Source: Spirochaetia bacterium
GTDB taxonomy: Bacteria; Spirochaetota; Spirochaetia; DSM-27196; PWMO01
DNA: 18,098 nucleotides
Assembly: GCA_041686235.1 (NCBI GenBank)
Contig: JAWLED010000059.1
Span: 1 to 18,098 of the forward strand
Direction of reading: 5' to 3'
Shown: piece by piece, positions 1-18,098 of the stretch
How the letters are laid out: the number at the start of each line of letters is the position of its first letter
Position numbering within the stretch: the first letter of the stretch is position 1
Position numbers and translations under genes: made by a program
Notes under the pieces: model-generated
Told to the model about the DNA's origin: nothing
What the model saw: only the letters and a program-made list of their open reading frames with translations
The model's database searches: none

Positions 1-1
1 G

Positions 2-373
2 GAGGAAACGCGGGAAGCGTATGCCGCCGGCTATGCCGGTGTTGCTTTGAAGACCTGCAAGACGCAGACCGCAGCAATCTTGAGCGCGTGTTGGGCGCGC
101 GAAAACGGCATGCAGGTGTCGGTGCAGGATCTCACGAATCCTATGTTGGCGCAAATACCACATGTGTTACTTGCCGCCCACTTCTCGCCGGAGCTCGGCG
201 TGGAAAGCAATTCCATGCAGTTCTGCCCCGAAGCCTCTCGGGCGGAGGCACGGGTTCATCCATATCTCTATGACCGCCGAGACGGCATGCTCTGTCTCTC
301 GACCATAGGCGGTCCCGGTTTTGGATATCGGATCGAAGAGATCCGTAGGGAGCTTCCCGAGTGTGTTGCATGA
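2..373 (+). CDS. 3' end of an upstream gene (open from the window edge); hypothetical protein
   Basis: The frame is open from position 2 to TGA at 371-373 with no in-frame stop. Third-position G/C enrichment is consistent with coding. I recognise no motif. The gene ends 31 nt before the next gene start. Confidence 0.35.
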   Translation, partial: EETREAYAAGYAGVALKTCKTQTAAILSACWARENGMQVSVQDLTNPMLAQIPHVLLAAHFSPELGVESNSMQFCPEASRAEARVHPYLYDRRDGMLCLSTIGGPGFGYRIEEIRRELPECVA

Positions 374-404
374 GAGCGAACCTTCGCAGGAGGTTAGATA
401 TCCG

Positions 405-1295
405 ATGTACCTAACGGGCATAACCGACGAAGCGGCAGACAGCATCGAAGAGCAAATCGCGGTGTGTAAACACCTCGGCTGGCGGTGGATCGACCTTCGC
501 ACCGTCGACGGCACTAATGTCACCAACCTCAGCGATGCTCGGTTCGACCATTTGCTCGGGCAGCTCGACGATGCGGGGGTCCGGGTAAGCAGTTTCTGCG
601 GGGCCATCGCAAACTGGGGGCGCCGCATCGACGACCCTTTTGAAGTCGACCTCGAAGAGCTGAACCGCGCTATTCCGCGCATGCACCGTGCGGGTACCAC
701 GTATCTGCGAATAATGAGCTATCGGCCGGAGCCGGGCGCTGAGGCCGGAAAATGGAGCGACGCCGAGATCGAAAAAGAGGTTATCAGACGCGTGCGCGAG
801 ATTACTCGGCGGGCCGAAGACGGCGGAATAGTGTGCCTTCACGAAAACTGCGATACGTGGGGCGGACAGAGTTTCGAGCACACGTTGCGACTCTTGGACG
901 AGATCGACTCGAGCGCGTTTTCCCTTGTTTTCGATACGGGGAACCCGGTAGAAACCCTCGACAAACGCGCCGGTGCCTCGGGCCGATATCAAGATGCATA
1001 CGAGTTCTATAAAGCGGTTCGCGAGCATATCAGCTACGTGCACATCAAGGATGGGTATCGAGACGGCGAACAAACGATATACACCCAGCCCGGAGATGGG
1101 CACGCACGAATTGCGGAAATCCTGCGCGATCTACATCGACGAGGCTACGACGGGGGGGTGTCTATCGAGCCTCACGTTGCCGTGGTCCACCACGATCCTT
1201 CGGTAACCGCCGACGAGCAGGTCCGCCGGGATGCGTTTGTGGAGTACGCTCGCCGCACCAAGCGCTTGCTCGAGCAAGCGGGGTACGGAGGTTGA
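405..1295 (+). CDS. Sugar phosphate isomerase/epimerase, xylose-isomerase-like TIM barrel (IolE/IolI-like fold)
   Basis: The ORF 321..1295 begins with TTG; an internal ATG at 405 lies 11 nt after an AGGAGG box (388-393). The translation has a typical TIM-barrel AP-endonuclease/xylose-isomerase-like pattern (HIKD, metal-ligand E/D/H spacing, ~297 aa). Confidence 0.8.
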   Translation: MYLTGITDEAADSIEEQIAVCKHLGWRWIDLRTVDGTNVTNLSDARFDHLLGQLDDAGVRVSSFCGAIANWGRRIDDPFEVDLEELNRAIPRMHRAGTTYLRIMSYRPEPGAEAGKWSDAEIEKEVIRRVREITRRAEDGGIVCLHENCDTWGGQSFEHTLRLLDEIDSSAFSLVFDTGNPVETLDKRAGASGRYQDAYEFYKAVREHISYVHIKDGYRDGEQTIYTQPGDGHARIAEILRDLHRRGYDGGVSIEPHVAVVHHDPSVTADEQVRRDAFVEYARRTKRLLEQAGYGG

Positions 1296-1398
1296 AGCAG
1301 GATAGGTCGTTTAGAAAAGGGAACTTCGCGCGCCGCCTGCCGTGCGGTATGCTCGGACGGCGGTAGCGATTGAAGAAAAATCGTAGGGAGGTGTAGTT

Positions 1399-2424
1399 AT
1401 GAAGAAGGCACTAGTGCTCGTTCTTGCACTGATGCTCATCGCCGGAGCGGCGTTTGCTTCGGGCGAGGCCGAAGAGGAAGGGTACGAATGGCAACCTGAT
1501 CGGCCGATAAACCTGATCGTCCCGTGGGACGCGGGTGGCTCGACCGACCGTTCGGCACGGACGACCGCGGGAATCGTCGAAGAAGAGCTTGGCACGAGTA
1601 TTGTCATCGTCAACCAGGCCGGAGCCTCCGGCTCGGTCGGAACCCAAGAGGCCCTGAATGCCGAAAAAGACGGGCTGACCTGGACGGCCGGCGCGGTGAA
1701 AGACCTCGGGGTCTATAAGGTTCAGGGATTGCTGGACACGACCCTCGACGATTGGCATCTGTATCTCAACGTAGCAATGCCGAATGTGGTCTCGGTAAAC
1801 CCCGACACGCCGTACGAGGATTTCGGTGATCTCCTTGATGCGTTCGAGGAAAATCCCGGAGAGATCCCCGTTGCGACGGCCGGAGAAAACTCCGCGGGAC
1901 ACACCGCAATGGAGCTCATTAAGAGCTATACCGACATTGAATATCGTCATGTCACCTACGACGGCGGAAACCCCGCTGTTGTGGCGACGGTAGGCGGCGA
2001 GACCGATGTCGTGCCTCAACTGTCGGTTGAACAAGTGGATATGATTCGAAGCGGCGATCTTCGCCCGCTCGCAGTTCTTGCGGACAAGCCGCTCGAGATT
2101 TCCGGTTACGATGAGCCGATCCCGCCCATCACCGATTGGGTAGAGGATTTCCAGGCGGCACCGATCTATTTCGGCATTTTCGTGCCGAAGGGCGTACCTG
2201 ATGAGGTAGTTAACACGCTCGATCAGATCTGGGAAGATGTCGTTATGGATTCCGACGAGCTTCGCGAGTGGGCCGCCGAAAACGCGGTCGTCTTTGACCC
2301 GGTTTACGGCGAAGAGGCGTTCGAAAAATCCTTCCCGATGGTCCAAATCGATGCATGGCTCAAGTGGGACTCCGGCGATGCTGAGGTTGAACCGTCGGAA
2401 GTTGATATCCCGAGACCCGAATAA
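1399..2424 (+). CDS. tctC: Tripartite tricarboxylate transporter substrate-binding protein (TctC/Bug family), secreted
   Basis: GGGAGG lies 8 nt upstream of the ATG. The N-terminus is a signal peptide (MKKALVLVLALMLIAGAAFA). The PWDAGGSTD motif is characteristic of the TctC/Bug periplasmic binding fold; length is ~341 aa. Confidence 0.85.
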   Translation: MKKALVLVLALMLIAGAAFASGEAEEEGYEWQPDRPINLIVPWDAGGSTDRSARTTAGIVEEELGTSIVIVNQAGASGSVGTQEALNAEKDGLTWTAGAVKDLGVYKVQGLLDTTLDDWHLYLNVAMPNVVSVNPDTPYEDFGDLLDAFEENPGEIPVATAGENSAGHTAMELIKSYTDIEYRHVTYDGGNPAVVATVGGETDVVPQLSVEQVDMIRSGDLRPLAVLADKPLEISGYDEPIPPITDWVEDFQAAPIYFGIFVPKGVPDEVVNTLDQIWEDVVMDSDELREWAAENAVVFDPVYGEEAFEKSFPMVQIDAWLKWDSGDAEVEPSEVDIPRPE

Positions 2425-2444
2425 CGTGCAATTGTTATAACTCC

Positions 2445-2474
2445 GCGGCGCTCGGTTTTCTCTCCGGGCGCCGC
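2445..2474 (+). promoter_or_regulatory. GC-rich intercistronic stem-loop between tctC and tctB (11-bp stem with one G.U, 8-nt loop), no U-tract
   Basis: 5' arm gcggcgctcgg (2445-2455) pairs with 3' arm ccgggcgccgc (2464-2474); the loop is ttttctct. It is followed by an AGAGG RBS for tctB rather than a U-run. The placement is typical of an mRNA stabiliser or partial attenuator that gives the binding protein higher expression than the permeases. Confidence 0.4.
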
Positions 2475-2493
2475 TCTGCGTAAGAGGTAAGGC

Positions 2494-3027
2494 ATGACCG
2501 AGACAAAGGAGAAACGACGGCCTGAAATGCCGAAGGCCGACTTCGTTACTTCACTGGTGTTGCTTGCATTCAGTGTTGCAGTCGTTCTGTTATCCACGAG
2601 ACTACCGCGACTCGAGCATCGAGACATAAACCAATGGACGATACCGGGGCTGGTTCCGGGGCTCATCGGGACCATAATCGGGATAATGGCCATCGTGCTC
2701 CTGTTGCGCTCTCTCAGATACGGAGGGCATCACCTCGGATTGACACGACGGCGCCTACGCTCGTTTACCGAGATGACGCAGGTACGGCGGGCGGGGGCAA
2801 CCCTGGTAATCTCTCTCTTTTATGCGCTGGTGCTCATCGGTCTCGTGCCCTATGCGGTGGGGACGTTTTTGTTCGTGTTTCTCTTCATTCTTCTTTTCAC
2901 CTATGAAAGAAGTGTCCCGATACGTGAACAGCGCAAAAAGGTACTGGTGGCTGCAGTGGAAGCGGTGATCGTTTCGGCGGCCGTTGCTTCACTATTTCAG
3001 TACGTATTTCTGGTACGCTTGCCATAA
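2494..3027 (+). CDS. tctB: Tripartite tricarboxylate transporter small membrane subunit TctB
   Basis: 177 aa, four hydrophobic helices, AGAGG RBS. It sits between tctC and tctA, the canonical position of tctB. Confidence 0.7.
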   Translation: MTETKEKRRPEMPKADFVTSLVLLAFSVAVVLLSTRLPRLEHRDINQWTIPGLVPGLIGTIIGIMAIVLLLRSLRYGGHHLGLTRRRLRSFTEMTQVRRAGATLVISLFYALVLIGLVPYAVGTFLFVFLFILLFTYERSVPIREQRKKVLVAAVEAVIVSAAVASLFQYVFLVRLP

Positions 3028-3041
3028 AGGAAGTATAGAGT

Positions 3042-4604
3042 ATGTTGGAAGGCCTGGGATACTTTTTCGACGCGATAATAGAGTTTGCGACCCTAGGAAC
3101 CATATTCAATGTGCTGTGGGCGACCCAATTGGGAATCATCGTTGGGATGCTGCCCGGGCTCACCGCAACGATGGGCATTGCCCTCATGACCACGTTGACG
3201 TTCAAACTGCCCCCGAACGATGCCGTGCTTATCCTCGTGTGCATGTACATCGGGGCGATCTACGGAGGCGGGCGCAGCGCAATACTGCTGAACATACCCG
3301 GAACTCCGGCGAATGCAGCTACGGCGGTCGACGGCAACCCCCTCGCACGCCAGGGAAAGGCAGGGCAGGCAATCGGGATTGCCACCACCGGATCATTCAT
3401 CGGGTCGATCATCGGGATGCTTCTCTTGGCCACGATCACCCCGGCGCTCGGCAATTTTGCACTGCGTTTCCAATCGTTCGAGTTTTTCTGGCTTGCCGTA
3501 TTCGGCGTCGTCATCAGCGGAAACCTCACTGCCCCGAAAGACCCGCTCAAGGGGTGGATGGCCGGATTCCTCGGCTTGTTCGTTGCCATGATCGGCATGG
3601 AAAGCATACATGCGGTCGTGCGCTTCTCGTTTGGACAGGTTCAACTCTCCGGCGGGGTAAACCTGATTCCGGCGATGGTCGGAGCATTCGGCTTCTCGGA
3701 AGTCATCATGATGATGAAATACAAACGGGTAGACGTCATCCAAAGCGAGATAGCCAAGGTGCTTCCGAAACCAAGAGATGTGTATCGGCACTGGAAAACC
3801 ATATTTCGTTCCGGTGTAATCGGCACCTTTGTCGGTGCGGTACCCGGAGTGGGAGAGGATATCGGCGCGTGGGTCAGCTATGACTTCGCTCGTCGTGCAA
3901 GCAAGCATCCCGAAGAGTACGGACACGGTAGCTACGAGGGCATGATTTCGGCGGAAATAGGAAACAACGCGGCCGTCGCCGGCGCGATGATTCCCGTGTT
4001 ATCGCTTGCAATTCCCGGTTCTGCCCCGGCGGCGGTTCTACTGGCCGCCATGTTCATCCACGGTGTGAGACCGGGACCGATGATCATGACGGAAAACCCG
4101 AGTTTCGTATTCACCGTTGTTGCGATGGTGTTTTTGGCCACCTGCGCCATGTTTGTTCTGGGGCTCAGTATGGTCAAGGGGCTTGTAAAAGTCCTTCAGG
4201 TACCGAGAGACAAACTCATGCCCATTGTGTTTGTTCTGTGCGTAATCGGCTCGTTCGCGGTTCAGCAGCGTCTCTTCGACGTGTGGGTCATGGTAGCTTT
4301 CGGCGTCCTCGGATATCTCATGAAAGAAATGGACTACCCGGTTGCGCCGATGGTACTGGGCATCATTCTCGGAGACATTCTCGATCCGAATCTGCGCCGG
4401 TCGCTCGTTGTAACGGACGGCAACTTGCTTCCGTTCTTTACACGTCCGATTTCCGGAGTATTGGTGGCGCTGATTGTGTTCACTATGATAAGCAGATCGC
4501 ACTGGTTTATCGCGATAAGACGCAGTGCATTCGCCGGTGTCCGCTCAGTGTTTGTCCGATCACGGAGCGGTGATCGAGACGATGGTCCTGAAAATCGCAG
4601 CTAA
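3042..4604 (+). CDS. tctA: Tripartite tricarboxylate transporter large permease TctA
   Basis: 520-aa polytopic membrane protein. The start lies 14 nt after the tctB stop. The translation shows the TctA-family repeated-half architecture with Gly-rich helices. Confidence 0.85.
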   Translation: MLEGLGYFFDAIIEFATLGTIFNVLWATQLGIIVGMLPGLTATMGIALMTTLTFKLPPNDAVLILVCMYIGAIYGGGRSAILLNIPGTPANAATAVDGNPLARQGKAGQAIGIATTGSFIGSIIGMLLLATITPALGNFALRFQSFEFFWLAVFGVVISGNLTAPKDPLKGWMAGFLGLFVAMIGMESIHAVVRFSFGQVQLSGGVNLIPAMVGAFGFSEVIMMMKYKRVDVIQSEIAKVLPKPRDVYRHWKTIFRSGVIGTFVGAVPGVGEDIGAWVSYDFARRASKHPEEYGHGSYEGMISAEIGNNAAVAGAMIPVLSLAIPGSAPAAVLLAAMFIHGVRPGPMIMTENPSFVFTVVAMVFLATCAMFVLGLSMVKGLVKVLQVPRDKLMPIVFVLCVIGSFAVQQRLFDVWVMVAFGVLGYLMKEMDYPVAPMVLGIILGDILDPNLRRSLVVTDGNLLPFFTRPISGVLVALIVFTMISRSHWFIAIRRSAFAGVRSVFVRSRSGDRDDGPENRS

Positions 4605-4615
4605 GGAGCATGGAA

Positions 4616-5797
4616 ATGGCACAAAGGAAAATTCGTGCGGGTATCGTCGGATCGGGCTTCTCCGCCCGTTTTCACGTAGAAGCGCTCGAGCGCGTTTACA
4701 GTACCAACGTCGAGCTCGTAGGCGTATACTCTCCAACATCCGAACATAAGCAACAATTTGCCGACGCCCACGGCATAACCGCTTTCTCAACGCTCGAAGA
4801 GCTTGTCCAGGCGGTCAACGTGGTGCACGTGTGCACCCCTCCCGCGACCCATGAGCCGGTCGCGGTTGCCGCTCTCGAGGCCGGGCGATGCGTCATTATC
4901 GAAAAACCCTTTACCGGATACTTCGGCGACGGGAGCAAAGGTTTCTCCGGTGACACGTTTCCCCGCGAACACGGACTTTCCGGCGCACTTTCCTCAATCG
5001 AACGCCTGAGACAGGCAGAAGAGCGCTCAGACGGCATGATCTTGTATGCAGAAAACTGGGTCTATGCGCCGGCCGTACAGAAGGAACGGGAAATCATCGA
5101 AAAGACCGGCGCACAGCTGCTGTGGATGCACGGAGAGGAAGCCCATTCGGGCTCCCACTCGAAGTACTACGGCATTTGGGCCCACTCCGGTGGCGGGGCG
5201 ATCATGGGGAAGGGTGTGCATCCGCTCGGTGCGGCGCTCTATTTGAAGAAAGTGGAAGGACGGATGCGCGGAGGCGGTCCGATCCGGCCCAAGAGCGTCA
5301 GCGCCCATACGCACGCGGTCACGCGCGCGTCCAATTACGAGGATGCAGGATTTCTCCGCACCGGCTATACCGATATCGAGGATTTCGGCCACGTACATGT
5401 CGTCTTCGAGGACGGCACGTTTGCCGACATATTTGCCTCAGAGTTAGTACATGGGGGCGTGCACAATTGGATCGAGGTTAATGCCAACAATCATCGCACC
5501 ATCTGTAATATCAATCCCAATACCGCAATGCAGACCTATAACCCGAGCGAATCACAATTCGACGATATCTACGTAGTGGAGAAAACCGGCACAAAACAGG
5601 GGTGGGCGTTTACCTCGCCGGATGAGGACTGGTTTACCGGCTATCAGCATGAGATGGAGGCATTCTATCGCAATGTTGCAGAGGGCTCACAACCCGAGTC
5701 CGACGGGCGCCTTGCCGGAGACATTATCGCAGTGGTATATGCCGCCTACCTTTCTGCAGAGAAGCAAGGTCAAGCAGTAGACGTACCGCAGGTGTGA
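4616..5797 (+). CDS. Gfo/Idh/MocA family NAD(P)-dependent oxidoreductase
   Basis: The N-terminal Rossmann motif IRAGIVGSGFSARFH and the EKP motif (IIEKPF) are typical of Gfo/Idh/MocA. AAGGAG at 4603-4608 is 7 nt from the ATG at 4616; the ATG at 4610 is too close to the SD. Length is ~393 aa. Confidence 0.8.
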   Translation: MAQRKIRAGIVGSGFSARFHVEALERVYSTNVELVGVYSPTSEHKQQFADAHGITAFSTLEELVQAVNVVHVCTPPATHEPVAVAALEAGRCVIIEKPFTGYFGDGSKGFSGDTFPREHGLSGALSSIERLRQAEERSDGMILYAENWVYAPAVQKEREIIEKTGAQLLWMHGEEAHSGSHSKYYGIWAHSGGGAIMGKGVHPLGAALYLKKVEGRMRGGGPIRPKSVSAHTHAVTRASNYEDAGFLRTGYTDIEDFGHVHVVFEDGTFADIFASELVHGGVHNWIEVNANNHRTICNINPNTAMQTYNPSESQFDDIYVVEKTGTKQGWAFTSPDEDWFTGYQHEMEAFYRNVAEGSQPESDGRLAGDIIAVVYAAYLSAEKQGQAVDVPQV

Positions 5798-6702
5798 CAA
5801 GCTCGAATCTGTCTGCGCTGAAACGCTATTCAACCCCGGCCGTTGCGCCGGTGCTCTGGGGCGGCGCGCTCGTAGCCGGACGCGTCGTCTCAGCCGACCT
5901 TCCACCTATCACGATCACATGGGTACGGTTCGTGCTCGTGGGCCTACTCTTAGTACCAGTATTGTGGATACGCGAAGGACGGTTCCCGCGACCTCGGCGA
6001 ACGGATCTTGTGGCGCTCGTGCTTCTCAGCCTCACGGGCGTGGTCGTATTCAATCTGCTTTTGTTCTCTGGACTACAAACGGTAACTGCGGTGAGAAGTT
6101 CCGTTATCATTGCGCTCGGCCCGTCGGTCGTGGCGTTGTTATTGGTGGTGTTTTTTCACGAACGGGCGGAACGGAATACGGTTTTCGGCATTGCGGTGGC
6201 CTTTGCCGGAGCGGTGGTTACGATTACCAATGGCCGGCCGACTCACATATTGGCCGGTGGTATTTCGGTGGGAGATGCCTATCTCCTCGGGTGTGTGTTC
6301 TCATGGGCGATATACACGATCATCGCCCGCTACGCGATTCGCAACCTCTCATCTCTGTCGGTACTTACCTATTCCTCGATACTCGGTGCCGCAATGCTGA
6401 CTCCGGTTGCCGTGCGCGCTGATATCGCGGCGGAAGTTGCCGGGGCTACGCCACAGGCGTGGGTGGCGCTTGCGTATCTCGTGTTTGGAGCGGCAGGGTT
6501 TGCCTATCTCATGTATTATGAGGGTATCCGCCTGGTAGGCCCAAATCGGGCAGCAGTCTTCTTGAATTTAGAGCCGGTTTCTGCTATCTTTTTAGGCGTC
6601 GTGTTGCTGGGAGAGGCCCTGACGCCGCCGGTACTCATTGGTGCGGCATTGGTTATTTTGGGACTCTACCTGGTCAACCGACGGAAAGCGGCGAGTTCGT
6701 AA
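5794..6702 (+). CDS. EamA/DMT-superfamily permease (10-TM drug/metabolite transporter)
   Basis: A GTG start overlaps the oxidoreductase stop (GTGA, 4-nt overlap). The protein is 302 aa with two EamA-like 5-TM halves. The exact start is uncertain. Confidence 0.65.
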   Translation: MTSSNLSALKRYSTPAVAPVLWGGALVAGRVVSADLPPITITWVRFVLVGLLLVPVLWIREGRFPRPRRTDLVALVLLSLTGVVVFNLLLFSGLQTVTAVRSSVIIALGPSVVALLLVVFFHERAERNTVFGIAVAFAGAVVTITNGRPTHILAGGISVGDAYLLGCVFSWAIYTIIARYAIRNLSSLSVLTYSSILGAAMLTPVAVRADIAAEVAGATPQAWVALAYLVFGAAGFAYLMYYEGIRLVGPNRAAVFLNLEPVSAIFLGVVLLGEALTPPVLIGAALVILGLYLVNRRKAASS

Positions 6703-6734
6703 AGCAGCTGGACGACTGTCTATGTCCAGCTCTT

Positions 6735-6792
6735 AAAAAAGGGCGGGCGCGGCCCCACCGTAGCAGATAGAGCGGCGCGCCCGTCTCTCGTT
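6735..6792. terminator. Candidate bidirectional intrinsic terminator between the convergent EamA gene (+) and the sORF (-)
   Basis: An all-G/C 8-bp stem, cgggcgcg (6744-6751) with cgcgcccg (6776-6783). On the minus-strand RNA it is followed by ccc + UUUUUU (plus-strand A-run 6735-6740). On the plus strand it is followed by a U-rich tctctcgtt. The loop is long (24 nt), so confidence is modest. Confidence 0.35.
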
Positions 6793-6845
6793 ACCTGTTG
6801 GCGACCGTCACTCGAGGCGTGTTGAGCACGGTCACCGGCCCGCTG

Positions 6846-6974
6846 TTACATTTCCTGTTCTTGCTCGAGTTCCTGACCCTCTTCAGGGAGCTCACTCTCG
6901 TCGATGGGCTCACAACCCATAAGAGCAACACCAAACAACAGCGGAACAATAAGAAACAACGCTAGCTTTTTCAT
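6846..6974 (-). CDS. Unannotated small lipoprotein (42 aa): signal peptide + lipobox + 22-aa highly acidic mature peptide
   Basis: My reverse-complement translation gives MKKLALFLIVPLLFGVALMGCEPIDESELPEEGQELEQEQEM, ending at a TAA stop. A strong SD (GGGAGGAGG, plus 6981-6989) sits 6 nt before the ATG. The n-region (MKK), hydrophobic h-region and L-M-G-C lipobox fit PROSITE-type lipoprotein rules. It is below the 61-aa cutoff of the ORF track. Confidence 0.55.
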   Translation of the reverse strand: MKKLALFLIVPLLFGVALMGCEPIDESELPEEGQELEQEQEM

Positions 6975-7196
6975 AACGGTCCTCCTCCCGTTTAGTTGAT
7001 ATCTTTAATCTAACCGACGCGTGCAAAGGGCGTGTCCACGTATCATGAAGTGTTTGTGAAGCTCGCTGTGCTCGTGGACGACGGTTTCCGGCCCTCCCCA
7101 CACGCCCCGGGCCGGTGTCTCCCGGCGTGACGGCACCTTCTTTTAACAGCTCGTTGATATTGCTTAACGTTTCGCCGACAGAATCTTAACAATCCC

Positions 7197-7226
7197 TTGA
7201 CAAACCCGGTCTTGTGGCCTCATTTT
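7197..7226 (+). promoter_or_regulatory. Putative sigma70-type promoter for the aminopeptidase gene (perfect -35 TTGACA, weak -10 cATttT after 18 nt)
   Basis: TTGACA is at 7197-7202 and CATTTT at 7221-7226. The ATG at 7248 lies ~15-20 nt downstream of the predicted TSS. The TTG that the ORF track used as a start is this -35 box. Confidence 0.25.
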
Positions 7227-7247
7227 AGAAACCGGCAGGGTGTTGGA

Positions 7248-8333
7248 ATGAGACCCTATAGGTCGAGCGTTACAGTAATTCTCGCTGCATTGATCCTCGC
7301 GGGTGCGTTTTATGCACTCGACGGGGGGTATTTGGTTCGGCAAGGCATCGGCTACTTCCACACGGTCATACTTGCCCGCGACTTCGACACACTTCGTGCT
7401 CAAGAAGATCTTGATAAACCTACCGAGCACCTCTTAGAACGCGTTGAAGAAATCCGCAGGTTTGCGCACGAAGAGCTCGGACTGAGAAAAACCGAAAACT
7501 TCACACGATACAGCGAGGTTAATCGAGACTATTTGGTTACCGTGGTTTCGGTTGTGCGGGACGACCGAATGCAACGCGGGACGTGGAATTATCCCGTCGT
7601 TGGTGAGCTTTTCTATCGAGGTTACTACAATAGCTCTCAGGCACAGCGGGTAGCGGCGCGCCTCGAAGCACAGAATTACGACGTGCTCATCCGCGAGGTC
7701 GACGCCTTCAGCAGCCTCGGGTACTTCCCTGATCCGGTCTACAGTTTCATGTCCGACTATAGCGACTACCGTTTGGCAAACCTCATCATCCATGAGGAAA
7801 TGCACTCCACCCTCTGGCTCGAGGGGCAAAATGCGTTCAATGAAGAGATCGCGACGTTCGTCGGCGACGAGGGTGCTGCAGAGTTCGTACGGCAGAAGCA
7901 TGGGGTAGAATCTCCGGAGTATCAATCGATTGCCAAGGGGAGCGCGGATCGAAAAACATACCGGCGACTCATGACCGAGTTGCATGAGAAGTTATCCGCG
8001 GCCTACCAACGGCTCGAAACGCGAGCGGAGCGCCTCGAAGCCAAAGAACGAATCTTCGAAGAGTTCCAAGATAGGATCGCCGCCAATTACGACACCCTGT
8101 TTCGCACCGACCGCTATCGCGGTATCACCAACCTTCCGCCCGACAATGCCCGCGTAGACGCAAGCTATAAGTATGGCGGTGACCTCTCGTTGTACTACGA
8201 GCTCTATGAGGAAGTTGATCGCGACCTCAGTGAAGTCATCGATATGCTGCGTAACAGCGGAGCACGCCCCGACGCCCCGCGCGATGCCCTCAGATCGCTC
8301 CTCGAAGAGGATTCCTCGGTCGGCGACACGTAA
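7248..8333 (+). CDS. Putative zinc-dependent aminopeptidase (DUF2265/'predicted aminopeptidase'-like), N-terminal signal/anchor, HEXXH motif
   Basis: The internal ATG at 7248 begins MRPYRSSVTVILAALILAGAFYAL, a hydrophobic signal peptide or anchor. A HEXXH zinc motif, IIHEEMHSTLW, is present. The overall length is ~360 aa. The family assignment is from memory, not a search. Confidence 0.55.
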   Translation: MRPYRSSVTVILAALILAGAFYALDGGYLVRQGIGYFHTVILARDFDTLRAQEDLDKPTEHLLERVEEIRRFAHEELGLRKTENFTRYSEVNRDYLVTVVSVVRDDRMQRGTWNYPVVGELFYRGYYNSSQAQRVAARLEAQNYDVLIREVDAFSSLGYFPDPVYSFMSDYSDYRLANLIIHEEMHSTLWLEGQNAFNEEIATFVGDEGAAEFVRQKHGVESPEYQSIAKGSADRKTYRRLMTELHEKLSAAYQRLETRAERLEAKERIFEEFQDRIAANYDTLFRTDRYRGITNLPPDNARVDASYKYGGDLSLYYELYEEVDRDLSEVIDMLRNSGARPDAPRDALRSLLEEDSSVGDT

Positions 8334-8377
8334 CACTCGCTGCGATACGCGACGTCACTATCCGAGCAGCTACCGTC

Positions 8378-10246
8378 TTACGCGAGCGATTCGAGCTCTT
8401 CCCACCACTGGTAGGCGTCGGAAATCTCGCGCTCGAGCTCGTCAAGCCGCTCGGTAAGCTCCCGCACCGTCGAGCCGTCGGCCTCCGTGTCGCGGTAGAG
8501 GGCAGGGTCGGAGAGTTTGCGATGAATCTGCTCCTGTTCGGCCTCCAACTCTGCGATTCGGTCCGGCAGTAGCTCGAGCTCGCGACGCTCTTTGAATCCG
8601 AGTTTGCGCGGTTGCTCGGCGCGTCGCTGTCGGTTTGTTTTGCCGCTTGTTTTGCTGCCGGCCTTCTCGCTCGTGGACTCTCGGCGGCCGGCGTGCTGTC
8701 GGCGCTCACGCTCACGTTCGCGCCAATCGGTGTATCCGCCGGAGTATTCGACGACCTGAGCATCTCCGCTCAGTACGAGGCACTCCGTAACCACGTTATC
8801 GAGAAACTCACGGTCGTGGCTCACGAGAATGATCGTCCCATCGTAGTCGATCAGAAGCTGCTCGAGCAGCTCGAGTGTTTCGGTGTCGAGGTCGTTGGTC
8901 GGCTCATCGAGGACCAAAACGTTCGACGGGCGCGCAAAGAGCTTTGCCAGCAGTAACCGGTTGGTCTCTCCGCCGGAAATGCCCTTCGCAGGCTTTTTCA
9001 TATCTTCTTCACTGAAGAGAAACTCTTTGAGATATCCGGCAAGATGACGCTCGCGGCCGGCGTAGCGTACCCGATCGTAGCCGCCGCCGACGTTCTCGTA
9101 GATCGATGCCTCGGGATCGATACGTGCCCGCATTTGGTCGAAGTAGACGACCTCGAGCCCGGTGCCGTGCCGGACCGTCCCTGCATCCGGCGACAATTCT
9201 TTGAGCAGTAGGCGAACGAGGGTGGTCTTGCCGCTGCCGTTTGGGCCCACGATACCCACGCGGTCGCCGCGCTCGATCATGGTCGAAAGCCCCGATATGA
9301 TCGACGTTTCCCCGTAGCCGAAGCTGAGCTCTTCGGTCTCGATCACCATATCACCCGAGCGCTCTGCGTTCTCGATCGACATCCGTGCGGTTTCCGGACG
9401 CTCCCGCCGCTGTCGATGCTCCTCGCGCATCTGCTCTAAGCGCCGCACGCGGCCCTCATTGCGGGTCTGACGGGCCTTTATGCCTTTGCGAATCCAGGCT
9501 TCCTCTGCGGCAAGTTTCTCATCGAATTTGCGTCGCTCCTCCTCTTCCTGTTCGAGTTGCTGTTGGCGCCGGCGGACGAACTCGTCGTAGCCGGCATCAA
9601 AACTGTAGAGCTTACCGCGGTCGAGCTCGGCGACTCGAGTGGTTAGCCGTCGTGCCAGGGCGCGGTCGTGGGTAACCAACAACAAGGCGCGCTTCTCGAC
9701 GTTCGACAATCGGAGGAGATAGTCTTCGAGCCATAGGACGGTGTCGATGTCGAGGTGGTTCGTCGGCTCGTCGAGAAGGACCGCATCCGCTCCGGCGGCA
9801 AGGGTGCGGGCGAGCAGTACCCGACGCAGCACTCCGCCGGATGCCGTTGAGAGCTCCGTGTCCGCCCCGACCCCGAGGCGGGTGAGAAACTGCTCGGCTT
9901 CGAGACGTCTGTGAGCGAGCGTCTCGTGGTCTTCGTCCGGACCGGCGTCGAGCGCGGCGTCGATCGCCGATCCGCTCCATCCGTGGGGAATCTGCTGATC
10001 GAGGTACGCAAGCCGTGCCCCCGCCTGAACGCTCACCCGGCCCTCGTCGGGAGTCAGTTTCCCGGCCGCAATTCGCAGGAGGGTGGATTTGCCCGCGCCG
10101 TTTCTGCCCACCAGACTGATCCGCTCACCAGGCTGCACGTGCAGCGAGACGTGGTCGAGAACAGGGTCCCCGCCGAAGTTGTAGTACACATCGTGAAAGC
10201 CAAGAAGCGCCACGGCCGCACGGTAGCACAACCGGCGCCGCCGCAT
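8378..10246 (-). CDS. uup: ABC-F family twin-ATPase (Uup-like) with C-terminal basic/coiled-coil domain
   Basis: There are two complete ABC cassettes (Walker A GRNGAGKST and GPNGSGKTT; signature LSGG-like motifs; Walker B LLDEPTNHLD and LVLDEPTNDLD). A charged inter-domain linker is rich in E/R/K. The C-terminal Arg/Lys-rich segment plus coiled coil is typical of Uup. There are no TM segments. The exact start is uncertain (ATG 10246 or GTG 10213). Confidence 0.85.
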   Translation of the reverse strand: MRRRRLCYRAAVALLGFHDVYYNFGGDPVLDHVSLHVQPGERISLVGRNGAGKSTLLRIAAGKLTPDEGRVSVQAGARLAYLDQQIPHGWSGSAIDAALDAGPDEDHETLAHRRLEAEQFLTRLGVGADTELSTASGGVLRRVLLARTLAAGADAVLLDEPTNHLDIDTVLWLEDYLLRLSNVEKRALLLVTHDRALARRLTTRVAELDRGKLYSFDAGYDEFVRRRQQQLEQEEEERRKFDEKLAAEEAWIRKGIKARQTRNEGRVRRLEQMREEHRQRRERPETARMSIENAERSGDMVIETEELSFGYGETSIISGLSTMIERGDRVGIVGPNGSGKTTLVRLLLKELSPDAGTVRHGTGLEVVYFDQMRARIDPEASIYENVGGGYDRVRYAGRERHLAGYLKEFLFSEEDMKKPAKGISGGETNRLLLAKLFARPSNVLVLDEPTNDLDTETLELLEQLLIDYDGTIILVSHDREFLDNVVTECLVLSGDAQVVEYSGGYTDWRERERERRQHAGRRESTSEKAGSKTSGKTNRQRRAEQPRKLGFKERRELELLPDRIAELEAEQEQIHRKLSDPALYRDTEADGSTVRELTERLDELEREISDAYQWWEELESLA

Positions 10247-10285
10247 CTACGCACCATCGTATACGCACCGCCATTAATATGCCTC

Positions 10286-10313
10286 GTGACGAGATCCGGC
10301 AGAGTACGGTATA
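10286..10313 (+). promoter_or_regulatory. Putative promoter for the small OMP gene: -35 GTGACG, 16-nt spacer, perfect -10 TATAAT (10308-10313)
   Basis: The TATAAT hexamer lies 37 nt upstream of the ATG at 10350. The alternative ATG at 10314 sits inside this element and is therefore unlikely to be the start. Confidence 0.35.
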
Positions 10314-10349
10314 ATGTGTAGAGACGACACGGAGGCGTTACGGAGCCTA

Positions 10350-11072
10350 ATGAAGCTCACAAAGATATCAATAATCGCCCCGGTTCTCGGGGTTTTTCTT
10401 CTGCTCTCGGCTGTCCAGACACCGGCACAGACCTCGTACGTCGGGGTCAAAGGCGGGATTTTCGCCGGCTTCTACGGAGGCGAGGACTGGAAAGATACGA
10501 TTTCCGAGATCGACGGCCAAACCGGTGTTAGTGCCGAGAACGCCTTTAGAGCGGGGTTTGCACTGTCAGGCCTCGTGGAAATCGGGGTGAGCCGTACGTT
10601 CTCGATCCAACCGGAAATCGGATACGCGCGGCGAAGCGGCGGAGTGGTGACGGAAGAAGACGACAGCGACAATGAGCAGCAAAGCCTCTTCATGTACGAT
10701 CTCATTGAGATTCCCCTATTCTTGAAACCCCACGGGAGAATAGGAGATCACCTGACTCTCTACGGTTTGTTAGGTCCTAGGGTGAGTTTTCTTTTTGGGG
10801 ACGTGACCGCCAGAGGTAGGGAAGAAACCGACAACGACACGACGACCACGACTTCTGAAAGAACACCGGATAATACGGTCTTATTTGGTGGCTCCGTGGG
10901 CGCGGGGCTCGCCGGCGATGTCAACGGCGCGCGCATTCTGTTCGAAGCGCTATACTCACGGCACTTCAACTCCGCTTTTGAAGAAGTGGACCTCTTAGGT
11001 CAAAACGAGACAACGAAACGACCGATCCTCAACAGCATCGGCCTGTGGCTCGGAGTAGACTTCCCCATCTAG
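10350..11072 (+). CDS. Small outer-membrane beta-barrel protein (OmpA-N/OmpW-like 8-strand barrel family), secreted
   Basis: The signal peptide is MKLTKISIIAPVLGVFLLLSAVQTPAQT. Alternating hydrophobic/aromatic beta-strand patterns are present (YVGVKGG, FALSGLVEIGV, FSIQPEIGYA, LFGGSVGAGLA, ILFEALYSR), with a low-complexity D/T-rich surface loop. GGAGG/ACGGAG boxes lie upstream. Confidence 0.6.
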   Translation: MKLTKISIIAPVLGVFLLLSAVQTPAQTSYVGVKGGIFAGFYGGEDWKDTISEIDGQTGVSAENAFRAGFALSGLVEIGVSRTFSIQPEIGYARRSGGVVTEEDDSDNEQQSLFMYDLIEIPLFLKPHGRIGDHLTLYGLLGPRVSFLFGDVTARGREETDNDTTTTTSERTPDNTVLFGGSVGAGLAGDVNGARILFEALYSRHFNSAFEEVDLLGQNETTKRPILNSIGLWLGVDFPI

Positions 11073-12256
11073 AACGAGTAGGTAAATCCGGTGCTCAGCG
11101 TGGCCGCTCCCGAGCGCTCCCACGCGAAAACGTTCGTGTTGTCTCCGCTCTGCACGCCGGCAAACGCCACCAATTCAAATCCGCCGAATACATTCCAACT
11201 CACCCCGGTGCTCATGTAAGCCGAGAGATCGATCGGTGACACAATCGAGCGCAGCACAACGGATACCGTACGCCCGGGGCTCAGAACGAGCTCCGGGTAT
11301 AGGGTGAGCCCGTACTCGCCCTGGGGGTCATTCTTGTCCTCCCACGCGCCCCCCGGGCGGATGAGCGCCTCGAGTCGAGCGTCGAGGTCTACCTCGCGGC
11401 CGAGAGTGAAGCGGTTGTAGGCTCCGAGGCTGAAGGTCGCTCGTTCGTCCACCGCATCTCCGTCGGCATCGCCCCCGATATCGCCGTCTATCGAGAGCCG
11501 CCCCGCGCCGTAGACGTCCACGCCTATGAGCCCGACGACGGTGAGGACCGTTTCGTGGCGCCCGCTTGTGCCGTCATACAGGTAGGCCGGCTCGAGCGTG
11601 AAATTCCCGAGCTCGAAGCTCAGACGCCCACCCGCTCGGCTACTGCTGAGCTCAGAGGGCTCATCCCCGGAGCCGGTCGACGGGCTTCCCTCGGTCGGGA
11701 GGTCGGGGAGGATAATGGGCTCGAAGTATGAGAACGAGCCGAGCGGAACATACACCGCGCTCAACCACGTGGTTTCATTACGCAGGTCGTCCGATATCTC
11801 GAAAAAGTCGGCCGCGCCGGTTCCGTCCGCGCCAAAAATGACGTCGGCGGCGTTGAACAGACGCCCCATACCCCACGAAACGCGGTCGCGCCCGGAGGTC
11901 ACACGCACCGTGTAGTCCTCGGTCAGCGGAAACCGGAAGCGTATAGAGGCACGGGGGACGGTTACCGTGGCCGCTTGCTCGGTATCCCCGGTGTTCGAGC
12001 CGGTGGTCTCGCCAAGAACGGCATCGAGTGTGAGGCGAGCCTGAACGTTGCGGTCACGCTCGGAGCGGAGGTCGAGTTCCCCGCGGCCATAGCCGAGCAA
12101 TCCGAGCTCGTCCTTGGCGCCGTTCCATGCGAGGGTGTTTAGCGTCTCGATTTCCCCGTCGATCCGCGCCTGGGCGGCAAGCGGGAGCGGGGCGATGGTA
12201 CACAAAACCGCCACTATCGCGCACCACAGAGCCGGTCCGCCGCGTGCGCCTACCAT
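11069..12256 (-). CDS. Outer-membrane beta-barrel protein (395 aa), last gene of the minus-strand operon
   Basis: GGAGG is 7 nt before the ATG. The signal peptide ends at AAQA. The sequence is dominated by alternating hydrophobic strands with G/D-rich turns and ends with the OMP C-terminal signature ...STGFTYSF (terminal Phe). The start overlaps the upstream LolA_like gene by 7 nt. Confidence 0.6.
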   Translation of the reverse strand: MVGARGGPALWCAIVAVLCTIAPLPLAAQARIDGEIETLNTLAWNGAKDELGLLGYGRGELDLRSERDRNVQARLTLDAVLGETTGSNTGDTEQAATVTVPRASIRFRFPLTEDYTVRVTSGRDRVSWGMGRLFNAADVIFGADGTGAADFFEISDDLRNETTWLSAVYVPLGSFSYFEPIILPDLPTEGSPSTGSGDEPSELSSSRAGGRLSFELGNFTLEPAYLYDGTSGRHETVLTVVGLIGVDVYGAGRLSIDGDIGGDADGDAVDERATFSLGAYNRFTLGREVDLDARLEALIRPGGAWEDKNDPQGEYGLTLYPELVLSPGRTVSVVLRSIVSPIDLSAYMSTGVSWNVFGGFELVAFAGVQSGDNTNVFAWERSGAATLSTGFTYSF

Positions 12257-13116
12257 GAGAGCTCCTCCAGCGAAAAAATATTCGAGGGAAGATCAACCCC
12301 GATTTCCACACTTTCGAGGATCATGTCCGTGCTGCTCGACCTGCGGGTCGTGTCGTCGATGCGCAGGTGTATCGGGAAGTGGTAGCCGTTCCGACGTGTG
12401 GTCTCGAGGACGCTGATCTCTTTCAACTGCCGTCCGCTGCGCGCGTACTGCTCGCTTTTGAGGAGCACGAAGTCCTCGGCATCGACATAATAGACTTGCC
12501 GTGGATACGCTACATTGGTGCCGCGCGCCTCGAGCTCGATCTTATACGCGTTGCGCCCCTGGATTTGTTCTTCACCTTGGAGATTCACCCGATAATCATC
12601 GAGTAGCCCCCGCCCCCCGGTCATATCTTCGTAGGAGAGATCCGATCCCAGAAGCGAGTCACGCAACGCCGAGCCCTGCAACCGGATTACTTCCCGCGCA
12701 TCGGGGTAATAGAGATACAGATTATCGTCGCGGCGAAGGATCCGCTGGCCGTCTTCGTCGCGCGAGGTAAACTCTACGAGAAATCGATCTTCGCCTTCGC
12801 TGTGCATGATAAACGTGCTTGTGCGCTCACCGAAGCGGTCGTTTATCACCATGCGCCCCTCGACAATGCTCGTGGGGTGTGTTTGGTTCTCCTCCATCCG
12901 CTCGATAATATCTTCGCCCGTCATCTCCTCGGCGGGCAGACTGAGCGGTGCGAGGAGCACGAAAGCGGCAAGGGCGGGGAGGGCGGCCACCATTCGCCGC
13001 CGAGTGCCGGCCGTGCGGCGGGCGGCTCGGCGCTCGCCGGCACGGTGGTCGCCCGTGCGGCGGGCGGCGGCCCGCATTACGCAGATTCGTGTTCTCATAC
13101 GTGAAACTTTTCTCAT
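12250..13116 (-). CDS. LolA_like 'outer-membrane lipoprotein-sorting protein' family protein (distant LolA/LppX fold), exported
   Basis: AAGGAG is 7 nt before the ATG at 13116, immediately after the permease stop. The hydrophobic export segment is MVAALPALAAFVLLAPLSLPA. The mature part carries the SDLSYEDM motif (GSDF/LSYEDM is the family hallmark) and the typical ~230-aa core. It starts with an unusual Arg-rich 41-aa N-terminal extension, so the alternative start is M42 at 12993. Confidence 0.6.
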   Translation of the reverse strand: MRKVSRMRTRICVMRAAARRTGDHRAGERRAARRTAGTRRRMVAALPALAAFVLLAPLSLPAEEMTGEDIIERMEENQTHPTSIVEGRMVINDRFGERTSTFIMHSEGEDRFLVEFTSRDEDGQRILRRDDNLYLYYPDAREVIRLQGSALRDSLLGSDLSYEDMTGGRGLLDDYRVNLQGEEQIQGRNAYKIELEARGTNVAYPRQVYYVDAEDFVLLKSEQYARSGRQLKEISVLETTRRNGYHFPIHLRIDDTTRRSSSTDMILESVEIGVDLPSNIFSLEELSW

Positions 13117-13134
13117 ATTCAGTCTCCTTCCCGG

Positions 13135-14361
13135 TTAGTCGCGGAGCGCCTCCACCGGCTTCAACTTCGCCGCCCGTCGGGCGGGGAAAAATGAGGCAAA
13201 CATCGCAATCGCCGACGAGTAGACGAACACCACCACTGTCGAGCGCAGATTCAACACCGGATACAGTACCGTCGACATCTCCATGTTTGCCTGTTCCATT
13301 GCCTGGCCGAAATCGATGCCGAGGCGTTGCAACGGCAGCGTAGCACCGATGCCGAGCACCACTCCCAACAGAGAGCCGGCAAGGCCGAGATAGGCGGCCT
13401 CGATGAAGAACAGGCGAACGAGCTCGCGGTCGTGCATTCCCATTGCCGTGAGGGTACCGATCTCACGGGTGCGCTCGTGAATCGTCATCATCGTGGTGTT
13501 GATCACCACGGTGCTTCCGAGCAAAAAGAAGATGAGCGCGATGATGTTGTAGACGGCGTCCGCCATTTGAAGATACGCGTAGCCGCCGCTGACCTCTGTC
13601 CACGGGGTAACGCTCATCCCCTCGATACCGCTTTCGGAAAGCGCTGATCGAACCGCGGCCTCGACCGCGCTCAGCTCGCCGGTGTCACTTTTCACGAGCA
13701 CCTCGGTTGCCGCATCGCCCATACGCGCGTAACGCGACGCGGTGTCAATCGGAAGTATAAAGGTGTTGTCGTTCAACCCGGCCATGGGAAACACGGCAAG
13801 GCCCACCACGTCGACGCTGAAACCGTTCGACCTTCGGTTTCGCGTGCGGGTAAGGAAGGTGGCCATATCTCCGATTCCGACATCCAGCTCCTCGGCAAGC
13901 CCGGTTCCGAGGATTGCCTCCCTCGTTCCCGGCTGGGGAAGTCTCCCCTCGGCAACAATTGTATCGAGCTCTTGATACCTCTGCTCGAGCTGGAGATCGA
14001 GTCCTATTCCGTTGGCTGCGATATGCTGCTCGCCGCGAAAGGCCGCACCGGCAATCTTGATCCGGGGGCTCACCGCCGAGACGGCCGAGCGCTCTGAGAG
14101 GCGATCGACGAGGCGCTCGTAGTCGGGAACCACGTAATGAACCGGGTTGAGGTGCTCGTATCGATCAAAATCGGCATTGCGAATACGGATCTCTCCGGTC
14201 TCGTAGTTCCAGGCGTTATGGCGAACGTCAACCTTGATACCTTCGAAAATCGAGAAGAGCATGGTGATGGCGAACGCGGCGATTGCGATGGCGATTATCG
14301 AAAGGAGGCTTCGCCTTCCGTTTCGGAACACGTTACGGAGTGCTATGGACGCGATCTTCAT
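13135..14361 (-). CDS. FtsX-family ABC permease with large periplasmic domain (MacB/LolC/LolE type), copy 2
   Basis: The start is taken at M61 of the ORF-track translation (ATG 14361; GGGAG SD; 10 nt after the upstream stop). Topology is TM1, then a ~230-aa periplasmic domain, then 3 C-terminal TMs, i.e. the MacB/Lol architecture. The longer ORF-track start would overlap the upstream gene. Confidence 0.8.
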   Translation of the reverse strand: MKIASIALRNVFRNGRRSLLSIIAIAIAAFAITMLFSIFEGIKVDVRHNAWNYETGEIRIRNADFDRYEHLNPVHYVVPDYERLVDRLSERSAVSAVSPRIKIAGAAFRGEQHIAANGIGLDLQLEQRYQELDTIVAEGRLPQPGTREAILGTGLAEELDVGIGDMATFLTRTRNRRSNGFSVDVVGLAVFPMAGLNDNTFILPIDTASRYARMGDAATEVLVKSDTGELSAVEAAVRSALSESGIEGMSVTPWTEVSGGYAYLQMADAVYNIIALIFFLLGSTVVINTTMMTIHERTREIGTLTAMGMHDRELVRLFFIEAAYLGLAGSLLGVVLGIGATLPLQRLGIDFGQAMEQANMEMSTVLYPVLNLRSTVVVFVYSSAIAMFASFFPARRAAKLKPVEALRD

Positions 14362-14371
14362 TTGCTCTCCC

Positions 14372-15628
14372 TCATGCGTGGCGCAGCGAATCGGTGATGC
14401 TGCGACGAAGAATACGCCGGGTCGGCACAATCGCGACGACGCCGGCGAGGACAACGGCAAATGCCGCGCTCGCAACCATTGTCGGAACGTTCCACACGCC
14501 GTAGAGGACCCCATCGAAGCGGAAGTCCATCTCGGCTCCATCCATCAAAACGCCGTAATCGAGGCCGTAGCTTACCGACAGCCACACCAGCACCGACCCG
14601 AGGGCCACCCCACCGATCGCCCCGATGAGGCCGATTCCGGCCGCCTCGTAGGCGAACATCGAGCGGATCTCCCCGTTTCGAAAGCCCATTGCTCGCATCA
14701 TGCCGATCTCGTTCTCGCGCTCGAGCACCGACATCAGCATGGTATTGGAGATACCCACCACGGCGATGAGCCCGAGGAGCAGAAGGATTATGGCATTCGA
14801 GGCGTTCTCCATCTCCATGATCTCCGCGAACTCTTCGTTGAGACGCTCGAAGCTCAGAAACTCGACGTGATCGAAATCCGAGAGTACCTCCCGCACCGGC
14901 TCGGTATCGGCCTCGCTTGGAAGTGTTCCGGGAAGCGACATGTGGATGGAGGTCACCGCACCGCGCATTTCGAGATATTCGTCGGCTACCCCGATGGGGA
15001 GAAAGGCCTGGTAGCGGTTGAGAATGGGATTCGACGTGTTGAAAATGCCGACGATTTCGAGATCCATGATTTGGTGAAACCCGTCTCGCGTACGGGTCGT
15101 CACTGAGATGGGATAGCCGATCTCCGCGCCAAGCCGCTCGGCAAGCCAGCGACCGATCACCACCTCTTCTTGCCCGGCGTGCGGAAAGCGGCCCTCGACG
15201 ATTGCCTCGGAAAGCCCAAACACTTCGGGGTCACGCTCCACATCGATTCCGTAGAAGGTGCGTTGTATCGAGCCGTCTTCGGGGAACGGGTCATAGCGTA
15301 CGATGAGCTCCCCGCGAAACGCCACACGCGGCGCCGCGGGGATTCCTTCTCGCTCCAGTGCTTCGAGGATCTCTTGCGGGGTTTCAATGACGCGGTCGAG
15401 TGGCAGCGTCTCGCGCTCGTCCCAGTAGCCCGGCGCCGTTGCTGCCGCGTCGCCGGTCTCGTAGCGAGAGACATTTCGGTTATTCTCGGCGGCAAACCCT
15501 TCGAGGAGCGAGCTCATCGCCACGAATATCGCCACGCCGAACGCGATTGCGCTCGCGGTGATGAGCGTCCGGCGCTTGTGTCGCGCGAGGTTTTTCGCGG
15601 CGAGGGCGATGAGAAATCCGCGCGGCAT
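14372..15628 (-). CDS. FtsX-family ABC permease with large periplasmic domain (MacB/LolC/LolE type), copy 1
   Basis: The start is taken at M41 (ATG 15628; GAGGGGAG SD; 35 nt after the ATPase stop). It has the same architecture as the downstream paralogue, so the two probably form a heterodimer as LolC/LolE do. Confidence 0.8.
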   Translation of the reverse strand: MPRGFLIALAAKNLARHKRRTLITASAIAFGVAIFVAMSSLLEGFAAENNRNVSRYETGDAAATAPGYWDERETLPLDRVIETPQEILEALEREGIPAAPRVAFRGELIVRYDPFPEDGSIQRTFYGIDVERDPEVFGLSEAIVEGRFPHAGQEEVVIGRWLAERLGAEIGYPISVTTRTRDGFHQIMDLEIVGIFNTSNPILNRYQAFLPIGVADEYLEMRGAVTSIHMSLPGTLPSEADTEPVREVLSDFDHVEFLSFERLNEEFAEIMEMENASNAIILLLLGLIAVVGISNTMLMSVLERENEIGMMRAMGFRNGEIRSMFAYEAAGIGLIGAIGGVALGSVLVWLSVSYGLDYGVLMDGAEMDFRFDGVLYGVWNVPTMVASAAFAVVLAGVVAIVPTRRILRRSITDSLRHA

Positions 15629-15662
15629 TCGCTCCCCTCGTGTACGTCGGCCACCCAGCATC

Positions 15663-16346
15663 TCATGCGCTCCTTCGCTCATCACTCTCGATGAGCCCGT
15701 CGTGCAGCCGGCAAAGGCGGGCGGCGTAGTCCATGACCATGTGGTCATGGGTCGAGAACACGAAGGTGGTACCGCGGCGGCGGTTCACGTCCTTCATGAG
15801 CTCGAGGATGGCCTCGCCGGTCTCCGAATCCAGGTTCGCCGTGGGCTCGTCGGCAAGCACGATCAATGGGTCCTTTATGAGTGCGCGGGCCACCGCGACG
15901 CGCTGCTGTTGCCCCCCGGACAGTCGCGAGGGGCGGCGGTGCTCCATTCCCTCGAGGCCGACCTCGGCGAGCAACCCCATCGTCCGCTCTTGCGTTTCCT
16001 CCTGCGACACGCCGAGCAGCGAAAGAGACATGGATACGTTTTCGTAGGCGGTCAGCACCGGGATGAGGTTGAAGTTCTGAAATACGAATCCGATCTTTTG
16101 CCGGCGCATCTCGGTGAGCTCGCGCTTGCTTCGACCGGCCACGCGCTCCCCGTCGATGTCGATGTCGCCGGCGTCGGCGGTGTCGATGCAGCCGATTATG
16201 TTCAAGAGCGTTGTCTTGCCGGAGCCCGACGGCCCGGCGATCGAGAGAAACTCACCGCTGTCGATGTCCATGGAAACACCCCGCAGGGCGTGCACCCGGG
16301 TCTCCCCGTCGATGTAGTCCTTGTGGACCTCATGCACCGTAATCAT
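15663..16346 (-). CDS. ABC transporter ATP-binding protein, LolD/MacB-NBD type
   Basis: Walker A GPSGSGKTT, Q-loop, signature LSGGQQQRVAVARAL, Walker B LIVLADEPTANLD and H-loop STHD are all present. AAGGAAG is 7 nt before the ATG. The start overlaps the stop of the SPFH gene (ATGA). Confidence 0.9.
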   Translation of the reverse strand: MITVHEVHKDYIDGETRVHALRGVSMDIDSGEFLSIAGPSGSGKTTLLNIIGCIDTADAGDIDIDGERVAGRSKRELTEMRRQKIGFVFQNFNLIPVLTAYENVSMSLSLLGVSQEETQERTMGLLAEVGLEGMEHRRPSRLSGGQQQRVAVARALIKDPLIVLADEPTANLDSETGEAILELMKDVNRRRGTTFVFSTHDHMVMDYAARLCRLHDGLIESDERRSA

Positions 16347-17461
16347 GTGGTATCTTCCTTTTCCTCGTTTTCGTGTTCCTGCTCGCCGCGCCGCAAGGCC
16401 GCCATGCCGAGACTGGTACCGAGATTCATCGAATCCAGCGCGGAGCTCGGAACGAGCATCATGTTCTCGTTCTGCTTCATCCCGTCATAGATCATATTCA
16501 TGGCCCGCAGCTGGAAGGCCGTCGGGTTCTCTTCGTAGCGCCGCCCGGCCTCCTCGAATTTTTCCGCGATTTCTACTTCCGCGGAGCTGAGAATAACGCG
16601 CGACTGTCGCTCGCGCTGGGCTTGGGCTTTGCGGCTCAACGCGTCCTCGAGCTCTTGGGGGAGAAGCACCTCCTTGAACTCAATCGAGATGATGGTAATG
16701 CCCCATGGGCTGGTTTTGCGGTCGAGCGTCTCCTGTATTTCCCCGCCGAGACGCTCCCTCTCGCTCAGCACCTCCGACAAGTCGCTGTGCCCGATGGTGT
16801 CGCGCAACGCCGACTGCGCCGAAAGCGTCACCGCCTCCGCATACTTCTCGACCTCGAGAATCGCCTTCTCGGCGTCCCAGACCATCCAAAAGGCGAGGGC
16901 GTCTACATGCACGGGCACCGTGTCCCGTGTTACCGAGCGCTCGGCGGAGAAGTCGGTCACGCGTATGCGCATGTCGACCCGGTCGATCACCGTATCGAGG
17001 ATGGGTAAAACCACGTGTGGTCCCGGGGAGAGGGTCCGGTGAAATCGCCCCAAACGCAGCACCAGCACGCGCTCCCAATGCCGCACGACCTGAACGGTCG
17101 GGGCGAGCAGGAGCCCGGCGCTGACCACGCCGAGTGCCGCCGCCGTCGTGCCTGCCGTTGTGCCGGGGAGGATCGGCCCCACACCGGCCCACATAGCCAC
17201 GATGACCGCGAGCACGACCGGCCACAGCGGCAATACGGCAATAACAGCCGCCCCTCCGATCACAACGAGCGCGAGGGTCACGACGGCTTGTTGGCTGGGC
17301 ACGGTGCCGACGGCAAGTTGGAGGGCCATGCCGGCCCCGAGGAATACAACGACCGTCAATGCGGAGAGCGTACTAAAGGTAAAGTGCGACGGTCGCCGAA
17401 GCGTGCGACGCGCAGACGAGCGCCGGCTCAGCTCGTTTCGAATCTGTTCGGTGGTCTTCAT
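16343..17461 (-). CDS. SPFH/band-7 (stomatin/prohibitin-like) membrane protein with an extended polytopic N-terminal region and acidic C-tail
   Basis: GGAGG is 7 nt before the ATG. The SPFH core (VRHWERVLVLRLGRF...PGPHVVLPILD...VDMRIRV...) is preceded by ~125 aa containing about four hydrophobic helices; canonical stomatins have one hairpin. The start overlaps the gntR stop (ATGA). Confidence 0.8.
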   Translation of the reverse strand: MKTTEQIRNELSRRSSARRTLRRPSHFTFSTLSALTVVVFLGAGMALQLAVGTVPSQQAVVTLALVVIGGAAVIAVLPLWPVVLAVIVAMWAGVGPILPGTTAGTTAAALGVVSAGLLLAPTVQVVRHWERVLVLRLGRFHRTLSPGPHVVLPILDTVIDRVDMRIRVTDFSAERSVTRDTVPVHVDALAFWMVWDAEKAILEVEKYAEAVTLSAQSALRDTIGHSDLSEVLSERERLGGEIQETLDRKTSPWGITIISIEFKEVLLPQELEDALSRKAQAQRERQSRVILSSAEVEIAEKFEEAGRRYEENPTAFQLRAMNMIYDGMKQNENMMLVPSSALDSMNLGTSLGMAALRRGEQEHENEEKEDTT

Positions 17462-17859
17462 TCGTCCCCCTCCTCGTGGTACGCGCTCAAAAACGCGACG
17501 ATCTCGCCGACACTGAAGCCGTACGAAGCGGCCTGACTGACAAACCCCCGTACCAGCTGTGAAAGAATCTGGTTGCGATCCACCTCCGAGAGCGCAACTT
17601 CCTTGTCGCTGATGAAGGTGCCGGTCCCGTGTTGCGTGCTTACCAACCCGCGAATCTCGAGCTCGTTGTAGGCGCGGGCAACGGTATTCGGGTTTACCTG
17701 CAGGTCGACCGCAAGGCCGCGAACCGTGGGCAGCTGAAACCCGGGTTTCAGCCGTCCGTCCGCAACCGCCATCTCGATCTGGAGAATGATCTGGCGATAA
17801 TAGGGGATGCCGCTTCCGGGATCGAGCAGGATGTCGATCGACCTTTTTTCTTTTGCCAC
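17458..17859 (-). CDS. GntR-family transcriptional regulator, YtrA subfamily (winged HTH + short C-terminal dimerisation helices)
   Basis: The 133-aa product starts at GTG, with a GAGGG SD 5 nt upstream. The GntR HTH signature is LPTVRGLAVDLQVNPNTVARAYNELEIRGLV. The C-terminal ~50 aa are typical of the YtrA subfamily, which classically controls adjacent ABC exporters. Confidence 0.8.
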   Translation of the reverse strand: MAKEKRSIDILLDPGSGIPYYRQIILQIEMAVADGRLKPGFQLPTVRGLAVDLQVNPNTVARAYNELEIRGLVSTQHGTGTFISDKEVALSEVDRNQILSQLVRGFVSQAASYGFSVGEIVAFLSAYHEEGDE

Positions 17860-17876
17860 GTTACCCTCGTTGCTGA

Positions 17877-17889
17877 GCAGTAAGTTGTA
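17877..17889. promoter_or_regulatory. Candidate GntR-type operator: inverted repeat AGTA-N5-TACT (GT..AC core) in the leader of the gntR operon
   Basis: agtaagttgtact is palindromic at its flanks (agta/tact). It lies between the predicted TSS and the RBS, where an autoregulatory YtrA-type repressor would be expected to bind. Confidence 0.2.
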
Positions 17890-17910
17890 CTATTGAACTA
17901 ATACACTGAT

Positions 17911-17939
17911 ATTTTGGTACACAAAAGCTCGGAAGTCAA
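17911..17939 (-). promoter_or_regulatory. Putative promoter of the gntR-SPFH-ABC operon (minus strand): -35 TTGACT, 17-nt spacer, -10 CAAAAT
   Basis: On the reverse complement, TTGACT (plus 17934-17939) is followed by a 17-nt spacer and CAAAAT (plus 17911-17916). The region is AT-richer than its flanks. The predicted TSS is ~45 nt upstream of the GTG start. Confidence 0.3.
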
Positions 17940-18061
17940 CAAGAAATTTCGGACTCATCAAACTTGAAAAACGCAATAGTGCCGGCGGGATTGTGATTTC
18001 TCTTGACCTTAGAGCGCGCTCCAAGCCGTACATTCTACAACTGCCGACCGGAGGTACGTGC

Positions 18062-18098
18062 GTGCGTGAACGTGGGCTGTGTCCCCTCCAAAACCCTG
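18062..18098 (+). CDS. Possible 5' end of a divergently transcribed gene running off the window (GTG start after GGAGG)
   Basis: GGAGG at 18050-18054 is followed 7 nt later by GTG. The frame stays open to the window end, which is only 12 codons, so this is very weak. Confidence 0.12.
   Translation, partial: MRERGLCPLQNP

Follow-up and report, generated by a model that had tools for sequence, protein, structure and literature searches.

Organisation of the locus

The window (the whole 18,098-nucleotide stretch of DNA that was analysed) carries six genes on the + strand between positions 405 and 6702, TIM1, tctC, tctB, tctA, GFO1 and EamA, as judged from open reading frame calls and Pfam matches. 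A seventh co-directional reading frame, ENO, crosses the left edge of the window and has its stop at 373, 31 nt 5′ of TIM1. The features are:

2–373, + strand: 3′ end (123 codons) of ENO, a divergent, MLE-subgroup-like member of the enolase superfamily; translation, homology to upstream genes in relatives
405–1295, + strand: TIM1, metal-dependent xylose-isomerase-like TIM barrel of epimerase/isomerase type; PF01261, 105.6 bits (cut-off 31.1)
1399–2424, + strand: TctC, periplasmic substrate-binding protein of a tripartite tricarboxylate transporter (TTT); PF03401, 81.9 (cut-off 27)
2445–2474, + strand: intercistronic hairpin tctC-tctB, 11-bp GC-rich stem; fold energy −25.9 kcal/mol, z-score −1.7
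2494–3027, + strand: TctB, small membrane subunit of the TTT; PF07331, 46.8 bits (cut-off 29.1)
3042–4604, + strand: TctA, large membrane subunit of the TTT; PF01970, 474 bits, whole profile
4616–5797 (alternative start 4610), + strand: GFO1, NAD(P)-dependent Gfo/Idh/MocA oxidoreductase; PF01408 (76 bits), PF22725
5794–6702, + strand: EamA/DMT-family permease; PF00892 twice, 169 bits

An AGGAGG motif lies 9 nt 5′ of the ATG of TIM1. TIM1 is separated from tctC by 103 nt and tctC from tctB by 69 nt; the spacing then narrows to 14 nt before tctA and to 11 nt before GFO1 with the ATG at 4616 (5 nt with that at 4610), while GFO1 and EamA overlap in a GTGA. A first-pass annotation had the gene identities, the single orientation and the three tightest junctions right, but it counted five genes instead of six, omitted the two longer gaps and began the cluster at 405, whereas the co-directional ENO frame continues past the left edge. 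The 69-nt gap contains the hairpin, with no T-run 3′ of its stem; by attenuation or by stabilising the mRNA, this element may increase the amount of binding protein relative to the membrane subunits. Within the window, no TctD/E pair or other regulator was found in or beside the block, the sole regulator gene being a GntR gene at 17458–17859, on the other strand and in a separate operon.

Conservation of the gene order

Among 80 species-representative genome loci with a TIM1 homologue, tctC/tctA stand beside it in 17, and a GFO1 orthologue (at least 55% identity) is present as well in 14. Seven TIM1 homologues reach 50% identity and have 5 kb or more of sequence downstream, and five of these carry the full block. 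The core order TIM1-tctC-tctB-tctA-GFO1, on the same strand, is common to Spirochaetota and to MAGs of Desulfobulbaceae and Geobacteraceae; tctB keeps its place in every related locus, and TctA is 69–90% identical across them in the two phyla. In the spirochaete relatives (L005, L006/7, L009–L014, L023, L090, L099) the core block is directly preceded by ENO and a divergently transcribed ROK (NagC/Mlc-like) gene, the product of which matches NagC (232 bits) and Mlc over the full length, N-terminal HTH included. Since this ROK gene lies beside ENO in the relatives, and ENO itself runs off the left edge, the lack of a regulator reported in the first pass is correct for the cluster in the window but is a window-edge artefact as a trait of the operon.

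In L006/L007 and L012 the genes form a longer co-directional array, ENO-TIM1-TctCBA-GFO1-SDR-GH88-like-TIM2-GFO2 (gaps of at most 85 nt in L006), parts of which are present in L100 and L101; the GH88-like profile matches unsaturated glucuronyl hydrolase (E 1.6e-13). With two TIM barrels, two GFO enzymes and an SDR, this long spirochaete operon exceeds the needs of a simple uronate-to-KDG conversion. TIM1-TctCBA-GFO1 of 60–73% identity is found in L025, L027, L036, L044, L047, L048, L068, L079 and L089, the hosts of which are Desulfobulbaceae, Geobacteraceae and a 'delta proteobacterium'; ENO, ROK and the GH88-like gene are absent from this Desulfobacterota module, and the flanks of the loci with annotation (L036, L068, L089) are unrelated.

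It is most improbable that the genes lie together by chance, or by mere shared ancestry of close genomes, with no common function. The comparison loci are all MAG contigs of uncultured organisms, the evidence throughout being sequence and context, and GFO1 orthologues also occur in several other settings. However, the same gene order and strand recur in two phyla with different flanks, which argues for a functional module; the genes are tightly spaced or overlapping, and TIM1 and the TTT have been re-associated differently in L038, L066 and L084, where tctCBA is on the opposite strand. The earlier proposal that the uptake and enzyme genes are one module is thus borne out by the orthologue contexts, in which they are conserved together. 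This does not extend to the EamA permease, a lineage-specific accessory outside the conserved module, found only in L001 (the same species) and L009 (73% identical, ~520 nt 3′ of GFO1); no EamA gene follows GFO1 in L005, L006, L090 or any Desulfobacterota locus.

The encoded proteins

TIM1 retains the full Glu-Asp-His-Glu metal site of ketose-epimerase/isomerase barrels, its ligands E147, D177, H213 and E255 being invariant across 37 homologues and aligning with E152/D185/H211/E246 of D-tagatose 3-epimerase. The closest solved folds to its AF2 model (pLDDT 93.7) are those of UlaE, Art22, ketose 3-epimerases, YcjR, AsbF and IolI (TM ~0.7, ~18% identity), with UlaE and the ketose 3-epimerases nearest. 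All these structural neighbours catalyse enolisation at a position adjacent to a carbonyl. An endonuclease-IV-like assignment was rejected; profile and structure comparison place TIM1 among sugar epimerase/isomerase-type barrels, in line with the catabolic role first given to it.

GFO1 belongs to a strongly conserved subfamily (the best 120 homologues are 63–99% identical) with no characterised member. Its fold and EKP motif are those of sugar ring-hydroxyl dehydrogenases: closest to the AF2 model (pLDDT 81) are the GenD2/KanD2 3″-dehydrogenases, inositol dehydrogenases, levoglucosan dehydrogenase and the uronate-specific WlbA, which act on sugar C3 or ring hydroxyls. In the D-x-x-x-H motif the canonical Asp is replaced by an invariant G198-K199, and the invariant Lys199 in place of the usual catalytic-motif Asp is consistent with an anionic substrate. 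Bacteroidota orthologues (64–66% identity) adjoin ACS-family MFS transporters of the D-galactonate-transporter subfamily (241–254 bits), and that of Pontibacter also adjoins a bona fide UxuA (578 bits vs cut-off 199.55). Other orthologues are found with SSF, HIBADH-like and URO-D-like genes, or with an S9 peptidase and GH116, and some lineages (L102–L104) have TctCBA-GFO1 without TIM1.

All three TTT Pfam families are found in the cluster. TctC carries an N-terminal signal peptide, and its top PDB matches are 2dvz (BugE, 4e-33) and 25hk (Vibrio TTT-C, 9e-30). BugE is a glutamate-binding protein. The conserved TctC loop PWDAGGSTD corresponds to the proximal-carboxylate pincer described in PMC5812351, the T-D and Pro of which are retained, and the ligand-distal residues are unlike those of every solved TTT binding protein. 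A Vibrio TTT system published in 2026 imports unsaturated alginate oligosaccharides, its binding protein accepting trisaccharides (PMC13390454), and the same article also cites aldarate and D-glucarate transport by TTT. A precedent for a TTT serving a sugar-type acid therefore now exists. The pairing with a TTT, which had been regarded as unusual for these enzymes, is so with respect to distant homologues served by ABC or MFS transporters, but not with respect to this precedent.

In L006 a 467-aa MR_MLE_C protein is encoded upstream of TIM1, and the ENO fragment shares 55% identity with its residues 338–453; identity to the L009 orthologue is 80%. The operon probably begins with ENO. The fragment has the β6 Lys (ALKTCK), QDLTNP and ESN motifs, and KxK, D, E, D-E and Lys at strands β2 to β6 are kept in ENO. 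The family profile matches MLE-subgroup structures (3i6e, E 7.6e-9), the nearest solved structures being dipeptide epimerases and N-acylamino-acid racemases rather than acid-sugar dehydratases. All known enolase-superfamily reactions start at the α-carbon of a carboxylate, the superfamily being confined to such substrates.

Candidate substrates and pathway

The cluster is a variant, without a characterised member, of a known operon type. It is a real cluster, conserved across two bacterial phyla, that combines carboxylate-specific TTT uptake with two sugar-modifying enzymes and most likely uses an acidic sugar as food. We assign a probability of about 0.5 to the joint reading that the window contains the 3′ two-thirds of a conserved catabolic operon from a member of the Spirochaetota, and that this operon would import a carboxylate-bearing sugar and convert it in the cytoplasm. 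An acidic carbohydrate is suggested because the superfamily of ENO acts on carboxylates only and TctC keeps the carboxylate pincer, because GFO1 orthologues adjoin anion-type MFS transporters and a true UxuA, and because the operons of L006 and L012 include the GH88-like gene and TTT uptake of unsaturated uronate oligosaccharides has been described. The acidic carbohydrate-like substrate of the first-pass annotation gains independent support from these lines. On the other side, the Desulfobacterota carriers are not typical sugar users and have neither ENO, ROK nor the GH88-like gene, the ligand-distal residues of TctC are unlike those of the solved binding proteins, and GFO1 orthologues also stand in quite other contexts or, together with TctCBA, without TIM1; these points count against a sugar acid.

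It is possible, though rather improbable, that the pathway is instead an oxidise-then-eliminate deglycosylation, in which the TTT would bring in a carboxylated glycoside (for instance an unsaturated uronyl disaccharide, glucosylglycerate or a glucuronide), GFO1 would convert a ring C3-OH to give the 3-keto sugar and later re-reduce the product, and TIM1 would be a 3-keto-glycoside lyase or epimerase, as modelled on LgdA/LgdB, DgpA/DgpBC, BT2157-2159 and YcjS/YcjR. C3 dehydrogenases (GenD2, KanD2, levoglucosan dehydrogenase, GnnA, WlbA, DgpA1) are structural neighbours of GFO1, as is YcjR, a 3-keto-glucoside 4-epimerase, of TIM1; yet the best structural matches of TIM1 are epimerases, not known lyases, and the equivalog scores fall far under the cut-offs for LevoglcsnDh (26.6 vs 650) and BT_2158_fam (15.5 vs 750). 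In Pontibacter, a 3keto-disac_hyd (PF06439) gene is found close to the GFO1 orthologue, but the core module has no hydratase partner. The cytoplasmic GH88-like gene would imply an imported glycoside, and the Vibrio binding protein takes trisaccharides, whereas the residues that enlarge its pocket are not common to TctC (Gly24 and Thr225 are Ser and Ile, and Gly183 could not be placed in the alignment).

An amino-acid-derived carboxylate, such as a fructosyl-amino acid (Amadori compound), an opine, or an N-acyl- or N-glycosyl-amino acid, is an unlikely substrate. ENO would then epimerise or racemise the α-carbon while TIM1 and GFO1 remodel the sugar part, which agrees with the structures nearest to ENO (dipeptide epimerases 3iji, 3ik4, 1jpm and 3rit among them), with BugE as the best PDB match of TctC and with weak matches of TIM1 to fructoselysine 3-epimerase. 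However, these similarities are all remote and under cut-offs, the module has no deglycase, kinase, amadoriase or aminotransferase, the accessory genes are of carbohydrate type (NagC-like ROK, GH88-like, SDR), and the Bacteroidota orthologues adjoin UxuA and ACS-family MFS genes. As for inositol or inosose catabolism, the IolG + IolE/IolI core that the first-pass annotation gave as one option, it is effectively refuted. The best NCBIfam match of GFO1 is indeed iolG, TIM1 has a weak match to iolE, and IolI is at rank 39 among its structural neighbours; but the iolG match covers the Rossmann domain only and scores 48.3 against a cut-off of 355, iolE scores 21.3 against 290, iolB, iolC, iolD and iolJ are called in none of the annotated related loci, and inositols offer no carboxylate to the TTT or the enolase-superfamily partner.

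For the import and conversion of an acidic sugar, periplasmic TctC would hold the acid through its conserved pincer, and an ion gradient would drive import through TctBA. GFO1 would interconvert a secondary alcohol and a ketone with NAD(P)(H), and TIM1, with its bound divalent metal, would enolise next to that carbonyl and thereby isomerise or epimerise the substrate. The spirochaete ENO may remove the proton α to the carboxylate, with dehydration or ring-opening to a 2-keto-3-deoxy acid, and ROK would repress the operon until the sugar arrives. All the cluster enzymes score under the equivalog cut-offs of characterised families, so that no activity can be transferred. A specific version, which we put forward with low confidence, is an isomerase-reductase(-dehydratase) route to 2-keto-3-deoxygluconate. 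The nearest solved relatives of ENO count against it, and neither kdgK nor kdgA is nearby among the annotated loci. Its starting compound would be a hexuronate or 4-deoxy-5-hexosulose-uronate, the latter set free from lyase-degraded acidic polysaccharides, and the route would parallel UxaC-UxuB-UxuA or KduI-KduD with non-orthologous enzymes.

Gene content and conservation of the cluster

The cluster under study (405–6702) contains the following genes, as defined by an ORF list and Pfam scans:

405–1295, + strand: TIM1, a xylose-isomerase-like TIM barrel (PF01261, 105.6 bits)
1399–2424, + strand: tctC, binding protein of a tripartite tricarboxylate transporter, TTT (PF03401, 81.9 bits against a cut-off of 27)
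2494–3027, + strand: tctB (PF07331, 46.8 against 29.1 bits)
3042–4604, + strand: tctA (PF01970, 474.2 against 28.9 bits)
4616–5797, + strand: GFO1, a Gfo/Idh/MocA oxidoreductase (PF01408, 76 bits)
5794–6702, + strand: EamA permease (Pfam scan)

The first-pass annotation had named the same gene content, and its spacings (14 nt, 11 nt and a GTGA overlap) were all correct, but the genes number six rather than five. The gaps between TIM1 and tctC (103 nt) and between tctC and tctB (69 nt) are both longer than those spacings. The tct genes are ordered C-B-A, with 69 nt between the first two and 14 nt between the last two. GFO1 has a second ATG at 4610, with the AAGGAG box being better suited to the start at 4616. 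An 11-bp GC hairpin without a T-run is located between tctC and tctB. A hairpin after the binding-protein gene is a common arrangement, and this one could serve as an attenuator or stabiliser. The predicted fold of the 103-nt spacer is no more stable than that of shuffled sequence (z −0.2), and no match to Rfam was obtained across the window. Scans inside the operon for promoters (one promoter-like site against 4.0 expected) and for terminators (sites lying mostly within genes) were uninformative. The absence of a TctD/TctE pair, also remarked in the first reading, holds, as neither a response regulator nor a histidine kinase was found by Pfam scans of the window. Relatives possess a ROK regulator in place of TctD/TctE, and its match to NagC and Mlc over the full length, N-terminal HTH included, makes it a regulator and not a kinase.

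The cluster is cut by the left edge of the window. An ORF entering from this edge stops at 373, 31 nt before TIM1, and has no Pfam match on its own. Its translation shares 55% identity with the C-terminal end of a 467-aa MR_MLE_C protein that precedes TIM1 in the related locus L006, and 80% with the orthologue in L009, the closest long contig. This gene, termed ENO, is an MLE-like member of the enolase superfamily, of which the window retains strands β6 to β8 only.

The nearest database proteins are annotated as belonging to Spirochaetota MAGs, and exact-sequence lookups of TctA and TctC found the same species represented only by 3–4 kb MAG contigs, while that of TIM1 gave no match. In long contigs of related spirochaetes, with TIM1 50–70% identical, the layout is constant, a divergent ROK gene being followed by ENO-TIM1-tctC-tctB-tctA-GFO1 (L005, L006/7, L009, L012, L023, L090 and L099). 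L013 and L014 carry the same genes with ENO beyond ROK, and L010 and L011 are cut at the contig end. On the 276-kb contig L090, the neighbours of the seven genes are a Na/Pi cotransporter gene and Phe-tRNA synthetase genes, which marks the module as self-contained. The five-gene core TIM1-tctCBA-GFO1 occurs in the same order in Desulfobulbaceae, Geobacteraceae and ‘delta proteobacterium’ MAGs, where TctC, TctA and GFO1 are 60–73% identical and the flanking genes are unrelated (Lon and PolA; aldehyde:ferredoxin oxidoreductase and CP-ATP-grasp; ADP-forming acetyl-CoA synthetase). In three further loci (L038, L066 and L084), TIM1 and the TTT genes are found together with tctCBA on the opposite strand.

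Could these genes merely be neighbours by chance? Among 80 species-level genome loci with a TIM1 homologue, TTT genes are present in 17 and a GFO1 orthologue as well in 14, and the full block accompanies five of the seven TIM1 homologues with at least 50% identity and enough flank. Chance adjacency is ruled out by these counts. The EamA gene is a lineage-specific addition: its position after GFO1 is confined to the same species and L009 (73% identity, ~520 nt downstream), and the other loci lack it.

In L006/7 and L012 the operon is longer, the single co-directional array not ending at GFO1 but going on to encode an SDR, a protein of 465 aa, another PF01261 barrel (TIM2) and another GFO enzyme (GFO2); L100 and L101 hold this extended array as contig fragments. 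In a profile search, the 465-aa protein matched unsaturated glucuronyl hydrolase of family GH88 (E 1.6e-13), and the best NCBIfam matches of TIM2 are IolO, Hyi and OtnI (E 5e-8 to 1e-6; cut-offs of at least 300 bits). As L004 and L009, the closest long contigs, hold the SDR, GH88-like, TIM2 and GFO2 genes beyond ROK on the other strand, these four genes probably lie upstream of the window as well, beyond the predicted remainder of ENO and a predicted divergent ROK gene. TctCBA-GFO1 also occurs without TIM1, in L102–L104, adjoining a sigma54 PrpR-type activator and a second TTT system; in L102 and L104 the activator after tctCBA-GFO1 is a sigma54-dependent PrpR_N/PAS protein, and the second TTT system is distant. 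The plasmid collection yielded distant homologues only (27–40% identity), that of GFO1 (Microvirga) in an ABC-sugar-transporter cluster and those of TIM1 (Rhizobium, Streptomyces) in apparently biosynthetic clusters.

Structural classification of TIM1, GFO1 and ENO

The metal site of TIM1, Glu147-Asp177-His213-Glu255, is invariant in 37 sequences and aligns with the ligands of D-tagatose 3-epimerase. With the AF2 model (pLDDT 93.7), the top 50 Foldseek matches include UlaE (L-xylulose-5-phosphate 3-epimerase), Art22 isomerase, ketose 3-epimerases, YcjR, AsbF and IolI, at TM ~0.7 and ~18% identity. The close folds all enolise a carbon adjoining a carbonyl. The first-pass annotation had named membership of the AP endonucleases as an outcome that would speak against a catabolic role. 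This assignment is rejected, given that the fold neighbours are of the sugar epimerase/isomerase type, with endonuclease IV giving only a weak profile match (E ~1e-4).

GFO1 belongs to a strongly conserved subfamily, the best 120 database matches being 63–99% identical and derived from several phyla. The EKP motif (E96-K97-P98) of its N-terminal Rossmann domain (PF01408) is invariant. Of the D-x-x-x-H motif, His202 is kept, while the position of the Asp is taken by an invariant Gly198, which is followed by an invariant Lys199 (GKGVH); Lys199 may bind an anionic substrate. The AF2 model (pLDDT 81) matches GFO structures at TM ~0.7. The closest folds are the aminoglycoside 3''-dehydrogenases GenD2 and KanD2, inositol dehydrogenases, levoglucosan dehydrogenase, WlbA (UDP-GlcNAcA 3-dehydrogenase), GnnA, DgpA1 and YjhC, with identity not exceeding 23%. 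No equivalog cut-off of the NCBIfam models is reached: the scores are 26.6 against 650 bits for LevoglcsnDh and 15.5 against 750 for BT_2158_fam; the likeness to these two is at the fold level only.

An enzyme pair of this kind might serve inositol catabolism, and the first-pass annotation had offered IolG plus IolE/IolI as one option. IolI and inositol dehydrogenases are indeed among the fold neighbours, but the model scores reject this reading: GFO1 reaches 48.3 bits against the 355 required of IolG, through the Rossmann domain only, and TIM1 reaches 21.3 bits against the iolE cut-off of 290. Moreover, iolB, iolC, iolD and iolJ are all missing from the window and from those related loci that are annotated.

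Outside the TTT module, GFO1 orthologues of Bacteroidota (64–66% identical) adjoin ACS-family MFS transporters, for which the best model is the D-galactonate transporter subfamily, so the same enzyme is served by a second transporter family that is likewise anion-specific. The neighbours of the Pontibacter orthologue also include a genuine UxuA, the mannonate dehydratase, which scores 578 bits where the cut-off is 199.55. The TIM barrels beside these genes were rejected as TIM1 orthologues, one being 20% identical and the other being UxuA itself. A second home of the GFO1 enzyme family is a recurrent operon type (metagenome loci L127, L128, L161, L120, L143 and others) with a sodium:solute symporter, a beta-hydroxyacid-dehydrogenase-like gene, a URO-D-like gene and a ~588-aa protein without a Pfam match. 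In 20 of 80 loci, a GTP-type PEP carboxykinase gene lies no more than 4 kb from GFO1, usually just upstream. L106, L110 and L111 have a prolyl-oligopeptidase-family gene upstream of the GFO1 orthologue and a convergent GH116 gene downstream, the latter accompanied in L106 and L111 by a PF01261 barrel that bears a TAT-like signal.

Full-length orthologues of ENO possess all the hallmarks of the enolase superfamily (KxK of β2 in LKIKL, DFN, EQP, DES, and LKTCK with the β6 Lys). The metal-ligand set (KxK β2, Asp β3, Glu β4, Asp β5) and the β6 Lys align with 3i6e, which is the best of the MLE-subgroup structures matched by the family profile (E 7.6e-9); dipeptide epimerases and N-acylamino-acid racemases are matched by this profile as well. 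A single-sequence search of the PDB gave no match, only the family profile being successful, and none of the NCBIfam models matched, i.e. ENO falls in no characterised isofunctional family. On these searches, ENO belongs to a divergent, unassigned branch of the superfamily with no solved or curated relative. To our knowledge, enzymes of the enolase superfamily act only at the alpha-carbon of carboxylates.

The transporter, its substrate and a putative catabolic route

By its domain matches, the transporter is a full member of the TTT family, with carboxylate transport itself predicted. TctC has a signal peptide and matches 11 TTT binding proteins in the PDB at E < 1e-3, the best being BugE (4e-33), followed by PDB 25HK (8.9e-30). 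Its loop PWDAGGSTD aligns with PFAPGGSTD of BugE and FGAGGGTD of TTT-C, and the Thr-Asp of the carboxylate pincer and Pro104 are kept. TTT systems bind their ligand through a carboxylate, and it is this conserved loop that holds the proximal carboxylate (PMC5812351). 25HK is the binding protein (TTT-C) of a TTT system of Vibrio sp. C42, described in 2026, that imports unsaturated alginate oligosaccharides (PMC13390454).

The Vibrio system resembles that of the window in being a complete tctCBA-type transporter within an acidic-carbohydrate catabolic locus, and the Thr-Asp and Pro104 pincer is common to both binding proteins. However, the similarity is only moderate (E ~1e-29), and F19, G20 and G24 of TTT-C are replaced in TctC by W, D and S, S164/E165 by G/N, and T225/R227 by I/F. 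Since the specificity determinants described in PMC13390454 are not common to TctC, the ligand cannot be transferred to it. The enzymes and regulators also differ: Vibrio has alginate lyases, KdgF, DehR, KdgK, Eda and GntR regulators (PMC13390454), and loci of the window type combine ROK with a TIM barrel, a GFO enzyme and a member of the enolase superfamily. The citrate TctCBA-TctDE of Salmonella and the Bug proteins of Bordetella (PMC5812351) share with the window the three components, the C-B-A order and the loop for the proximal carboxylate, although BugE, the best PDB match, is found at only E 4e-33. In contrast to the window, which lacks TctDE and whose relatives have a ROK repressor, the citrate system has no sugar-type enzymes as operon partners, and its hosts, like those of Bug proteins, are Proteobacteria rather than Spirochaetota and Desulfobacterota.

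Five independent lines of sequence and context point to a carboxylated, sugar-type substrate, in support of the acidic carbohydrate-like compound proposed in the first-pass annotation. They are the carboxylate-bound ligands of TTT systems, the restriction of the enolase superfamily to carboxylates, the GH88-like gene of the extended operon, the Bacteroidota neighbours of GFO1 (ACS-family MFS and UxuA), and the published precedent for TTT uptake of uronate oligosaccharides and aldarates (PMC13390454). A sugar is favoured over a simple di- or tricarboxylate by the type of regulator (ROK) and by the enzyme folds, which are those of epimerases and dehydrogenases.

How might such an acid be degraded? 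In the hexuronate pathway, UxaC, UxuB and UxuA act in turn, and KduI and KduD lead from 4-deoxy-5-hexosulose-uronate (DEH) to 2-keto-3-deoxygluconate (KDG). The DEH-to-KDG steps are summarised in PMC13390454. We propose that TctCBA would take up the substrate, GFO1 would interconvert keto and hydroxyl groups, TIM1 would catalyse a metal-assisted enolisation (isomerisation or epimerisation), and, in spirochaetes, ENO would carry out a dehydration or ring opening at the alpha-carbon of the carboxylate, with ROK controlling expression. In its most economical version, this would be an isomerase-reductase(-dehydratase) route to KDG, starting from a hexuronate or from 4-deoxy-5-hexosulose-uronate released from lyase-cut acidic polysaccharides. 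By analogy, it would parallel UxaC-UxuB-UxuA or KduI-KduD with a non-orthologous enzyme at each step: a PF01261 barrel for UxaC or the cupin KduI, a Gfo/Idh/MocA enzyme for the mannitol-dehydrogenase-family or SDR enzyme, and an MLE-like protein for UxuA or ManD. The likeness consists in the sequence of isomerase, NAD(P)H reductase and dehydratase, in a C6 acid entering via an anion-specific transporter, and in the true UxuA and ExuT-like ACS-family MFS that adjoin the Bacteroidota orthologues of GFO1. No orthologue of UxaC, UxuB, UxuA, KduI or KduD is present in the window, UxuA occurring only beside the Pontibacter orthologue. The KDG route would account for the self-sufficient transporter, TIM1 and GFO1 module in Desulfobacterota.

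Several observations argue against the KDG route: the nearest relatives of ENO are epimerases and racemases, there is no kdgK or kdgA nearby, the long operon has more enzymes than the route needs, TctCBA-GFO1 of L102–L104 lacks TIM1, and GFO1 orthologues occur in other recurrent contexts. We give about a one-in-five chance to the full reading, in which TIM1, GFO1 and ENO (isomerase/epimerase, keto-reductase and dehydratase/cycloisomerase) would form an undescribed three-step route from a uronate-type acid to a 2-keto-3-deoxy acid, with UxaC/KduI, UxuB/KduD and UxuA each replaced non-orthologously, fed by a TTT of new specificity and spread as a compact module through Spirochaetota and Desulfobacterota. 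One rival is an oxidise-eliminate route for an acidic glycoside. YcjS/YcjR of E. coli, LgdA/LgdB for levoglucosan, DgpA/DgpBC and BT2157-2159 likewise consist of a Gfo/Idh/MocA dehydrogenase and a PF01261 barrel acting beside the new carbonyl, and YcjR, levoglucosan dehydrogenase and DgpA1 are structural neighbours of the window enzymes. However, identity to these 3-keto-sugar systems is at most 23%, with equivalog scores far under the cut-offs, and they handle neutral glycosides taken up by ABC, MFS or PTS systems, with neither enolase-superfamily nor TTT partners. A sugar-amino-acid conjugate is a further candidate substrate; the racemase and dipeptide epimerase matches of ENO may be set beside it. 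The acid-sugar pathways with Hyi, OtnI and IolO (L-threonate/D-erythronate; the Thermotoga 5-keto-L-gluconate epimerase) also pair a PF01261 barrel with a dehydrogenase on a keto-acid sugar, yet the weak matches belong to TIM2, not to TIM1, and the window-type locus has no DUF1537 kinase or decarboxylase.

As far as sequence comparison can tell, the window enzymes are superfamily members of no characterised family, and their parts resemble acid-sugar and 3-keto-sugar pathways; nothing in the module is mechanistically startling. Literature searches found neither the combination of TTT, Gfo/Idh/MocA and TIM barrel nor that of a full TTT, PF01261, Gfo/Idh/MocA, MLE-like enolase-superfamily protein and ROK. 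All the evidence consists of sequence and gene context from uncultured genomes. TTT transporters are abundant, few of their substrates are known, and the characterised ones come mostly from Proteobacteria. The Spirochaetota/Desulfobacterota module ties a TTT to defined enzyme partners and so gives a concrete, testable ligand hypothesis, offering a route to de-orphan a TTT system outside Proteobacteria together with three enzyme subfamilies (TIM1, GFO1 and the MLE-like ENO) without assigned function. If the substrate is uronate-derived, this would help to explain the use of acidic-polysaccharide products by anaerobic sediment and soda-lake bacteria.

Remaining genes of the window

The remaining genes of the window are unrelated to the cluster:

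6759–6742, − strand: terminator (GC hairpin and T-run) after the 42-aa ORF
6846–6974, − strand: 42-aa ORF; lipoprotein-type signal (…LFGVALMGC), strongly acidic tail; convergent to EamA
7197–8333, + strand: PF10023 putative aminopeptidase
8378–10246, − strand: ABC-F type double-ATPase protein
10314–11072, + strand: outer-membrane beta-barrel protein
11069–17859, − strand: co-directional array of GntR, SPFH/Band7, ABC ATPase, two FtsX/MacB-type permeases, a LolA-like protein and a 395-aa ORF

In the last array, Pfam gave nothing for the 395-aa ORF, and the listed coordinates of the two permease ORFs overlap by ~170 nt, so that the true start of one of them is probably further downstream. In the related locus L006, the region upstream of ROK (1–6736) encodes a TRAP DctM, followed by an Asp/Glu-racemase-like protein (faint match), a semialdehyde dehydrogenase, DAO, Fer2 and an FAD-oxidoreductase; this set, reminiscent of opine or D-hydroxyproline oxidase systems, probably forms an operon of its own.

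Follow-up and report, generated by a model that had tools for sequence, protein, structure and literature searches.

Does the 42-codon reading frame lying alone in an intergenic gap of an uncultured spirochaete represent a true gene, and what might its product do at the cell envelope? No part of bacterial proteomes is charted as poorly as the small proteins, and those small lipoproteins that have been characterised (Lpp, entericidins, LptM) proved to differ from one another in their envelope role. The sORF considered here, found in a stretch of 18,098 nt from a Spirochaetia bacterium (contig JAWLED010000059.1; hereafter the window), appears to follow a different design, namely a polyanionic, proline-rich thread of 15-33 residues attached to a lipid anchor, which would be encoded in several self-contained, co-regulated cassettes and has an evolutionary tie to PF10023, a zinc peptidase family widespread in bacteria. 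An earlier note, made from the letters alone, had proposed an unannotated lipoprotein gene with a poly-acidic mature part; below we follow this proposal from the reading frame and its relatives to the signals around it and to the roles that may be assigned to the peptide.

The reading frame and its homologues

The minus strand at 6846-6974 encodes MKKLALFLIVPLLFGVALMGC followed by EPIDESELPEEGQELEQEQEM, and both the 42-codon frame running from ATG to TAA and the near-ideal Shine-Dalgarno sequence with a 6-nt spacer, as supposed in the earlier note, were borne out (Table 1). The GGAGG core of this sequence is kept at equal distance from the ATG in every homologue. The non-coding stretch around the frame, previously estimated at ~540 nt, extends over 545 nt from the stop of the EamA gene (6702) to the start of the PF10023 gene (7248). 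Chance is no explanation for the sORF, since frames combining an ATG start, a length of 25-80 aa, the lipoprotein rule and the Shine-Dalgarno core appeared in just 3% of 200 shuffled windows. The word "unannotated" had to be withdrawn, as the identical protein is present in GenBank under MGM0674288.1 ([quoted passage not shown]).

Table 1. Positions of the sORF, its signals and the divergent peptidase gene in the window
Feature	Position	Strand	Details
Operator-like array, four direct repeats in exact 11-nt register	7017..7060	-	Conservation among paralogues, PWM
-10-like hexamer TAGATT	7007..7012	-	Conservation; ~32 nt upstream of ATG; candidate promoter element
Shine-Dalgarno GGGAGGAGG	6981..6989	-	6-nt spacer ACCGTT (6980..6975) to ATG
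42-aa prolipoprotein CDS	6846..6974	-	ATG 6974..6972, Cys21 codon 6914..6912, TAA 6848..6846
Signal peptide, codons 1-20	6974..6915	-	
Mature 22-mer CEPIDESELPEEGQELEQEQEM, codons 21-42	6914..6849	-	
3' UTR hairpin 1, 13+ bp stem	6800..6836	-	Folds; starts 12 nt past stop, after conserved CAGCGG
3' UTR hairpin 2, intrinsic-terminator-like	6735..6782	-	GGGCGCG...CGCGCCC stem 6782..6745, T6 6740..6735
PF10023 "putative aminopeptidase", 361 aa	7248..8333	+	Divergent neighbour of sORF

Searches covering 1.84 billion cluster representatives and a 5.8-billion-cluster set revealed 38 distinct homologues of 35-54 aa, all of them in uncultured halophilic Spirochaetales and in both cluster sets never embedded in a larger protein. 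Conservation in relatives, on which the proposal of a gene depended, is thereby confirmed together with strong purifying selection: dN/dS ranges from 0.02 to 0.3 across pairs (pS 0.4-0.9 versus pN 0-0.3, with synonymous sites near-saturated), comparison of the window with L020 over 30 codons gives 12 synonymous and 0 non-synonymous differences, and every length difference among homologues is in frame. Since the protein is conserved while synonymous sites approach saturation, selection acts on the peptide. Judged from these comparisons, the sORF is a genuine conserved protein-coding gene and a stand-alone transcription unit, and we consider it highly probable that the gene is real and its product a lipoprotein.

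Five diverse members compared with Pfam and NCBIfam at E up to 10 gave no match above threshold, and the sub-threshold matches aligned to the signal peptide alone. The distinction from the entericidin, Lpp and LptM families therefore stands, as none of their HMMs was matched. The closest approach to a described acidic lipoprotein was that of one member to B. subtilis LytA (NF058647), aligned weakly over the signal peptide; with 12.9 bits against a cut-off of 110 and ~40 aa against 107 aa it is not a member of that family. By the same homology evidence the sORF is the founding member of a small-lipoprotein family not described before, all of whose members come from halophilic Spirochaetales. 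JGI metagenomes scanned with a peptide pattern gave zero matches, and the literature on small acidic spirochaete lipoproteins, Alkalispirochaeta and alkaliphile surface polyanions yielded nothing specific.

Lipoprotein signal and acidic tail

In the window protein MKK forms the n-region, the hydrophobic core spans 15 residues and the lipobox reads L-M-G-C, with Cys21 at its end. The protein passes both PROSITE PS51257, a rule asking for a positive charge among the first 7 residues and a lipobox Cys between positions 15 and 35, and the G+LPP pattern, in agreement with the lipoprotein signal peptide read earlier from the letters; all calls of this kind rest here on these two regular-expression rules. 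The PS51257 expression is passed by 38 of 38 members, with Cys at 21 or 22 and Gly/Ala at -1; the lipobox Cys is invariant (38/38), and positions 2-3 carry K or R in the whole set (38/38). Within the first 19 members, G+LPP accepts the window protein and the others with L(M/I/V/F)GC and fails those having F or S at -3. Both lgt and lspA are encoded by spirochaetes in general.

The family layout comprises the n-region, a core containing PLLFG, the lipobox, EP(I/V)(D/E) directly after Cys and a Glu/Pro/Gln tail of 10-25 residues, the short post-Cys motif being conserved in 33 of 38 members. Pro11 is invariant (38/38), and L12, L13, F14 and G15 are each kept in 17 of 18 aligned members. Mean pairwise identity reaches 65% over the signal peptide versus 53% and 24% over the mature part, the last value being that of the tail. 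Conservation of the signal peptide above the mature part is left unexplained by a model taking the tail alone as the product. In AF2 models residues 3-19 form a helix (pLDDT 81-84), and the tail is a low-confidence coil (pLDDT 57-63).

The 22-residue mature part of the window protein holds 10 acidic and 0 basic residues, exactly the poly-acidic peptide that had been described. Across homologues, mature parts of 15-33 aa consist of E (32%), P (18%), Q (13%) and D (5%), have a net charge from -4 to -12, contain one basic residue in 754 and lack Lys altogether. This composition clearly points to selection on the tail at the level of composition, as a polyanion. The earlier note also contrasted the charge character of the peptide with that of entericidin- and Lpp-class lipoproteins; the polyanionic mature part is there, but its exceptionality weakens among the proteins of the host. 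Exported and soluble proteins of the same organism are generally acidic, and the neighbouring periplasmic binding protein has a pI of 4.05 with 19% D+E and 5% K+R. Since exported proteins of the host are generally very acidic, the tail charge is less exceptional in this context than against E. coli; an acidic exported peptide is less surprising in a halophile than elsewhere, and part of the acidity may be ordinary halophile adaptation.

Acidic residues clustered straight after the +1 Cys recall the lipoprotein export signal (LES) of Bacteroidota, where an acidic cluster in this place sends lipoproteins to the cell surface and into vesicles (PMC5080379, PMC6222051, PMC10319031). The LES is defined as C-X-K-(D/E)2-X, or Q-A-(D/E)2, at +2 to +6 with Lys or Gln before the acidic pair (PMC5080379), whereas the present family, belonging to another phylum, has C-E-P-(I/V)-(D/E), where neither +2 nor +3 is K or Q, and its acidic stretch makes up the whole mature protein instead of being a tag on a folded domain.

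Cassette architecture and the phased repeat array

Each copy of the sORF is a self-contained cassette composed of 11-bp-phased repeats, a TAnnnT box, a strong Shine-Dalgarno sequence, the ORF and two 3' hairpins, with ~95 nt upstream and ~110 nt downstream conserved among copies in unrelated neighbourhoods. Several cassette copies occur per genome, and one MAG has two on different contigs; no further copies were found within the window, nor was a second small lipobox ORF near the sORF, which is single at each locus. Thus the statement that the gene "sits alone" holds for a stand-alone transcription unit and overlooked both the paralogous cassettes of each genome and the recurrent PF10023 neighbour. 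As a scan of IMG/VR gave no relative, the dispersed copies are not evidently phage-borne.

Upstream conservation among paralogues starts exactly at the array and is absent further upstream. The array units in the window are ttcacaaacac, ttcatgatacg, tggacacgccc and tttgcacgcgt, and four units in exact 11-nt register precede every homologue, the repeat motif being present once per locus and always before the sORF. In 103 kb, phased arrays of at least three repeats were observed 9 times versus 0.08 expected by shuffling, and all nine lie upstream of genes: seven sORFs, a PF10023 peptidase (L026) and a secreted 126-aa protein with 31% D+E (L009). Scanning of JGI metagenomes with a 28-nt operator pattern gave zero matches.

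The invariant TAnnnT lies 8-9 nt past the end of the fourth unit; its assignment as -10 is made by conservation only: T1, A2 and T6 of the hexamer are invariant across sub-type A, and sub-type B has the forms TAGGTT, TATGTT and TAAGTT. The promoter was inferred from conservation because a sigma-70 consensus scan of 6500-7400 found none, and no -35 element lies at 16-18 nt from TAGATT. A sigma-54 reading of GTGGAC-N-TTTGCA was rejected, as GG and GC are spaced by 11 instead of 10, and L009 and L016 lack the GC; sigma-28 and ECF readings, judged by eye, fitted poorly.

Tandem direct repeats with an 11-nt period, which would lie in the -35 region if the putative -10 element is correct, resemble PHO boxes and other sites of the OmpR/PhoB family, where two or more such units overlap or take the place of the -35 some 10 bp before the -10. 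The geometry fits the 11-nt unit definition of PHO boxes, and the core TTCAC is similar to S. coelicolor GTTCACC (PMC4415409); such geometry is not PHO-specific, being used by other OmpR-family regulators. Since four 11-bp-phased repeats seem to occupy the position expected for -35, transcription is probably OmpR/PhoB-family-dependent, and control of the sORF by a response regulator is, on the pattern of these repeats, moderately probable. Phosphate limitation is the leading candidate for the inducing signal on circumstantial grounds: one PF10023 peptidase (L027) adjoins HisKA, an OmpR-type response regulator and PhoU, that of L026 adjoins GDPD and a phosphoesterase, and the habitat is poor in phosphorus. 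With the phased array as a concrete motif, a two-component regulon of uncultured halophilic spirochaetes could be delimited.

At the 3' end, the hairpin with T6 that the earlier note offered as a terminator after the TAA is present, although it is the second of two and a longer one precedes it. The stem sequence of this second hairpin is conserved among sub-type A paralogues. A long hairpin occupies the place of hairpin 1 in homologues with completely different sequence; assessed by per-sequence folds, as the stems are unalignable in sequence, it has a z-score of -2.3 in the window and of -3.9 to -5.3 in six homologues. A scan of the whole window against Rfam matched no family, hence no known riboswitch, leader or sRNA is recognised.

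The peptidase neighbour and candidate roles

The divergent neighbour in the window matches PF10023 above the gathering score and is confidently modelled as a gluzincin-fold zinc metallopeptidase, with HExxH and a downstream Glu (H182-E183-x-x-H186...E199), a zincin fold, an N-terminal signal anchor without lipobox Cys and a pI of 4.95. PF10023 is the only neighbour recurring beside the sORF in distant lineages: it adjoins the sORF in the window type (divergent), in L029 (intact), L022, L024 and L025, and the L009 neighbourhood is that of L029 with the peptidase reduced to a remnant. The sORF-adjacent peptidases are just 34-52% identical, and other neighbours are not shared. Adjacency is absent from four peptidase contexts (L026, L027, L028 and L030) and from at least three sORF contexts (L001, L005 and L021). 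In sub-type B the two genes share a strand and the sORF comes immediately before the peptidase; a terminator and a separate peptidase promoter lie between the two. The L026 peptidase is preceded by the same phased repeat array as the sORFs. A functional tie of the sORF to the peptidase may be proposed tentatively. Two simple forms of it were rejected: a leader peptide for the peptidase is contradicted by the intervening terminator and promoter and by the divergent orientation in the window, and the idea that the small lipoprotein makes up for a lost lipid anchor of the peptidase is contradicted by L025, whose peptidase keeps its lipobox with the sORF still present.

From the established Sec, Lgt and LspA route of lipoprotein biogenesis, the precursor would be exported via Sec, diacylglycerylated at Cys21 and then relieved of its 20-residue signal peptide. 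The product would be a lipid-anchored 22-mer with a net charge of about -10, without fixed structure or similar to polyproline, that reaches a few nanometres into the periplasm from a membrane face. Expression would not be constitutive but would respond, via an OmpR/PhoB-family regulator, to a signal from the envelope or from nutrient supply. The small stand-alone gene, very strong translation signals and stable-looking mRNA 3' end are shared with Lpp (PF04728), by analogy with which the product is a candidate for very high abundance; unlike Lpp, the family matches no such HMM, has no heptad coiled coil (the tail being modelled as coil) and no C-terminal Lys for peptidoglycan attachment.

The role that we consider most likely, albeit with low confidence, is that of a bulk, phosphorus-free, membrane-tethered polyanion raising the negative surface charge and deployed together with the PF10023 zinc peptidase, its ancestral neighbour. 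Cations or protons would be held at the membrane in hypersaline, pH-fluctuating and phosphorus-poor mats. The habitats include Lake Solenoe, with 122 g/L salt and pH 8.46 (PMC7807203), and the Archaean Domes mats of Cuatro Cienegas, where salt ranges from 5.3% to saturation, pH from 5 to 9.8 and C:N:P is 122:42:1 (PMC11169877). Cation binding and envelope spacing, guessed earlier, are compatible with the present evidence, which supplies a regulatory and genomic context in addition. If the bulk-polyanion or phosphorus-sparing reading were true, it would represent a new tuning of surface charge by a gene product and not by lipid or polysaccharide. Taken as a whole, the picture of a regulated, probably abundant, periplasmic membrane-tethered polyanionic lipopeptide functionally tied to the peptidase appears to us an evenly balanced proposition.

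A wider form of the polyanion reading, quite unlikely in our estimate, places the multi-copy sORF cassettes in one response-regulator regulon, plausibly of Pho type, with the PF10023 peptidase and one or more secreted poly-acidic proteins, serving a phosphorus-free membrane coat. The diacylglyceryl-Cys anchor with a Glu/Pro/Gln peptide as head group would then act as an anionic "lipid" that replaces or supplements the charge of anionic phospholipids and holds cations or protons when phosphorus is scarce, i.e., as a ribosomally made functional counterpart of the teichoic-to-teichuronic acid or phospholipid-to-sulfolipid switch. As to the bulk-charge role itself, the conserved EP(I/V)(D/E) and the recurrent peptidase neighbour better fit a specific partner.

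Such a partnership is the core of the strongest alternative, in which the lipopeptide binds the PF10023 peptidase specifically, as a membrane adaptor, a trans-acting inhibitor or pro-peptide, or a substrate whose tail is trimmed or released, with EP(I/V)(D/E)xxE(L/M)P as the recognition element. A model is provided by LptM (YifL; PF13627 LPAM_2), which has a short post-Cys motif and a variable disordered tail and is accessory to a larger envelope protein. The present family likewise has a conserved motif directly after Cys and then a variable tail, but it does not match the LptM HMM (E up to 10), its motif is EP(I/V)(D/E), it belongs to another phylum, and the putative partner is a zinc peptidase instead of the LPS translocon. 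Adjacency kept in five lineages while other neighbours change and orientation flips, the remnant in L009, suggesting that the sORF-peptidase pair was duplicated together, the repeat array shared by the L026 peptidase, the 33/38 conservation of the motif beside the lipid anchor and the confident gluzincin model all speak for a ligand. Against it, a peptidase is missing from the surroundings of several paralogous copies per genome, peptidases 55-67% identical to that of the window have no adjacent sORF, the two genes are separate transcription units, each with its own signals (the terminator and the promoter of the peptidase lying between them), and an N-acylated peptide is not attackable by an aminopeptidase. 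Since the peptidase is itself acidic, simple electrostatic binding is also improbable. We regard the ligand as unlikely, though well ahead of the alternatives below; if true, it would give the first functional handle on PF10023.

Leaving the tail as a disposable carrier, one may suppose that the cell makes use of the cleaved signal peptide, or of a fragment of it, as a hydrophobic signal released by a site-2 protease. Enterococcal sex-pheromone precursors, processed by Eep and exported by PptAB, provide the precedent of pheromones made from lipoprotein signal peptides and show a similarly unusual constraint on the signal peptide (PMC4173765), but they are full-size lipoproteins of monoderm Firmicutes, and in a spirochaete a hydrophobic octapeptide must cross the outer membrane. 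The excess of signal-peptide identity over both parts of the mature peptide agrees with this supposition, as do invariant Pro11 and conserved L12-G15, which are not required by Sec, Lgt or Lsp. The tail, however, is clearly selected for composition, with 1 basic residue in 754, the motif behind the Cys is conserved, and processing or export genes were not seen nearby. The tight constraint may also come simply from post-translational targeting, if translation of so short a protein ends before it can leave the ribosome. A signal-peptide product is thus very unlikely.

An uncleaved, non-lipidated single-pass miniprotein (N-in, C-out) with an acidic periplasmic tail, comparable to small membrane proteins modulating transporters or kinases, appears highly improbable: MKK and helix 3-19 could also form a signal anchor, and a conserved hydrophobic segment is typical of transmembrane miniproteins with in-membrane partners, but Cys, Gly/Ala at -1, a hydrophobic residue at -3 (S in some members) and a fixed distance from the N-terminus are kept in 38 of 38, and such a lipobox is the signature of processing by Lgt and LspA, unneeded for a transmembrane anchor.

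Entericidins are amphipathic helical peptides encoded in a toxin/antidote tandem. A membrane-damaging small lipoprotein similar to them or to type I toxins is disfavoured as extremely improbable: EcnA/EcnB (PF08085) share with the sORF the size class (prolipoprotein of ~40-48 aa, mature part of ~20-27 residues), the lipobox, the stand-alone regulated gene and probable two-component control, but PF08085 is unmatched by the five diverse members even at E up to 10, there is no tandem toxin/antidote pair, partner ORF or antisense gene, the copies being dispersed single genes, the tail is polyanionic, Pro-rich and predicted disordered, not amphipathic, and a strong unobstructed Shine-Dalgarno sequence with several copies per genome is the opposite of toxin gene design. 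The probability is just as slight that the ORF is incidental to a functional RNA, either a leader or uORF for the downstream peptidase or an sRNA with a structured 3' end; the collinear sub-type B arrangement and two strong 3' UTR hairpins, the first keeping structure and not sequence, would suit it, but they are outweighed by the lack of an Rfam match, the terminator of the sORF and separate promoter of the peptidase, the divergent orientation in the window, the paralogues without peptidase and a protein conserved while its synonymous sites are near saturation.

The small lipoprotein gene and its family

The small open reading frame (sORF) is flanked by a convergent EamA transporter gene (ending at 6702) and a divergent gene for a peptidase of the PF10023 "putative aminopeptidase" family (starting at 7248), which leave a gap of 545 nt; its features are collected in the table. 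The earlier note had described a Shine-Dalgarno sequence at a six-nucleotide spacer, a lipoprotein signal peptide with L-M-G-C lipobox and a mature 22-mer with about 10 acidic and no basic residues, and each of these was found in place: the lipobox Cys is residue 21, the peptide passes both PROSITE PS51257 and the stricter G+LPP pattern, and exactly 10 acidic and 0 basic residues are counted in the predicted mature part. A Shine-Dalgarno-preceded lipobox ORF of 25-80 aa turns up in only 3% of shuffled windows. The description "unannotated" has to be withdrawn, since an identical protein is deposited in GenBank (MGM0674288.1, [quoted passage not shown]). No Rfam families were found in the window.

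Features of the sORF and its surroundings in the window
Feature	Position	Strand	Remarks
sORF	6846-6974	-	42 codons, ATG to TAA; product MKKLALFLIVPLLFGVALMGCEPIDESELPEEGQELEQEQEM
Shine-Dalgarno GGGAGGAGG	6989..6981	-	six bases (ACCGTT) ahead of ATG
Hexamer TAGATT	7012..7007	-	T1, A2 and T6 invariant; 8-9 nt past repeats, ~32 nt before ATG
Four 11-nt direct repeats	7060..7017	-	ttcacaaacac / ttcatgatacg / tggacacgccc / tttgcacgcgt
3′ hairpin 1	6836..6800	-	folding
3′ hairpin 2, GC-rich	6782..6745	-	GGGCGCG...CGCGCCC; consensus scan and folding
T-run T6	6740..6735	-	after hairpin 2
PF10023 "putative aminopeptidase" gene	7248-8333	+	divergent from sORF; E 2.6e-73

A word-indexed search over 5.8 billion clusters returned six relatives, 38-40 aa long; a HMMER profile run exhaustively on 1.84 billion representatives gave nine clusters, all of 38-43 aa, and a broader profile extended the clusters up to 37. 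Together with copies taken from genome loci (loci bear L numbers), these clusters make up 38 distinct sequences of 35-54 aa, in no case located inside a larger protein. Conservation of the reading frame, which the earlier note had proposed to check, is borne out by these homologues, whose length differences are in frame without exception. In the DNA, synonymous positions approach saturation (pS 0.4-0.9) against low pN of 0-0.3; over the first 30 codons 12 synonymous and 0 non-synonymous substitutions separate the window from locus L020, and dN/dS is 0.02-0.3 wherever dS is estimable. Hence it is the peptide, and not an RNA, that is under selection, and the sORF is a real, selected, protein-coding gene. 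The original observation is real and somewhat richer than was seen at first.

The lipoprotein rule is passed by 38/38 members; their Cys is residue 21 or 22 and is preceded by Gly or Ala. In the family alignment (A4) Pro11 is invariant in all 38, and L12-L13-F14-G15 is nearly so (each residue in 17/18 aligned members). Directly after Cys, EP(I/V)(D/E) stands in 33 of the 38, usually followed by xxE(L/M/F)P and then by a variable tail. Mature parts of 15-33 aa consist of Glu (32%), Pro (18%), Gln (13%), Gly (7%) and Asp (5%), with a basic residue at 1 of 754 positions and net charge from -4 to -12. Two sub-types are distinguished, the window-like "...VALMGC...(Q/E)EM" (A) and "...AFFIGC...EEPAxP" (B). 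AlphaFold2 places a helix at residues 3-19 (pLDDT 81-84), followed by a mature part drawn as coil with low confidence (57-63). Five diverse members were compared with Pfam and NCBIfam, and none matched a model even at E = 10, the few sub-threshold matches covering the signal peptide only.

Named members are all "hypothetical protein" entries from MAGs, with none from cultured strains, labelled Spirochaetota, Spirochaetia, Spirochaetaceae, Alkalispirochaetaceae, Sediminispirochaetaceae or Spirochaeta sp. One member, P0015, comes from a MAG labelled Bacteroidota, all others belonging to Spirochaetota; this label is probably a binning error, horizontal transfer being the alternative. Traceable source samples are hypersaline, including Lake Solenoe near Novosibirsk (122 g/L salt, pH 8.46; PMC7807203) and, at Cuatro Cienegas, the mats called "Archaean Domes" (salt from 5.3% up to saturation, pH 5-9.8, C:N:P 122:42:1; PMC11169877). 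Soluble and exported proteins encoded in the window are acidic too, as exemplified by the periplasmic binding protein of a TctABC-type transporter at 1399-2424 (+), with pI 4.05, 19% D+E and 5% K+R. Exported proteins of this organism appear strongly acid-shifted and halophile-like, and this general acidity makes the charge of the sORF tail less exceptional.

Genomic surroundings and the 3′ end

Homologues are spread over six or more unrelated neighbourhoods: the window arrangement with PF10023 on one side and EamA on the other (L010-L018, L020), a place behind ABC permeases (L001-L004), between an auxin-efflux-type carrier on one side and DUF4956/VTC/CotH genes on the other (L005-L008, L023), and others (L009, L021). 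Two copies lie on different contigs of one MAG (L021, L023), and the same samples contain both window-type and ABC-type copies. Despite the differing surroundings, flanks are conserved over ~95 nt upstream and ~110 nt downstream and end abruptly beyond.

The hairpin with T6 offered by the earlier note as a terminator is present in the consensus scan, and by folding it is the second of two. Directly after the stop codon a conserved CAGCGG is followed by the long first hairpin (together 6800-6845 (-) in the window; same position in L001, L005, L009, L016, L020 and L021), whose stem is kept and whose sequence is wholly different between copies; the GGGCGCG...CGCGCCC hairpin and its T-run come next. 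Shuffle z-scores for the 3′ fold range from -3.9 to -5.3 in six homologues and stand at -2.3 in the window; in sub-type B copies, too, one or two hairpins and a T-run close the unit. The transcript would be short (roughly 270 nt), stable and terminated efficiently, and its variable first hairpin may either stabilise the mRNA or be a palindrome that evolves fast. On the EamA side, hairpin AGCTGGAC...GTCCAGCT (6706-6733) directly follows the EamA stop, with the two sORF hairpins beyond it, so three stand back to back within 6706-6836 between the convergent genes; the A6/T6 run at 6735-6740 between the two sides could serve termination both ways.

As revealed by tblastn of window proteins against all loci, the sub-type B sORF of L022, L024 and L025 (Alkalispirochaeta) is followed at once, on the same strand, by a PF10023 homologue with an identity of only 33-35%, and no other window neighbour is shared. 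The order in L029 is sORF, PF10023 (52% identical), an acetyltransferase-like gene and an epimerase; L009 has the same two latter genes, and between them and its sORF only a 58-aa peptidase remnant (1659-1832 (+), 52% identical to residues 218-275 of the window peptidase), which in view of the intact L029 gene represents a decayed copy. This comparison suggests an ancestral pair whose two genes were duplicated as a unit. Not every peptidase has such a partner: within 3 kb of those in L026, L027, L028 (55-67% identical) and L030 (Treponema primitia), no small acidic lipobox ORF was found. The L024 sORF and peptidase have a terminator and a TTGACG-17-TAGACT promoter between them and are therefore separate transcription units. 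In L025, two TAGACACACCC copies ~37 nt apart with a partial ACACACCC between them (~4211-4260 (+)) sit between the sORF terminator and the peptidase start.

According to the PF10023 alignment (A6), most of the distant homologues, including Treponema and Breznakiella, possess a lipobox (...(F/L)SGC|Y), and Cys is lost from it in the halophilic clade including the window (...DGG|Y; 7248-7335 (+)), so that the peptidases there are no longer lipoproteins and have become signal-anchored or secreted. This loss shows no correlation with an adjacent sORF.

Phased repeats and putative regulation

No sigma-70 consensus promoter was detected for the sORF; a sigma-54 reading was rejected, its spacing being wrong and the GC dinucleotide lost in two copies. 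Upstream of every copy, four consecutive direct repeats stand in 11-nt register, reading ttgac / tggac / tggac in sub-type B. A strict scan of 103.5 kb (window plus 14 loci) for at least three half-sites T[TG][ACG]A[CT] at exact 11-nt steps returned 9 arrays against 0.08 expected from shuffles. Seven of these are sORF promoters; one directly precedes the PF10023 gene of L026 (2911-2948 (+)), a locus without adjacent sORF, and one in L009 (1054-1080 (-)) precedes a divergent gene whose secreted product, 126 aa long, contains 31% Asp+Glu and 1% Lys+Arg. The shared phased array may point to a small regulon made up of the PF10023 peptidase and exported acidic proteins. Upstream of the window peptidase (7140-7215 (+)), looser TTAACA / TTGATA / TTAACG / TTAACA / TTGACA units at 10-11-nt steps were noticed by eye and are not flagged by the strict scan.

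PHO boxes, as OmpR/PhoB-family sites in general, are defined by tandem 11-nt direct-repeat units, with the core CTGTCAT in E. coli and GTTCACC in Streptomyces coelicolor (PMC4415409), the latter sharing TTCAC with the sORF repeats. From this common geometry we infer that an OmpR/PhoB-family response regulator probably activates the sORF. As the signal, phosphate limitation is the first candidate, on circumstantial grounds only, because the L027 peptidase adjoins a histidine kinase, an OmpR-type regulator and PhoU (4122-7092), a GDPD/phosphoesterase gene (GDPD plus Exo_endo_phos) directly precedes the L026 peptidase (1126-2904), and one habitat is phosphorus-poor. Phosphate-flavoured neighbours (DUF4956, VTC, CotH) also occur downstream of the L005 copy (6333-11505).

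Possible role of the product

Expressed in dependence on a response regulator, as its promoter would imply, the precursor would follow the standard Sec/Lgt/LspA pathway, being exported, lipidated at Cys21 and freed of its 20-residue signal peptide to leave in the periplasm a 22-mer with a lipid anchor and a charge of about -10, either disordered or polyproline-like. Our tentative preference, held at clearly less than even chances, is that it acts in bulk as a phosphorus-free polyanion tethered to the membrane, where it would make the surface charge more negative and hold cations or protons, co-deployed with the PF10023 peptidase and other secreted acidic proteins. This is favoured because the composition of the tail is kept and its sequence is not, basic residues are excluded, amplified gene copies carry the same promoter, and the operator is common to another poly-acidic secreted protein. 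The conserved post-Cys motif and the adjacency of the two genes speak for the main rival, a specific adaptor, inhibitor or substrate of the PF10023 peptidase, which we consider rather unlikely; the two readings are mutually compatible.

Identity within the family amounts to 65% in the signal peptide (codons 1-20; 6915-6974 (-)) versus 53% and 24% in the mature part, and the constancy of Pro11 and L12-L13-F14-G15 exceeds the needs of export and lipidation. This higher conservation would fit a signal-peptide fragment as the actual product, as in enterococcal pheromones (PMC4173765), a reading of low probability; the constraint may equally stem from special targeting of a protein that is too short to be exported co-translationally. 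Specific observations speak against each of these further readings: a toxin, an uncleaved membrane miniprotein, a leader peptide and a function of the RNA alone.

The likeness in size to entericidins and Lpp pointed out in the earlier note holds, extends to biogenesis and to LptM, and stops short of membership: no HMM match was obtained for any of them, the family lacks the toxin and antidote pair of entericidins and the coiled coil and C-terminal Lys of Lpp, and its post-Cys motif differs from that of LptM. The Bacteroidota lipoprotein export signal, also acidic after Cys, requires Lys or Gln (PMC5080379), which is missing here, and belongs to another phylum. The family is best described as a new, previously undescribed one within small bacterial lipoproteins, unusual in its design of a lipid anchor and a short E/P/Q polyanion. 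About 5 kb from the sORF, the product of 12250-13116 (-) matches PF17131 (TP_0789-like, with LolA-like lipoprotein-sorting fold) and weakly MucB_RseB, and its gene adjoins that of a beta-barrel outer-membrane protein (10314-11072).

Follow-up and report, generated by a model that had tools for sequence, protein, structure and literature searches.

Several described systems bring together a soluble protein of the LolA superfamily, a large outer-membrane (OM) barrel and an inner-membrane pump: AmeABCD of Castellaniella defragrans and the DUF1302/DUF1329 clusters of Pseudomonas, which also contain BNR and RND genes. AmeABCD includes a DUF1302 outer-membrane protein, a DUF1329 protein of the LolA superfamily and an HAE3 RND pump; it is inducibly expressed and has a tolerance and efflux phenotype for hydrophobic compounds, its deletion lowering monoterpene tolerance and raising Nile Red accumulation (PMC6394551). 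AlphaFold-Multimer predicts a DUF1302-DUF1329 complex (ipTM 0.84), and the model of DUF1302 is an 18-strand barrel whose fold comes closest to AlgE and OccAB (PMC13499233). Cofitness with RND genes has been observed for DUF1302/DUF1329 genes on Tween 20 and fatty esters, and the defect of P. putida DUF1302/DUF1329 mutants on fatty esters was interpreted by the authors as catabolic. According to a source that cites them, Price et al. proposed that the DUF1302/DUF1329/RND genes export a cell-envelope component. For the Borrelia burgdorferi lp38 cluster BBJ23-BBJ29, which includes genes for a dedicated OM barrel, a LolA-like protein and a MacB-like ABC transporter, a computational study proposed delivery of a non-polar ligand to the OM (PMC13078400).

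Here we analyse an operon that recalls these systems, located in an 18,098-nt stretch of DNA (hereafter the window) from a Spirochaetia bacterium (GCA_041686235.1 JAWLED010000059.1:1-18098). Its seven open reading frames (ORFs) lie on the minus strand in the order gntR, SPFH, ATPase, permease 1, permease 2, LolA_like and barrel. The ORF positions agree with the original prediction of seven minus-strand genes, Pfam returned the domains that it had named, and its testable elements were all upheld. In the direction of transcription, the features are as follows.

17911..17939, minus strand: candidate sigma-70-like promoter, TTGACT-17 nt-CAAAAT
17886..17905, minus strand: candidate GntR operator, an imperfect palindrome (TGTATTA-GTTCAA-TAGTACA) that closely follows the -10 box
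17458..17859, minus strand: gntR, YtrA-type GntR-family repressor of 133 aa (Pfam GntR)
16343..17461, minus strand: SPFH gene, polytopic stomatin/slipin-type protein of 372 aa (Band_7)
15663..16346, minus strand: ABC ATPase of the MacB/LolD/DevA/FtsE (type VII) clade (ABC_tran)
14372..15661, minus strand: permease 1, 429 aa from ATG 15661, MacB_PCD plus four-transmembrane (4-TM) FtsX; alternative start at 15628
13135..14361, minus strand: permease 2, 408 aa, a second, different MacB_PCD plus FtsX permease
12250..13116, minus strand: LolA_like carrier, a predicted secreted periplasmic protein without a lipobox (PF17131 / TP_0789-like)
11069..12256, minus strand: barrel gene, 18-stranded outer-membrane beta-barrel of 395 aa from an unnamed family

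ATGA overlaps join gntR to the SPFH gene (17458-17461) and the SPFH gene to the ATPase gene (16343-16346), and a 7-nt ATGGTAG overlap joins the carrier and barrel genes (12250-12256); all three had been predicted and can be read in the sequence. Predicted gaps of 10-35 nt with Shine-Dalgarno boxes were found between permease 1 and permease 2 (10 nt, with GGGAGAG) and between permease 2 and the carrier gene (18 nt, with AAGGAG), whereas the gap between ATPase and permease 1 depends on the start chosen and is 1 nt (ATG 15661, AAGGAG 8 nt upstream) or 34 nt (ATG 15628). Translational coupling across the operon is plausible from these junctions, as had been supposed; the fixed stoichiometry claimed alongside it is not derivable from sequence.

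The same gene order is repeated in ~50 independent spirochaete loci, with unrelated flanks among those whose neighbours were listed, and the arrangement is therefore far beyond chance. Almost every spirochaete locus with sufficient sequence contains a core of ATPase, two permeases, LolA_like carrier and barrel. Permease 1 precedes permease 2 in nearly all full-core loci, and a Sphaerochaeta/Pleomorphochaeta-like variant has an additional permease 1-type copy before the ATPase. The invariant unit is LolA_like plus barrel: the two genes adjoin in every locus with complete upstream sequence, usually through the conserved 7-nt overlap (at least 18 loci; a 4-nt overlap in five), at protein identities down to ~30%, and in one genome the pair occurs without an adjacent ABC transporter (locus L038), a point against the exporter reading proposed below. 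Ahead of the core stands either a GntR regulator with SPFH or a TetR regulator without it. Several paralogous copies occur within genomes, for example in Marispirochaeta JC231 (L026 and L030) and in the MAG B1Sed10_113R1 (three loci), which argues for substrate-specialised pumps rather than a single essential machine. Conservation of the barrel family extends to many free-living Spirochaetia. No locus from Treponema, Borrelia, Leptospira or Brachyspira was among the 46 found with two peptide patterns, which is weak evidence of absence because only these two patterns were used in the scan. Co-occurrence of SPFH, LolA_like and barrel with MacB-like ABC genes, which the original prediction had put forward for checking, extends across many genomes; as the domains are also confirmed, the objections that the genes adjoin in one genome alone or belong to unrelated families do not apply. 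The operon is real and is widely conserved in spirochaetes.

In regulators of the YtrA subfamily, very little sequence (~50 aa) follows the GntR winged-helix domain; they head ABC-transporter operons and have a palindromic operator. The first gene of the operon, with a GTG start and a GAGGG Shine-Dalgarno box, fits this description in size, ABC operon context and conserved palindrome: its product matches Pfam GntR over residues 21-83 (2.5e-16), and, since ~50 aa alone follow the winged helix, it lacks a ligand-binding domain. Its top NCBIfam matches, both under the equivalog cut-offs, are Rv1152 and PmtR, each of which regulates an ABC exporter. Apart from the candidate promoter, the minus strand of 10200-18098 (7.9 kb) has no promoter-like match, and in related loci TTGACA occupies the corresponding position with respect to the operator. 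The palindrome TGTAYTA-N6-TARTACA occurs once in the window, against 0 expected from 200 shuffles. Across loci, 23 of the 32 that contain gntR have GTAYTA-N4-7-TARTAC directly ahead of this gene, with just four other occurrences in ~800 kb and none in TetR-type loci. The palindrome before gntR is thus likely to be the operator, and conservation supports both it and the single promoter candidate. Local repressors of two families, YtrA-GntR or TetR, heading one and the same core are typical of inducible efflux loci.

According to the synteny tables, the SPFH gene lies directly downstream of gntR wherever upstream sequence exists and is absent from TetR-type loci; it is outside the conserved core and accompanies the GntR regulator. 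Its product contains a Band_7 domain (PF01145; 1.8e-34, 119.8 bits) preceded by four hydrophobic segments in the hydropathy profile, and the positive-inside rule suggests that the SPFH domain is probably cytoplasmic. With Band_7 behind a membrane anchor and stomatins as the closest relatives, the protein belongs with the stomatins and slipins: matches to PDB sequences are led by PH1511 stomatin (1.5e-37) and human stomatin (~3e-35), followed by QmcA (5e-25) and HflC/K (1e-8 to 1e-11), and a cluster member almost identical to the window protein carries the NCBI name 'slipin family protein'. By these matches and the NCBIfam scores (HflK 75.5 bits against a cut-off of 159.4, HflC 45.1 against 134.4), the protein is not of the HflK/C type with which it had at first been compared; the operon also contains no second SPFH gene and lacks ftsH. 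The closest stomatins form 16- to 26-mer cages, judged by PDB chain counts; stomatin/QmcA-type proteins have one anchor or hairpin, unlike the window protein with its four segments. Our literature search turned up no stomatin-like gene with an obligatory link to a YtrA-type regulator or a MacB-type ABC transporter.

The ATPase (ABC_tran, 5.6e-34) matches the DevA (221 bits), LolD (215.3) and FtsE (209) families of NCBIfam, in each case under the curated cut-off. PF12704 and PF02687 are above gathering scores in both permease 1 (MacB_PCD 2.5e-13, FtsX 2.7e-18) and permease 2 (MacB_PCD 8.5e-15, FtsX 6.8e-20), and by hydropathy each has a single TM at the N-terminus, then a domain of ~220 aa in the periplasm and three TMs at the C-terminus; the claim of two distinct FtsX permeases with large periplasmic domains is thereby borne out. 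Domains, TM layout and the adjacent ATPase place the transporter in the MacB (type VII) ABC superfamily. Among solved structures, permease 1 is closest to E. coli LolE (3.9e-16), then YtrF, LolC, LolF and MacB, and permease 2 to LolE (4.8e-19), LolF (1e-15), YtrF (1e-13) and MacB. LolE and LolF handle lipoproteins, which counts against reading the operon as an efflux system. Canonical LolCDE was rejected on TIGR02212 (lolCE), where the permeases reach 91.7 and 133.5 bits against a cut-off of 362.45, and canonical LolD on TIGR02211 (215.3 against 307.75). Neither an HlyD-family adaptor nor a TolC-family duct is encoded by any window ORF or by the conserved operon of related loci, and a tripartite pump of the MacAB-TolC type was rejected because both are missing.

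The LolA_like protein matches PF17131 at 1.4e-47 (162 bits against a cut-off of 30), with secondary Pfam matches to MucB_RseB (5e-7) and, weakly, DUF1329 (5e-3); its PDB relatives are 4z48, 9tp6, 3bk5 and 3buu. Together with a secretion signal, this assigns it to the PF17131 LolA_like / TP_0789-like proteins, and its kinship with a carrier family, proposed at the outset, is confirmed. The signal peptide lacks a lipobox, homologues have ordinary signal peptides with no conserved Cys, and the carrier is accordingly predicted to be secreted, not lipid-anchored. It gives no match to the canonical LolA Pfam family at E<=0.01, and the window encodes no LolB-like gene, just as it had been said to lack both LolB and an adaptor; the canonical LolCDE-LolA-LolB pathway was rejected on these two grounds.

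The seventh ORF is an 18-stranded outer-membrane barrel; the fold upholds the call made for this unannotated gene, which has no Pfam or NCBIfam match. Its nearest folds are AlgE/Occ-like, with nutrient channels as the nearest structural neighbours, and the family has so far been found in spirochaetes only. The 18 strands, these folds and the adjoining gene for a LolA-superfamily partner are DUF1302-like traits. PF06980 matched none of 29 barrel-family members even at E<=10, and Wzi matched two of the 29 weakly (best E 0.007). In hhalign the family aligned with a betaproteobacterial barrel family (probability 75%, E 2.5e-5, 152 columns including a shared loop motif), some members of which match PF06980 (the query itself at E 1.7e-4), and with a bona fide Prevotella DUF1302 at E 0.043. 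These alignments are suggestive of a distant relationship with DUF1302. The Omp85 / BamA-TamA class, 16-stranded and usually with POTRA domains, as in Borrelia BBJ25, does not accommodate the window barrel.

We propose, with a probability of about 55%, that the operon encodes a 'shuttle' exporter which spans the envelope, is controlled by a repressor and moves a hydrophobic or amphiphilic molecule. We favour inducible efflux of, or tolerance to, small compounds of this kind (terpenoid-, detergent-, fatty- or lipopeptide-like) over housekeeping lipoprotein sorting. The YtrA-type GntR would bind the palindrome at its own promoter and keep transcription of all seven genes low, with repression lifted by a signal from the envelope or the substrate. 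The ATPase dimer and the heterodimer of the two permeases would form a type VII ABC transporter that works by mechanotransmission, as in LolCDE and MacB, drawing substrate out of the inner membrane's outer leaflet or the periplasm and passing it to the soluble LolA_like protein, by analogy with LolC, which hands lipoproteins to LolA. The loaded carrier may then dock on the dedicated 18-stranded barrel and release its substrate into or across the OM. The carrier-barrel pairing is obligatory by synteny, and a soluble carrier with a porin-like barrel suggests a shuttle rather than a continuous tunnel. SPFH would be accessory, most likely an oligomeric scaffold on the cytoplasmic face of the inner membrane; speculatively, it might organise the pump or relay the membrane state to the effector-less repressor. 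Outward transport is suggested by family: to our knowledge, every type VII ABC transporter characterised so far works in export or extraction. No biosynthetic or cargo genes are linked to the operon.

Other cargoes were weighed against this proposal. A second, specialised Lol-type pathway, in which certain lipoproteins are extracted by the LolCE-like heterodimer and ferried by LolA_like, and the barrel replaces LolB or flips them to the surface, would account for LolE and LolF as top solved relatives of both permeases, for lolCE and LolD among the top NCBIfam matches and for a carrier within the LolA superfamily. We consider it doubtful: the scores are far under the equivalog cut-offs (92 and 134 against 362 for LolCE, 215 against 308 for LolD), the carrier is PF17131 and not canonical LolA, and the operons are multi-copy and repressor-controlled. 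An equivalent PF17131 carrier with an 18-strand DUF1302-type barrel serves MMPL/RND pumps, and the carrier-barrel pairing also occurs in Betaproteobacteria, which have a full LolABCDE system. The Borrelia plasmid cluster lends this reading no sequence similarity either, as tblastn against plasmids gave no match at E up to 1e-3 for the window carrier or at E up to 1e-2 for its barrel.

Supply of an endogenous, spirochaete-specific OM lipid or glycolipid, a biogenesis role like that of DevBCA-HgdD or Lpt/Mla, is unlikely. DevA gives the top ATPase score (221 bits), a hydrophobic cavity is expected in the carrier because it is a LolA superfamily member, the barrel family is kept in many free-living Spirochaetia, and the export proposal of Price et al., as relayed by the citing source, points the same way. 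Yet none of the loci inspected has linked genes for lipid or glycolipid biosynthesis, local repressors and multiple paralogues per genome suit inducible pumps better, and the lack of Treponema, Borrelia, Leptospira and Brachyspira among the 46 loci, a weak point given the two-pattern scan, also tells against it. A route inward, with the barrel as a substrate-specific channel like OccD, ChiP or LamB and LolA_like carrying a hydrophobic nutrient, seems very improbable even though the barrel's nearest structural neighbours are nutrient channels and the P. putida mutant defect was read as catabolic. We know of no importers among MacB_PCD/FtsX type VII ABC transporters; no substrate-binding protein or catabolic genes are linked to the operon; and the AmeABCD phenotype is a loss of tolerance and efflux (PMC6394551).

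The export shuttle that we favour shares parts with several known systems. With YtrA (B. subtilis), PmtR (S. aureus) and Rv1152 (M. tuberculosis) it has in common a short GntR without an effector domain heading an ABC operon, and the window palindrome is likewise of the GT...AC form. LolCDE-LolA-LolB also combines an ATPase and two non-identical MacB_PCD/FtsX permeases (LolE matching best) with a soluble LolA-superfamily carrier, but the window proteins score under all Lol equivalog cut-offs, the carrier is of a different Pfam family, and the operon has a barrel instead of LolB and is repressor-controlled and multi-copy. MacAB-TolC and DevBCA-HgdD share the type VII ABC inner-membrane engine, the window ATPase being closest to the DevA and LolD families, whereas the operon has neither an HlyD-type adaptor nor a TolC-type duct. 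Borrelia BBJ23-BBJ29 differs in its Omp85-type barrel, two TPR proteins and homodimeric permease, and in having no GntR or SPFH.

The original prediction implied an unprecedented design; this was overstated, since LolA-like proteins and DUF1302-type barrels are paired with RND or ABC pumps in other phyla. In Prevotella, MMPL, LolA_like and DUF1302 genes occur together, with LolA_like directly before DUF1302. The window carrier has the same PDB relatives (4Z48, 3BK5, 3BUU) that are cited in the AmeABCD/DUF1329 papers, and the window barrel, like the DUF1302 model, is 18-stranded and AlgE/Occ-like. The differences from AmeABCD lie in the pump (type VII ABC with two permeases against HAE3 RND), the carrier (PF17131 against DUF1329), the barrel (~200 aa shorter than AmeA, with no detectable PF06980), the regulator (YtrA-GntR, or TetR, plus SPFH against LuxR) and the lack of a BNR/Ycf48-like fourth protein. 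Membership of the AmeABCD-type HAE3 RND systems was rejected, as the window contains no RND/MMPL or BNR domain and the carrier-plus-barrel logic alone is shared. Betaproteobacteria, for example on Burkholderia thailandensis plasmid p1, have a cassette with the same four functional parts as the spirochaete operon: LolA_like, an ABC ATPase, a fused (MacB_PCD-FtsX)x2 permease and a 380-aa barrel. In that cassette, annotated 'hypothetical' and likewise uncharacterised, the carrier gene comes first, the permeases form one 830-aa chain, and GntR and SPFH are lacking. The operon is an ABC-driven, spirochaete-specific form of carrier-barrel systems that are already recognised and poorly studied.

The window is a complete 18,098-bp contig of a Spirochaetota MAG and carries seven consecutive minus-strand ORFs (11069–17859), encoding in order a GntR regulator, an SPFH protein, an ATPase, two permeases, a LolA_like carrier and a predicted outer-membrane barrel. 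Reading the sequence at the gntR/SPFH and SPFH/ATPase junctions revealed ATGA overlaps; 10 nt separate the two permease genes, 18 nt precede the LolA_like gene, and this gene overlaps the last one by 7 nt (ATGGTAG). These ORFs and junctions confirmed the seven-gene operon of the original prediction, the coordinates and description of which were accurate except for the start of permease 1, which is uncertain: the gap behind the ATPase gene is 1 nt for the ATG at 15661 (AAGGAG 8 nt upstream) and 34 nt for the ATG at 15628. Terminator-like matches in the scanned operon region were no more than expected from shuffling, hence none is proposed as the operon terminator, and no Rfam family reached its threshold anywhere in the window. 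The control sites and neighbouring genes are as follows.

17939–17911, minus strand: promoter candidate TTGACT-17-CAAAAT, the sole minus-strand promoter-like site in 7.9 kb
17905–17886, minus strand: candidate operator TGTATTAGTTCAATAGTACA; the degenerate pattern TGTAYTA-N6-TARTACA matches once, with 0 expected
10314–11072, plus strand: OMP_b-brl_2/TDE1717-like small outer-membrane barrel gene, converging on the operon and overlapping the stop codon of the predicted 18-strand barrel by 4 nt
8378–10246, minus strand: ABC-F protein

The OMP_b-brl_2 gene was excluded as a member of the system, as it does not lie beside the operon in other loci. The region at 321–10246 also encodes a xylose-isomerase-like TIM-barrel protein, a TctC-TctB-TctA tripartite tricarboxylate transporter, a GFO/IDH/MocA oxidoreductase, an EamA transporter and a PF10023 putative aminopeptidase.

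Pfam searches upheld six of the seven originally predicted domain assignments: GntR in the regulator (2.5e-16), Band_7 in the SPFH protein (1.8e-34), ABC_tran in the ATPase (5.6e-34), FtsX and MacB_PCD in each permease, and LolA_like PF17131 in the carrier (1.4e-47, with weaker MucB_RseB and DUF1329 matches). The ATPase is nearest to the DevA, LolD, DarD and FtsE families and the permeases to the lolCE family, all with scores far below the curated equivalog cut-offs. Among solved structures, E. coli LolE is closest to both permeases, followed by LolF, YtrF, LolC and MacB, and hydropathy analysis of the permeases gave the expected layout of TM1, a ~220-aa periplasmic domain and TM2–4. Among LolA_like homologues the signal peptides are ordinary and a lipobox is not conserved. 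Counted from the SD-preceded ATG, the window carrier has a 41-residue Arg-rich N-terminal extension (12994–13116, minus strand), with a Tat-like TRRRMV inside it, ahead of the hydrophobic signal core; because the n-regions of the homologues are short and ordinary, the internal Met at 12993 may be the true start.

The seventh ORF had no match in Pfam or NCBIfam, and 29 homologues of its product, run against HMMs, returned just two weak Wzi matches. The protein has a signal peptide and ends in ...TYSF, the last residue of the homologues is almost always F or Y, and structure modelling predicts a barrel fold. The most conserved motif, GRDRxSWGxGxLFNAxD (residues 122–138), sits in the model in a long loop between strands 5 and 6, which by barrel topology would be extracellular loop 3; loop 3 constricts many porins. 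A profile search placed 319 clusters at 50% identity in the family. All 46 genome loci recovered were from Spirochaetota (Spirochaetaceae, Marispirochaeta, Sphaerochaeta and Pleomorphochaeta, mostly MAGs), in a scan that was built on family alignment A1 and two peptide patterns and in which distant taxa may be under-represented.

Gene order was compared by phmmer analysis of 54 loci together with gene calls around homologues. SPFH, LolA_like and barrel genes recurred with MacB-like ABC genes across the loci, the five-gene core running from the ATPase to the barrel was found in nearly all loci with enough sequence, and the flanking genes were unrelated in loci whose neighbours were listed. Wherever the upstream sequence is complete, LolA_like adjoined the barrel; at one locus, L010, what lies ahead of the barrel is a weak partial LolA_like match. 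The same 7-nt carrier/barrel overlap occurs in at least 18 loci, including database gene calls at L001–L005, and a 4-nt overlap occurs in five. Together, these gene orders show an obligatory pairing of carrier and barrel, for which translational coupling is plausible. At L038:8183–10206, on a 2.3-Mb Spirochaetia chromosome, the LolA_like and barrel genes stand alone directly after a His_biosynth-family (hisF/hisA-type) gene, with no ABC or RND pump in the 8 kb upstream. At L054:13644–15409 a frameshift breaks the LolA_like ORF, the 3′ part of which runs on into a barrel ORF; phmmer with the window protein does not reach this barrel, which has diverged too far. The resulting 498-aa fusion call, from a long-read assembly, most likely reflects an artefact (frameshift or read-through) and was not counted as evidence.

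Upstream of the core, the GntR and SPFH genes of the window type were present in 23 distinct loci after duplicate contigs were dropped, and additionally in L045, which has an extra permease upstream of gntR. Seven loci (L035, L036, L037, L039, L042, L044 and L049) combine GntR and SPFH with a third FtsX permease, and five distinct loci (L004/L005, L011, L012, L013 and L048) are headed by a TetR regulator without SPFH. These arrangements show that the local repressors, GntR or TetR, are interchangeable before the core. In the eight-gene variant the third MacB_PCD and FtsX permease (for example, L037:3765–5024; 420 aa, nearest to permease 1) lies between the SPFH and ATPase genes, and its hosts are a Pleomorphochaeta sp. 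(L044) and several unclassified Spirochaetales/Spirochaetaceae MAGs. Some genomes hold two or three operon copies.

The window regulator has 133 aa, with only ~50 residues beyond the winged helix, and among named proteins it is nearest to two YtrA-type regulators, Rv1152 and PmtR. Upstream of gntR, related loci have in common a TGTACTA-N5-6-TAGTACA consensus inverted repeat, positioned between TTGACA and a −10-like box or overlying them. In ~800 kb of loci, GTAYTA-N4-7-TARTAC adjoined gntR in 23 of 32 cases, occurred elsewhere just four times and was absent from the TetR-type loci; several of the remaining nine gntR loci had near-matches. The pattern fits autorepression by GntR at this putative operator.

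The SPFH protein is of the stomatin type, matching PH1511 (1.5e-37), human stomatin (~3e-35) and QmcA (5e-25) in the PDB, and HflK/C only at 1e-8 to 1e-11. It has four N-terminal hydrophobic segments, and from the K/R counts around them (8 at the N-terminus, 5 in the stretch after the fourth segment) we infer that the SPFH domain is on the cytoplasmic side. Wherever upstream sequence exists, its gene is found only directly 3′ of a gntR gene, with none in the TetR-type loci. This strict association with an effector-less GntR suggests that a regulatory or sensing role is no less likely than scaffolding of the pump. A literature search returned no described SPFH/YtrA/FtsX link. That a stomatin-like gene so strictly accompanies one for an effector-less repressor provides a smaller second lead on bacterial SPFH function.

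Outside spirochaetes, relatives were sought by tblastn of the carrier against plasmids and annotation of the matching loci. Prevotella nigrescens has the order MMPL, LolA_like (PF17131, plus DUF1329 at 7e-17) and DUF1302, and Haliovirga has TetR, MMPL and LolA_like. Burkholderia thailandensis encodes LolA_like, an ATPase, a fused (MacB_PCD-FtsX)x2 protein and a 380-aa 'hypothetical' with a weak DUF1302 match (1.7e-4). On the Persicobacter psychrovividus megaplasmid pPP1 (Bacteroidota; L055:3045–8666), which has no gene annotation in the PLSDB table (incomplete by design), the order is TetR, an unannotated secreted 378-aa protein, ATPase, two permeases and LolA_like; this LolA_like protein shares 34% identity with the window carrier across 74% of its length. 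For the secreted 378-aa protein there was no Pfam match and no hhalign signal (E 0.27); it may be a barrel placed upstream. Because profile–profile comparison by hhalign linked the spirochaete barrels to the betaproteobacterial, Burkholderia-type 380-aa family (75% probability, E 2.5e-5) but gave a non-significant E of 0.043 with a single Prevotella DUF1302, we treat the barrel as probably a distant member of the DUF1302/Wzi/AlgE-like group, short of proof. Across these loci, carrier and barrel show up as an apparently portable output module: in Bacteroidota and Betaproteobacteria it serves ABC or RND/MMPL pumps, and in Fusobacteriota, where only the carrier was seen, an MMPL pump.

The envelope-spanning trafficking role put forward in the original prediction is supported as far as sequence analysis reaches. 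Judging from the families, the ABC complex would work by mechanotransmission, pulling a hydrophobic or amphiphilic substrate out of the inner membrane at its outer face and loading the soluble LolA_like carrier. The carrier would dock on the barrel, which would then let the substrate go, either into the outer membrane or across it. We favour an inducible efflux or tolerance role because two families of repressor are encoded locally, the operons occur in multiple copies, RND/MMPL pumps use an equivalent module (a PF17131 carrier and an 18-strand DUF1302-type barrel), and tolerance and efflux are the only phenotypes on record for a module of this kind. An uptake route is unlikely, given that the pump is a type VII ABC (the MacB/LolCDE class). 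That the operon is instead a Lol paralogue handling lipoproteins appears improbable to us, and that it handles an endogenous lipid is less probable again. Longer odds still attach to a LolB-independent route that would insert or surface-expose lipoproteins or outer-membrane glycolipids via LolA_like and the 18-strand barrel, with expression set by a polytopic stomatin-like cage reporting the inner-membrane state to, or sequestering, the effector-less YtrA-type repressor; such a sensor, of a new kind, would explain the presence of SPFH only alongside that regulator.

We know of no biochemically characterised type VII ABC system that reaches the outer membrane via a soluble LolA-like carrier and its own dedicated porin-like barrel, with no membrane-fusion adaptor or TolC. 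This ABC–carrier–barrel design is conserved in many free-living spirochaetes and offers a compact, widespread and testable unit that bears on the tunnel-free passage of hydrophobic molecules over the periplasm. Its study could help explain outer-membrane supply in spirochaetes; in Borrelia, no LolB was found (PMC13078400). The same 2026 computational paper proposed a MacB-like ABC/LolA-like/Omp85-barrel exporter on Borrelia lp38 (PMC13078400), whereas the window barrel is of another type. Kinship with this Borrelia BBJ cluster was rejected at the sequence level, as tblastn of carrier and barrel against the plasmid collection gave no Borrelia match.

DUF1302 (PF06980) proteins are described as 18-strand barrels with AlgE and OccAB as the nearest folds, and co-occur with DUF1329, the pair reaching an AlphaFold-Multimer ipTM of 0.84 (PMC13499233). 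On Tween 20 and fatty esters, the Pseudomonas DUF1302/DUF1329 genes are cofit with BNR and RND genes, and export of a component of the envelope has been proposed for them. In Castellaniella defragrans, monoterpenes induce AmeA (DUF1302), AmeB (DUF1329, LolA superfamily), AmeC and AmeD (an HAE3 RND pump), and Ame deletion mutants tolerate monoterpenes less well and accumulate more Nile Red (PMC6394551). A literature search returned no functional study of the spirochaete family and none of PF17131 function. The class that joins a LolA-superfamily carrier and a DUF1302-type barrel to a pump in the inner membrane is already recognised and mechanistically unstudied. The spirochaete operon is an ABC-driven, spirochaete-specific variant of this class and not categorically new; its new features are the unnamed barrel family and the GntR–SPFH control module.

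Follow-up and report, generated by a model that had tools for sequence, protein, structure and literature searches.

Association of a polytopic slipin gene with a YtrA-type GntR regulator gene in Spirochaetota and other bacterial phyla

In this study, we report on a slipin gene and its neighbours in a window of 18,098 nucleotides (contig JAWLED010000059.1 of the Spirochaetia bacterium assembly GCA_041686235.1). The reading that we favour, at a probability of roughly 0.55, is that a conserved and apparently undescribed two-gene cassette is present, in which the gene for a YtrA-type GntR repressor is followed by a translationally coupled gene for a polytopic slipin, and that it serves membrane or envelope homeostasis, the slipin being the chief product under regulation and not an accessory dedicated to an exporter. 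In spirochaetes, the cassette is best read as heading a Lol-like exporter operon. Most bacterial SPFH proteins are of unknown function, with NfeD as their main recognised genomic partner so far, and YtrA regulators have no known signal input; a slipin clade with a near-invariant YtrA repressor and a recognisable candidate operator links these two poorly understood families. The literature searched contained no paper linking GntR or YtrA regulators with SPFH proteins, stomatin or slipins.

The slipin gene and its N-terminal membrane module

The SPFH gene and its parts are as follows (positions in the window).

16343..17461, reverse strand: polytopic slipin (stomatin-like SPFH protein), 372 aa, ATG start; Pfam, profile and Foldseek matches
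17372..17461, reverse strand: Arg/Lys-rich N-tail, residues 1-30, predicted cytoplasmic, with an [HD]F-x-F motif at its end before TM1; from charge and conservation
17096..17371, reverse strand: predicted four-helix membrane module, residues 31-122 (helices 31-50, 57-76, 80-97, 100-122); from hydropathy, AlphaFold2 and conservation
16580..17089, reverse strand: SPFH/Band_7 core, residues 125-294; Pfam PF01145, E=1.8e-34
16346..16657, reverse strand: C-terminal part, with a long helix (269-310), a second helix (313-330), a VPSSAL..M.LG segment with invariant P338, and an acidic tail; from AlphaFold2 and conservation

The open reading frame 17461..16343 encodes a stomatin-branch SPFH protein with four predicted N-terminal membrane helices. 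A reading made earlier from the sequence alone had called it SPFH/stomatin-like, and Pfam agrees, matching Band_7 (PF01145) to residues 125-294 at E=1.8e-34 (119.8 bits, the cut-off being 23.6); the NCBI name of a protein with at least 90% identity is 'slipin family protein'. A search of the PDB with the family profile placed the PH1511 stomatin (2.6e-48) and human stomatin (about 1e-46) ahead of QmcA (1e-34) and HflK/C (1e-10 to 1e-13), and Foldseek ranked the relatives in the same order, with 9oh9 and 9z7u as top matches, so that by both searches the slipin is nearer to stomatin/PH1511 than to the HflK/C, prohibitin or flotillin branches. The profile aligned with full-length human stomatin as far as profile position 337. 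The NCBIfam cut-offs were not reached for flotillin (FloT model NF058507, 17.3 bits against 700) or for the HflK/HflC equivalogs (TIGR01933, 75.5 bits against 159.4; TIGR01932, 45.1 bits against 134.4). As modelled, the protein has the architecture of the stomatin branch, namely an anchor (expanded to four helices), the SPFH core, a long coiled-coil helix and a conserved C-terminal segment; AlphaFold2 confidence fell below 50 at residues 166-205 in the core.

Coupling of the gene on both sides, as claimed earlier, was read directly from the sequence: one ATGA (17461..17458) is common to the GntR stop and the SPFH start, and another (16346..16343) to the SPFH stop and the start of an ABC ATPase gene. 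A Shine-Dalgarno sequence, GGAGG, lies 7 nt ahead of the ATG at 17461. The possibility that the N-terminal extension arises from a mis-called start was dismissed, because the N-terminal region is conserved as protein in 90 homologues and the 4-nt overlap with the GntR gene recurs in about half of 80 loci.

Kyte-Doolittle analysis revealed hydrophobic segments at about residues 29-51, 59-79, 80-98 and 107-126, and AlphaFold2, run on a 90-sequence alignment, predicted helices at 31-50, 57-76, 80-97 and 100-122, with pLDDT of 84-97 for residues 21 to 130 (ten-residue block means). The four-helix N-terminal region proposed from the sequence alone was thereby upheld, and a single helix before the SPFH domain was not what the predictions gave. 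Of these helices, TM4 aligns with the sole membrane helix of E. coli QmcA, which bears out the earlier count of about three extra helices beyond the canonical anchor. Conservation in the 90 homologues was marked: W80, in the LPxWP turn of the module, is invariant, and F27, S33, P78, W91, G116 and P121 are at least 90% conserved. In Gemmatimonadota and other non-spirochaete copies, ADFRFAPLN is the equivalent of the [HD]F-x-F motif. In the same homologues, Lys and Arg residues average 6.7 in the N-tail and 5.0 past TM4, the three loops having about 0; from this charge bias and the even helix count, both termini and the SPFH domain are predicted to be cytoplasmic. By a crude hydropathy estimate, the helix count is four or two in most family members, and 1, 3 or 5 in about a dozen of the 80 loci.

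Stomatin and PH1511, which are said to belong to the SPFH1 group of Hinderhofer et al. 2009, give the best sequence and fold match over the core, the coiled coil and the C-terminal segment, and the SPFH domain is likewise predicted to be cytoplasmic. The slipin described here differs from them in having four (or two) full membrane helices in place of one hairpin or helix, in lacking an NfeD or protease partner gene, and in having a transcription factor as its conserved operon partner. A cytoplasmic orientation was reportedly found for QmcA by Chiba et al. in 2006. In the E. coli QmcA-YbbJ pair (SPFH-NfeD complex, PDB 8z5g), QmcA is 30% identical to the slipin over 182 residues and is co-encoded with the NfeD protein YbbJ, whereas the slipin has no NfeD gene beside it and its N-terminal module is unrelated to YbbJ. 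With HflK/HflC-FtsH it has in common the SPFH fold and membership of a cage-forming family; however, the similarity is much weaker (1e-10 to 1e-13), a single gene stands in place of a K/C pair, and no FtsH gene is nearby. HflK/C also has a single membrane helix and a periplasmic SPFH domain, in contrast to the four helices and predicted cytoplasmic SPFH domain here.

The absence of an NfeD gene, noted earlier, holds for the window, where Pfam detected no NfeD domain in any sizeable ORF, and the suggestion had been made that the extra helices are a fused NfeD-like membrane segment replacing the absent partner. Short NfeD proteins do contain several membrane helices, and no NfeD-like conserved neighbour was found in the 80 loci, across which only the GntR gene is conserved. 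Against a fusion, PF01957 gave no match to residues 1-130 at E<=10 (only noise, DUF5693 and EI24 appeared), hhalign of the N-terminal profile with E. coli YbbJ returned a probability of 0.2%, and the OB-fold domain is absent. Moreover, the N-terminal profile had only 38 matches among 1.84 billion representatives, and those inspected, where long enough, all continue into an SPFH core, the shorter ones resembling fragments or frameshifted products. The NfeD fusion, which we consider highly improbable, was rejected on the Pfam and hhalign results. A mobile or stand-alone domain was likewise rejected, no independent copies being found among the 1.84 billion representatives. An NfeD-family operon partner is typical of SPFH1a/1b (PMC2636767), which is not the situation of this slipin.

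Pairing with a YtrA-type regulator

Upstream of the slipin gene, the following features were identified.

17458..17859, reverse strand: YtrA-subfamily GntR repressor, 133 aa, GTG start, first operon gene; Pfam GntR at residues 21-83, E=2.5e-16
17887..17904, no strand assigned: candidate palindromic operator GTATTAGTTCAATAGTAC (GTAYTA-N6-TARTAC), the sole perfect match in the window
17911..17939, reverse strand: sigma-70-like promoter candidate, TTGACT (17939..17934), a 17-nt spacer and CAAAAT (17916..17911); 9/12 consensus matches

The neighbourhood was sampled in the 80 closest genome loci of at least 593 relatives; these being the relatives closest to the query, the link to GntR is shown for this slipin clade only. 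The SPFH gene is immediately preceded by a GntR gene in 79 of the 80 loci, from at least seven phyla, which include Spirochaetota, Gemmatimonadota, Acidobacteriota and Planctomycetota, and the two genes overlap by 4 nt (-4) in about half of the loci. There is one SPFH gene per locus. Outside Spirochaetota, all-against-all clustering of the neighbours in the 80 loci revealed no further conserved gene, with the sole exception of two Planctomycetota loci into which a DUF3592 gene is inserted. In these loci, the constant partner of the slipin is the upstream GntR gene, and the ABC exporter is a spirochaete-only addition. The sequence-only reading was right that a YtrA regulator adjoins the SPFH gene, but had treated as a mere flank what is a near-invariant partner.

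The best solved relatives of the GntR protein are YtrA-type proteins of 121-134 aa (4r1h, 3by6, 3neu, 4ham and 6sbs); it aligns over its full length with 4r1h, 3neu and 6sbs, and its size and layout are those of the YtrA subfamily. A protein of this type consists of a DNA-binding domain and a two-helix tail, without a ligand pocket. The best NCBIfam matches were to the Rv1152 and PmtR families, both under cut-off. For S. aureus PmtR, also YtrA-type, direct binding of its peptide effectors is reported, so the small YtrA domain does not by itself exclude ligands.

The first base of the candidate operator lies 45 nt ahead of the GntR start codon and 7 nt past the -10 hexamer. Counting sites with at least 10/12 positions, no more than 200 nt upstream of the GntR gene or just inside it, GTAYTA-N6-TARTAC was found in 66 of 77 loci, compared with 2 matches in 967 kb of flanking DNA, which suggests an autoregulated cassette. 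The place of the GntR gene at the head of the operon and a putative operator with outer GT...AC, recognised by sequence, are also those of the YtrA subfamily, and the outer GT and AC agree with the YtrA-type motif in PMC4494728. Promoter-like sites occur in the region in the number expected from shuffled sequence, and the supporting feature of the candidate at 17911..17939 is its place just upstream of the candidate operator. Another operator-like site, with 2 mismatches, lies within the SPFH coding region (17370-17387) and is within chance expectation.

The arrangement is that of known YtrA operons (B. subtilis ytrABCDEF-type, Sulfolobus YtrA_Sa and the S. coelicolor SCO3812 group), in which a small GntR gene whose product has a two-helix C-terminal domain comes first, a palindromic operator with outer GT/AC lies at the transcription start (putative in our case), and genes for a membrane protein and/or an ABC transporter follow. 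Autorepression by YtrA regulators has been described for operons in which ytrA is joined by the gene for a membrane protein of unknown function (PMC6746942); in the cassette, by contrast, the membrane protein is an SPFH scaffold.

In the mechanism that we propose, a YtrA dimer would bind GTAYTA-N6-TARTAC, which overlaps the expected transcription start, and would repress its own operon, as the candidate operator and the gene order suggest. On relief of repression the slipin would be made, with its N-tail and SPFH domain predicted to lie in the cytoplasm and anchored by four helices (two in some phyla). By homology with stomatin and QmcA, it would probably form a ring or dome at the cytoplasmic face, assembled via the long C-terminal helix, and such a structure may fence off a patch of membrane with a dense palisade of helices.

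The slipin could in addition sense the signal for YtrA, the SPFH ring or the [HD]FxF N-tail binding or releasing the regulator according to the state of the membrane, and the pair would then be a switch that responds to membrane stress. In at least seven phyla the two genes are nearly always neighbours, with stop and start overlapping in about half of the loci, no third conserved gene is at hand to supply a signal, and the SPFH domain, like the conserved N-tail motif, is predicted to share a compartment with YtrA. It also fits that no ligand has been found for a YtrA regulator, whose small domain may not bind one (PMC6746942, PMC4494728). The idea derives purely from gene order and topology, however, and repressor-first autoregulated operons are common without protein-protein feedback; we regard it as possible but rather improbable. 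Such sensing would resemble the control of PspF by PspA or the sequestration of Mlc by membrane transporters. PspF-PspA and B. subtilis YdjI (SPFH)-PspA offer a functional analogy only, that of a membrane-stress effector for which production, and perhaps also the regulator, depends on membrane state, and PspA and PspF have no sequence relationship to the genes described here. An SPFH protein acting in a membrane-repair pathway is described in PMC8581546.

Taken furthest, the YtrA-slipin pair would be a self-contained membrane-state switch in at least seven phyla, in which a stomatin-type ring, anchored by four-helix bundles that form a palisade, not only remodels the membrane but also sequesters its own effector-less repressor or lets it go; in spirochaetes, the switch would gate a Lol-like trans-envelope exporter. 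This is a speculative proposal, to which we give little credence. If true, YtrA regulators would gain their first defined regulatory input, and for the first time a transcription factor would be the client of an SPFH protein.

The exporter operon of spirochaetes

Downstream of the slipin gene, the window carries five further genes of the operon.

15663..16346, reverse strand: ABC ATPase, 227 aa, ATGA overlap with the SPFH stop; Pfam ABC_tran, E=5.6e-34
14372..15661, reverse strand: FtsX/MacB_PCD permease 1, likely ATG at 15661 (longest ORF from 15748); Pfam FtsX and MacB_PCD
13135..14361, reverse strand: FtsX/MacB_PCD permease 2, likely ATG at 14361 (longest ORF from 14541); Pfam FtsX and MacB_PCD
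12250..12993, reverse strand: LolA-like periplasmic protein (PF17131, 'TP_0789-like'), likely start at 12993 (longest ORF from 13116); Pfam E=1.4e-47
11069..12256, reverse strand: 395-aa protein with a signal-peptide-like N-terminus, ending ...GFTYSF, last operon gene; without a family match

The start of permease 1 was assigned from the orthologue at locus L001, whose ORF opens 2 nt after the end of the ABC gene. Orthologues of permease 2 are 408-412 aa long and homologues of the LolA-like protein 243-260 aa. The transporter had been called MacB-type; the MacB_PCD permeases and the ATGA link to the ATPase stand, but a separate ATPase and two separate permeases, followed by the LolA-like and 395-aa proteins, place the layout nearer to LolCDE-LolA than to a fused MacB. 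Although the gene layout is alike, the NCBIfam cut-offs for the Lol equivalogs were not reached (LolD, 215 bits against 308; lolCE, 92 bits and, for permease 2, 133.5 bits against 362). The best NCBIfam matches of the ATPase were of the DevA, LolD and FtsE types, all under cut-off.

PADLOC gave nothing for the GntR, SPFH, LolA-like or 395-aa proteins and only generic ATPase matches for the ABC protein, and a role in anti-phage defence was rejected on these results.

Synteny of the SPFH and ABC genes is real and recurrent in Spirochaetota. The block of ABC, FtsX, FtsX, LolA-like and 395-aa protein genes follows the slipin gene in 27 of 34 spirochaete loci (79%) and is missing from the other seven, and the slipin-ABC operon also occurs in the cultured Spirochaeta africana and S. 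lutea. Co-occurrence of this SPFH subtype with FtsX permeases, which had been put forward as a check, ends there: of the 80 closest loci, 43 lie outside the spirochaetes and have enough downstream sequence, and in none of them was a transporter present at that place. No relevant paper on SPFH proteins with MacB, FtsX or LolCDE was found in the literature searched.

These counts bear on the earlier proposal that the slipin specifically scaffolds, cages or regulates the ABC exporter encoded beside it, in the way of HflK/C with FtsH. Such a scaffold would control how the exporter is assembled, its stability or its activity, and stomatin with channels offers a further parallel. The ATGA coupling to the ATPase, the block in 27/34 spirochaete loci and in S. 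africana and S. lutea, and a solved structure of stomatin bound to a membrane channel (9zd2) speak for it. The slipin must, however, function without the exporter, since this is missing from 43/43 non-spirochaete and 7/34 spirochaete loci, and an SPFH domain predicted to be cytoplasmic could not enclose the large periplasmic MacB_PCD domains as HflK/C encloses FtsH. The LolA-like family, moreover, has another partner in T. pallidum, an RND pump (PMC8407342). The juxtaposition of the slipin and ABC genes can be accounted for by the typical place of YtrA regulators, in operons that encode ABC transporters (PMC4494728). A dedicated cage in the manner of HflK/C-FtsH did not hold up, and we judge the scaffold role unlikely; nevertheless, the ATGA coupling and the 79% synteny leave room for a real functional link between slipin and exporter in the spirochaete lineage.

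According to the favoured reading, that of a homeostasis cassette with the slipin as its main product, the cassette has in Spirochaetota been joined to a LolCDE-like type VII ABC system, a LolA-like periplasmic protein and a probable outer-membrane protein. Scaffold and exporter would be made from one transcript, as the observed synteny suggests, and any physical association between them would be secondary. The operon hints that a Lol-like envelope exporter is produced under regulation, with relevance to outer-membrane biogenesis, a process that is unusual in this phylum.

The 395-aa protein had no match in Pfam or NCBIfam. In 17 spirochaete loci, and also in S. africana and S. lutea, its gene is conserved behind that of the LolA-like protein, and the terminal Phe and signal peptide of the 395-aa protein suggest that it is probably an outer-membrane beta-barrel.

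Layout of the slipin operon

The minus strand of the window carries, from 17939 to 11069, a compact operon of seven genes:

17859..17458, minus strand, GntR-family regulator, 133 aa
17461..16343, minus strand, SPFH protein (slipin), 372 aa
16346..15663, minus strand, ABC ATPase
ending at 14372, minus strand, FtsX/MacB_PCD permease 1
ending at 13135, minus strand, FtsX/MacB_PCD permease 2
ending at 12250, minus strand, LolA-like protein (PF17131)
11069-12256, minus strand, 395-aa protein, last operon gene, no Pfam or NCBIfam match

The sequence-only reading had described ATGA coupling of the SPFH gene on both sides and the absence of an NfeD gene. Both overlaps are present, the GntR stop and SPFH start sharing ATGA at 17461..17458 and the SPFH stop and ABC start sharing ATGA at 16346..16343, and no NfeD protein was found among the genes of the window. 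The SPFH ATG is preceded by GGAGG at 7 nt. The other window genes (TctABC, GFO/IDH oxidoreductase, EamA, aminopeptidase, ABC-F protein and outer-membrane beta-barrel protein) are unrelated to the operon; the complete TctC-TctB-TctA tripartite tricarboxylate transporter cluster (1399-4604, plus strand) and the ABC-F protein (8378-10246, minus strand; two ABC_tran, ABC_tran_Xtn and ABC_tran_CTD) are ordinary. At its 3' end the 395-aa gene runs 4 nt (11069-11072) into the end of the convergent OMP_b-brl_2 gene (10314..11072, plus strand), leaving no space for a terminator between the two.

The YtrA-slipin cassette and its operator

The loci most similar to the slipin (the best 80 of at least 593 confirmed matches) were fetched, and the seven window proteins served as queries against their ORFs; taxa are named as in the deposited MAGs. 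In 79 of the 80 loci the gene immediately upstream, in the same orientation, is a GntR gene, a pairing that, with nearest relatives sampled, is shown for this slipin clade only. It was present in 34/34 Spirochaetota loci and in 45 of the 46 others, labelled Gemmatimonadota, Acidobacteriota, Planctomycetota, Latescibacterota, Krumholzibacteriia, Myxococcota, Desulfobacterales and Bacteroidota; about half of the loci have the 4-nt GntR-stop/SPFH-start overlap. In 27/34 spirochaete loci the SPFH gene is followed by an ABC/FtsX block, as it is in none of the 43 non-spirochaete loci that extend 1 kb or more downstream, and clustering of all neighbours in the 80 loci revealed no other conserved gene outside Spirochaetota. 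The constant partner of the slipin is the regulator, not the transporter.

The closest solved relatives of the 133-aa regulator are YtrA-like (4r1h, 3by6, 3neu, 4ham and 6sbs; 121-134 aa), and by this comparison it is of the YtrA type. YtrA regulators act on palindromes with outer GT/AC, head operons that also encode ABC transporters or uncharacterised membrane proteins, and autorepress; for the one tested for a ligand, none was identified (PMC4494728, PMC6746942). Several of these published properties match the window regulator. The palindrome GTATTAGTTCAATAGTAC, at 17904..17887 upstream of the GntR start, begins 7 nt past a promoter-like TTGACT-17-CAAAAT site (a weak promoter match), a position at which a repressor bound to this candidate operator would block initiation. 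When GTACTA-N6-TAGTAC was searched for (at least 10/12 positions matched, in the 200 nt preceding the GntR gene or just within it), it was found in 66/77 loci, mostly 16-80 nt upstream, as against 2 matches in the other 967 kb of these loci. The cassette has a conserved operator, and 17904..17887 is its only perfect match in the window. YtrA would repress its own operon at this palindrome. Feedback of the slipin on its ligand-less repressor, a further role that their pairing might accommodate, appears rather unlikely.

An operator-like GTACTAAAGGTAAAGTGC with 2 mismatches lies in the slipin coding region at 17370-17387, where the conserved HFxF motif is encoded; as a second operator it was rejected, being within chance expectation (two or more matches in 11/200 shuffles). 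In two Planctomycetota loci a gene for a DUF3592 membrane protein (PF12158, E ~1e-8; 276-290 aa) lies between the GntR and slipin genes (L052, 5584-6414; L064, 3826-4698). This protein is a third, lineage-specific cassette member; a comparably sized gap occurs in a further locus, L059.

The literature searches turned up no paper that connects GntR/YtrA with SPFH, stomatin or slipin. A 2009 survey of prokaryotic SPFH proteins gave NfeD partners for SPFH1, SPFH2 and SPFH5 only, the remaining groups being without shared partners (PMC2636767), and operons of ytrA with uncharacterised membrane proteins were already known (PMC6746942). The SPFH fold and the YtrA class are known; the widely conserved pairing and the membrane architecture appear to be new.

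Membrane anchor and SPFH core of the slipin

Band_7 occupies residues 125-294 (Pfam, E=1.8e-34) and is preceded by four hydrophobic segments in the hydropathy profile. AlphaFold2, run with a 90-sequence alignment, predicted helices at 31-50, 57-76, 80-97 and 100-122 (block mean pLDDT 84-97), bearing out the proposed four-helix N-terminal membrane region. E. coli QmcA has one membrane helix, which aligns with TM4, so that the earlier count of about three extra helices is apt. A mis-called start was ruled out, as the region is spanned and conserved in homologues. These number more than 1000, and the 120 listed span 352-469 aa, most covering ~90% or more of the query; among 90 aligned, W80 is invariant and F27, S33, P78, W91, G116 and P121 are conserved at 90% or more.

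Comparison of the family profile with all PDB sequences gave Pyrococcus PH1511 stomatin as best match (2.6e-48), with human stomatin at ~1e-46 (the alignment taking in the coiled coil and the C-terminal segment), QmcA at 1e-34 and HflK/C far weaker (1e-10 to 1e-13); Foldseek ranked the structures likewise. The slipin scores far under the cut-offs of the NCBIfam HflK, HflC and FloT models, and a protein at least 90% identical, from a Spirochaetia MAG, is named 'slipin family protein' by NCBI. Such matches assign the protein to the stomatin branch, and its core and C-terminal elements are stomatin-type. Residues 166-205 (window 16847-16966), where conservation in the SPFH core is strongest (RIRVTDFSAE...DTVPVHVDALAFW), have pLDDT <50, compared with 84-97 for the membrane helices; a shallow, closely related alignment or missing oligomer context may be the cause.

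The suggestion of a fused NfeD-like segment was not borne out, since residues 1-130 gave no NfeD match in Pfam even at E<=10, hhalign of the N-terminal profile against E. coli YbbJ gave a probability of 0.2%, and the slipin has no OB-fold. The module profile matched 38 proteins among 1.84 billion representatives, and every inspected match long enough to judge runs on into an SPFH core; judged from these matches, only this slipin clade has the module.

Over 90 homologues, mean Lys+Arg was 6.7 in the N-tail, ~0 in the three inter-helix loops and 5.0 in the 23 residues after TM4, from which the positive-inside rule predicts a cytoplasmic N-tail and SPFH domain, as in stomatin and QmcA and opposite to HflK/C. 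With this predicted orientation, a cage like that of HflK/C, enclosing the permeases' periplasmic domains, is not expected. By a crude hydropathy estimate, not uniform across the 80 loci, the predicted anchor has four helices in most loci of Spirochaetota, Gemmatimonadota, Latescibacterota, Vicinamibacteria and some Phycisphaerae, two (equivalent to TM3-TM4) in most Terriglobia and Sedimentisphaerales/Pirellulales loci and a Draconibacterium, and 1, 3 or 5 in about a dozen. Four and two both being even, orientation is unchanged between these forms. Four-helix forms outside spirochaetes keep the pre-TM1 motif (ADFRF vs HFRF) and the tryptophan of the TM2/TM3 turn. The slipin probably assembles at the cytoplasmic face into a stomatin-like ring, and its helices would densely fence in a patch of membrane; its most likely role is in membrane or envelope homeostasis.

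Exporter genes joined to the cassette in spirochaetes

The joining of the cassette to a Lol-like exporter operon is spirochaete-specific, and a search begun from the LolA-like protein found the seven-gene order also in cultured Spirochaeta africana and S. lutea. That the slipin also scaffolds the co-encoded exporter in spirochaetes, as the shared operon might suggest, is rather unlikely. The literature searches gave no paper on SPFH together with MacB, FtsX or LolCDE. In four spirochaete operons (L007, L008, L010 and L022) the FtsX/MacB_PCD permease genes number three, the additional one lying between the slipin and ABC ATPase genes in L007, so the permease complement of the exporter varies. 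The sole non-spirochaete locus with an FtsX/ABC transporter adjacent to the slipin is L034 (Pirellulales), where an FtsX permease and ABC ATPase (4412-6473) lie immediately downstream on the opposite strand, convergent; this adjacency is possibly coincidental.

Between the LolA-like gene and the 395-aa gene there is a 7-nt overlap, and the 395-aa gene keeps its place after the LolA-like gene in 17 spirochaete loci as well as in S. africana (413 aa) and S. lutea (526 aa). The N-terminus of its product resembles a signal peptide and the C-terminus reads GFTYSF, a final Phe being typical of outer-membrane beta-barrels; this uncharacterised protein probably partners the ABC/LolA-like system in the outer membrane. 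PF17131 (LolA_like), seen at 12250-12993 (minus strand) and in two further loci (L081, L082), is now named TP_0789-like in Pfam. The namesake gene in Treponema pallidum neighbours the RND pump TP0790 (PMC8407342), and, with ABC genes beside it here, the family serves both pump types among spirochaetes.
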